A stretch of DNA of 64,000 nucleotides, from assembly GCF_046119375.1 (NCBI RefSeq), contig NW_027362761.1:932790001-932854000 (forward strand), written 5' to 3'. A model generated the notes under the pieces. The model was given only the letters and a program-made list of their open reading frames with translations. It did no database searches and was not told the DNA's origin. Numbering within the stretch: the stretch's first letter is position 1; each line of letters opens with the position of its first letter. This document shows positions 1 through 64,000 of the stretch, piece by piece. The translations under genes were made by a program, and so were the position numbers. The DNA comes from Phyllobates terribilis. Lineage: Eukaryota.

Positions 1-11
1 GTTTTACCAGG

Positions 12-926
12 GTGCATGGTAGCAGCCAAACTAGTGAGGAAGGTGCAGGAGCCCAGGAAGGAGTGGAGGACGAACTGATGGAAGACTCATCAGATGAGGG
101 AGACCTTGATCACATTTCTGTTGTGCGAGGTTGGGGGGAGAGGACAGAGGAAGGAAGCATGATTGCTACCTCGCCACCAACACAACAGGGACTTGGTGCT
201 CCTGGATGCGCAACACACATGAGTGCCTTCTTGCTGCACTACCTGCAACATGACCCTCGAATTGTGAGAATTAGAAATAATCCTGACTACTGGGTTGCCA
301 CACTGTTAGATCCCCGGTACAAAAGTAAATTTGCAGAAATTATTCCTGCCATAGAAAGGGATGCACGCATGCAGGAGTATCAGCAGAGACTGTTGCAGAA
401 TCTTACATGTGCATTTCCTCAAAACACCAGTGGTGCACGTAGTGAATCTCACAGTTCCAACTTGCCAACCGTGGGACCGTCAAGTGTTCAGCACTCAAAC
501 CGTAACAGAACCACAGTATCTGCTGGTAACATCAATTTTGCGGAATCATTTCACCACTTTTTTAGCCCATCCTTTGCAAGGCCACAGGAGACAAGAAGTC
601 TGACACATAGTCAACGCCTAGAGACGATGGTACAGGAGTATCTCCAAGTAAACATTGAAGCCACGACTGTGTCACTGATCCCTTGCTCTTTTTGGGCTTC
701 CAATCTGGATAAATGGCCGGAGCTAGCCACTTACGCCTTAGAGATCTTGTCATGCCCCGCAGCCAGCGTTCTGTCTGAACGTGTGTTCAGCGCTGCTGGT
801 GGTGTGCTGACAGATAAGGGCACGGGGCTCTCCACTGATAATGTAGACAGACTCACGTTCATAAAGATGAACAAATCATGGATCCGAAACGACTTTTCTA
901 CCCCTGTGTCATCCTGGGGAGAGTAA
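12..926 (+). mobile_element. hAT-superfamily transposase, C-terminal remnant (dimerisation domain); runs off the left edge of the window
   Basis: ORF contains WVATLLDPRYK and FWASNLDKWPELATYALEILSCPAASVLSERVFSAAGG...RLTFIKMN, the hAT C-terminal motif. Confidence 0.9.
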
Positions 927-974
927 AAGCTTGATGATTGGTTAAAATCACCCTACCAACCGTTTTAAGCTTTC

Positions 975-1200
975 AAATTACTAATCATGTTTATCTGTAT
1001 CTTGGCTGGAAAATAATTTGGGCTTTGTAGCAGTGTGCAGCACTGATTCTATTAGGCCATCTATAATAAGCTCCACCAGATTTAAAATTACTAATCATGT
1101 TTATCTGTATCTTGACTGGAAAATAATTTGGGCTTTGTAGCAGTGTGCAGCACTGATCCTATTAGGCCATCTATACTAAGCTCCACCAGATTTAAAATTA
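975..1200. repeat. About 110-bp tandem repeat, 2 copies, just 3' of the hAT transposase stop
   Basis: aaattactaatcatgtttatctgtatctt... starts at 975 and again at 1085. Confidence 0.9.
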
Positions 1201-1243
1201 ATAATAATTTTTAGCTGCATCTAGCCCGAAAAATAATTTTGGG

Positions 1244-2806
1244 GCTCCGAGATGCGCAAGACACATAAGTGCCTTCTTGCTGCACTACCTGCAACATGAC
1301 CCTCATATTGTCAGAATTCGAAGTAATCATGACTACTGGGTTGCCACACTCTTAGATCCCCCAAACTTTTCGATCAACCTTTTCATTTTAATAAAGACCA
1401 AAAAAATGGTCATTTTTAAAATTATAAGCATTAGCAGGTTATTAGAAACTGAAATCAAACAGTTTTCAACTCAAAACTTTATTCTAGGTGATGTTACATT
1501 TTCACATAGGACCCCTTGTTCGAAAGGAGCTTCTGAACTCTCTCGTCCATTGAATTTGTCAGGTTTTGGATGGTTTCTGCTTCAATTGTTTTGCATGAGG
1601 ACAGAATACCCTCCCAGAGCTGTTGCTTAGATGTGAACTGCCTCCCGCCATCATAGACACTCCTTTTGATGATGCTCCAGAGGTTCTGAATGGGGTAGAG
1701 GTCAGGGGAGCATGGGGGTCACACCATAAGTTTGTCCCCTTTTATGCCCATATCAGCCAGAGATGCAGATGTTTTATGTGCAGCATGAGATGGTGCATTA
1801 TCATGCAAAAAAATGATCTTGCTGTGAAATACACGGTTCTTCTTCTTGAACCATGGCAGGAAGTGCTGTTTGAGAAAATCCACATACATTATGGAGTTCA
1901 TCTTTAGCGCCTTCAGGGATCCTAAAGGGGCCGACAATCTCTCTCCCCATGATTCCAGCCCAAAACATTACTCCACCTCCTCCTTCTTGGCGCTGTAGCC
2001 ATGTTTGCATGGGGTGTCCATCAACCAGCCATCCTCCACTCCATCCATCTGGACCATTGAGCGCTGCACGGCACTCATCCGTGAACAAAACAGTTTTGAA
2101 ATCAGTCTTCATGTAATGTTTGGCCCACTGGAGCCGTTTCTGCTTGTGTGAAGTGGATAGAGGAGGTCGACAGGATGGCGTATGCACAGCTGCAAACCTC
2201 TGAAGGACCCTGCATCTTGTTGTTCGGGGGACGTTGGAGGCACCAGCAGCTTCAAAAACTTGTCTGCTGCTATGACAAGGCTTTTTTGCCGCTGCTCTTT
2301 TAACCTGACGTAATTGCCTGTAGGAAAGAGTCCTCAATTTGCCCTTATCAGCACGCACACGTGTGTACTGTGAATCAGCTACATACTTCTTGATTGCCAA
2401 GACACTTCATTCTGATCATCGCACAATGTTGATTGTAGTCATGCCTTGACCTAAACACTCCACAATTTGTTGCTTCTCAGCAGCCGACACATCCTTTTTC
2501 TTTCCCATTTTGGCAGAAAATGTAGGCTGCTTAATAATGTGAGACAGCCTTCTTAAGTAGTCTTGCCTTTCATTGGACACACCTGCCAAACTAATTAGCA
2601 CAGGTGTCTGCAATTGCTTACAGTGATATAAAGAGCCCTGACACACATCACCATCAATGAGTTTAACTGACAAACAAACAAATTCTTCCCTTATCACTCC
2701 TAAACACTTTTTGCATAATAATTTGGAACAAAGTGTACATGTGCTTTTCCACAAAACACCAGTGGTTCACGTAGTGAATCTTACAGTTCTAACTTGCCAA
2801 CTGTGG
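1244..2806 (+). mobile_element. Second partial hAT copy (1244-1360 and 2738-2806) split by a Tc1 insertion
   Basis: 1244-1360 matches about 197-315 and 2738-2806 matches about 405-474 of the first hAT; the Tc1 TIR abuts the TA of ttaCATGTGC. Confidence 0.8.
1361..2735 (-). mobile_element. Tc1/mariner element of DD37E (TRT-like) type; decayed transposase, 3' TIR missing
   Basis: Terminus cactttgttccaaattattatgc followed by TA; FTDECRAALNGPDGW; HD-NAPSH...SPDLYPI-Q with 37 residues between D and the E position; frameshifts and stops. Confidence 0.85.
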
Positions 2807-4630
2807 TCTGTATGGAGTTGTTCAATAAAGGGCCCAAAATTAAGATAACATAGATGGGAGAGGTCTCTATGAATAGGAATTCCTAAGTATTTGATACCCT
2901 GTGAGGGCCAGGCAAAGGGAAAGTTGGACTGGATGGAATCCTATATGGATTTGGGGAGGGAGACATCGAGGGCCTCAGACTTCGCTGCATTGATTTTAAA
3001 ATTTGACCATGTAACAAAGTGATCTATTTCAGCCATAACAGCATGGATGGATATATGTGATTGAGTGATATATACTAGGACATCATCAGCAAATAGAGAG
3101 CACTTGTACTCGGTGCCTCCCACCTCAATCCACCTAATATTGGGGTTATGGCGAATTGATGAGAGCAGGTGCTCCGTCACTAGGATGTATAAGAGAGGGG
3201 ACAGAGGACATCCCTGCCTTGTCCCATTGGTGATTGTGAAAGGTGATGAAAATGTTCTGATGCACCCCCTGGGCCTTGGGACACCCGGAGCCGGACCCTT
3301 TTTGGTGGATGCTGGTGGTTGTAGTCTTCGTGGCGGCGACCCAGTTCCGTGGCTCAGGGTGGTCAAACCAGTGGCGGAACTATTTATGTGGTTTTGATGT
3401 TTAAATGTCCGACTACGCCACCCGTGGATTGCGGTCAGAGTGAACCGCCGCTGCAGGGCAGACCGCTGAGGCTGGTGTTGTGGGTGCAGCAGAGCGTAGC
3501 ATAACTCCCCACGGGAGGAGTATAGCCTCAGGGCAGTGTATGCGGAGGATGGGGGTGATGGTGCAGGGCAGCAGCAGTAACGACACGGAGTCAGTGATGC
3601 AGTCCAGGGCCTTTACTCACAGTTCTTATTATCCAGACCACGTCTGCAGGTAACGGCTGCCCACGTCGTACTGTGCTCACCAGGTGAGGGGCTCAGACAA
3701 CTCCCAGATAACTTTGGAGCGCTTCACAGGACCCCCTTTGTGTGTCCTTTGTCTGGCCTTTCTTACCAACCCTTCTGTCCGGCTGCCTCGGGCCTCCTCT
3801 TGGTAAACTTGGCGCCAGTTTCCCTGACCCTATGTGGTGCCTTCCTAGCGGGTGTAGCGAAGGGCTGCGCCACATAAAATGTTACTGCCTCCGGTTTCTA
3901 GCTGAGGGTCGTTTCCTGCCTCCACTAGTTTCGGGGACCGGTCTCCCCCTTTGGCCTGACCCCTCCACGCAGGTGGATTCGGGCGTGCGGTGGCGACTCG
4001 CCCGTCCGCACCCCTGGGATCCCTTCATTCCTCGTTCCTGGAGCCTTCTCTGCTCCTCTTCCTTCCTTCTCCCTCTTCCAGGCCTGGGCCTCTGTTACTA
4101 GGCCCGCCTCTGGAGCAGAGCTCATACAGAGCCCCTGCTCCCTGCCACTTCTGCTCAGACTTCTCTGCACTGAACTAAGATGGTGCCCACCTTTTATACT
4201 CCCTTCTCAATGCACCCAGGAACTGCTTCCTCCCTGCTCCTGCACTACAGGGTTCCCCTTCCTCAGTGTTCCCTCCCCCCACTCCAGCCAGGGACAGGGA
4301 CTGTCGTGCCCATCTCAGAGGCATATTGGTCGCCCTGCCCCATGGCAATGTGGTGTAATGCATGCAGGTGTCGGGTCCTGATCCACACTCCATCCTTACC
4401 TGAGAGTGAGATATCACACCTCTGGGTGAGGTGCAATACCTCTGTAGCAACCGAGCCCTCAGGGTGCTACAGTTCCATTTATCTTCAGCCTAGGTAACGT
4501 ATTGTGATACAGGGCCGTGATTTTGGCTATAAAAGGGTCCCCTAGACCCCTACCCCAAGCTTTTTAAGAGAATCATATATGGCGTGCCAGGAGACTCTAT
4601 GGAATGCTTTCTCAGCATCCAACGAGAGTA
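2807..4630 (-). mobile_element. L1-type LINE ORF2 (reverse transcriptase) fragment in two pieces (2807-3257 and 4472-4630) split by a solo LTR
   Basis: LSLDAEKAFHRVSW in the 4472-4630 piece; NGTRQGCPLSPLL...LFADDVLVY...FKINAAKSE...IKYLGI in the 2807-3257 piece. Confidence 0.9.
3258..4471. mobile_element. Solo LTR of about 1.2 kb (gypsy-type, inferred) with 4-bp TSD
   Basis: Ends TGATGCACC...GGTGCTACA (imperfect inverted, TG..CA); GTTC duplicated at 3254-3257 and 4472-4475; L1 sequence resumes across the site. Confidence 0.85.
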
Positions 4631-5199
4631 TCTAATTACAAATTTTTAACTGCATCTAGCTCAGGAAATACTTTGTGCCTAGTAGCAGTGTCTGCTAGTC
4701 AGCGGATTATCAAGCTACACCACCTGTAGTTTGGACACTTCATTTTTTCAAAGGAAATGCTTCGGGACCACGGGATACTCAGTGAAGAGCATCAGGAGGC
4801 ACCCCAAGGCATAGGGGCTGAGACTGGCAGTAGGATGCCTTGCGGTGGACAGCCGAGCTCGATCCTTATAAAAGCTTTTTAACTGCAGCAGCTTTAGTGG
4901 ACGCTACTGGAGCTGGAATTACGCGGCTGCTGGCATGAGACTTGCCCTCCAATAGATCCTTGTAAATGGATTTAAAGTGTATTCATTCAAATTAGAGAGA
5001 CAATTTAAATTAAAAAGCTTAGAGCTGCCTCCACCACAGGGGGGCTCGCTCGACCCACCAGCGGACAGGCACCAGTATTGGGAGAGGGGGGCTGGCCGTC
5101 AGGGTTCACCGCGGCTCTGGCACAAACCCGGCGACACGGAGGTGGCACGGGCAGGAGCGGACTGAACGTGTCGGCTTCTCACTTTTTGGATTTTAGAAG

Positions 5200-5617
5200 G
5201 GCATGACATGCCTATATCTGTGTCTCCCCCTCCTTTTACTCCTCCACCTCTTTTCTTTTCACATGACTATATGTACTTGTCACTTTTCCATGTGTTAGTT
5301 GTGTCTTCTGAGCAGTTTGTCAGCTTTTGGACACCTTTGAAGGTGTTTTCTATGTGTTTCTATGTGTTTTTATTTGCCTGCCATTGGTTTTAACGGTGTT
5401 CGAAGGTGTTCGACGAACCGAACCGAACTCGAACACTACGGGGGTGGCTCAACACTAGTGGCAACATAATAAATTCCCACACTTTTACCGAATTTTACCT
5501 ATTTTTGCAGATTTTAAGAAAAAAATGCTTGTGTTTCCAATCACGAATCCATATGTGCCATATTTATGCCGAATTTCAAAATTGGCGATCGTTTTTCATA
5601 CATATTCGCTCATCTCT
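5200..5617. mobile_element. Two hAT-type terminal fragments ending at 5457 (gctcaacacta) and about 5617 (gctcatctct)
   Basis: Same terminal motif as the TSD-flanked hAT at 20794-24785, with gaac/gttc-rich subterminal repeats. Confidence 0.65.
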
Positions 5618-5619
5618 TG

Positions 5620-6570
5620 TCATTATCATGTTGGAATATTGCCCTGCGCCCAGTTTCGGAAGGGAGGGGATCATGCTCTGCTTCAATATGTCACAGTACA
5701 TGTTGGCATTCATGGCTCCCTTAACGAACTGTAATGCCCCACAGCTGGCAGCACTCAGGCCACACGCTTTGCACCATTATCTTGGTCTCATTAGACCACA
5801 GGACATGGTTCCAGTACACCATGTCCTTAGTATTCTTGTTTTCAGCAAACTGTGGGCTTTCTTGTGCATCATCTTTAGAAGAAGCTTCTTTCTGGGATGA
5901 CAGCCATGCAGATCAATTTGATGCAGCGTGCGGCATATGGTATAAGCACTGACAGGCTGACCTATTTTGAAAAGACAGCCTCTGGATATGACACTGAACC
6001 CGTGCACTCAATTGTTTTGGTCAATCATGACGAGGCTAGTTCTGAGTGGCACCTGTCTTGTTAAACCGCTGTATGATCTTGGTCACCACGCTGAAGCTCA
6101 GTTTCAGTGTGTTGACAATATTCTTACAGCCTAGGCAATCTTTATGTAGAGCAGCAAATTCTTTTTTTCAGATCCTCAGAGAGTTATTTGCCATGAGGTG
6201 TCATGTTGAACTTCCAGTGACCAGTATGAGAGAGTAGGAGAGTGATAACACCAAATTTAAGACACTTGCTCCTCACTCACACCTGAGACCTTGGAAAACT
6301 GGTCACATGACCTCAGGGATGAAATATGGCTAATTGGGCACAATTTGGCTATTTTCACTTAGTCATGTACTCACTTTTTTTGCCTAGTAGTTTAGACATT
6401 AATGGCTGCGTTGAGTTATTTAGAGGGCACACCAAATTCATACTGTTATACAAGCTGTACACTGACTACACATTGTATCAAAGTGTCATATCTTAAGTGC
6501 TGTCCCATGAAAAGATATAATACAATTTTTACAAAAATGTGAGGGGTGTACTCACTTTTGTGATATACTG
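5620..6570 (-). mobile_element. Tc1 element; 5' end and decayed transposase, 3' part missing
   Basis: Terminus cagtatatcacaaaagtgagtacacccc next to (TA)n; translation fragments TICRTLHQIDLHGCHPRKKLLL and WNHVLWSNETKI-like. Confidence 0.8.
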
Positions 6571-6625
6571 TATATATATATATATCTAGACAAATAGATG
6601 GATAGATAGATAGATAGATACTGTA
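6571..6625. repeat. (TA)n and (GATA)n microsatellite
   Basis: Directly visible. Confidence 0.9.
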
Positions 6626-7325
6626 GATAGAGAAAAAGAGAAAGAGATTGATGTATAATGGAATGTTTTGAAATTTGAATTTGCTGAGTTTGACAAAGTT
6701 TAAAAAAACTCCAAATGTGCTGAACACATATGTGTAACACCTTGAGGTCTCCTAGATCTGTATCCAATCCTGTTCAACTCCTTTAAAGCAATCACAGTAA
6801 TAACAAAGTGACCTCACCATAGAAATGGGTGGTAGCCCGGTGGTAACCAACAGTCTATTTAAAAACACAGTGCATTGATAGACTTCATTGCTTTTAAAAT
6901 TAAAAAATGGCACTAAAATTATCCGACATTGTCATTTGTAATCAGGCAGACTGATCTGTGCAGAACACTGCCTTAAACTGATGGTGTCGCAGATAGTGGT
7001 ATTATTGAGATGAGTGATGTGCCATCTATTACATTACACACTCAACTTCTTCCCCCTAGTACTGTATGCTTGAATGAGTAAAATGAAGCAAAGTGGCCTG
7101 CATTTGGTAGCACTATTGCCCTGATGGCTTTTGTCATTTGTGGTGGTGATTTAGCAGCTCCAACATTCTTAGCTGTGGCATGTTTTATTTTATTTTCCAC
7201 TACACTATCTATTGCCATTGCCACTATTAATTTGATCAAACAATACTAAATTTAACTTCAGACAAACATTTCAATCCCAATTATTCAACCTTAAAAAAGA
7301 TGTAATAAAAAATGATAGGTACCTA

Positions 7326-8945
<1,620 letters not shown>

Positions 8946-10004
8946 AGTAAATGAATGCTGTGTACAGTTGTCAAATAGGACTACTGTAACTAAAATAGGT
9001 GAATCAATACAGACATGCACAGTTAAATGTCTACAAGTTTACTTTTTCATTTTCAATTTATTCAACAAAATTCTACTCTCTTCTGTTGCATTTAAAGATG
9101 TAATATTTGAGTAACTAAAAAAACAGATGTGCAAAAAACATTGTTAGCTATGTGTACACTTTGTGAAATAATTGCAGTTAAATGTCTAGATTGTGGGTTA
9201 TTATCTTATTATGTTTGTTTAAAAATAATTATTCAACCGTTCAAAAATAGTGATTGTATAAATGCAAAAGCTCCATTCAGTCACTTGTGACAAGTAGTCT
9301 GACACCGATTTCAATTTTGTTGTGATGTCTCACTTATAGTGATGTGAAAGCACTAAAATGCTCGGGTACTCGTTGCTCGAGTCAAGCAAATTGAAATGCT
9401 CAAGTGCTCAGACCAAGTAACGAACACAATCTAAGTCTATGGGAAACTTGAGCATTTTTGCGGCAGCTCCCCGCGGCGGTCTGCAGAGGGCCAAAAAATT
9501 GCCCAAATCGATGGGAACAGTGCTCAAATGACATGGGAACAGCATGGGGAAGACCCTTGGAAGCATTTCTGACTCCCAGGTCAATGCTGTCAACAACGTT
9601 GACAGAGGTATTACGCCACTTTTACGGACTCACAATAAAACATATATATATATATATTTCCTGGGAAATATGTTAAGGAACATCCTTTCCAGGGTAATGA
9701 CTTGTATGTAAGGCAAAATAAATAACCAAAAACAAAAATGCTCCTCAACACATTGGGCTATGTTCAAACGTAGCATTTTTGATGTGTTTTTGCACTTTTG
9801 CATTGCTTTCAATGGTGAAAAAACATTTACCAGTAAATGTCATTTTAACATTTTACTACCTTATCTGGCCATGTGGTGTGTGAAAAATCATCAGACATAT
9901 CATGTTTAATCTATGATGGAGGGACTCTGAAAGCCACAAAGACTATTTTCATAGGGTCTTACTATTCTTAAAGGGCCAACAGTCGGCTATGCTTTGTTGT
10001 TCCC

Positions 10005-10365
10005 ATTATTAACGAGTGGGTCTCCTTTACTGTTATTGCATATGCAGTGAATGCAACGGCTGCCAAAAATTTGGAGGAACTCCAATGTCCCTTGCAAGAG
10101 ACGTAGAGGTCGGAGGGCCTGCTGCAAAAATGCTCCCATTATTAGGAAGTGGCTCTCTCATACTGTTTGCCTCTGCAGTGAAGCAACGGCTGCCAAAAAT
10201 TTGGAGGAGCACCAATTCGCCTTGAAAGAAACATAGAGGTCGGAGGGCCTCCTGAAAACAATGTTCCCATTATTAGGAAGTGGGTCTCCCATACTGTTTG
10301 CCTATGCAGTGAAGTAACGGCTGCCAAAAATTAGGAGGAACTCCAATGTCCCTTGCAAGAGAGGT
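10005..10365. repeat. About 130-bp tandem repeat, about 2.7 copies, inside hAT and 3' of the transposase
   Basis: ggctgccaaaaat at 10058, 10188 and 10319. Confidence 0.88.
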
Positions 10366-13267
10366 AGACATGTTGATATGGTACATATTGTGGTGGAGGA
10401 TGAAATGCGGAGAAGGAGGAGGACAAGAGCAAATAGACAAAATCAGGAATCATATATCCATGTTTGGGTGTGAAAACAGAGGTGCATGGGAATAGAGTTA
10501 GACCTCCCACAAAAAAGACACTGTATTTGAGTTTATGTCACGCTGCTATCATTCAGTGGTGTTGTGAAGTCTGGGCCAATCCAGCTCTTGTTCATTCTTA
10601 TAAGAGTCAGCCTGTCAGAACTTTCAGTTGACAGGCGGATGCACCTATCGGTTATAATTCCACCGGTGACACTACAACCCGCTCTGACAAAAGACTAGCG
10701 GCAGGGCAGGCCAGGACCTCCAAGGCATAGAGAGCCAGTTCATGCCACGTGTCTAGCTTGGATACCCAATAATTATAACCATGGAATCAATGGCACTATA
10801 TAAATTATTAATAATAATAATAAGGCACAGAGGAATCACAGAGGACGTTGGTACAGTCGGCATGGTACTCCCTCACCATCTTCCGAAACTTTTCCTTCCT
10901 TGAGAGAGTACCCCACGCATCAGGGCTTGTGCAATGGGAGGGTCTGAGAAAACTGTCCCAGAACTTTGACAGTGTTCCTCTGCCTTGATTGTCCAAAGAA
11001 CTGTGACCTCTGCTGCCAGCGTTTTCAGATGGGAATTTTTTAAATCATTCCGCAACAAGGGCCATCTCGTACTGCACAATTTTATTACGCCTGTCCTGCA
11101 AGGGAAAAAGAGATAGAAAATTCTCCTTGTAGCGTGGGTCTAGAAGTGTCACCAACTAATGATGACTGTCACCCAAAATTTGGGCAACACGAGGGTCACA
11201 AGAAAGGCAGCGTAACAATCCACGTTGGGATGAGATGAGGCTGGGCTGTGTAGAATCACCCTGTATGGTTCCTTGCTCCATCTCATCATGCTCCGCCTGC
11301 AATGCATCCTCTTTAATTGTGAGCAGAAAGCACTTCAGAAGACAGAGAAGCGGGATGGTGATGCTTATTATGGCATCATCGCCCCTCACCATCTTGGTAG
11401 AGTCTTCAAAGTTTTGGAGGATGGTACATATGTCTGACATATATGTCCACTCCTGAGGTCTTTTGTGTGGAGCCTGAATTGAATACCGATGGCCTTGTTG
11501 ATGCTGGTAGTCAACAACTGCCCTCTCCTGCTCACAAATCCTTCCCAACATCTGCAATGTAGAGTTCCAATGCGTGGGGATATCACAGATCAGTTGGTGA
11601 GCTGGATTCTGCAAATGCTGTTAAAGCACGACAAGGGCGGTGGAAGCTGTACCTGACTTTCTAAAATGGGCACACAGGCAGCGCACTTTGACAAGCAGAT
11701 GTGATAGATCCAGGTAGGTTTTGAGAAACCACTGAACCACGAGTTTAAGCACATGGGCCAGGCATGGTACGTGTGTGAGCTCGCCTCATCTCAGAGCTGC
11801 CACCAGGTTCCCGCCATTGTCACACACTACCATGCCTGGCTGTTGGTTCAGCGGTGTCAGCCACAGATCTGCCTGCTCTTTCAGAGCTGTCCACAACTCT
11901 GCAGCATTGTGCGGTTTGTCACCTAAGCACATTAGCTTCAGCACAGACTGTTGCTGCTTAGCCAAGGCAGTGCTGCAGTACTTCCAGCTTGATGTGGTCA
12001 TTTAAGAAATGGAGGCTGAAGAGGAGGAGGAGGTACAGTAGCTGTGGAATATAGGGGAAACCCTTCTTGACCCAGTCAATCCTCGGCGTTGGGAGGACGT
12101 GTTCCGTCCCAAGGTCTGACTGGGTTCTGGCTTCCACTATATTAACCCAGTGTGCCGTCAGTGAGATGTACCATCCCTGCCCACAAGCACTTGTCCACAT
12201 GTCTGTGGTTAGGTGGACTTTCCCACTAACTGCGTTGTTGAGGGCACGTCTAATGTTGTGGGACACGTGCTCGTGTAATGCGTGGATAGCACCCCGGGAG
12301 AAATAGTGGCGGCTGCGGACCGAGTACCGAGGGATGGAAAGCTTCCATCTCTTTGAGCCTAAAAGGCAACACTTTGAGTGCAAGCATTCGCGAAATGTGT
12401 GAATTTAGTAGTGTGGCCTGTGGGGTGTTGGCTGCATATTTGTGCTTGCGTTCCAAGGACTGGGGTACTGACAAATGAATGCTGTGCTGGGACAAGGATG
12501 TGGACGTGCTTGCTGATGGAGCTAGTTGAGAGTGAGCAATGACAGGTGCAGGCTGGAGGCATCTTGGCATGCGCCATGGACAGGAGATTGGCGTGCACGT
12601 ACAACAGTGGAACAAGCAGTGGTGTCACCCGCAGACACTATTGCTGGACCCTGGGGTTTGGACCACAAAGTCGGGTGCTTTGCTTCCATTTGCCTGATCA
12701 TGCTGGTGGTGGTCAGGCTGCTAATATTGCTACCCCTGCTGATGATGGCCTGGAAGGTGGTGCAAATGGCTTTTTTGGGGTTATCTGCATAGTCTTTAAA
12801 AAAAAAAAGGATCGGGAAATCCTAACAGTTGTTCTGTATGAGGAACGCTTTCCTGCCTTGTGTCTGCAGCAACCACACTTCTTCTTCCTGCCTGTTGTGA
12901 TGCTATGCCACCCTCCCCCTGTGTGCTGCTGTCCTAGCTCTTTATGCCCCCCTGCCAGGTTGGGTCAGTTCCTATATCATTCACCACCTTGTCTTCCACT
13001 TCCGCACCCTGGTCCTCCTCTTGACTTTCTGGCAATTGTGTCTCATCATCATCATCATCCACCTTTTGCGACAGTAATTGCACTTTCCCACCATCACCTT
13101 CATGTAACTGTGGCTGCTCCAATATTTTGGCATTGCTACTCATGTTCTCCTCTTGACTCGCTTGAAGCTGGCCGGGCAAGAGGCCCGAATCTTCAAATGG
13201 AAAAGTGAACAGCTCTTCTGAGTGTCCAAGTGTGGGATCAGTTGTCTCCCGGCACTCGCCACTTGGT

Positions 13268-14833
13268 GAAAACTCATACTTTTATTTATCAAATGAGTTG
13301 CAAAATGATTAGAAAATATAGTCCAGACATTGACAAGGTTAGAAATAATGATTTTTATTAGAAAGAATAATTTTCTCCTTCAAACTTTGCTTTCATCAAA
13401 GAATGCTCCCTTTGCAGCAATTACAGCATTGCAGACTTTTGGCATTCTAGCTGTTAATTTGCTAAGGTAATCTTGAGAAATTTCACCACATGCTTCCTGA
13501 AGCACCTCCCACAAGTTGGAATGGCTTGATGGGCACTTTTTGCGTGCCATACGGTCAAGCTGCTCCCACAACAGCTCAATGGGGTTGAGATCTGGTGACT
13601 GCGCTGGCCACTCCATTACAGATAGAATACCAGCTGCCTGCTTCTTCCCTAAATAGTTCATGCATAATTTGGAGGTGTGGTTTAGGTCATTGTCCTGTTG
13701 TAAGATGAAATTGGCTCCAATCAAGTGCTGTCCACAGGGTATGGCATGGCGTTGCAAAATGGAGTGATAGCCTTCCTTATTCAAAATCCCATTTACCTTG
13801 TACAAATCTCACACTTTACCAGCACCAAAGCAACCCCAGACCATCACATTACCTCCACCATGCTTAACAGATGGCGTCAGGCACTCTTCCAGCATCTTTT
13901 CAGTTGTTCTGCGTCTCACAAATGTTCTTCTGGGTGATCCAAACACCTCAAACTTTGATTCGTCTGTCCATAAAACTTTTTTCCAATCTTCATCTGTCCA
14001 ATGTCTGTGTTCTTTTGCCCATATTAATCTTTTCCTTTTATCAGCCAGTCTCAGATATGGCTTTTTCTTTGCCACTTTGCCCTGAAGGCCAGCATCCCGG
14101 AGTCGCCTCTTCACTGCTGACATTGACACTGGCGTTTTGCGTGTACTATTGAATGAAGCTGCAAGTTGAGGAGTTGTGAAGCTTCAATTTCTCAAACTAG
14201 AGACTCTAATGTACTTGTCTTGTTGCTCAGTTGTGCAGAGGGGCCTCCCACTTCTCTTTCTACTCTGGTTAGAGCCTGTTTGTGCTCTCCTCTGAAGGGA
14301 GTAGTACACACCGTTGTAGGAAATCTTCAGTTTATTGGCAATTTCTTGCATGGATTAGCCTTCATTTCTAAGAACAAGAATAGACTGTCGAGTTTCACAT
14401 GAAAGTTCTTTTTTTCTGGCCATTTTGAGAGTTTCATTGAACAAACAAATGTAATGCTCCAGATTCTCAACCTGCTCAAAGGAAGGTCAATTTTATTGCT
14501 TCTCCAATCAGCCAAACCATTTTCAGCTGGGCTAACATACTTGTGTAAGGGTTTTCTAGGGTTTTCTAAACATCCATTAGCCTTCTTACACAGTTAGCAA
14601 ACACAATGTACAATTAAAACGCTAGAGTGGTGGTTGTTGGAAATGGGCCTCTATACACCTGTGTAGATATTGCAATAAAAACAAGACGTTTGCAGCTAGA
14701 ATAGTCATTTACCACATTAATAATGTAAAGAGTGTATTTCTGATTTATTTAATGTTAGCTTCATTGAAAAAATGTGCTTTTCATTCAAAAATAATGAAAT
14801 TTCTAAATGACCCCAAACTTTTGAATGGTAGTG
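13268..14833 (-). mobile_element. Tc1 (DD34E) element; decayed transposase, 3' TIR truncated
   Basis: Terminus cactaccattcaaaagtttggggtca at 14833; ORFs 13809-14129 (WTDESKFEVFG) and 13380-13805 (QQDNDLNH...WPAQSPDLNPIE). Confidence 0.9.
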
Positions 14834-14852
14834 TGTGTATATATATATATAA

Positions 14853-14895
<43 letters not shown>

Positions 14896-15048
14896 GGAAT
14901 ACCTATACTAATAGGACGTTCAATGCACCCTCTTGTTCTGTATCATGCACTGCAGTCAGCCACATACACTGCCTGCCTGCCTAACTCCTGCTATCACCAC
15001 TGAATATATGCAACTGGATTAGTCCTCAGAAGGACTGGTAGTTCAGTT

Positions 15049-15092
<44 letters not shown>

Positions 15093-15113
15093 ATGTTGTG
15101 GAATACCTATACT
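14834..15113. repeat. Two (TA)n microsatellites (about 14836-14890 and 15051-15088), each followed by tgttgtggaatacctatactaa
   Basis: Directly visible duplicated motif. Confidence 0.85.
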
Positions 15114-15728
15114 AACTGAAGAAGCAAATCTCTACCTGATGCTGCAGCAGCTCTCCCTACTCTGCCTGGTTCTGGGGTAGAGTGTGACGAGCATGGTGGC
15201 ACCCGGTGTTCTATACACCTGATGATGCTGTGCGGCCAGCTAATCACTGTAATGGCCACAACCAACATGGCTACGGCATTACAGTGCATGGCAGGCAATC
15301 CCTGCATGTTCATTGGCTCTCTAAAGCGCCCCAAACATGCAATGAAGGGACCAGAGTTCCAGCCCGAATAACCCGGAAATACTCGCCGAGCTTCTCGAGC
15401 ACCGTGATGCTTGGGTGAGTACCAAGCAGTGGGGAGCACGTTCACTCATCACTAAGTGTTTATGCTTTGTGGTGCATTAAAGATTTAAAAAGTGTAATTG
15501 TAAATCAAATACAGCATGACAGATGCCAGATGCACCATATCAATTACACTGAAACTGCTGTTGGCACTTCCATCTCTCTCTATATTTAACAAATTACTGT
15601 TTGGAGTATTTGTTAAAAGATTTTTGGAGGCTTTCACTTCCTATATCTATTGCTGTATTGCTGAACTGTGAGTTCTGACATGCTGTCATTATGTTAAAAT
15701 AATTCTAAAATGGTTTCTAAATTCCTTG

Positions 15729-18700
15729 TGTAACAATGTTACTCACTTAGAAGCGATATGAGGTATCACAGGAACCGTTTCTATTTAAAAATCTGGCTGG
15801 TTTATTGCAGTTTTCATAAACCACATCACAGGAAACTCAAATATAGCTTTTGTCCCTGCCCAAAGTGAAACATAAAGTAAAAAGTCCATATAATAGTGCT
15901 GGTTTGCTCATTTGGCACAGAGTCCAACTTCTTTGTCTTTTAGCAAAGTCACACAATCCAGGAGGTCTGCAACCTCAACACACAGTGACTTGTGTGAAAC
16001 AAACAGGCCTCATTTTACAAAGTGAACCACACCCAAGGGTGGAGATATGGTGACCAGCCATCTCTCCCAACTCTTCAGCTATTAATAATCAACCTGACAT
16101 TGCTGATTAACCCCTTTTAGTTCTCTATGTACTAAACATTTCTCCAAGTTTAACTCCCATCCACTGTGTCTAACAGTCACCTTACTTACCTTCCCCTCTG
16201 CCTAAAGCACTGGGCTTGGCACCTTCTACCACTAGGATTTTCGAGAGAGAGCATTGGCATTACCATGTAACTATTAGCTCTATTTTCTACATGGAAGCGG
16301 AAATCCTGCAGGGCTAGAAACCAGCGGGTAGCACAAACATATAAAAAGGGTTTTCTTCCTCATCCACCTGAGTGGGCTATGGTCTGACACTAATTTAAAT
16401 TCATGCCCTAAGAGATAGTATCGCAATGTGTCCACCGCCCACTTTATGGCCAGGCATTCCTTTCCTACGATGGAATAATTTTTTTCACATGCCGACAGTT
16501 CCAACTCAGGAGGAGAACAAGATGCTCCTCTCCGTTTATCTACTAAGAACGGATCGCTCCTAATCCGACCTCTGAGGCATCCATTTTGAGTACAAATTTC
16601 TTCTTAAAGTCAGGGGCAATCAGGACTGACTGCTTAAACAGTACTATTTTCAGTTCTTGAAAGGCCATCTCTGCATCCCACAGCCATTTGGCCATGATTG
16701 ATTTTGTCCCCTTATGGAAGTCGGTCAGGGATGCGGCCATCATGGCAAAGTTTGAAATGAACCTCCTATAATACCCCACAATTCCCAGAAAGGCCCTAAC
16801 TTGCTTTTTTGAGAGTGGTTTCAGCCAGTTATGGATTATGTCCTCTTTTTTGATCTGGGTTTGATTTCACCTCTACCTACTACATATCCAAGGTATTTGT
16901 CCTACTCTTTCCCCACGGCACATTTTTTTTTACTTATAGTCAACCCCACATTCCTGAAAGCATTAAACACCGCCTGGACCTTTCCCAGATAACTTCCTCA
17001 ATCTGGGTTGAAGATTACAACACCATCCAGGTATGCTGCAATGTAATTCCTATGGGGTGTGAGGATCCGGACCATGGCACTCTGGAAGGTGGCTGGAGAT
17101 CCCTGCAGTCTAAACGGCATCCAGACATATTGGAAGCATCCGTTGGGCATAGTGAAAGCTGTCTTCTCCTTGGCTTCTTATGACATGTGGATTTGCCAAT
17201 ATTCCTTTGTTAGATCCAAAGTGGTTATGTACCAAGTCTCTCAATCAGCTCATTGACACGTGGCATCGGATATGCATCGAACGTGAAGACTTTGTTCAGC
17301 TTCCGAAAATCATTACAGGATCTCCATTCTCCATTTGGTTTTAGAACAAGGACAATAGGGTTAGACCACCCACTCTTAGATTCCTCAATGACTCCGAGAT
17401 TCTGCATACGCTTAATTTCCTTGGAGATCAGTTCTCGGTGGGCCTCTATAATTCGATAGGGCTTCTAATTCACCACACATGGAGTTCCATCACAACCGCG
17501 TGTTCTATGACATCTGTGCACCCTGGCAAATCTGAGAAAAGGTCCCAGTTCTGCTGCAGCAATTCCCAACATTGCTGTTTTTGGCCTTGATAGCGTCTCG
17601 GCTATTGTGACATCTTCAATTTCACCTTTTGGCTTAACCAGTAAACATGGAGTTTCAACAGGGTCCCTTTATTGCCATGCCTTGATGGGGAGTGGCAAGA
17701 GGGGATTTCGGAAGTGAGAGGTGGGAGCAGTTACCTGGCAGGTCGGAAAGGACCCGTTCTTGAGTTTTTTCCATGCCTAGATGGCCACCCAAGACATGTG
17801 AATGGGCCATGTCCAACACCCTCCTTCTAAAGGGTCCTGGAACCAACAATTGCTCCACTATCTCCTCCCTCACCTTAGTAACCCAGTAAAATAAGTTCCT
17901 AGTCAACATAAAATAAGGAAACCTGGTGTCAGCCCCCGGCTCCTGTGTTATGCCAATTATGACAGTTACCTTATTAAACACTTCTTTTAGAGTTCGGTCC
18001 CTATGTTAGGCGAACCAAAAATTTTCTCTGGTCACCCCTACCTCAAGAACGTTGGCCTCAGAGAATATTTCCTCCTCATCTGTCATCATTACACAGAATG
18101 GAATCACCCCTTTCTCAAGAACGTTGGCCTCAGAAAATATTTCCTCCTCATCTGTTATCATTACACAGAATGGAAACCCGTCAGACTATGGGGTGGTGAG
18201 ACTTCTTTATGGCCAACCAGTCCCTTACAAGAGCAATCAAGGTCTCCTCTCCTCTCCTCCCCCACAAGTCCCAAAACAACACAAAGTCCCAGCCTATGAT
18301 AATTGGGTGCAATAAATTCTGGAACATGCTGACCTCATGGGATTCAGTACCTCTGGATGTCTCAATGACCAGATAGTCTTTGACATTCCCGTGAATGCAG
18401 CAGATGACCACCTTCTTCCCAGAGTTCAATTGGAGAGGGGGTGTGACCCTCATGAAGGTCTCCAAACTCCCTGAATCTAGTAGTCCAGTCATTTGCAGAC
18501 GATTCACTTTTACAGGACGGGCTTGAGGCCCTTCACTGGGTGGATAGTGTACTCTGCAAGCCAGATATGCGTAGTATGAACACCGGGATCACAACCTACA
18601 GTCCATTTGCTCGGTGATTAGGGGACAATGAGCAGCTATATGACCTGGGCTGTGACATCTCCAGCAAATTACCATCCCCTATGATACCCTCAGCTTGACC

Positions 18701-18980
18701 TCTGCTGCCTACCTTGGATTTTGGATGCTCCACTATTTTTTAAGCCTCCGACCCCTGATGGGACACCCAGTATGGAGTCGGTTGCCTCCTCAAGGAACCG
18801 TTGACCTCCTGATGCCTTTTGACCAGTCTGATCAAGTCATCGGTATTCCAGGGATCTCGCTGGGCAACCTAAGTCTACTTTGGGTTCGAAAAGAAGTGCA
18901 CAAACTAGTCCATTACAACTCTCTCTACCATCTGCGCTGGGGTAGAGGACTCTGGCTGCAACCTGAAACATGCCTCATCC
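15729..18980 (-). mobile_element. Decayed Gmr1-like Ty3/gypsy LTR retrotransposon (gag-CCHC, PR, INT-N, RT, RNase H; probable 3' LTR at 15729-16175)
   Basis: ICWRCHSPGHIAAHC knuckle (about 18600-18670); LLDSGS protease (18181-18507); LLVPGPFRRRVLDMAHSHVLGGHLG integrase N-terminus (17655-17981); GVIEESKSGWSNPIVLV...NDFRKLN RT; ECLAIKWAVDTLRYYLLG...HGNANALSR RNase H directly before a purine tract and TG..CA segment. Confidence 0.82.
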
Positions 18981-19164
18981 CCATTTTCAGCTATTTAAAT
19001 GCTGCTTCAACATTAGTGTGTGGATGGTGAATTTTTCCAAAGTGTTATTTAAAAGAAAAATATTTGCTGTTTTCAATGTTCCATAATTATAATGTTGTTT
19101 TAATAATTTAAATGGTTTATAGTATGTGAATTTAATAATGCAATAAATCTTTTATTAAATTTAA

Positions 19165-20065
19165 CCCCTTTACAACCCAAGGTGTTTTGCACGTTAATGA
19201 CCAGGCCAATTTTTACAATTCTGACCACTGTTAGTTTATGAGGTAATTACTCTGGAACGCTTCAACGGATCCCCCTGATTCTGAGAATGTTTTTTCGTGA
19301 CATATTGTACTTCATGATTGTGATAAAATTTCTTCGATATCACTTGCATTTATTTGTAAAAAAAACAGATATTTGGCGAAAATTTTGAAAATTTTGAAAT
19401 TTTCAAAATTTGAATTTTTATGCCCTTAAATCAGAGAGATATGTCACACAAAAAGTTAATATGATGATAAAGCATTGTTTTTTGCTTCGTTTTTTTTTTT
19501 TTTTTTTACCGTGTTCACTAAAGGGGTTAACTAGTGGGACAGTTTTATAGGACAGGTCGTTCCGGATGCGGCGATACCAAGTATGTGTACTTTTATTGTT
19601 TTTGTTTTTTTTCATAATAATATTTATTGATGGGTACATTATATTTGGATTACTTTTTTTATTTTTTTTAAAATGCACTGCGCATGACCAAAATATCTTC
19701 CTGCTGTCTGGTGACCCGAATGTTGTCATGACGACATCGGGTTGTAATGGCAACATCCGTGAAGCCGCGGCAGACAGCACTGGAGGCCGGCAGGAGAAGT
19801 GAGTATCCCGATCACCTCCCCTTGCCACTGCAATGCTGCGATTGACTTCGATAACAGCAATGTGGGGGTTAATGTGCAAGGAGCGGTGTGGGACCACTCC
19901 CAGCACATAGCACCGGGTGTCAGCTGTGACAATCAGCTGACACCCGGCGGCGATCGCGCCCGCACAGCCTGTGTGCGGGCGTGATTGCAAAGACGTATTA
20001 ATACGCATCAGGCTCTTAAATCGAGGGTGCAGACAAGTATTAATATGTCTTGGGCTTTAAAGGGG
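19165..20065. mobile_element. Non-autonomous piggyBac-type element (CCC..GGG termini, TTAA TSD)
   Basis: TTAA|cccctt...aagggg|TTAA; 5' part is homologous to the element starting at 41322. Confidence 0.8.
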
Positions 20066-21454
20066 TTAAAATAACAGCTTTTTTGTGAGTTTTTCCTTTT
20101 TTATTTTCTAAGGAAAGAAAATCTGAGAAAGGAATACATAAAACCTTTGCAGCCTGGCTTATTAGTTTAGAACTTATAATTGATCATGTTGGCAAAAAGG
20201 TGTTGTTCATTCTTTCAAAGTTAAGCTAATTCATATTGACGTAATTCATATTAACCTTAATCAGTTTCCAGCCTGACAACTTTTTTTTCATTCCTGGTTA
20301 AGTTGCAATTAGACATATTTTGTCTTCAAATACCCAACAGCTTTACATGGTTATTTCTTAAATATTAAATAGCAATTTACACATCACATCTTATTAAAAT
20401 AATTGGCTTTAGAATAATTTTTTTTGTTAAGTTACATATTTTAGTTACATTCATTTTGAAAAGGTCATAAAATATTAATTTATACAATCTACATAGGCTA
20501 ACAAAACATGCAAACGATTTCTTGATTATAATACAAAGAAAATCTCATTAACATAAATATATTGACTTTGTGGTGTGGAAATAGATCTGTATTTCTACTA
20601 CACAGATCACAGAGTTATTGAATACTATTTAAGGGACAAAACAAGGATCTTTTCACATTATGGTGTTCTTAGTCTGTCTAAATAATTGATATATAACATG
20701 GTTAGTTTCAACAATATTTTTCTGTAAAAAAACATACAGAAACCTGAAAGATCTTATTATAAGCCAGTGACATCTAGTAAGATTTTTCATTACTAGTGAT
20801 GAGCGAGTGTATTCGTTACTATTCGCACGAATAGTACGATATTTCGGTTAATCCTTATTCGGCGAGTATTTGTGTACTGGCGTCGCTATATTTGGATGTC
20901 TCGCCCTGCAGTTTTGGCGCCTCCTTAGCAGCCACTAAACATGCTGGGCTTCTTAACCAATCACAGTAATGCCGCAGACATCTTGATTGTGGCATTACTG
21001 TGATTGGCTGGCCGCCCACCGTCATAGGGTCTATTTAAGCCCTGCCACCGCCATTTTGTGCCCATTTTGTCTGGAGCCTGCATTCTATAAGCATAGGGAG
21101 AGATCGCTGAGCTGCTAGGGAGAGTGTTTAGGCCTCTTGATCAAACAAAAGCCCTTGTAAGGGCTACCTGCAGTGTATACTAGTTCTGTGTTTAAAGGAG
21201 CCACTCAGTAGCTTCATAATACCACCAAAAAATAGCTCTTTTCAGAGATGAAGACTCACAACAAAGTCAGAGTACAGGGGAGATCTTGTGTATTAGCTAG
21301 GGAGAGGATAAAGTATTATTCCAGTGTCCATCTTAAAAAAGCTCTTGTCAGATGCAAAGCAATATTTTTCCTGCACACACAGAATTAGCATTGTGTGCTG
21401 CCTTTTTTTTAGCACTGGTCTATTTTCCCTGCTGTTTTAGGGGTCAGAGCCTGC

Positions 21455-22255
21455 TTTCTGTCCATATTAGTGTATGTAAAAAATCTTCGATTGCCCTGCA
21501 CAAAGCAGTAGTCAAACATTTTCTACTGCCTGCTACAAACAAGTACCAAGCCATTTTAACCACTATTTTGGGGTGTCAGCCTGCCTTCTGTCCGTATTAG
21601 TCTACGTAAAATATCTTTGATTGCCCTGCACAAAGCAGTAGTCCAAATATTTTCTACTGCCTGCTACAAAGCAAGCACCAGGCAATTTTAACCACTATTT
21701 TGGAATCCACCATCCCAAGGGCTACCAATCACAAATAGTAGTTAGGCTGGAGTAGGAATACTGTCCTGGTTTGTCCACTGCACAATCTGTGTAGGGTTTG
21801 TAAAAATTAGCCCTATGGGCTGAGTCATCGTTAACTCAGGAAGTCACCATCCCAAGGGCCTCCAATCACAAATAGTAGTTAGGCTGGAATAGGAATACTG
21901 TTCTGGTTTGTCCACTGCACAATTTGCGTAGGGTTTGTAAAAATTAGCTCTATGGGTTGAGTCATGGTTGACACAGGAAGCCACCATCCCAAGGGCCTTC
22001 AATCACAAATAGTAGTTAGACTGGAGTAGGAATACTGTCCTGGTTTGTCGACTGCACAATCTGCATAGGGTTTGAAAAAATTAGCCCAATGGGTTGAGTC
22101 ATGTTTGATGCAGGAAGCCACCATCCCAAGGGCCTACAATCACAAATAGTGGTTAGACTGGAGTAGGAATACTGTCCTGGTTTGTCCACTGCACAATGTG
22201 CATAGGGTTTCTAAAAATTAGCCCTATAGGCTGAGCCATGGTTGATGCAGGAAGG
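21455..22255. repeat. About 129-bp duplication (21455-21705) followed by a 137-bp tandem array of 4 copies (about 21707-22255)
   Basis: catcccaaggg at 21711, 21848, 21985 and 22122. Confidence 0.9.
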
Positions 22256-23119
22256 AAACAGGTTCTTATGGGAAGGGGGTGACATTAACAGCAGTAGCAT
22301 GAATGCATTTTTGGTGAATTTAGGTTGGCTTGCTCTCATCTGGAGTGATTACAACCTGTGGAGATGTCCAGTCCTTGTTGAATTTAATCAGAGTAAGTCT
22401 GTCTGCATTTTCCGTGGAGAGGTGTGTGCACCTATCAGTGATGATTGCCCCAGTGAAACTGAAAACACGCTCTGACACCACACTAGCAGCTGGGCAGGCC
22501 AGCACCTCCAAGGCATAAAAGGAGAGGTCAGGCCAAGTGTTCAGCCTAGGCACCCAATAATTAAAGGGAACTGAAGCGTCAGAAAGGACCCACGTATGGT
22601 CACTTAAGTACCCCTTGACCATGTTCTGCAACTTATCCCTCCTTGGCATTGTTAGAGGCACAGATAGCCTTTACTGTTGTACTGGTCTATTGAAAATTGC
22701 CCAATTTGTGCACATTTTCCCCCCACCTCTGTTAGAGCTGGTGTTCTTGTCTCTCCCCATTATCCTTTGGTGTTGAAAAGAGTTGGTACCTCTGCCACCA
22801 GCATTGTCTGAGGGTGATGTTTTCAGCAACTGATCTACAATGGCCCTCTTAAACAATGCAACTGAAAAACTATTTGTTGACTCCAAAAGGAGAGAAGAAA
22901 ATTACTCCTTGTACCGTGGATCGTGAAAGGTGGCCAACCAGTATAAGTCGCTCTTGTCACCATAAACATAAAGATCTAAAATTCTAATTTTTTTGGGATG
23001 AATCAACAACAAGTGGTACACAACCGTGAAGTGGAATGAAATTTATTGGATATTTTAAACTTTTTTAACAAATAAAAAACTGAAAAGTGGGGCGTGCAAT
23101 ATTATTCGGCCCCCTTCAG

Positions 23120-24151
23120 TTAATACTTTGTAGTGCCACCTTTTGCTGCGATTACAGCTGCAAGTCGCTTGGGGTATGTCTCTATCAGTTTTGCACATTG
23201 ACAGGCTGAAATTCTTGCCCATTCTTCCTTGCAAAACAGCTCGAGCTCAGTGAGGTTGGATGGATGGCGTTTGTGAACAGCAGTTTTCAGCTCATTCCAC
23301 ACATTGTCGACTGGATTCAGGTCAGGACTTTGACTTGGCCATTCTAACACCTGGATACGTTTATTTTTGAACCACTCCATTGTAGATTTTGCTTTATGTT
23401 TGGGATCATTGTCTTGTTGGAAGATAAATCTCCGTCCCAGTCTCAGGTCTTTTGCAGACTCGAACAGGTTTTCTTCAAGTATGGTCCTGTATTTGGTCCT
23501 GTATTTGGCTCTGTCCATCTTTCCATCAATTTTAACCATCTTCCCTGTCCCTGCTGAAGAAAAGCAGGCCCAAACCATGTTGCTGCCACCACCATGTTTG
23601 ACAGTGGGGATGGTGTTTTGAGGGTGATGAGCTGTGTTGCTTTTACGCCAAACATATCGTTTTGCATTGTGGCCAAAAAGTTCAATTTTGGTTTCATATG
23701 ACCAGAGCACCTTATTCCACATGTTTGGTGTGTCTCCCAGGTGGCTTGTGGCAAACTTCAAATGAGACTTTTTATGGATATCTTTGAGAAATGGCTTTCT
23801 TCTTGCCACTCTTCCATAAAGGCCAGATTTGTGCAGTGTAGGACTGATTGTTGTCCAATGGACAGACTCTCCCACCTCAGATGTAGATCTCTGCAGTTTA
23901 TCCAGAGTGATCATGGGCCTTTTGGCTGCATCTCTGATCAGTCTTCTCCTTGTTCGAGATGAAAGTTTAGAGGGACAGCCGGGTCTTGGTAGATTTGCAG
24001 TGGTCTGATACTCCTTACATTTCAATATGATCGCTTGCACAGTGCTCCTTGAGATATTAAAAACTTGGGAAATCTTTTTGTATCCAAATTCGGCTTTAAA
24101 CTTTGCCACAACAGTATCTCGGACCTGCCTGGTGTGTTCCTTGGTCTTCAT
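23120..24151 (-). CDS. Tc1 transposase, uninterrupted 343-aa ORF with mutated catalytic triad (element remnant about 23016-24370)
   Basis: MKTKEHTRQVRD...; WSYETK (D to Y), QQDNDPKH, SPDLNPVDN (E to D); 12-bp duplication giving KYRTKYRT; only inner parts of both TIRs remain. Confidence 0.88.
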   Translation of the reverse strand: MKTKEHTRQVRDTVVAKFKAEFGYKKISQVFNISRSTVQAIILKCKEYQTTANLPRPGCPSKLSSRTRRRLIRDAAKRPMITLDKLQRSTSEVGESVHWTTISPTLHKSGLYGRVARRKPFLKDIHKKSHLKFATSHLGDTPNMWNKVLWSYETKIELFGHNAKRYVWRKSNTAHHPQNTIPTVKHGGGSNMVWACFSSAGTGKMVKIDGKMDRAKYRTKYRTILEENLFESAKDLRLGRRFIFQQDNDPKHKAKSTMEWFKNKRIQVLEWPSQSPDLNPVDNVWNELKTAVHKRHPSNLTELELFCKEEWARISACQCAKLIETYPKRLAAVIAAKGGTTKY

Positions 24152-25807
24152 GATGCTCTCTGCACTTGAAACAGAACCCTGAGACTATCACAGAGCAGGT
24201 GCATTTATACAGAGACTTGATTACACACAGGTGGATTCTATTTATCATTACCAGTCATTTAGTACAACATTGGATCATTCAGAGATCCTCACTGAACTTC
24301 TGGAGTTAGTTTGCTGCACTGAAAGTAAAGGGGCCGAATAATATTGCACGCCCCACTTTTCAGTTTTTAATTTTATATCTTTGTGTTTGTAGCCAGAAAT
24401 GTGTCAAAAGGTAGAAAGTTCAAGGAGGCCAAATACTTTCACAAGGCACTGTATATCCTTTGTCGATTGGTAAGGTTTGGTAGTTGTTCTTGTGTCTGTA
24501 AAAGTGGCGTAATACTGCGACAAACTTATTCCCAGAAACCATATGTGAGTCAGAAATGCATGCAGACATATTCTACAGTCTCTTCCCATTCTGTTTCATC
24601 ACGTTCCCACCCATTTCAGCCTTTTTCCTCAGGCCCCCAGACCCCTTTGTAGGGTCCAGCAGAAAATTACTTGCATTTCTCATTGACTTACATTGTACTC
24701 GCTATTCGGAATGAATACACGATTATTACAAAGTACTTGTTATGAGCATAGCGATTACGAATATTACGGTACTCGCTCATCACTATTCATTACCCATTGA
24801 AAGTTGATACTAAGGGATATAAAACAGACTGCCTCTTAGGTCTTGGATCAAGAATGCAATTCCATAATAAAGTATTTCTATTGACTTGGGGCTTATATTA
24901 AAGGTTTTGCATTGACTTCACCAAAATCCAAAGACATCTGTGAGAAGCTGAAATAGTTCAGTTGCAAGAATGTATTGCTCAGTAGTATGCATGGGTTTGA
25001 AAGTCTATGAGAAAATGAGCATGAGCAAATTGTATTAGAGAGGTTCTCAGCATGGAAAAAGTAAAACATACTGCACAGACTCAACCTGTAGGGCATCCTA
25101 GCTGTGAAAGCACATAAAGTATATGTGCAATTTCAGATGATTTTTCAGAACAAGTGTGCTTACATGAAAAATATCAATATTTCTGGCCATTAATCTAGTC
25201 TGGCCATTAATTTAGTCTGCATGTTTAGCCATTTTTGCATATTAACTAAAAGTTTCAACAGTTTCTTTTTATCTTTCTCTGATTCGGTCTCCCCTCAACT
25301 TCTCTCTCTGATTCTGTTTCCCTTCAACTTCTCTCTCCTTTCCTGCCTTTAATCTTTTATAGGTAGAAGATGTAATTTGATAATTTACTGAAGACATATT
25401 TGTAGACATATTTGATTAGTTTTTGAGACTGAATTATTAGTTCAGGGAAAGAAGAATTGACATAGAGTATAGAGTATGTGAGGTAAGAAACATTTTCTCT
25501 ATTAAACTATTACAAAGTTTCTTATCTTTACATGTACTTTTGATATATGCAAAAAATAGATATATACAAATTAAACATAAAAAACAAAGTGCAGTTGCTA
25601 TTTAATACATTTTCCACAGCAGCTTAATATGTCTTTATCTCATAAAAATGCACAATAATTATTTTATTTTTAAAATTTATCTTATTAAGTTTATTTTAAG
25701 TAATGCAACACAATTTTAAACAACAAATTTATTTACTGCTGTCAGAAAAGAAACGAGTTTTACTCATGATTGAAAAGGGATATGTAAATATAATGCAACA
25801 TTATTAT

Positions 25808-28150
25808 TATTTTGCAAACTTCATCTTAATCTTTAGCCTTGGTGACTTGATGGATGAATGCTGTATAGGATGATCAATCTTGATCAATCCTAGGAAGATC
25901 CACCAGGGTGTTCTCTGCTGTTCTCTTGATAGTATCCAGCCATCGGGTTGCTGGTCTTTCTTTTTGCCTTTTTCCTTATATTTATTTGATTGAAATGTCC
26001 TTCTCAAGTGATTCCTGTCTTCCTATGATGTGTCCAAAGTAGGCAAGTCTTACCTTGGTGATCCTTGTGTGACGCTAATCACTTCTTATGAATAAGCCAT
26101 GAGGTGGGGAAGTCAGGGAGCCCGAGTATGGTGCTTCTCACTACTTATGGACAGGCCATGAGTCAAAGAAGTCAGACGTTCCAGGGTCAGTACCCAGAGA
26201 GCATGTAGTAAACTAAGGGAAAAGATGAAGGTGTAAGTAAGGTCACAGTTCAGGGGCAGAATACCAGAGAAATATCAGCAAGCAAAATTAAGCAAAGGGG
26301 CAAAAACAAATGGGTAGTCAGAACACGGTCCAAAGGTCAGGCAGCAGTAGATCAAAACTCACAGCACAGGAATCATGTAAACACACTAGAGAGCAGAAGC
26401 TTTGACTGTCAGTGGTCTGAGCCAGAAAGGTCACCTAAATAGCAGGGAAATTACTAAGAACAGGGATCACCTGGAGAAATCGCTGCATCTACCAGTCTCA
26501 GATAGGTCAACTAAACTGTCAATCAAAGCACTGAAAGCTCAGCATGCTCCAGCACAGGATTGAATGACGGAGCTGTCCATCACTGAGTCCCAGACACACT
26601 GAGTGGAGGAATCGTGACACAGAGATGAAAAGTCAAAAGGATACATCAGAAACAGAGGGATTAGGCAAACACATAGTCAGGTCATAGTCCGGAGCCAGAA
26701 TTCCAAGAAGGTAGCGAATCAAGAGAAATGGGCTAGGCAAATGGATGGTCAAAGGCAAATTCAAGGTCAGTCAACAAAGATCAAAATACTAGAACTCAAA
26801 GCACAGAGCAAACACACACAAAACTGAGCAGAGTTATAGCTAACAGAGATAAAAGCAGTCAGCCAGCTCAATAGCCTTGCAATTATTACAAACAGGAGAC
26901 AACTGTAGGTAACCCAGCAAGCCCTGATCCTGATTGGACAATTGGATTGTCACTTACTACACTGACAGCTCAACACGCCTAAGCCTCAGATTGGGCGGCT
27001 GAGCTGTCTATCACGATAATGAAAGGTCAGCAAGCCCCTTCCCCAAATTGGATGGTTGAGCTGCCACTCACAACACTGAGAGGACGGATCATGACACCTT
27101 GCTTCGAGTCATATGTCTGGCTTGATTTCATTGATAACATCCTTCTCTAGCACCACATTTTGAAGACATTGATTTTTCTTCTGTTTTGTTTCTTTATCGC
27201 ACAGGTTTCGCCTCCATATGTTACCACAGAAAAGACCAAGCTATGTACAAGTCATGTCTTTGTCTCCAGTGAAATGTTCCTCAATTTGAAGATCTTGTCC
27301 AATGACTTCATTGTTGATTTGCCCATAGCTATTTTCTTCCATTGTCATTGCTGCATCTTGAGTTATCATCAATCCGTGTAGGTAAAAGTCCTTTCAACTT
27401 TCAGTTTGTAGCTGACTGTTCGTCAAATGTGTCCCAGTTGTACCTGGCAGTAGTCAATATCTTTGTCTTCTTTTTGCTGAGTAGCAGTCCCATGTTCGAA
27501 CTTTCCATCTTGACACTCTGTAATAAGTCCTTCATTTCATCTGTGCTTGTTGCTATCAATGCTGTTTCGACTGCGTATTTAAGATGGTTGATGATTCATC
27601 AAACAATTTTGATTCTTTCTTCGTTTTTGGAAAATTCCATCCTTCCTGAAAATAGTGTCTGCATATAAATTGAAGAGAAATGCTGATCATATGGTTCAGC
27701 CACACCCATATCGTTCATGGTATTCCAAAGTTTCCGATGATCAACATGGTTGAAGGCTTTGCTGTAGTTGATGAAGCAAAAAAATCTCCTTGTATTATTT
27801 GGCCTTTTCCATTATCCATCTAATGGTAGCAATCACAACTCTTGTTTCTCTGTGTTTTCTGACTCCTACTTCTTCCTCTAGCAGCTCCTTGTCAAACTAA
27901 GACTGTAACCATCTTTGTAAAATTTCCAGTACTATTTTGCTGGCATGAATTATTAGCGCAATAGTCTGATAGTTTCTACAGTCAGCAGCATCTCCCTTCT
28001 TCAGAATAGGAATAAACACCAATCTCGTTCAGTCCTTGGGCCATTGACCAGTTATCCATATCTGTTGACACAGGCATATGAAGACATCAGCTGCTGCTTC
28101 AAAAGACTTTAATATCAGAGTTGACATGTAGCATAGGAAGAGGAAAAATA
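25808..28150 (-). mobile_element. RTE-clade (BovB-like) LINE, 3' portion, decayed, split by an LTR insertion
   Basis: CFINYSKAFNHVDH, INHLKYAVET (degenerate INNLRYADDT), LETKTRLVHSLVFSVVTYG, TLEARITKVRLAYFGHII...RPATRWLD. Confidence 0.85.
26068..27096. mobile_element. Solo LTR-type insertion with 5-bp TSD
   Basis: TGTGAC...ATGACA ends; CCTTG duplicated at 26063-26067 and 27097-27101; RTE frame rejoins across it. Confidence 0.82.
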
Positions 28151-28275
28151 AGGCAATCTTGAAGCAGTGTTATTTCTCTACCTTATTTAAATGCATAAAA
28201 AAAAATTAAAATGGGATATTTTTAGAAGTGTTCCAAACACTTTAAGGCATTTTAGTGATTTTTTTTACTCAATTT

Positions 28276-29407
28276 TGTAGCGTCGGCGTCCCTGCCTCCT
28301 GCTAGGCAGGGACGCTGTTCCCCTCACCTCTCCGCTCCGTGCCCGGCGTCTTCCTCCCGCTCTGCTGGCAGCGTGCACTGCTTCCCGGCCACTGTGCTTA
28401 GGGCGCGTGCGCACTCCCCCTCTCTTAAAGGGGCCGCGCGCGCCGTCCTAAGGAGTCCCCGGCCAATGGCCGGAGGACCTCACCATATATAAGGCACCTC
28501 CTCCAAAATGGAGGTGCCCGAGCAATGTTGTTGCATAGCCTATCACTCTGCTTCAGCCCTCAGGTCCCGTTACCAGATGCCTGCCTGATACTTGTCTATC
28601 TACTTGCATTCCTGCGGTCCGACAGTCTGCCTACCAGCCCTGCCAGTCTGTCTATGGATCTGATTGCCCGCTCACCTGGGAGCGCTCATCTGCTACCTGC
28701 CTGCTAGCCTACCTGGAGGCTCTGCCGTCACGTGCTGTGACCACCTGCCTGTCCAGAGACTCTTACCCGCTCACCTGGGAGCGTCCGCCTGCTACCTGCC
28801 TGCTAGCCTACCTGGAGGCTCTGCCGTCACATGCTGTGACCACCTGCCTGTCCAGAGACTCTTACCCACTCACCTGGGAGCGTCCGCCTGCTACCTGCCT
28901 GCTAGCCTACCTGGAGGCTCTGCCATCACCTGTTGTGACCACCTGCCTGTCCAGAGACTCTTGCCCGCTCACCTGGGAGCGTCCACCTGCTACCTGCCTG
29001 CTAGTCTACCTGGAGGCTTAACCATCACTTGCTGTGACCACCTGCCTGTCCAGAGAGTCTTGCCCGCTCACCTGGGAGCGTCCACCTGCTACCCACCTGC
29101 TAGCCTATCTGGAGGCTTAGCCGTCACTTGCCGTGACCACCCGCCTGTCAAGAGACTGTTCCCGTCATTTGCCGTGACCTCCTGCCCTTCTACCCAGAGA
29201 CTGTCCCCGTCACTTGCCGTGACCTCCTGCCCTTCTACCCAGAGACTGTCCCCGTCACTTGCCGTGACCTCCTGCCCTTCTATCCAGAGACTGTCCCCGT
29301 CACTTGCCATGACTACCTGCCCGCCTACCCTGGGAGCCACCCGCTTCCTTACAAGGACTGCCCCTTTGTATCGTTGCTCAGAGGTTCCACCTCCCAGACC
29401 CGTTACA
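28276..29407 (+). mobile_element. Solo LTR of the same chromovirus family as 47970-59549 (opposite orientation, diverged subfamily)
   Basis: TGTAGCG...CGTTACA; U3, TATA and primer region nearly identical to the array LTRs; internal 99-bp and 45-bp tandem repeats; flanks aattt/atttt (4 of 5 match). Confidence 0.92.
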
Positions 29408-30133
29408 ATTTTCATTACACATGCGCATTATTTTGTGTCATTGCGCATGTACATTTATTTCTTTCTGGTGTTTTTCACATCTTATAAAGAAGCCTGTGGA
29501 ATAAACAACAATGGATAAAATGCCATACAAAGTGTATAAAACATTAGCAAAATAAAAGCCACTGACTCAAAAAGCTGCAATTTAAAAATCACTGAATGTA
29601 GAGCATTTTATACAACTTTTATACATTCTTGACGTTCTGATACTTTTTTTTAAGAATCCAGATTTTCACAATACAAATTTAATTTGCTATAGTGACATGC
29701 TAATAAAACCCTTGACATGCTACAGACAACATTGCAACCACTGGGTAGCAACATATAGGCACACAGCATAAACAACTCTCAGAATATTGCAAAATCATGT
29801 TTTTTCACTTCTAGTAATCTCAGAATATTTTGAGCCAAGAGGAATGATATGGAAGGACTCTGTAGGCAAAAAAATAAACATCTTGTCACAGAAAAAGGAT
29901 TCAAAATACTACGGAAATACAATGTATCAAACCAGCCTACCAACACAGCTCTAAAACTGTTGCTAAATAATTGCTAAATAAAGTGAAATTTAATCTGAAA
30001 GATGATAAATATTATGACACTGAAAATGAACAATGTTGAATAATGAAGAAATCGACAAAATAAAATCAAATTATCACTGGACAACAAATTTTTTCGAATG
30101 TTTTGCTTCCTTGAAAATTGAGGTGATTATGAT

Positions 30134-30479
30134 GCAAATTGCCTCTTCAGAGAAATAGAGGACTTGAACTCTATAGTGCCACCTATTGGAAGCAGCAATC
30201 CTACAAGTCACAATCAACCCTTGCAATATGACTTAGGATAATAGCCAAATCAGAATCTCAATTTGCAGACAAGGTGTTTCAGGCTGTTGGCCCTCGTCAG
30301 TGCAAAGTATGAGAACTGATTTGGCTAGGTGAGAGGCTCTCTGGACTAAGGTCTAAGGGGTAATGTTTCTCTTTGTGGAGAGTGACACACCGGCTCTGGC
30401 TTCAATATGCAAATTGCCTCCTTACTTTGGCATGCCAGAGCCGGTGTATCACAAGGAGAAATGTTACCCCTTAGATATC
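30134..30479 (-). mobile_element. 346-bp hammerhead-containing retro-insertion (retrozyme or Penelope pseudo-LTR-like) with 13-bp TSD
   Basis: AGGTGATTATGAT duplicated at 30121-30133 and 30480-30492; internal inverted repeat; no ORF. Confidence 0.8.
30257..30313 (-). ncRNA. Type I hammerhead ribozyme
   Basis: Minus strand UUUGCA CUGACGA GGGC-CAACA-GCCU GAAA CA-CCU-UG UC^ UGCAAA; all core nucleotides and stems I-III present, stem I extends with UCUCA/UGAGA. Confidence 0.85.
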
Positions 30480-33400
30480 AGGTGATTATGATAAACTCAT
30501 TCAATCTAAGCAGAAATATAATTTTGTATAGTATGTATCACATAGAAATTTTGAGAAACATGAGATTAAGTTTTTTGCTGCTGATTTTAATTTGTACTCA
30601 ATGGCCATTGCATTCCGTAGTAGTGTCCAGCAACAGTCAGCTAGCATTGATGTATTCCAGGAGCCTTGATAACACTTTTTCATTGTGGCAAAATCTTGGT
30701 GAAACCATTTGCCATGTTCTTTATTGATTGCACCAAGATTTTCAGGAAACAATTCCAAATATGAATGCAGAAAATAAATTTTCAATGACATGTTGCACTT
30801 TATCGCTTTGTAAGCTTCAACCAATTCAATGTAATTTGGTGCTCGATAGTTGCCAAGGAAATTCTCAGAAACATCCTTGAAATATTTCCAAGTAATTTTC
30901 TCAGACCCCAGCAGAAGCTCATCCAAGTACTTGACATTCATGATGTGTCGGATTTGTAGACAAATAAAAATGCCCCTCTTAATCTTGGCATCGTTATCCT
31001 TGCGAACGGTTGTCTCAAATAACAAAACCTTCTGCTTCCTTGTTCAATGCTTTCACAAAATTTTTCATCAGCCCAAGTTTTATGTGAAGTGGAGGCAGAA
31101 ATATAATTGCTTGGTTCACAAGTACCTTATGTGTAACATTTTTCTGCCCGGGAGTCAACTGGTTACAGATTGGCCACTTCCTTCTACTGTAACGTGACTG
31201 CTTAGCACTGCTGTACAATTCGCAAATGAAACAGCAGTACTTGGTATATCCGAGCTGCAATCCAAGCAGCAGTGCCACTACTTTTAAATCTGCACAGATA
31301 TTCCAGTTGATGTACTACAACAACAGTTCCATGTTCTCATTAATTTCTTTCATGTGTGCAGGATATCTAACTGGTATTGAAGGATGAACATTACCATTGT
31401 GTAACAAGACAGCATTTAGACTTAACATTGATAAGTCAATAAATAGACGTCACTGTTTTGGCTCGTGCTCACAATCCAAAGCTGCGAACAACCCAACGTT
31501 AGTGCACAAGCACAGGTTGTCAACCTGTTAAAAAAAATGAAATGTGTTACTTCATCTTGGTGGCTTCCAAAGACAGAAACTTTTGTACTAGGTGACAGCA
31601 AATGCCTTCCTTGTAGTTTTGAAGGCATTAACTCTGAATTTTATTTTGACAGATGTAAATCTCGGACCAAGTCATTCAGTTCTGACTGTTTTATAAGATG
31701 AAGGTCACCAGACATGTATGCCTCAAAGTCTGAATCAGCATTGTTCCCTATCTTGGACCCATAGACTGCAACATCTTCATCTGCTGCCTCTTCTAGGCTC
31801 CATGTGGCTTTGGTACTTGAAGAGTGTCATCTTGTGGCACTGGTCTCATAGTTGAAAGCAGAAGAGGATATTCAATATATTTCTTATTCTGAGCAGTGAA
31901 ACCAGAGACATTGGTTAGACAAAAGTAAAGGCCGGTCACATCATCCTTCTGTTGCCGTTATATCATTGGGACAGCAAACGGCATTGACTTGCGAGAACCT
32001 CTTAGCCAACCTCTAAGATTAACAGCACATCTTACACAACAGATGTGAGGAGCCCATGATTTGTCTTTATCACTAAACTTGCATCCAAAGTTCAGCTTTT
32101 AGACTTTCATGATGAGAGCTGTCATGGTGTGTCTTTGAGGCTTAGGCATGTATTCTACGCAAATGTAACAGAAGGTATTGCGACTGTTCCGACACTGACA
32201 AGACATTTTTGCTATATCAGATCATACTGTAGTATTTTATAGCTGCTTAGATTTTAAATAAGTTGCAGAATCTTTGCAAGCAGATTTTACAGCCACTGCA
32301 GGCAGCGTCCAGACATGTCTAGGTGTGCCTAGTCTGTAGCAATTCCACTGAAGTTTTGCAACTTCAATGAAATGCAAGGAATTCATGCCTGTGCTTGCCT
32401 ATAAATTACATAACAGCAATAATTGTGGATAATACATGGAAAGAAACGGTAATTGACAGGAAAATTTAAAAATATTTTTCGTGATCAGCAGCTCAAATTA
32501 CATGAAACACATCTAAAAGTGTATAGAGGCATTCAACTTCCCTCCTTGTTTTCTGTGTGTGAAGAATAAAAAAAAATTACAGTTAAGGTGCTATTATTGT
32601 GGTATATCACAGGTCAATGAATTCACAGACACACTGAGTGACTAGGCAGTTACAGCAGCTCCTTATATCACTTGAATTTTTTAATAATTATTCACAGACT
32701 GAGACTTCCACTCCTACTTTTCAAAATGGTTCACCGCATTACAACACCACAATCAGATCTAAACATTTTTCTTTCCCTATGTGGAATGAGATCCTCACTC
32801 AAATGGAACAACCAGGTGAAGCTACAACTCTTAACTGTATATGTATTTATAGCATGCAGATTCAATAGGGTAGAGCAGGGAGACAAGATCTCCCTGCACT
32901 ACCATTCTCAATTCTGTAGGCTGTAGGCCGCTTTATGCCTGTGGACTAAATTATGGTAGGTTTATGAACTGTTAAAGTGTTGGGCAGGGACAGAATGATG
33001 TGATAACGTCATCACGCCTGAATTCTGATGTTCTGTGCATGCCCTAGTGCAATGACATTACCACGTTGGCCAACTTGTGCCTTATTACGGGCCACCAGAA
33101 TAGGGAAGACCGAGAATATTCTTCTCATCTGTGCCCAAGGCCACAGTGCACGCCGTGATGTCATGACTCTCTAACATTTTGCGCGCTTTAGCAGTACTAA
33201 AGGAACACATTTAAGCACGAACGGTGTATATCAGAAGATGAGATGAGGACCGGACAAGTGACATTGAGTAGCGAAGTGGACAGAGAGATTACCGGTGATG
33301 TGAGTGTAAGGATCTTTTTTATTTTTTACATATTACAGTAATCTCTTAAAACCCCCAAAGCATAATAAGGTATACTAATTTGTCAAAGAATAACTTCTTC

Positions 33401-33528
33401 AAAAATCATATTTCCCAGGAAAATCTGTTCTAACAGATAAATTTGAAATTTTCCAGGCCTATATTACTGTACATTAGTAGACTCAGGAGACATTTCTACT
33501 ATATGTGGGGACTCATGGGACATTATTA

Positions 33529-35466
33529 CCATATTTTTTGGACTATAAGATGCACTGGACCATAAGATGCACCTAGGTTTTAGAGGAAGAAAATAGGGAA
33601 AAAAAATGTAAGCAAAAAATGTGGTCATGATGCCCTGTTATGGTGGAGGGGGTCTGCTGCTGACACTGGTATTGGTATAATGTCCCACAATTCTGTTAAT
33701 ATCCTTCATCCTGGTATATATGGCCCCTCCTTCCTGGTATACATGGCCCCAATCCCCATCCTGGTATGCATGCTACCCCTTGATCCCCCATCCTGGTATG
33801 CATGGCACTCCTTCATCCCCCTTTCTGGTATGCATCGCACCCCTTGATCCGCCTTCCTGGTATGCATAGCACCCACTGATCCCCATTCTAGTATTCATGG
33901 CACCCCTTGATCCCCCATCATGGTATGCATGGCACCCCTTGATCCCCCATCCTGGTATTCATGGCACTCCTTGATCCCCCATCCTGATATTCATGGCACC
34001 CCCTGATACCCATCTTAATATTCATGGCACCCCTTGATCCCCCATCCTGGTATGCATTGCACCCCTTTATCTCCCATCCTGGTATGCATGGCACTCCTTG
34101 ATCCCCCATTCTGGTATGGATGGCACCCCTTGATCCCCCATCCTGGTATGCATGGCACCCCTTGATCCCCCTTTCTGGTATGCATCACACCCCTTGATCC
34201 CCCTTCCTGGTATGCATAGCACCCACTGATCCCCATTCTAGTATTCATGGCACCCCTTGATCCCTCATCATGGTATGCATGGCACTCCTTGATCCCCCAT
34301 CCTGGTATTCATGGCACCCCTTGATCCCCCATCCTGATATTCATGGCACCCCCTGATACCCATCTTAGTATTCATGGCACCCCTTGATCCCCCATCCTGG
34401 TATGCATGGCACCCCTTTATCTCCCATCCTGGTATGCATGGCACTCCTTGATCCCCCATTCTGGTATGCATGGCACCCCTTGATCCCCCATCCTGGTATG
34501 CATGGCACCCCTTAATCCCCCATCCTGGTATTCATGGCACCCCTTGATCCCCCATCCTGGTATGCATGGCACCCTCTGAGCCCCCATCCTGGTATGCATG
34601 GCACCCTCTGAGCCCCCATGTTGATATGCATGGCACCCCTTGAGCCCTCATCCTAGTATGCATGGCACCCCTTGAGCTCCCCTCCTGGTATGCATGGCAC
34701 CCTGTGAGCCCCCATCCTGGTATGCATGGCACCCTCTGAACCCCCATCCTGGTATGCATGGCACCCTCTGAACCCCCATCCTGGTATGCATGGCACCCTC
34801 TGAGCCCCCATTGTGGTATGCATGGCACCCTCTGAGCCCCCATTACGCTGCCCACAAAAAAAATAAACAATCATACTCACCTTCTCTCTCCTCCAGCGCT
34901 GTCCCGATCTGCTGCCGACACTGTCACTGTTTGAGCCGCGCATGGCAGGGCACAGTGTGAGATGCTGTGATGGAATAGTCACTGTTCCCCATTCCGGTAC
35001 TCTGTGCATGGGGAGCAGTGACCATTCAGTCTGTTCAATAGCTCGCATACTGCATCTGTGGTGAGTGTGCCTGCTATTAAAGACCATGGATATTCACTAC
35101 AACCCATGGGAGTGGGTTGCAGGGAATATTCATGAGCTTTAATAGCGGGCACACAGACCGCAGAGCGGCAGCAGAAGCCATGCTGCGGCTCCAGTGTGCT
35201 GGCTATTAAGAGAAATGAATATTAATTGCTCTCCACCCCCATGGGCGTAGGGACCAGGGAATATTCATTTTCTTTAGTAGCAAGCACAGCGCAGGCTGCA
35301 GCAGGCGGCTGCTGCCTCCTATGTCATGCTGGTCCCCCGCTGCCGCTTCCCCACACCCACCATCATGCACAGCCAGGTATATAGTATTCGGACTATAAGA
35401 CGCACCCCCCACTTTCCTCCAAAATTTTGGAGGAAAAAAGAGCGTCTTATAGTCCCAAAAACACGG
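33529..35466. mobile_element. Non-autonomous Tc2/pogo-like element (TA TSD) carrying a minisatellite
   Basis: TA|ccatattttttggactataagatgc ... gcgtcttatagtcccaaaaacacgg|TA. Confidence 0.8.
33700..34842. repeat. 32-bp minisatellite (about 35 units) with a duplicated about 350-bp higher-order block
   Basis: Unit catcctggtatgcatggcaccccttgatcccc; the diagnostic variant ctagtattc recurs at 33888 and 34238. Confidence 0.92.
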
Positions 35467-35869
35467 TAAATGTTAAGTGGACACTTAATAAGCATTATTG
35501 TTATAAGGGTAGTCAGAGCATTGTGACTGTCAAAGCATAATTACTTTTTGCAAGGCAAAATGTGGACACTGTTTTATAGTGCAGATGCACAGATCATTAA
35601 TGTTTTCTAGAGATTAATTTTACCATCTAGAGAGCACATAGCTACCATTTTACTTTGTAAGGGGCACAATGATAAGCATTATTATGTGTGGAACTATGAG
35701 GAGCACTGTTTTTGTACTACACAGCAGGTCCAGTAACAAGAACAAATCCTGCAGCAGAAGGCTCAGCATTGGGATGACAGAAGGATGAGGAGTTTGGGCA
35801 TGCTTGGGGATAGATGGGGAGAGTGCCAGTAATGTGAGAAGTTAAATGTGAGTTTGTTGTAAACTCTGC

Positions 35870-36190
35870 AGATAAGTAATTGCAGGAAGAAGTTGTCATG
35901 GTGGTCTGGGCCAGATGGAGAAGACACAAGAAGGGAATGTGTACATTAGAAAGAATATAGTTTGTAAGTCATTATCTATAATTCTGCAGTAATCGCTTGC
36001 TTTGTTTTGCAGGGCTGGCATCTACAACTATATGGTCACCATATGGTTGTATTATTGAAGTTTGTTTTCATATAGAGATTTAGTTTCAATATCAGCAGGG
36101 TCAATTGCTGAGGTTCCTCTATACCCATGATTAGGGTGTACCACAGTAGTTATAAACATGTTTTTCTGGTTAAAGGTCACTCATGTTTTT
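35870..36190 (+). repeat. Old interspersed repeat; diverged paralogue at about 62575-62900
   Basis: Shared anchors gtctgggccagatgga, tatatggtcacc, tgctgaggtt..ctatac...attagggtgt. Confidence 0.6.
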
Positions 36191-36329
36191 CATCCCCCAG
36201 GGCTGAATCCCTAGCTACACCTCTGCCTATACTGTAAAATTCTACTTGTCTGACCCTCATCTTTTGAAGATAACAGAAATATAAGGGGCTTCCATATTAA
36301 GGGTAGCACAAAGGCTCTGCAAAAGTGAA

Positions 36330-36765
36330 ATAGCCCTTGCCCCTCAAAAGAAATTCAGCAAATTTTGTGCTACCAAATCCAAATGCTCCCTCCTTTCTAA
36401 GCCGCACAGTGTTCCTGTACTGCAGTTAGCGTCCACATGTTTGGCATTTCTGTAGCCCGCCTGATTTACTGGTACATGTCTCCAGAAGCACAAGCTGGGC
36501 ATAGCATACTGGTCATTACAACGGCAGTTTGCAATTTTCACACAGCAGCATCCACTGCTGCTTGTTTCTGGAAAACACCCATGTAGTTAAAATCCTCACC
36601 ACACCAGTAGATAAATTCCCAAAGAAGTATAATTTCCAAAGTGGGGTCACTTAAGGGGGGATTCTGCTCTTCTAGCACTTAGGGGCTCTGTATATGGAGT
36701 CTGCAAACTATTCTAGAAAAATCTGCGCTCCAGGAGGCAAATAGCACTCCTTCCCTTTGTCAAGT
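36330..36765. mobile_element. Internal fragment of the piggyBac-type non-autonomous family seen at 41322-43320
   Basis: Motifs such as tttccaaagtggggtcact and tagataaattcc resemble, in reverse orientation, motifs at 41950-42550. Confidence 0.5.
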
Positions 36766-36989
36766 GTTTATATTAGTCATAAACAAAGTGGCTGCATTTT
36801 AAGGCAAAGAGGGGTTGCCAAGTATGCTCTTTGTACCACTTGGTGCTCATTAAAATACAGTGCAGGAAAACTTCAAAGCTTTTTTTGCAAGGTATGTGGC
36901 ATGGCCAGTGTGATATAGAGAGCTGTTGGGGCGATTAAAAGGCTGAGAATCTTGGGGGCAACAACTTTAAAAGGAAAAACCTGACTTAA

Positions 36990-39051
36990 AGGGGTATTCC
37001 CATCTCCAAGATCCTATCCCAATATGTAGTAGGTGTAATAATAGTAATATTAGCAAATATCTCTAATTAGAAATGTAGTATAGTATTTTTGATTCGCTAT
37101 CTCTCTTTCCTCATGTGTAGGCATCGCAGGACCTTAGGTATCCATGGTTACGACCACTAGCAAGTAGCTAACTTACTGTGACTTTATCAGTGGACGTTAC
37201 CATGGATACCTAAAGTCCTGCGGTGCCTGCACATGAGGTAAAGAGACATAGCAAATAAAAAATACTACACAACATTTCTAATTTTAGGTATTTGCTAATA
37301 TTATTATTATTACAACCCCTGGCAAAAATTATGGAATCACCGGGCTCGGATGATGTTCATTCAGTTGTTTAATGTTGTTGAAAAAAAGCAGATCACAGAC
37401 ATGGCACAAAACTAAAGTAATTTCAAATGGCAACTTTAGGGTTTTAAGAAACACTAAAAGAAATCAAGATTAAAAATGTGGTACTCAGTAAGGGTAATTT
37501 TTTTCAGACCAAGCAGAGGGAAAAAATTATGGAATCACTCAATTCTGAGGAAAAAATTATGGAATCACTCTGTAAATTTTCATTTTCAAAACTAACAGCT
37601 ACATCAAATTAGATCTGCTCGTTAGTCTGCATCTAAAAAGGAGTGATCACACCTTGGAGAGCTGTTGCACCAAGTGGACAAGTGGACTGGCATGAATCAT
37701 GGCTCCAACACTAGAGATGTCAATTGAGATATCAAACTCTTAAAAGAAGGTAAATCATCATGCAATGTTGCAAAAGATGTTGGTTATTCACAGTCAGCTG
37801 TGTCTAAAATCTGGACCAAATACAAACAACATGGGAAGGTTGTTAAAGGCAAACATACTGGTAGACCAAGGAAGACATCAAAGCGTCAAGACCGGAAACT
37901 TAAAGCAATATATCTCCAAAACAGGAAATGCACAACAAAACAAATGAGGAACGAATGGGAGGAAACTGGAGTCAATGTCTGTGACCGAACTGTAAGAAAC
38001 CGCCTAAAGGAAATGGGATTTACATACCGAAAAGCTAAACATAAGCCATCATTAACACCTAAACAGAAAAAAACAAGGTTACAATGGGCTAAGGAAAAGC
38101 AATCGTGGACTGTGGATGATTGGATGAAAGTCATATTCAGTGATGAATCGCGAATTTGCATTGGGCACGCTGATGATGCTGGAACTTTTGTTTGGTGCCA
38201 TTCAAATGAGATTTAGAAAGATGACTGCATGAAGAGAACATGCAAATTTCCACAGTCATTAATGATATGGGGCTGCATGTCAGGTAAAGGCACAGGGGAG
38301 TTGGCTGTCATTACTTCTTCAATAAATGCCCAAGTTTACATTGATATTTTGGACAGTTTTCTTATCCCATCAATTGAAAGGATGTGTGGGGATGATGACA
38401 TCATTTTTCAAGATGATAATGCATCCTGCCATATAGCAAATACTGTGAAAAAACTCCTTGAAAGAAGACACATAAGGTCAATGTCATGGCCTGCAAATTG
38501 TCCGGATCTCAATCCAATTGAAAATCTTTGGTGGAAGTTGAAGAAAATGGTTCATGACAAGGCTCCAACCTGCAAAGCTGATCTGGCAACAGCAATCAAA
38601 GAAAGTTGGAGCCAGATTGATGAAGAATATTGTTTGTCACTCATTAAGTCCATGCCTCAGAGACTGCAAGCAGTTATTAAAGCCAAAGGTGGTGCAACAA
38701 AATACTAGTGATGTATTGGAGTGTTCTTTTGTGTGTTTGTTTTTCATGATTCCATAATTTTTCCACAGAATTGAGTGATTCCATAACTGTTTCCCTCTGC
38801 TTAGTCTGAAAAATATTACCCTTACTGAGTACCACATTTTTTTTCTTGATTCCTTTTAGTGTTTCTTAAAGCCCTAAAATTGCCATTTGAAATGACTTTA
38901 GTTTTGTGCCATGTCTGTCATCTGCTTTTTTTCAACAACATTAAACAACTGAATGAACATCCTCCGAGCCCAGTGATTCCATAATTTTTGCCAGGGGTTG
39001 TATTACACCTACTACATTTTGGAATAGGATCTTGGATATGGGAATACCCCT
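36990..39051. mobile_element. T2/Kolobok-type palindromic MITE (TTAA TSD) with a Tc1 inserted in its right arm
   Basis: TTAA|aggggtattccc...gggaatacccct|TTAA; arms are mutually complementary. Confidence 0.88.
37313..39000 (+). mobile_element. Full-length Tc1 (DD34E) with intact TIRs and TA TSD; transposase broken by an N-terminal deletion and one stop
   Basis: TA|caacccctggcaaaaattatgg...ccataatttttgccaggggttg|TA; FSDES; FQDDNASCH...PDLNPIE (34-aa spacing); TAG at 38214-38216. Confidence 0.93.
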
Positions 39052-40362
39052 TTAACTTTGGCTATGATACTATTTTATGATGAAGTCACTTTGCATACAA
39101 TTAGCATCCTATGCTAGTATTAGAGATGAATAAGAATACACTATTTTTGATTCAGAGACCTAATTTATCCTTTTCCTCCCTGTGATTCTCTTGACGATCT
39201 ATCACGAAAATAGCAGAGTTAAGCTGGTCTCATGCATTAAATAGCTGTCAGTTGGACATTTGTGTGGCAAACAGCCATCTATCCAGTCCTCACCAAATAC
39301 TTGAATGCTTAGATTGGCAGAACGTTCACTGTGTTTTCAACAGGAATGGAGGATAAAGTCACTGCCAGATGCCATGGATGACTCTCGACTGTTGTGTATG
39401 GGGACCATTGTGTTATTGTTTGCAAGGAAATCTCCACAAACCACCATCGTAAATTATAGTCAAGCTTCAATATATATGAATGTATTTGTAATGAGATTGT
39501 TAACAAACACTTGGTATGCAAATTTTATCTAAAATATTTTTCAATCTTCTCTTTATTAGTGAAAAAAAATTAATTTAATTTATTTAAACTGTACACATTG
39601 CCTTCATAATAAAGTTCTACAGTAAATATGGATTTGGTTGGAAAAATGTGCTTTATACTGGGTTTAGATTTGCTTTTTCGAAAAAGATTTAATATTTCCC
39701 GTTTGCATGTACTGTATTAAAATGAAGAAGACAGTTGCATTTTTCATCAAAGAGATGACATTAAAATTAATAAGCGGTAATACTTCTGATTGGTTTCAGG
39801 CTGTGAATGTTGAAGGTAAAACCAAATGGATTTTGTTATAAATGAAGGCTCAGATGTATTAAAAAAGCACTGCAATTCTATATATTTATTAAGTTATAGC
39901 TTGAGTGATTGGCACAATAGTCTGACAGCAATAATATATTACTGCAAAATAAAACTGTTCCTTTATTTGCCATATATTAGCCTTTTATTGCTTTCTAAGA
40001 TAATATGCACACATTAATATTTAAAGTGTGTGTGTCTCTGTTTTATCTCATATTTACCTCACATTTTTCCAATGTAAAGTGTAACAGCAAATTTTAAGGA
40101 AATAAAAACATTGAAAATTGAAAGTCAGTTTGGAATTTTGCTAAAGCTAAAAAAAAGGGATGGTCCATTTTAGGGTACTCTAAGATGCAGAATTTCAGTT
40201 TAGTTTTGGCAGCTGGAGTAATTTATTGCAGTCATCTCTTATACAGTTTCTGGTATTAGTACAAGTATCATTATAAGAATGCCACAGTAAACAAACATTT
40301 TTAAAAGTATATTAAATTCTAATGGCAGTGGTTTTGCTATGGGTTTCACTTCTTCATTTCAA

Positions 40363-40790
40363 AGGGAATCTGTCAGTAGGTTTTTCCTATGTAATCTGAG
40401 GACAGCATAAGGTAGGGGTTAAACACAGGATTCAGTAATGTGTCATATGTCCAGGCTGTGTGCAGTTGTTTACTTACACTAAAGGTTTTATCACTTGGTG
40501 ATTATCATTACATGGACTACAGAAGATACAGCAGTGTGTGCATGCTAGTCTGATTCACTCTACCACCTCCTGTGAAAAGCAGCTCACTGTCTATAGACTT
40601 GTACACTGAGACCCTGGTGTGGGAGGGGTTAGCTTCCTCCGCTCTACTGCATTGCTAAATCTAAAATCTCTGATTGTGTTAGAGCCACTGCACTCAGTAA
40701 ACTAAGTGATACATCATTGGATTCAGGGTCTCTTTGACTACATCATGCTGCTCTCAGATAAGGTAGAAAAAAACTGCTGACAGATTCACT
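40363..40790. mobile_element. T2/Kolobok-type MITE
   Basis: agggaatctgtcag ... ctgacagattcact|TTAA; left TSD reads TCAA. Confidence 0.75.
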
Positions 40791-41011
40791 TTAATGGGAA
40801 AAGTACCGACAAACTGAAAAAACACCCCTAGAAACTGCAGTGTGGTTCAACAAATAATATGTTTTAACATTATTTTTGTAAAACTATTCTATTTCAATAA
40901 AATCAATGAGACTGCAATTGCAACAAACAAGTAGTAGAAAAAATATTTGTCAATGTGTAAAGTTTATGTTATGGTAGTGGTGTTGCAGTTTCATTACCTT
41001 ACTTATTCCTG

Positions 41012-41205
41012 GGCCACGTTCACACACTCAGTATTTTGTCAGCATTTTACATCCGTATTTGTAAGCCAAAAGCAGGAGTGGGTGATAAGTACAGAAGTGG
41101 TGATGTGTTTCTATTATACTTTTCCTCTGATTGTTCCAGTCCTGATTTTGGCTTACAAATACTGATGAAACATAATGACCAAATACTGAACGTGTGAATG
41201 TAGCC
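41012..41205. mobile_element. Short palindromic MITE with GGC..GCC ends (PIF/Harbinger-like)
   Basis: ggccacgttcacac...gtgtgaatgtagcc; arms are complementary. Confidence 0.7.
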
Positions 41206-41321
41206 TGAGGCTGTTACCATGATAAATATTTGTTGCATTTTTGAAGTTGCAAACTTTCTGCAGCCTTTCTGCAATAATTAGTTAAATTTGGTTACTCGAA
41301 TTTTTTCATTGCTTTTTTTAA

Positions 41322-43320
41322 CCCCTTGGTGACGGAGCCAATTATGTCCTTAAGTTTAGAATTCTGACCAGTGTCACTTTATGAGATAATAACTCTGGAA
41401 CGCTTCAGTATATCCTGCTGATTCTGAGTTAGTTTTTTCATGACATATTGTACTTCATGATAGTGGTAAAATTTCTTCGATATGACTGGCATTTATTTGT
41501 GAAAAAAAATGGAAATTTGGTGGAAATTTTGAAAATGTTACAATTTTCAAACTTTGAATTCTCATGCCCTTAAATCAGAGAGTTATGTCATACAAAATAG
41601 TTAATAAATAACATTTCCCACATGTCTACATTAAATCAGGACAATTTTTTAAACAAAATTTTTTTTTGTTAGGAAGTTATAAGGGTTAAAATTTTTCAAC
41701 AAAATATACAAAATCATTTTTTTTAGAGACCACATCACATTTGAAGTGCCTTTGACGGGTCTATATGACATAAAATAACAAAAAGTGACACCATTCTAAA
41801 AATTGCACCCCTCAAGGTGTTCAAAACCACATTCAAAAAGTTTATTAACCCTTCATTTACTTCACAGGAACTGAAGCAACGTGGAAGGAAAAAAATAACA
41901 TTTAACTTTTTTTCACAAACCTTTTACTTCAGACCCCAGTTTTTTATTTTTACAAGGGTAACAAGAGAAAATGGACTACAAAATTTATTGTGCAAGTTCT
42001 CCAGAGTACGCTGATACACTATATGTGGGGGAAGGGAAGGAGAAAAATTTGACTTTTTGAACTTAAAATTGGCTGGAATTTAGAGCGGATGTCATGTCAC
42101 GTTTAGAGAGCCCCTGATGTGCCTAAAAAGTAGAAACCCCCCCACAAGTGACATTTTGGAAACTAGACCCCTCAAGGAACTTATCTAGATGTGTGGTGAG
42201 CACCTTGAAATCCCAGGTGATTTACAGAAATTTATAACGTAGAGCCGTGAAAATAAAAAAAATCTAACTTTTTCCACAAAAATGATCTTTTGGTCCCAAT
42301 TTTTTTATATTCACAAGAGAAACATGAGAAAATGGATCCCAAAAATTGTTGTGCAATTTCTCCTGCGTACGCTGATATCCGGTATGTGGGGTTGGGCACA
42401 TGGCAGGTCTCGGAAGGGAAGGAGCACCGTGTGACTTTTTGAATACAAAATTGTCTGGAATCGAGACCCGACGCCATGTCACGTTTGGAGAGCCCCTGAT
42501 ATGCCAAATCAGTGGAAACCCCCCCAGATCTTACACCATTTTGGAAAATAGACCCCAAAACATGTGGGGCAGGGACTCGAGAATGTCACTCCAGCACCCG
42601 CGATACTCAGTGCATACCCGAGCACCCGATGCAAACTCAAGTAGCGAGCAACACTAAATGATGGCGTATTCAATATGACGACCTAATGTTCAATCAATCA
42701 AACTCAAAGTTAATCGAACTCTGTGTCGTATCTCTGTGTTCAAAATGCTCAACACTAGTCATCAAATCATCATTATTTTCTTTTCTTTACTTTTGAAAAA
42801 ATCCCAATGGTAACTCCAACACTAACTCCAACCCCAACACAATTCTAACCCCAAAACCAACCCAACTCTAACACAACCCTAACCCTAACACAACCGTAAC
42901 CCTAATCCTAACCCTAACACAACCCTAACCCTAACAGCACAGAATGGAAAAAATATATATTTTTATTTTATAAGTATTATCTAACTAAGGGGGTGACAAA
43001 GGGGGATTTGATTTACTATTTTTTTGCATTGGATCATTGTGATAGGGGGATCACAGAGTGATATGGTGATCACAGTGATCAAAAGGAAACAATAGGAAAA
43101 ATTCCCTATTGTTGCTGGGTACCGGCCAGCTGATCTTAGCAGGCGCACTGCACAAGCGCTCACCATTTTTTTTCCCATTAGATGACGGAGGGCCAGATGA
43201 CAGATCAGGAGATCCTGGTGACAGCGGAGGTACTGGGGGACTCGCAGGACTTCATTTCTCTCTCCTCTGACATGTATATTATGCCAACGCAGAGAGAAAT
43301 CACTGCAACCATGGACACAG
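41322..43320. mobile_element. Large piggyBac-type non-autonomous element (right end not found), interrupted by a hAT terminal fragment at about 42565-42757
   Basis: TTAA|ccccttggtgac; homology to 19165-19460; hAT end gctcaacacta at 42757. Confidence 0.65.
42820..42935. repeat. Degenerate telomere-like (CCCTAA)n tract
   Basis: accctaaccctaacacaaccgtaaccctaatcctaaccctaac... Confidence 0.8.
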
Positions 43321-43854
43321 TTATTTTTTCCTGATCACAACATTATGCTGCAACATTATGGAATAGCCAGTTTAGGCACTCTCCTGTTTTTCCTCAACTC
43401 CCTTAATGATTCCTAACAATGAAACGCGTCGGGAGGCAGTTGGAACTCAATCTCAGCCTGAACATTTGACAGGAATTTGGACTGAGAATCTATATGACCT
43501 GATACAAAAGGGTGAGATCGTTCATATCTATGGATTGATGAGTGTCACTAATTCCATCCACTGTGACGACACCGGGGAGATCACGCAATATCTCACCGCT
43601 GCCGTCACTTTGTCAGGATTTCGTCAGGGATCCATGAGCACACAGTTCCCACTACTCACTCCTTAGGTATCAGCAAGCACACAGAAAGCGTATGGCGTCA
43701 CACCTCTGGGCTCCAACTCATGGATTATGTGCATACGCCACTGTACGGTTACTGCCAGCTTCACAATAGCCCAATTAATATTATTCTCTGCCACCACCTG
43801 CCGAGTTTGAGCTATAATACAGGCCTGGCCGGACCCCTGCTTTTTGGTAGCGTA

Positions 43855-45443
43855 CAGTGGGTACGGAAAGTATTCAGACCCCTTTAAATATTTTACTCTT
43901 TATTTCATTGCAGCCATTTGGCAAATTCTAAAAAGTTCATTTTTTTTCTCATTAATGTACACTCTGCACTCCATCTTGACTGAAAAAAAACAGAAATGTA
44001 GAAATTTTTGAAAATTTATTAAAAAAGAAAAGCTGAAATATCACATGGTCATAAGTATTCAGACCCTTTGCTCAGGCACTCATATATAAGTCACATGCTG
44101 TCCATTTCCTTGTGATGGTTCTCCATCATTGGAGTCCAGCTGTGTTTAACTAAACTGATAGGACTTGATTTGGAAAGGCACACACCTGTCTATATAAGAC
44201 CTCACAGCTCAAAGTGCATGTCAGTCCAAATGAGAATCATGTGCTTAAAAGAACTGTCGAAGGAGCTCAGAGACAGAATTGTAGCAAGGCACAGATCTGG
44301 CCAAGGTTACAAAAGAATTTCTGCATTACTCAAGGTTCCTAAGAGCACATTGGCCTCCATAATCCTTAAATGGAAGAAGTTTGGGACCACCAGAAGTCTT
44401 CCTAGATGTGGCCGTCCAGCCAAACTGAGCAATCGTGGGAGAAGAGCCTTGGTGAGAGAGTTAAAGAAGAACTCAAAGATCACTGTGGATGAGCTCCAGA
44501 GATGCAGTAGGGAGATGGGAGAAAGTTCCACAAAGTCATCGATAAATGCAGCCCTCCACCAGTCGGGCTTTTATGGCAGAGTGGCCCGACAGAAGCCTCT
44601 CCTCAGTGCAAGACATATGAAAGCCAACATAGAGTTTGCTCAAGAACACATGAAGAACTCTCAGACTTTGAGAAATAAGATTCTCTGGTCTGATGAGATG
44701 AAGATAGAACTTTTTGGTGATAATTCTAAGCGGTGTGAGTGGAGAAAATCAGGCACTGATCATCACCTGCCCAATTCAATCCCAACAGTGAAACTTGGTG
44801 ATGGCAGCATCATGCTATGGGGGTGTTTTTCAGCTGCAGAGACAGGATGACTGGTTGCAATTGAAGGAAACATGAATGCGGCCAAGTACAGAGGTATACT
44901 TGATGAAAACCTCTTCCAGAGTGGTCTGGACCTCAGACTTGGCAGAAGGTTCACCTACCGACAAGACAATGACCCTAAGCACACAGCTAAAATAACAAAG
45001 GAGTGGCTTCAGAAAAACTCTGTGACCATTCTTGACTGGCCCAGCCAGAGCCCTGACCCTAATCTAATTGAGCATCTCTGGAGAGACCTGAAAATGGCTG
45101 TCCACCAGCGTCCACCATCCAACCTGACAGAAATGGAGAGGATCTGCAAGGAAGAATGGCAGAGGATCCCCAAATCCAGGTGTGAAAAACTTGTTGCATC
45201 ATTACTAAGAAGACTCATGGCTGAGCAAAGGGTCTGAATACTTATGACCATGTGATATTTCAGCTTTTCTTTTTTAATTGATTTGCAAAAATTTCTACAT
45301 TTCTGCTTTTTTTTCAGTCAAGATGGGGTGCAGAGAGTACATTAATGAGAAAAAAAAATGAACTTTTTAGAATTTACCAAATGGCTGCAATGAAACAAAG
45401 AGTGAAAAATTTAAAGGGGTCTGAATACTTTCCATACCCACTG
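43855..45443 (+). mobile_element. Full-length Tc1 (DD34E) with about 220-bp TIRs and TA TSD; one premature stop and a C-terminal deletion
   Basis: TA|cagtgggtacggaaagtattcagacccc...ctgaatactttccatacccactg|TA; WSDEMKIELFG, RQDNDPKH...SPDPNLIE; TGA at 44848-44850. Confidence 0.93.
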
Positions 45444-48400
45444 TATATGGCTTCGGGGGAGGGAACGAATACAGAGCAAAAGAAACAAGATTATTAAATT
45501 TTATATTTAATCCAAAAGGGAGGCAGTGTTTAAGAAAAATATACAAGATTTTACAGAGGGGACATTACAATACATAAGCAATTACACAAAATAACAAGGA
45601 TTAAAGAAGAGACTTACTAAATGATCAATAGGTGGAGGAGAGACACTCCGCTTGATTTGAGCGTTATCGAACGCGATCCTTCGTTATGATAAACGTATAC
45701 TCCCGGGCAAGAATATTGATCAAACTTCCTTTGGCTCTCTTATGCCGAAGGGGAAGATCGGCCCACACACCCATGTGATGACATCATGTGGGCTTGGGCT
45801 CCACCCTTCATGTTTGTATTAAAGATTTGTTTTTTGGGATAACTTATCACTGGTTTATCCCAGAAGTCCGAAAGCGGTACTATATTTTCTATTATGATTA
45901 TAACTTTCTTAAGCGACCACACATGGCATAGTTCTCATCTGCTATTCTGGTACTTTTGCGCTACAGCTCCACGGAGGGGTTTGCAGTGACAGAAAAATAT
46001 CCCTATCATTCCCTAGCTGACCCTGTCACTAAAAATCTAGGTCTCGTTATTATCGGACGTATAGAACTTTTAGAAGCTTTTAGATATTTTGTATCGGCTC
46101 CAAAAATCCTGCAGTCTGCAGCTGGAGGAATTGTCTTAATTATTTGTGAGAGCCTTTGAACTTAATGAGCTACAGCTTCCTCTCTGTGTCAGAGAAAAAG
46201 ACATTTGCATGCTAAAAAGTCTCTGTAGCACCTCTCTTATGCCAGCATTTGTCTACCTAGACACCTTTCCTGTGTGCTGAGACTTTCATACAGGCAGCTG
46301 CATGCAGTGTTAATTTGCAAAGGAGACACTGGCGATTGTCATCTCTGGACAAATACTATAGGGGAAGGGTGAGAGGGAAAGAGGGGTTTTGTCCTGAGAT
46401 TTACATGGAGACAGCTCTTTTACTGACAAATGGTGGATAAGGGAGTGACGAGCGGAGCTTGGGGGAAATGGCTAATATTCTCTTAATATCGATGACAGGG
46501 GAGAAGAAAATAATTTCAATTTTTCTATGACAATGAGCCATTACTCTCGCTGATATTGATTTGTTTTACACTTCCATATTTCTGAGCATTTGTTTAGGTG
46601 ACCCTCATATTTAGTAGGTCACAGATGCTGGAATTGTGTAGTATCATTGCTGTTATTTATGAAGATTTTGTTCTTTACATCATCCATTTGTTTCTCTGGT
46701 TAATGGTTTTACTTGGGCTATGTGCAATTCAATGTATCTACAGGCAACTACCTGTTAGTATAGAGAATTGTTCATTCTTTTTGCAACAGGTTTTATGGAA
46801 ATCAATGTTGAATGATATGTCCATTTAGGTGGAACCAAGATATTGCATTTTCAAGAATTTAGTCTGAAGGAATTTGAATTCCCATTAGTGGATAACAGTG
46901 ATACATCTATGGCACTTGCCTAATAAATCTCTGTTAAAATACTCACCTGTGGGGAGTGAAACTATTAGTAGTTTTAAGCACACTAAGCACTGTTTTGAGC
47001 ACTTGGCATTTTAATACTCTTTTAATTAATTGAATAAAGGATAATTTTATTAAATCTAATTTTTTGTTCTGATACCCCTTTTTGATAATATTGGATTGCT
47101 ATTTAAACTGCCTCAGCTTCTATATACTCATCTTGGGAACTTAACCGTTAGGAAGTAAAGTACCTAAGACATTTTTGTCACCAATATATATATATTGCTG
47201 CGCAGGATTAGTGAGGTATTGTATTGCTCTGGATAAGAAGTCCCATTTTTAAGTTTTGAAAAATGAGTCTGGAAATTCAAAAAAACTCTATCTGCTTTCA
47301 TGTTTGCAGAGGGGTCAAAGAAATAAAAGATTTTTCTATGTAATGTAAATGGAAGGATTTAAAAAATATTTACATTTTAACGTGTTTACATATGTTATAT
47401 TCAGCATAATATCAAAATTATTCAGAGACTGATTACAACCATGATATCAACCAAGTATTATTTTATCCTTTTTCTAAATAGGATCCCTATCAATGAAGTA
47501 AAATCATGTAAAAACATGTTTATGCTTTTTCTCTTATTTAAAATGAATCAAAACTGTTACATAAACTCTGTAAGTGTTTGATTGTTCTTTCAATGAGCTC
47601 ATTGCATATATTGTTCTATTTGCCTATAATTTTTTTTTTCCTTTAAAAACAGGTTAAAACATGTATTGTATTGACGCATAGACCACGCCAATACAAAAAT
47701 AATTCCTAAGTGAACTGATGCATCAGTAATTCATTAGAAATAGTCAATAAATAGATAAAAGCAAACTATAAGATGCATGCTATTAAGCTGTCAGGGTGAG
47801 TCCATTTGACAATGTAAAGAAAATCGTAGCTATAACAATTTTGGAAGACCATGAAAACCATGGTAAAGGAAGACTGTAGGTTAGTAACAGGCATTCTACC
47901 TCTATGATGTCTATTTGTACTGGTAAGCTAACTCTTCATAGTGAAAATATGCAGTAACATTGTGATAAGTGTAACGGGTCTGGGAGGCGGAACCTCTGAG
48001 CTACTATACAAGGGGGCGGTCCTTGTAAGGGAGCGGGTGGCGACCAGGGAAGACGGGCAGGAAGTCACAGCAGGTGACCGGGACAGTCTCTGAATGAACG
48101 GGCAGATGGTCACGGCAAGTGACCGGGGCAGTCTCTGGATGAATGGGCAGATGGTCACGGCAAGTGACCGGGGCAGTCTCTAGGTAAAGGGTTGGTACGA
48201 CCTGTGGCGGCTGATGATAGACGTGGGCTCCCAGGTGAGCAGGCGAGAGTCTCTGGATGAACGGGTGGTCACAGCATGTGAGGGCGGAGCCTCCAGGAAG
48301 ACCAACAGACAGGCGGCAGATGAGCGCTCCCAGGTGAGCGGGCAGAAGTCTCTGGACAGGCGGGTGGTCACAGCACGTGACGGCAGAGCCTCCTGGTAGG

Positions 48401-48825
48401 CTAGCAGACAGGCAGCAGATGAGCGCTCCCAGGTGAGCGGGCAGGAGTCACTGGACAGGCAGGTGGTCACAGCACGTGACGGCGGAGCCTCCAGGTAGGC
48501 TAGCAGACAGGTAGCAGATGTGTGCTCCCAGGTGAGCAGGCAAGCTGGTCCATAGACAGACTGACAGGAGTTGGAAGGCAGACCGTCGGACCTCAGGCAA
48601 GCAGGCAGGTGGCTGATGTGCGCTCCCAGGTGAGCGAGCAGGCTGGTCCTTAGACAGACTGACAGGAGTAGTAAGGCAGACCGTCGGACCTCAGACTAGC
48701 AGGCAGGTAGCAGATAATCAGGCAGGAATCTGGCAGGATAACTGGCAACGGGACCTGAGGGCTGAAGCAGAGTAGAGAACAGTGCAACAACATTGCTCGG
48801 GCACCTCCATTTTGGAGGAGGTGCC

Positions 48826-51800
48826 TTATATATGGTGAAGTCCTCCGGCCATTGGCCGGGGACTCCTTAGGGCGGCGCGCGTGGCCCCTTTAAGAGGGAG
48901 GGAGAGCGCGCGCGCCCTAAGCACAGTGGCCGGGAAGGAGCGCGCGCTGCCAGCAGAGCGGGAGGAGGACGCCGGGCACGGAGCAAGGAGGTGAGGGGAA
49001 CAGCGTCCCTGCCTAGCAGAGGGCAGGGACGCCGGCGCTACAGTACCCCCCCCTTTAGGCCCCCCCTTTTCTAGGCCAGACAGAAATTTAGCAAGGATAA
49101 GAGGGGCATGGATGTTCTCCCGGGGCTCCCACGTTCTCTCCTCAGGACCAAACCCCTTCCAATCTACTAGAAAAAAGGTCTTTCCTCTTACCCTTTTAGT
49201 GGCAAGAATGTTCTCTACCTCAAACTCGTCCTCAGCAGAAACCGGAGCAGGAGGCGTACCTGTAGACTTGGAAAAAGCGTTAAGTACCACAGGTTTGAGG
49301 AGAGATACATGGAAGGAGTTAGGGATCCGTAAGTTGGCCGGGAGTTTCAATTTATAGGCCACCGGGTTGATCTGACTGATGACCTCCAGGGGGCCGATGA
49401 ACCGAGGCCCTAACTTGTAAGAAGGTATCTTGAGTCGGACATATTTAGATGAGAGCCAGACTTTATCTCCGGGACGAAATTGTGGAGGATCCAGGCGTTT
49501 TTTGTCTGCGTGTCTTTTCATCCGTTCGGACGACTGAAGGAGTGCGGATCAGGTACTCTCCCAAATGGAGGAAAATTTGCTAACGAGAGATTCCGCAGCC
49601 GGGTTGTCCACAGAGGTGGAGACAGGAAAAGGAATCCGAGGATGCTGACCGAAGACTACAAAAAACGGGGATTTGGAGGAGGATTCGCTCTCGTGATTGT
49701 TATAAGAGAACTCGGCCCATGGTAGGAGATCCACCCAGTCAGAATGATGGGCATTAACGAAGTGCCGGAGGTAACTGGTCAGGTTCTGATTGATCCGCTC
49801 CACTTGACCATTGGACTGTGGGTGGTAAGCGGAAGAGAAGTCCAGGGTGACATCTAGCAGTTTACAAGTGGCTCTCCAGAAGCGTGAGGTGAACTGTACC
49901 CCACGATCCGACACGATGTGGAGGGGCAGGCCATGAAGACGAAAGATGTGATGAATAAAGTCTTTAGCTAGCTCGGGTGCAGACGGGAGGCCTGGCAGGG
50001 GAACGAAATGAGCCATCTTGGAGAAGCGGTCAGCGACCACCCAAATGACCGTACAACCGGCAGAGACTGGGAGGTCTGTTATAAAGTCCATTGCTATATG
50101 CTGCCAGGGGGCAGCAGGTACTGGGAGTGGAAGGAGGCGACCGGCTGGCAGATGTCTCGGAACCTTGTTGCGGGCGCAGGACACACAGGCAGAAACAAAG
50201 TCTATTATGTCCTTGTGCAGGGTAGGCCACCAGTAGTGCCGGGTAATAAGCTGGAGGGTCTTTTTCTGACCGGCATGGCCAGCTAGTTTAGACGAGTGAC
50301 CCCAGTGAAGGATCTTCTCCCGATCAGGTACTGATACGAACGTCTTTCCGGGAGGGAGACGATTTAGACTCACGGGAGCCACCTGCATTACTCTGGCGGG
50401 ATCGATGATGTGTTTCGGATCTTCCTCGAGATCAGACACCAGAAAGGATCGAGACAAGGCGTCCGCCTTGACGTTTTTGTCAGCCGGGCGAAAATGAAGA
50501 ACAAAATCAAAGCGAGCAAAAAACAAGGACCACCGGGCTTGGCGCGGGTTAAGTCTCTGGGCATGCTGGAGGTAAGCCAAGTTCTTGTGGTCAGTGTAAA
50601 TTGTTACCGGGTGAAGAGCCCCCTCGAGCAGTTAACGCCACTCCTCCAATGCCAGTTTGATGGCCAATAACTCTCGGTCTACTATGGAATAATTGCGCTC
50701 TGAGGAGGAGAAGAGTTTAGAGAAGAAGCCGCAAGTTACCATCCTCCCGGAAGATGATTTTTGAGTAAGTACCGCTCCGGCTCCAGAGGAGGAGGCGTCA
50801 ACTTCCAGGAAGAACTGCTTGTTGCCGTCCGGGCGATGCAGCACCGGGGCGGAAGAGAAGGCCTGTTTTAAGGAAAGGAAGGCCTCCTCTGCTTCGGGTG
50901 GCCACTCTTTGGGATTAGTACCCTTACGGGTGAGCGCGGAAATTGGAGCAGTCCGGGAAGAGAAGTGTGGTATGAAGAGGCGGTAGTAGTTGGCGAAGCC
51001 CAGGAACCGCTGAATGGCCTTCAACCCCTCCGGTCGAGGCCATTTCTCGATGGCAGACAGTTTCTCTGGATCCATTCGTAGGCCGGTCTGAGAAATAATG
51101 TAGCCCAAAAACGGAAGCGAGGTCTGCTCAAAGAGGCACTTCTCGTATTTAGCGAAGAGGTGATTCTGCCTGAGCCTGAGCAGGACCTGACGAATGTCCC
51201 TCCGGTGAGTCTGGAGATCCGGAGAGAAGACCAAGATGTCGTCCAAGTACACCACTACGCAGGAGTAGAGAAGGTCCCGGAAGATGTCATTGACCAACTC
51301 TTTAAAGACGGCAGGAGTGTTACAGAGGCCAAAGGGCATTACCAGATATTCATAGTGGCCGTCCCGGGTGTTGAATGCCGTCTTCCATTCATCCCCCTGA
51401 CGGATACGAACCAGGTTGTACGCCCCACGGAGGTCCAGTTTGGTGAAGATTCTAGCCCCTCTCAGACGATCAAATAACTCCGGAATGAGCGGAAGGGGGT
51501 ACTTATTCTTCACCGTGATCTGGTTAAGGCCTCTATAGTCTATACAGGGACGGAGAGAGCCATCCTTCTCTTTTACGAAGAAGAAGCCTGCTCCCGCCGG
51601 GGAGGTAGATTTCCGGATGAATCCCCTGGCCAGATTCTCCTCAATATATTCGGACATCGACCGGGTCTCAGCAGCGGATAATGGATAAATACGCCCACGG
51701 GGAGGAGTAGTACCGGGTAACAAGTCAATAGGGCAGTCGTATGGTCTATGAGGGGGTAGTGTCTCTGCTTCCTTTTTATTAAAGACATCAGCATAAGACC

Positions 51801-52311
51801 AATAAGGAATCGGAAGTCCAGGTAGATTAGCTGGGGTAGGAGAAGGACGGACGGGATGGACGGGAACCAGACAGGTCTTATGGCAGTCCTGTCCCCAGCG
51901 AAGGACTTCTCCGGTCTGCCAGTCAAGCACGGGTGCATGTCTTTGGAGCCAAGGTAGACCTAGCAGGAGGGCGTGAGAGAGTCCAGGCAGAACATGAAAG
52001 GAGATACTCTCAGAATGCAGCATTCCCACCTGCAGAGTAATGGATTCGGTGATGAGTTGGATGGGGCGTGGTAAGAGACCCCCATCCACGGCAGCAACAG
52101 ACAAGGGTACAGCCAGAGGTTTGGTGGGGATGTGGTATTTCTCTACCAGGGACTGTGAAATAAGATTCCCGGCTGCTCCAGAGTCCAGTTGGGCTAGTTC
52201 GAAATAACGGTTCTCCCCGCAGACGATTGAAACTGACAGCAGCAGAGATGGAGAGGATTTATTCTTGTCTAGGTCGACCTCTCTGAGCGAACCTAGACAC
52301 AGGCGTTTCCC
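48826..52311 (-). pseudogene. pol: pol of unit 1 (PR-RT-RNaseH-INT-chromodomain) with two in-frame stops
   Basis: LDSGAAG, YLDDILVFS, HGLP...DRGVQF, EFEVENILATKRVRGKTFFLVDWKGFG; TAA at 50632-50634 and TGA at 49549-49551. Confidence 0.93.
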
Positions 52312-53224
52312 GACCTCTCTGGGCAGGCACGGATCCGGTGCTCCTTACTGCCACAGTAGAAGCAGCTCCCCTCGGCACGGCGTAAGTCCTGACGGGTTTT
52401 GACCATCTTGGTCTGGTCGACCTGCATAGGCTCAGGAGAGTGTACCTGGGGAGAGACGGAGGGAGTGACGGGTTTCGTGGAAACCTCCTCTCACGGGCGA
52501 CCTCTTTGGCACGCTCCTGGAACCGTAGGTCAATCCGGGTGGCAAGAGTTATTAGGTCATCGAGAGTGGTAGGAACGTCCCGACCGGCAAGTTCATCTTT
52601 AATACGGCCGGACAGACCCTCCCAGAAGACGGATACCAGAGCGTCGTTATCCCAGGCCAGCTCCGAGGCAAGGGTACGGAACCGTATGGCATATTGGCCC
52701 ACGGTGAGACTTCCCTGACGGAGGCGTAGCAGAGATGATGCGGACGAGGTCTTCCGTCCGGGTTCGTCGAAGACTTTCCGGAAAGCCGTGAGGAAGGCAG
52801 GCAAGTCGGACACCAGGGGGTCTCCTCTCTCCCATAGAGGATTTAGCCAGGCCAGGGCCTCCCCGGTGAGATGGGACATGATGAAGGCAATTTTGGCCCG
52901 GTCGGAGTTAAACTGGTGGGACAATAGTTCAAAGTGCAGGGTGCACTGATTAATGAAGCCCCGAGCCTGGGCGGAGTCGCCTCCGAAGCGAGGAGGTGCA
53001 GAAAGCCGGGGTCCGGGGTAGGATGCCATGGTATTGGTGGGCAGCGGAGCTGCCGGGTTGCGAGTCATGGCACTGGCGGAGGTTGCTGGTGGAGCAGTCA
53101 GAGTGTCCAGGCGAGTATTGACATTCCGCAGGTGACCCAGGATGGACCCCTGTTGGGACCTTTGACGGGACAGTTCATGACACAGGTCCGAGAGCGAGAG
53201 AGCTTGGGTGCCACAGGGTTCCAT
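52259..53224 (-). pseudogene. gag: gag of unit 1 (sushi/PEG10-like capsid), frameshifted by a 19-bp deletion
   Basis: PPRFGGDSAQARGFINQC...AKIAFIMSHLTGEALAW; lacks tgaaaagtaggagctagac present in unit 2. Confidence 0.9.
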
Positions 53225-54150
53225 GGCCCGAGCAAACTGTAACGGGTCTGGGAGGCGGAACCTCTGAGCTACTATACAAGCGGGCGGTCCTTGTAAGGGA
53301 GCGGGTGGCGACCAGGGAAGACGGGCAGGAAGTCACAGCAGGTGACCGGGACAGTCTCTGAATGAACGGGCAGATGGTCACGGCAAGTGACCGGGGCAGT
53401 CTCTGGATGAACGGGCAGATGGTCACGGCAAGTGGCCGGGGCAGTCTCTGGATGAACGGGCAGATGGTCACGGCAAGTGGCCGGGGCAGTCTCTGGATGA
53501 ACGGGCAGATGGTCACGGCAAGTGACCAGGGCAATCTCTAGGTAAAGGGTTGGTACGACCTGTGGCGGCTGATGATAGACGTGGGCTCCCAGGTGAGCAG
53601 GCGAGAGTCTCTGGATGAACGGGTGGTCACAGCATGTGACGGCGGAGCCTCCAGGAAGACCAACAGACAGGCGGCAGATGAGCGCTCCCAGGTGAGCGGG
53701 CAGAAGTCTCTGGACAGGCGGGTGGTCACAGCACGTGACGGCAGAGCCTCCAGGTAGGCTAGCAGACAGGCAGCAGATGAGCTCTCCCAGGTGAGCGGGC
53801 AGGAGTCACTGGACAGGCAGGTGGTCACAGCACGTGACAGCGGAGCCTCCAGGTAGGCTAGCAGACATTTAGCAGATGTGTGCTCCCAGGTGAGCAGGCA
53901 AGCTGGTCCATAGACAGACTGACAGGAGTTGGAAGGCAGACCGTCGGACCTCAGGCAAGCAGGCAGGTGGCTGATGTGCGCTCCCAGGTGAGCGAGCAGG
54001 CTGGTCCTTAGACAGACTGACAGGAGTAGTAAGGCAGACCGTCGGACCTCAGACTAGCAGGCAGGTAGCAGATAATCAGGCAGGAATCTGGCAGGATAAC
54101 TGGCAACGGGACCTGAGGGCTGAAGCAGAGTAGAGAACAGTGCAACAACA

Positions 54151-54190
54151 TTGCTCGGGCACCTCCATTTTGGAGGAGGTGCCTTATATA
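54151..54190 (-). promoter_or_regulatory. LTR TATA box and predicted transcription start / self-primer
   Basis: TATATAA at 54190-54184; GCCCGAGCAA begins 30 nt downstream and is complementary to the PBS at 53226-53237. Confidence 0.75.
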
Positions 54191-54224
54191 TGGTGAAGTC
54201 CTTCGGCCATTGGCCGGGGACTCC

Positions 54225-57200
54225 TTAGGACGGCGCGCGTGGCCCCTTTAAGAGGGAGGGAGAGCGCGCGCGCGCCCTAAGCACAGTGGCCGGGAAGGAG
54301 CGCGCGCTGCCAGCAGAGCGGGAGGAGGACGCCGGGCACGGAGCAAGGAGGTGAGGGGAACAGCGTCCCTGCCTAGCAGAGGGCAGGGACGCCGGCGCTA
54401 CAGTACCCCCCCCTTTAGGCCCCCCCTTTTTTAGGCCAGACAGAAATTTAGCAAGGATAAGAGGGGCATGGATGTTCTCCCGGGGCTCCCACGTTCTCTC
54501 CTCAGGACCAAACCCCTTCCAATCTACTAGAAAAAAGGTCTTTCCTCTTACCCTTTTAGTGGCAAGAATGTTCTCTACCTCAAACTCGTCCTCAGCAGAA
54601 ACCGGAGCAGGAGGCGTACCTGTAGACTTGGAAAAAGCGTTAAGTACCACAGGTTTGAGGAGAGATACATGGAAGGAGTTAGGGATCCGTAAGTTGGCCG
54701 GGAGTTTCAATTTATAGGCCACCGGGTTGATCTGACTGATGACCTCCAGGGGGCCGATGAACCGAGGCCCTAACTTGTAAGAAGGTATCTTGAGTCGGAC
54801 ATATTTAGATGAGAGCCAGACTTTATCTCCGGGACGAAATTGTGGAGGATCCAGGCGTTTTTTGTCTGCGTGTCTTTTCATCCGTTCGGACGACTGAAGT
54901 AGTGCGGATCAGGTACTCTCCCAAATGGAGGAAAATTTGCTAACGAGAGATTCCGCAGCCGGGTTGTCCACAGAGGTGGAGACAGGAAAAGGAATCCGAG
55001 GATGCTGACCGAAGACTACAAAAAACGGGGATTTGGAGGAGGATTCGCTCTCGTGATTGTTATAAGAGAACTCGGCCCATGGTAGGAGATCCACCCAGTC
55101 AGAATGATGGGCATTAACGAAGTGCCAGAGGTAACTGGTCAGGTTCTGATTGATCCGCTCCACTTGACCATTGGACTGTGGGTGGTAAGCGGAAGAGAAG
55201 TCCAGGGTGACATCTAGCAGTTTACAAGTGGCTCTCCAGAAGCGTGAGGTGAACTGTACCCCACGATCCGACACGATGTGGAGGGGCAGGCCATGAAGAC
55301 GAAAGATGTGATGAATAAAGTCTTTAGCTAGCTCGGGTGCAGACGGGAGGCCTGGCAGGGGAACGAAATGAGCCATCTTGGAGAAGCGGTCAGCGACCAC
55401 CCAAAATGACCGTACAACCGGCAGAGACTGGGAGGTCTGTTATAAAGTCCATTGCTATATGCTGCCAGGGGGCAGCAGGTACTGGGAGTGGAAGGAGGCG
55501 ACCGGCTGGCAGATGTCTCGGAACCTTGTTGCGGGCGCAGGACACACAGGCAGAAACAAAGTCTATTACGTCCTTGTGCAGGGTAGGCCACCAGTAGTGC
55601 CGGGTAATAAGCTGGAGGGTCTTTTTCTGACCGGCATGGCCAGCTAGTTTAGACGAGTGACCCCAGTGAAGGATCTTCTCCCGATCAGGTACTGATACGA
55701 ACGTCTTTCCGGGAGGGAGACGATTTAGACTCACGGGAGCCACCTGCATTACTCTGGCGGGATCGATGATGTGTTTCGGATCTTCCTCGAGATCAGACAC
55801 CAGAAAGGATCGAGACAAGGCGTCCGCCTTGACGTTTTTGTCAGCCGGGCGAAAATGAAGAACAAAATCAAAGCGAGCAAAAAACAAGGACCACCGGGCT
55901 TGGCGCGGGTTAAGTCTCTGGGCATGCTGGAGGTAAGCCAAGTTCTTGTGGTCAGTGTAAATTATTACCGGGTGAAGAGCCCCCTCGAGCAGTTAACGCC
56001 ACTCCTCCAATGCCAGTTTGATGGCCAATAACTCTCGGTCTCCTATGGAATAATTGCGCTCTGAGGAGGAGAAGAGTTTAGAGAAGAAGCCGCAAGTTAC
56101 CATCCTCCCGGAAGATGATTTTTGAGTAAGTACCGCTCCGGCTCCAGAGGAGGAGGCGTCAACTTCCAGGAAGAACTGCTTGTTGCCGTCCGGGCGATGC
56201 AGCACCGGGGCGGAAGAGAAGGCCCGTTTTAAGGAAAGGAAGGCCTCCTCTGCTTCGGGTGGCCACTCTTTGGGATTAGTACCCTTACGGGTGAGCGCGG
56301 AAATTGGAGCAGTCCGGGAAGAGAAGTGTGGTATGAAGAGGCGGTAGTAGTTGGCGAAGCCCAGGAACCGCTGAATGGCCTTCAACCCCTCCGGTCGAGG
56401 CCATTTCTCGATGGCAGACAGTTTCTCTGGATCCATTCGTAGGCCGGTCTGAGAAATAATGTAGCCCAAAAACGGAAGCGAGGTCTGCTCAAAGAGGCAC
56501 TTCTCGTATTTAGCGAAGAGGTGATTCTGCCTGAGCCTGAGCAGGACCTGACGAACGTCCCTCCGGTGAGTCTGGAGATCCGGAGAGAAGACCAAGATGT
56601 CGTCCAAGTACACCACTACGCAGGAGTAGAGAAGGTCCCGGAAGATGTCATTGACCAACTCTTGAAAGACGGCAGGAGCGTTACAGAGGCCAAAGGGCAT
56701 TACCAGATATTCATAGTGGCCGTCCCGGGTGTTGAATGCCGTCTTCCATTCATCCCCCTGACGGATACGAACCAGGTTGTACGCCCCACGGAGGTCCAGT
56801 TTGGTGAAGATTCTAGCCCCTCTCAGACGATCAAATAACTCCGGAATGAGCGGAAGGGGGTACTTATTCTTCACCGTGATCTGGTTAAGGCCTCTATAGT
56901 CTATACAGGGACGGAGAGAGCCATCCTTCTTTTTTACGAAGAAGAAGCCTGCTCCCGCCGGGGAGGTAGATTTCCGGATGAATCCCCTGGCCAGATTCTC
57001 CTCAATATATTCGGACATTGACCGGGTCTCAGCAGCGGATAATGGATAAATACGCCCACGGGGAGGAGTAGTACCGGGTAACAAGTCGATAGGGCAGTCG
57101 TATGGTCTATGAGGGGGTAGTGTCTCTGCTTCCTTTTTATTAAAGACATCAGCATAAGACCAATAAGGAATCGGAAGTCCAGGTAGATTAGCTGGGGTAG

Positions 57201-57672
57201 GAGAAGGACGGACGGGATGGACGGGAACCAGACAGGTCTTATGGCAGTCCTGTCCCCAGCGAAGGACTTCTCCGGTCTGCCAGTCAAGCACGGGTGCATG
57301 TCTTTGGAGCCAAGGTAGACCTAGCAGGAGGGCGTGAGAGAGTCCAGGCAGAACATGAAAGGAGATACTCTCAGAATGCAGCATTCCCACCTGCAGAGTA
57401 ATGGATTCGGTGATGAGTTGGATGGGGCGTGGTAAGAGACCCCCATCCACGGCAGCAACAGACAAGGGTACAGCCAGAGGTTTGGTGGGGATGTGGTATT
57501 TCTCTACCAGGGACTGTGAAATAAGATTCCCGGCTGCTCCAGAGTCCAGTTGGGCTAGTTCGAAATAACGGTTCTCCCCGAAGACGATTGAAACTGACAG
57601 CAGCAGAGATGGAGAGGATTTATTCTTGTCTAGGTCGACCTCTCTGAGCGAACCTAGACACAGGCGTTTCCC
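54225..57672 (-). pseudogene. pol: pol of unit 2 with the same two stops plus a 1-bp insertion in integrase
   Basis: TAA at 55993-55995, TGA at 54909-54911; cccaaaatgacc at about 55400 versus cccaaatgacc in unit 1. Confidence 0.93.
57604..57672 (-). promoter_or_regulatory. -1 ribosomal frameshift cassette (G GGA AAC plus stem/pseudoknot); second copy at about 52243-52311
   Basis: Heptamer is in the gag frame; the -1 frame is open into protease; 5-nt spacer then 9-bp stem UGUCUAGGU/ACCUAGACA. Confidence 0.85.
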
Positions 57673-58604
57673 GACCTCTCTGGGCAGGCACGGATCCGGT
57701 GCTCCTTACTGCCACAGTAGAAGCAGCTCCCCTCGGCACGGCGTAAGTCCTGACGGGTTTTGACCATCTTGGTCTGGTCGACCTGCATAGGCTCAGGAGA
57801 GTGTACCTGGGGAGAGACGGAGGGAGTGACGGGTTTCTGAAAAGTAGGAGCTAGACGTGGAAACCTCCTCTCACGGGCGACCTCTTTGGCACGCTCCTGG
57901 AACCGTAGGTCAATCCGGGTGGCAAGAGTTATTAGGTCATCGAGAGTGGTAGGAACGTCCCGACCGGCAAGTTCATCTTTAATACGGCCGGACAGACCCT
58001 CCCAGAAGACGGATACCAGAGCGTCGTTATCCCAGGCCAGCTCCGAGGCAAGGGTACGGAACCGTATGGCATATTGGCCCACGGTGAGACTTCCCTGACG
58101 GAGGCGTAGCAGAGATGATGCGGATGAGGTCTTCCGTCCGGGTTCGTCGAAGACTTTCCGGAAAGCCGTGAGGAAGGCAGGCAAGTCGGACACCAGGGGG
58201 TCTCCTCTCTCCCATAGAGGATTTAGCCAGGCCAGGGCCTCCCCGGTGAGATGGGACATGATGAAGGCAATTTTGGCCCGGTCGGAGTTAAACTGGTGGG
58301 ACAATAGTTCAAAGTGCAGGATGCACTGATTAATGAAGCCCCGAGCCTGGGCGGAGTCGCCTCCGAAGCGAGGAGGTGCAGAAAGCCGGGGTCCGGGGTA
58401 GGATGCCATGGTATTGGTGGGCAGCGGAGCTGCCGGGTTGCGAGTCATGGCACTGGCGGAGGTTGCTGGTGGAGCAGTCAGAGTGTCCAGGTGAGTATTG
58501 ACATTCCGCAGGTGACCCAGGATGGACTCCTGTTGGGACCTTTGACGGGACAGTTCATGACACAGGTCCGAGAGCGAGAGAGCTTGGGTGCCACCGGGTT
58601 CCAT
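57654..58604 (-). CDS. gag: gag of unit 2, intact, with CCHC zinc knuckle
   Basis: MEPGGTQALS...CFYCGSKEHRIRAC PERSGNACV*. Confidence 0.9.
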   Translation of the reverse strand: MEPGGTQALSLSDLCHELSRQRSQQESILGHLRNVNTHLDTLTAPPATSASAMTRNPAAPLPTNTMASYPGPRLSAPPRFGGDSAQARGFINQCILHFELLSHQFNSDRAKIAFIMSHLTGEALAWLNPLWERGDPLVSDLPAFLTAFRKVFDEPGRKTSSASSLLRLRQGSLTVGQYAIRFRTLASELAWDNDALVSVFWEGLSGRIKDELAGRDVPTTLDDLITLATRIDLRFQERAKEVARERRFPRLAPTFQKPVTPSVSPQVHSPEPMQVDQTKMVKTRQDLRRAEGSCFYCGSKEHRIRACPERSGNACV

Positions 58605-59549
58605 GGCCCGAGCAAACTGCAACGGGTCTGGGAGGCGGAACCTCTGAGCTACTATACAAGGGGGCGGTCCTTGTAAGGGAGCGGGTGGCGACCAGGGAAG
58701 ACGGGCAGGAAGTCACAGCAGGTGACCGGGACAGTCTCTGAATGAACGGGCAGATGGTCACGGCAAGTGACCGGGGCAGTCTCTGGATGAACGGGCAGAT
58801 GGTCACGGCAAGTGGCCGGGGCAGTCTCTGGATGAACGGGCAGATGGTCACGGCAAGTGGCCGGGGCAGTCTCTGGATGAACGGGCAGATGGTCACGGCA
58901 AGTGACCGGGGCAATCTCTAGGTAAAGGGTTGGTACGACCTGTGGCGGCTGATGATAGACGTGGGCTCCCAGGTGAGCAGGCGAGAGTCTCTGGATGAAC
59001 GGGTGGTCACAGCATGTGACGGCGGAGTCTCCAGGAAGACCAACAGACAGGCGGCAGATGAGCGCTCCCAGGTGAGCGGGCAGAAGTCTCTGGACAGGCG
59101 GGTGGTCACAGCACGTGACGGCAGAGCCTCCAGGTAGGCTAGCAGACAGGCAGCAGATGAGCTCTCCCAGGTGAGCGGGCAGGAGTCACTGGACAGGCAG
59201 GTGGTCACAGCACGTGACAGCGGAGCCTCCAGGTAGGCTAGCAGACAGGTAGCAGATGTGTGCTCCAAGGTGAGCAGGCAAGCTGGTCCATAGACAGACT
59301 GACAGGAGTTGGAAGGCAGACCGTCGGACCTCAGGCAAGCAGGCAGGTGGCTGATGTGCGCTCCCAGGTGAGCGAGCAGGCTGGTCCTTAGACAGACTGA
59401 CAGGAGTAGTAAGGCAGACCGTCGGACCTCAGACTAGCAGGCAGGTAGCAGATAATCAGGCAGGAATCTGGCAGGATAACTGGCAACGGGACCTGAGGGC
59501 TGAAGCAGAGTAGAGAACAGTGCAACAACATTGCTCGGGCACCTCCATT

Positions 59550-59776
59550 ATGTTTGAATCACTCCCGTGTTCATGATTTGCGACTGTTTGACAGCTTTAA
59601 TACATGTAAGGAATGTGTAAGAAATAGACATTGCTCACATGTATTAAAGCTGTGAAACAGTTGCAAATCATGCACACAGGAGTGATTCAAACATATCACA
59701 GAGCAGCTGTAACTACTCAGTGCTCACCCGAGCATACTCGGCGAAAGGGTTAACAAAACATACTCGCTCATCACTA
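59550..59776. mobile_element. hAT-type MITE right half with an about 58-bp-arm hairpin (59550-59694)
   Basis: Ends tactcgctcatcacta; atgtttgaatcactc.../...gagtgattcaaacat arms. Confidence 0.75.
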
Positions 59777-59789
59777 ATAGTAATAGTTC

Positions 59790-60645
59790 TCGCATTGTGC
59801 CCTCTATATGGTAAACTTGCCCTTAGAAATGATTAATGCTCTGTGCAAATGCCCTAGAAAACAGTGTCCACATTTGCCCTTTTGACTGCCATGAAACTCT
59901 GAGTGCCCCTATAATAATAATACTTTTTAAGTTCCCACTTAACATTTAATAATGTCCACTGAGTCCCCCAATATACAGCTCCTCTATGCACAGTATGGTA
60001 GTCCCACAGCTCCCTTAAACAAAGCATGATGTCCCCTCAGCCCCACTCTATGCAGTATATGACCACAGCTCCCCTATACACAATAAAATGCCCTCACAGC
60101 TTCCCTATACACAGTATGGAGGACCCACAGCTCCCCAATACACAGCATGGTGGGACCACAACTCCCTTGTACCTAGAATGATGCCCCCACTGCTCCCCCA
60201 AAACACTGTTTAATGACCCTAACAGTAGACCTCACACCACATAATGACTCCCACAGTAGATCCCCAACTGTATAATTGCTCTCACTCTGTATAATGGCCA
60301 CCACAGTAGCTCTCACCCAATCCAGTATTCTGACGAGTCCATCTGCAAGGCCCGGGCAGACCAACGTACTGTCATTGCACTAGCACACACGTAGAATGCC
60401 AGAGTACTAGCGTGGCACAATGATGTCACCCCGCCTGATATCTGACCTATGCGCCTGTGCCTCGGCTGTTCAATTGACTGCAGGCTTATAGCGACCTGCG
60501 GTCTACAGAACTTAAAGCAGTAGTACTGTTTAAATGTATTGCGTGCTGTGCATGCTGATCAGTTAGGGGTGGCGTAGCTCTGGTGGACCCTTCATAGCAT
60601 GGGGCCCATGGGCAACCACATCTTTTGCCCCCCCAGTATCTATGC
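59790..60645. mobile_element. Decayed MITE with degenerate ccacagctcccc-type tandem repeats
   Basis: Repeated cacagctcccc..tacacag.atg units at 59975-60280; terminus ...tatctatgctactg. Confidence 0.45.
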
Positions 60646-60649
60646 TACT

Positions 60650-60938
60650 GCCACCAGGGCATATTTAGTTACAATAACTCAAATAGAGTTTAATTTTTCA
60701 ACAATAGGGCAGGCATAATAAAGGTCATCTGTGCAAGGATACTTTGAGTAACCCTTGCTCTCTCTTCCAGTGCATCACAAGATAAAATGAATGAAGTCAT
60801 TCAAAAGTGCAACGCACACCTAAAAAAACAAGCCTTCATATACTTATGTGGACAGAAAAAAAAAGAGTTATGGCTCATACAAAAAGGGGAGGAAAAGACG
60901 AAAATGAAATAATGGAAAATTGGCCGGGGGTGAAGGAG
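60650..60938. mobile_element. piggyBac-type element terminal fragment
   Basis: Ends ggggtgaaggag|TTAA. Confidence 0.5.
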
Positions 60939-61755
60939 TTAAAGAGGTATATTTTAATGTTTATAATAAAAATTTGAAATTTCTGATTATACATTTGTTA
61001 TGAACTAAATTTGCAGCATTTTCAAGCTGCTTATGTGTGTGCTGCTTGATAATTGCTAAATGGAATATTTCATTTTTAGAAACAATTATATAATTGTTTA
61101 ACTAATTTTTAATTCTTGTACGTCACAACGTTTTTAAATCAATAACTTTCATTTAATATGTATTTTCCAAATATTGCATTGCAAAATTCTTAGTGTTTCT
61201 TTTCACAAGTTAAGAAATGAATGGCAAAGCAGAAGGATACCTTGCAAAAATATTGGCAGCACACTTGAATAGCAATATTCCAACATGTTTAGCACATCTA
61301 GTAATGACAGGAGGTGATTCATGTCATTGATGCTAAACCAGATGGCCCCTATAGAGCCAGATAATCACTTAAGCAAATGTGTTAAGAAGAAAAAAATCAT
61401 TTTGCAGTGAAATTCATTCTGCTGCATGTTACAAAATAATTAACTAATTTGAAAATGAAGGTATTGAATTTATAAAACTTACAACAGATCTAAAGGTTAA
61501 AAAATTCTTTATAAATGGCTCAATCAAATGTGGCATTGTAATTAATTGTTTATTGTCTTCATTTAATTTTTGAGCTCTGTACTAGAACATTTCATTAAAA
61601 TTTAAATAAAAACTATTCTCCATAGTTTTTATGACAAACATTTTACACAGTCATCATACAAGTTGTATTCTTAACAAATTCAAATGAAGAAATTTATTTT
61701 AAAAATCATATTCACTATTATTTCATATAAAAATTACTTCATGAGTCTATTTAGA

Positions 61756-61864
61756 TAGTGATGAGCAAATCAGCGAAAAAATTTATTTATAGATTTGCTT
61801 AAATTAGTCCAAGAAAATTGATTTACTTTGAATTTATTTCATTTAAAATTAATTCATATTATTA

Positions 61865-61902
<38 letters not shown>

Positions 61903-61903
61903 T
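61756..61903. mobile_element. hAT terminal fragment followed by (ATT)n microsatellite
   Basis: tagtgatgagcaaatc...; (att)n at about 61860-61903. Confidence 0.6.
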
Positions 61904-62934
61904 AGGGTCTCTGAGCCCTCACAACAGAAAAAACATAGATTAAAAAAATAAATAAAATATGCTCACTCCTACAGCACAGTTCAGTTATCTTCTTTGGTCC
62001 AGTCTTCAATAGGACATCTCCAGTAAAGTCAACCTTTTCTGGTATCTCCTGCACTGATATCTTGATGTGAGTTTTTGGTGACATACACGATGATGCTTGG
62101 AGGCAGCAAAGATGGCAGAGATAGCCAGTTGCTAGAGAAGACGAAGGTGGCCCAGTAGATACCAAACCACTATTTTGCATATTTCACTATAGAAAAAACC
62201 CAACATAAAAGCATAATAAGCAAATCCCTGAAGTAAATAAATTAGGTGTAATAGTGCATGAAAATAATATAGGGTGCTTAGTCAACATAATTTTGATCAA
62301 AAAATGTAAAAGCTATCCCACCATGTCACGGTTACCCTATTCGGGACGGTCCTAACCTCTAATATTAAAACCTTACCATTTGCAAGTGATGTGCATGTGG
62401 ATAACTGTTGAGAAGGACAGACTCGGTTAATTGACACACAGCCATTGGGAACTGCATGAATGTAATGTCTAGCTCACGTAGTTCCCCATGGCTGCATTAG
62501 GGAATCAACAGAATGAGGAGTCTTATCTGGTCGGGTTGGTGATGGAAATGTGAAAAGTCAAATGTGTTGCTGTTGCAGATGAGTTGTGGCTGGAGAAATT
62601 ATGTGCAGTAAGTCTGGGCCAGATGGAAAAGATGGGAAAAGTGTATGACTCAATCAGAAGGAAATCTTTAGTCATTATTTGCAACTGTACTGTAATATTT
62701 TATATGTTCTGAAGGACTGGTGTATACCAGTATATGGTCACCGTATGGCAGTAATAACTGTGCTGGTCGTTGTTTGGTGATTTATTTTCAGTAACAGTGC
62801 AGTTATCTGCTGAGGTTTCCCTATACTCAAAATTAGGGTGTGCTACCATAGTTGTAATAAGAATAATCTGGTTAGAGGCCCACTCACATGTTTTGTTCCC
62901 TTTGAGCTGAACCACTAGCTATGAATCTGGCCTT

Positions 62935-63185
62935 AAATTCTTGCTAGTGAAGAACAATGCCCAGCCTCATTTTGCCAGAATGTGTAGGCAATTTCTTGAT
63001 GGCAAAGCTATTGATGCCATTGACTGTCCCTTATGTTCTCCAGACCTGAATCCAATTGAGAACCCCTGGGACTTTTGCAATAGTGCAACTAAGGACACCA
63101 ATGTAGTAACTTAGACTGCCCAAAAGTTTGATAATTTGCTCATCCAGGTCTGAAAGGATATCCGCAAGGACAAAATCAACCTGTT
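62935..63185 (+). mobile_element. Tc1 transposase C-terminal fragment
   Basis: LLVKNNAQPHFARMCRQFL...CSPDLNPIENPW. Confidence 0.7.
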
Positions 63186-63799
63186 ATGATGTGTAGCAAC
63201 TCACTTGGGAAAAAGGGAAAAACACTAAAAGCTGTAACTTACCCTTTACAGACTAAAGATCCTGACCCTACAGTCCCTAGCAATGCATGAGTTGAGATAG
63301 CCCTAACCACAGACTAGATGATAGGCCTATGCTGCTTGAAAGGCCATCGAATGCTTCATGTATCTCCTAAGGAATCGGAAAGCAGAGCAGAGTGCATATT
63401 ACCTACAGAAGGGAAGTGTGCTGAAATAGAAAGAAAGTGAGTAAAACAAACCACAAAATACAAAATAAAGGATTAACTATGTTCTGCTCTATAATTTGCT
63501 GCCTACTTCCTAAAAAGAAAGAGAAGAAAGGTGAGCGTGAAGACCAAAAACAGCAGAGAGATAATTCCAAGCTTATCTTCCACTAAGTGGTTTAAACTAC
63601 AGTAGTATGGCTGGACATCCAAATGAGATTATCACCAGCTGTAAATACCAGCAGGGGAAAATTAAGTAAAGAAGCACCTGAAAGGTGATAGGGCAGAAAA
63701 TGAGTAAATGAAAACACCTGTTACCCTAAAAAACCTGAAGCAAGGATAGCAGAAACTAAATGCCCGGAGAAAATGTGTATCTTCTGTGGCTTGGCGTAT

Positions 63800-63925
63800 A
63801 GAGAAGCCACAGAAGATACACAAAGCACAGTCTCAAGGTTCGAACTCAGACGCATGACACCACCAACTTTTCAAGAGCATGCCCAGATGTATCAGAAGTG
63901 CATTAAGGCACATGGGGGCTATATA
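63800..63925 (+). mobile_element. Possible mariner transposase C-terminal fragment
   Basis: FQEHAQMYQKCIKAHGGYI resembles the mariner terminal motif. Confidence 0.45.
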
Positions 63926-64000
63926 TGCTGCTGTGTCACATTACTAGTTGAAGTCATAAAATTTATCTAAATTGAATCTGCCAGCTATTTCAATTTTTTA

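Follow-up and report, generated by a model that had tools for sequence, protein, structure and literature searches.

The window analysed here, a 64,000-nucleotide stretch of the Phyllobates terribilis genome, contains the broken remnant of a DNA transposon (30075..31990, minus strand) of which one terminus was located, CACTG at 30075. About 46 bp inside this terminus, and 3' of the transposase remnant, lies an insertion of 346 bp (30134-30479). An earlier note on this DNA had described the insertion as carrying a hammerhead ribozyme and its host as a Chapaev remnant. The host is indeed a broken DNA transposon, but the family name found no backing: a Pfam search of the transposase remnant returned no family, and its six homologues bore no informative name. 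On its motifs, we take the host to be putatively Chapaev-like.

The 13-bp direct repeat that was said to bound the insertion was verified on the plus strand at 30121..30133 and 30480..30492. Eight of 14 paralogous host-transposon loci cover the insertion point. All eight lack the insert, and each has a single 13-mer motif, letter-identical in five of them. Because these empty sites carry the 13-mer only once, the insertion is genuine and the 13 bp are its target-site duplication (TSD). As previously claimed, no long open reading frame (ORF) is found within the insert.

Alignment to the consensus of a 332-nt repeat family resolves the insert into 1.04 units plus an inverted arm. Arm 1 (30132..30400, minus strand) spans unit positions 1-278, matches a family copy at 91%, and has an 11-nt deletion near 30221. 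Read in RNA sense, which is the minus strand, it has its 3' end at site A, the principal end of the family. An ATGCAAAT octamer falls on this site, and the site and the left TSD share the last 2 nt of the latter. The start of a second unit follows (30401..30420, minus strand; unit 327-332 and 1-14), after a 48-nt deletion (unit 279-326). The 14-bp direct repeat noted earlier at 30132 and 30407 is present and, by this alignment, is the beginning of that second tandem unit, past the 48-nt deletion. Arm 2 is inverted (30416..30479, plus strand). It runs from unit position 296 down to about 226, less a deletion of 7 nt, and on the outside it ends at site B, the second of the family's fixed ends. 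Compared with the consensus, the arms meet in a 5-nt microhomology, GCCTC (30416..30420). The inverted repeat of the earlier description is likewise real (30352-30377 with 30450-30475, 88%; 30382-30400 with 30434-30452, 95%), and when aligned to the unit it is the overlap between arm 1 and arm 2, the latter starting at site B.

The hammerhead and its family

On the minus strand, positions 30313-30257 read CUGACGA-GGGC-CAACA-GCCU-GAAA-CAC-CUU-GUC, which confirms that the type I hammerhead core is complete; the cut is predicted between 30268 and 30267. The whole domain occupies 30243..30326 on that strand (core 30300-30294 and 30280-30277), its 6+5-bp stem I being lengthened by a further 12-bp stem. 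It is the only hammerhead in the window copy. A scan with Rfam models, which had been proposed as a check, left the hammerhead unmatched at E ≤ 1 and gave two chance matches only. The predicted fold of the 101-nt domain was far more stable than those of shuffles (z −7.0), but in its lowest-energy fold the core is paired away and the hammerhead is absent.

Compared with the family consensus, the window hammerhead has a C-to-U change at 30281 (pair 10.1-11.1), a G-to-U change at 30272 (in the helix III palindrome), and one further change at 30242. The predicted energy of the helix III self-duplex is −7.4 kcal/mol for the consensus versus −0.1 kcal/mol for the window copy. By prediction, opening the core costs 7.9 kcal/mol in the window copy versus 3.4 kcal/mol in the consensus, a difference due to pairing of CUGACGAGG with the mutated strand. 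Note that in the consensus, too, the hammerhead is not the lowest-energy fold, hence its cost of 3.4 kcal/mol. These models predict a ribozyme crippled by the changes at 30281 and 30272 through misfolding, the G-to-U change at 30272 being predicted as more damaging than U at 11.1. The window copy is itself ordinary and probably inactive.

The G-U pair at 10.1-11.1 had been ascribed to CpG decay. This decay proves to be recurrent, with U in 30 of 119 units and without subfamily linkage. Inheritance of U at 11.1 as a subfamily marker was considered and rejected: it showed no linkage to any of 12 other polymorphic sites, and tandem units often differed at this position.

When the insert was searched against the 10.57-Gb genome, 40 of 4,268 candidates were scored and gave 122 matching places. 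Exact matches to a 28-mer of the unit number 2,831 genome-wide (control, 0), and matches to the hammerhead pattern of the 332-nt family 2,025 (reversed control, 0). The suggestion of a small hammerhead family thus stands: it is dispersed, has thousands of copies, and yields a consensus. Copies are tandem or partial-tandem arrays of the 332-nt unit, with up to six units in the largest array (L265). There is also a sister family (2,517 pattern matches), whose consensus, built from 17 loci, is 316 nt long and identical to the 332-nt family at 265 of 315 aligned positions. Both families have the octamer at unit positions 1-8. The unit also contains what may be a PSE-like box, and newt satellite 2 reportedly has an snRNA-type promoter, in work attributed to Coats in 1994. 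The unit is perhaps transcribed from an internal promoter of the snRNA type.

The hammerhead core is near-invariant across about 118 units. In stem II, the fourth pair is C-G in the 332-nt family versus G-C in the sister family; counted by eye among the matches listed, the partner of C is G in 97 of 100 in the former, and the partner of G is C in 87 of 100 in the latter, although this switch between families counts as one evolutionary event. A second compensatory change, from U-A to C-G, lies in the extended stem I. The check for covariation in core and stems that the earlier note had proposed therefore returned compensatory stem changes between the two families. At the core CpG sites, G8 and G12 are mutated 4 and 7 times versus 27 and 30 times for their CpG partners (about 118 units; units inside one insertion are non-independent, so that these counts overstate the sample). 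Mutation is symmetric at six other CpG sites (73 versus 78), a seventh non-core site having been excluded as a subfamily marker. Judged by these substitution patterns, ribozyme structure is under selection in the family. Helix III is a self-pairing near-palindrome, a form that has been linked to dimeric cleavage in amphibian hammerheads (PMC7229834, PMC4209133).

Four runs of unrecorded type, under four other organism labels, yielded contigs with relatives, mostly 85-99% alike. These run contigs (run type unrecorded) have loose ends at sites A and B too. An apparent change from A-U to G-C in stem I is suggested by matching depths in two of the four runs.

The family combines a canonical type I hammerhead with a non-coding 332-nt tandem unit (within the 150- to 450-bp range), no LTR structure, and TSDs of more than 4 bp (7-17 bp). 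These features place it, as a new member, among the amphibian-type non-LTR retrozymes, an established kind of element.

Insertion ends at two fixed sites

Insertion ends were scored in two samples. The top-hit sample (82 insertions, 108 3' ends) is biased, and positional sampling was chosen for this reason. The positional sample consists of the first 100 pattern matches along contig 1, which gave 84 loci and 83 scored insertions, or 75 after removal of eight likely segmental duplicates. The L265 array exceeded its locus and was examined separately from the 83 insertions.

In RNA sense, 3' ends cluster at two fixed sites about 107 nt apart: site A (unit 320-6) and site B (unit 218-240, a range widened by one base for the 75-insertion count). 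The top-hit sample has 72 ends at A, 24 at B, and 12 elsewhere (n = 108); the positional sample, with duplicates still in, has 67, 19, and 15 (n = 101). By contrast with these fixed 3' ends, 5' ends are scattered, with 58 of 65 lying outside A and B in the positional sample. A 5'-end excess at A and B among top hits (12 of 56, P = 0.045) did not hold positionally (7 of 65). Nor do 5' ends mark the ribozyme cut, with 4 of 56 (P = 0.28) and 4 of 59 falling near it. The case for a conserved hairpin around site A is weak: it had one compensatory pair at its base, but several broken pairs above and another predicted fold in the sister family.

Inverted insertions make up 17 of the 75 in the positional sample, and their 3' ends face outward in all 17. 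Eleven pair A with B, none pairs A with A, and six have another end. Simple copies in the same sample start at A in 44 cases, at B in 7, and elsewhere in 7, and the excess of A+B over A+A among inversions, set against these A and B starts, gives P = 6 × 10−8 in a Fisher test. The top-hit sample has 26 inverted insertions, with 3' ends outward in 26 of 26 and four A+A inversions, one being a fold-back duplication. Note that B+B inversions are harder to recover with an A-side search pattern, and that A+A palindromes might be lost preferentially. In the sister family, 14 3' ends are at A, 5 at B, and 6 elsewhere (n = 25); its inversions have 3' ends outward in eight of eight, and A+B in two of eight.

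TSDs of 7-14 bp flank 31 of the 75 positional insertions, versus 1 of 60 random boundaries, and are undetectable in the other 44; over both samples they vary from 7 to 17 bp. A TSD was found in only 3 of 17 sister-family insertions. Primed ends have 1-2 nt of microhomology with the template (mean 1.6, 44 ends), and target DNA is somewhat AT-rich (69% versus 60%). Neither a poly(A) stretch nor a simple-repeat tail was present among the listed retrozyme 3' ends.

Spread at the DNA level, as a MITE-like element or circular satellite DNA with the hammerhead as a passenger, could be suggested by the position of the insert inside a DNA-transposon remnant, by its internal inverted repeat, and by mosaic units in some arrays. 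However, neither termini nor TSD length is fixed, host paralogues lack the insert, and compensatory changes preserve the ribozyme stems. Terminal inverted repeats with a fixed short TSD, named earlier as a pattern that would speak for MITEs, were looked for in the copies; the ends are instead variable, with TSDs of 7-17 bp. Furthermore, the copies are polar in the sense of the ribozyme strand, with their 3' ends fixed and their 5' ends scattered. By this end polarity, DNA-level spread appears largely refuted, and we consider it extremely improbable.

Variable TSDs, 5' truncation, and inversions are features of LINEs as well. The variable 7- to 17-bp TSDs, 5' truncations, and inversions seen here, with AT-rich targets and short microhomology at primed ends, could accordingly be read as those of a retrozyme moved by a LINE of the L1, RTE, or CR1 type, its inversions arising by L1-style twin priming. 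However, the 3' ends carry neither poly(A) nor a simple repeat, second priming is confined to a single fixed site, and in most cases the first arm extends past that site. The fixed second site and the read-past of the first arm contrast with L1 twin priming. The one-sided tail rule is also seen in the PLEs (Penelope-like elements) of this genome, described below, and we regard LINE mobilization as very unlikely.

Template RNA and comparison with Penelope-like elements

Among arms started at A, 41 of 59 pass through the ribozyme cut and four end within 8 nt of it, and 34 of 75 insertions are longer than one unit, continuing as more unit. A cleaved linear monomer was therefore not the usual template. 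Subfamily markers are common to tandem units in 301 of 336 cases (expected, 208) and to inverted arms in 139 of 155 (expected, 96), rare variants are unshared in 495 of 523, and one array (L212) has a private change in all three of its units. Units are alternating in L203 and mosaic or alternating in L206, L009, and L265. We rejected a single monomeric circle as the sole template, since the mosaic units of these four arrays would need template switching. The template was probably a multimeric RNA, whether linear or circular; judged from the copies, a circle and an uncleaved linear multimer fit best, and equally so.

GIY-YIG matches of the genome sit in ORFs linked to a reverse transcriptase (RT), and we take these elements to be putatively Neptune-like. 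In one autonomous PLE family, a short end is paired with a tail end in 8 of 10 inverted pairs; the tail measures roughly 80-90 nt, and the flanking direct repeats 8-18 bp. The remaining two pairs are a duplication and an unclear case. The A+B pairing of the retrozyme matches this short-end/tail-end rule, which bears out the Penelope-type inverted ends proposed earlier. The insert itself has no ORF for RT and GIY-YIG, the mark of an autonomous PLE; the retrozyme has the inverted 5'-truncated copy, one-sided tail, and variable TSD of PLEs.

PLEs are characterized by an inverted copy and a tail on one side only; EN+ PLE insertions have partial tandems, an inverted 5'-truncated copy, a tail at one end, and TSDs of ~8-14 bp, as found here (PMC8557442, PMC3846280). 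Unlike EN+ PLEs, the retrozyme has no ORF and is a closed tandem unit, and its tail is ~107 nt, versus 30-40 nt in the published PLEs and ~80-90 nt in the PLE family that we measured. Reverse transcription of PLEs begins at two internal sites, with both strands extended (PMC11167929). The element PAc, with its two internal starts, extension of both strands, and uncleaved RNA as main template, resembles the retrozyme footprint. However, PAc in vitro has a start site that is alike on both strands, whereas retrozyme inversions pair A with B, and PAc needs no microhomology, whereas retrozyme junctions show 1-2 nt (PMC11167929).

The footprint matches that of PLE stubs exactly (PMC8557442). The unit could thus be the pseudo-LTR (pLTR) of an autonomous PLE, its copies being 5'-truncated stubs; autonomous copies can be rare, and 30 GIY-YIG loci of 4,370 candidates were examined. 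Against this, copies longer than one unit continue with a further unit (34 of 75), the unit boundary shows no cluster of 5' ends (2 of 65 at A), and there is no common upstream flank beyond duplicated or repeat-filled ones. Of the 121 simple insertions, not one has its 5' end joined to a PLE ORF in sense orientation; the lone sense PLE match lies 700 nt off, behind its own pLTR. Homology to the unit was absent from the 30 GIY-YIG loci, except for one independent insertion. The hammerhead is also canonical rather than of the minimal type ascribed to PLEs (PMC4209133), and the PLE ends sampled here carry a different, minimal ribozyme-like motif. We judge a pLTR origin to be unlikely. Protein matches beside copies were considered as a PLE partner and rejected, as they were other repeats or independent insertions.

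With high probability, in our view, the insert thus belongs to a 332-nt non-LTR retrozyme family, has since decayed, and was pasted in by the RT and GIY-YIG endonuclease of a PLE acting in trans. The genome-wide pattern of copies supports the earlier proposal of a family mobilized in trans with Penelope-type ends. In this scheme, the endonuclease would nick both strands with a 13-bp stagger. Reverse transcription primed by one of them would begin at the internal site A and copy one unit plus 14 nt; this cDNA would pass straight through the ribozyme cut, implying a multimer or circle as template. Priming by the other strand would take place at site B and yield a copy of about 70 nt, and the two cDNAs would be joined via the 5-nt microhomology. 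We infer that the PLE enzymes act in trans with one start site per strand. Multimeric transcripts of the family would be cleaved by the hammerhead, probably in dimeric form via the palindromic helix III; note that eight of nine Xenopus retrozyme dimers were uncleaved in vitro (10.64898/2026.07.22.740005).

Relation to known retrozymes

The window family resembles axolotl Rtz331 and Rtz353 and newt satellite 2, which have a unit of ~330 nt and a canonical type I hammerhead. As described in PMC7229834, amphibian retrozymes have a 6-bp stem I, a 4-bp stem II, and a weak near-palindromic helix III, with no ORF, TSDs of more than 4 bp, thousands of copies, and two families per genome, all as found here. 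This likeness to axolotl and newt elements is one of described features, and helix III has 3 bp and a 3-nt loop here versus 1 or 2 bp and a tetraloop in axolotl. Expression and circles were shown there for amphibian retrozymes, whereas the window family was studied here as genomic copies. Conversely, fixed ends, inversions, and a tail, present in the window family, are absent from the available part of that account (PMC7229834).

The same 2020 paper names PLEs as candidate movers of animal retrozymes (PMC7229834). Li, Clavereau, and Pollet have concluded that vertebrate retrozymes are non-autonomous PLE derivatives, which is the same partner that we arrive at (10.64898/2026.07.22.740005). Their amphibian mean unit of 316 bp and mostly short arrays are similar to ours. 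Their basis is co-occurrence and pLTR homology, whereas ours is the integration footprint, pLTR homology not having been found in the 30 GIY-YIG loci. They propose local tandem amplification after PLE insertion, whereas here multimers lie inside single TSD-flanked insertions. The preprint also states that the mechanism of retrozyme mobilization is still to be worked out. In the literature searched, we found no account of an A/B footprint in retrozymes, although the preprint's supplements may list the family.

It is a finely balanced matter, and we advance it tentatively, that a PLE RT dimer with two fixed internal start sites in a set pairing, one per nicked strand, was captured by a retrozyme that shares no pLTR sequence with it, presents a 332-nt multimeric or circular RNA bearing sites A and B of its own, and perhaps has its own snRNA-type promoter. 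If so, the one-sided Penelope 'tail' would simply measure how far apart the two start sites lie, each array would arise in a single step, from heterogeneous multimeric RNA, as it inserts, and ribozyme cleavage would be unneeded for integration. About 150 insertions, together with the matching pattern of PLEs in the same genome, supply the footprint evidence. It offers direct, testable support for the mobilization of retrozymes by PLEs, and the family provides an RNA that is short and defined, and on which two start sites are predicted.

Other mobile elements in the window

Five transposase remnants were found in the window (1801-2406, 7651-8334, 23120-24184, 37728-38708 and 44116-44850), all of which we take to be Tc1/mariner-like; that at 23120-24184 retains a 354-aa frame without interruption. 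The minus strand of 47700-59500 carries a tandem pair of near-identical LTR retrotransposons, named as Gypsy-type by eye from their translations, in which the gag, pol and integrase/chromodomain frames all read as long. The two copies have the middle LTR in common. LTR-like sequence akin to this pair, with 45-bp tandem repeats inside it, lies at about 28500-29400.

Further copies of the 332-nt retrozyme

Elsewhere in the genome, a member of this retrozyme family has inserted independently into another copy of the DNA transposon that hosts the window's retrozyme (L033:1078-1404), about 80 bp away from the site used in the window. This insertion starts at B, one of the two fixed RNA-sense 3' end sites of the unit (A and B), and has an 8-bp target-site duplication. 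An array of six units plus one inverted unit (L265:1209-3572) has one end at B and the other at A, and its variants are mosaic among units. A further copy (L055:1399-1926) is the midpoint of a perfect genomic fold-back whose flanks mirror each other. One unrelated repeat (L109:2159-3040 and L112:997-1497) adjoins the 5' ends of two separate retrozyme copies, and at L109 it forms a 385-bp inverted repeat.

Related retrozymes and a young Penelope-like family

A sister retrozyme family with a 316-nt unit (L245-L264; 2,517 pattern matches) is older, its copies being 81-93% identical to their own consensus. Relatives at 70-79% (L061 and L123) are more diverged still. In a young Penelope-like family (L085:1925-2190 and L266-L300), the pseudo-LTR contains a degenerate motif that resembles a minimal hammerhead and has a palindromic segment in helix III. 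This family has a tail of about 80-90 nt and numerous large inverted insertions with flanking repeats of 8-18 bp.
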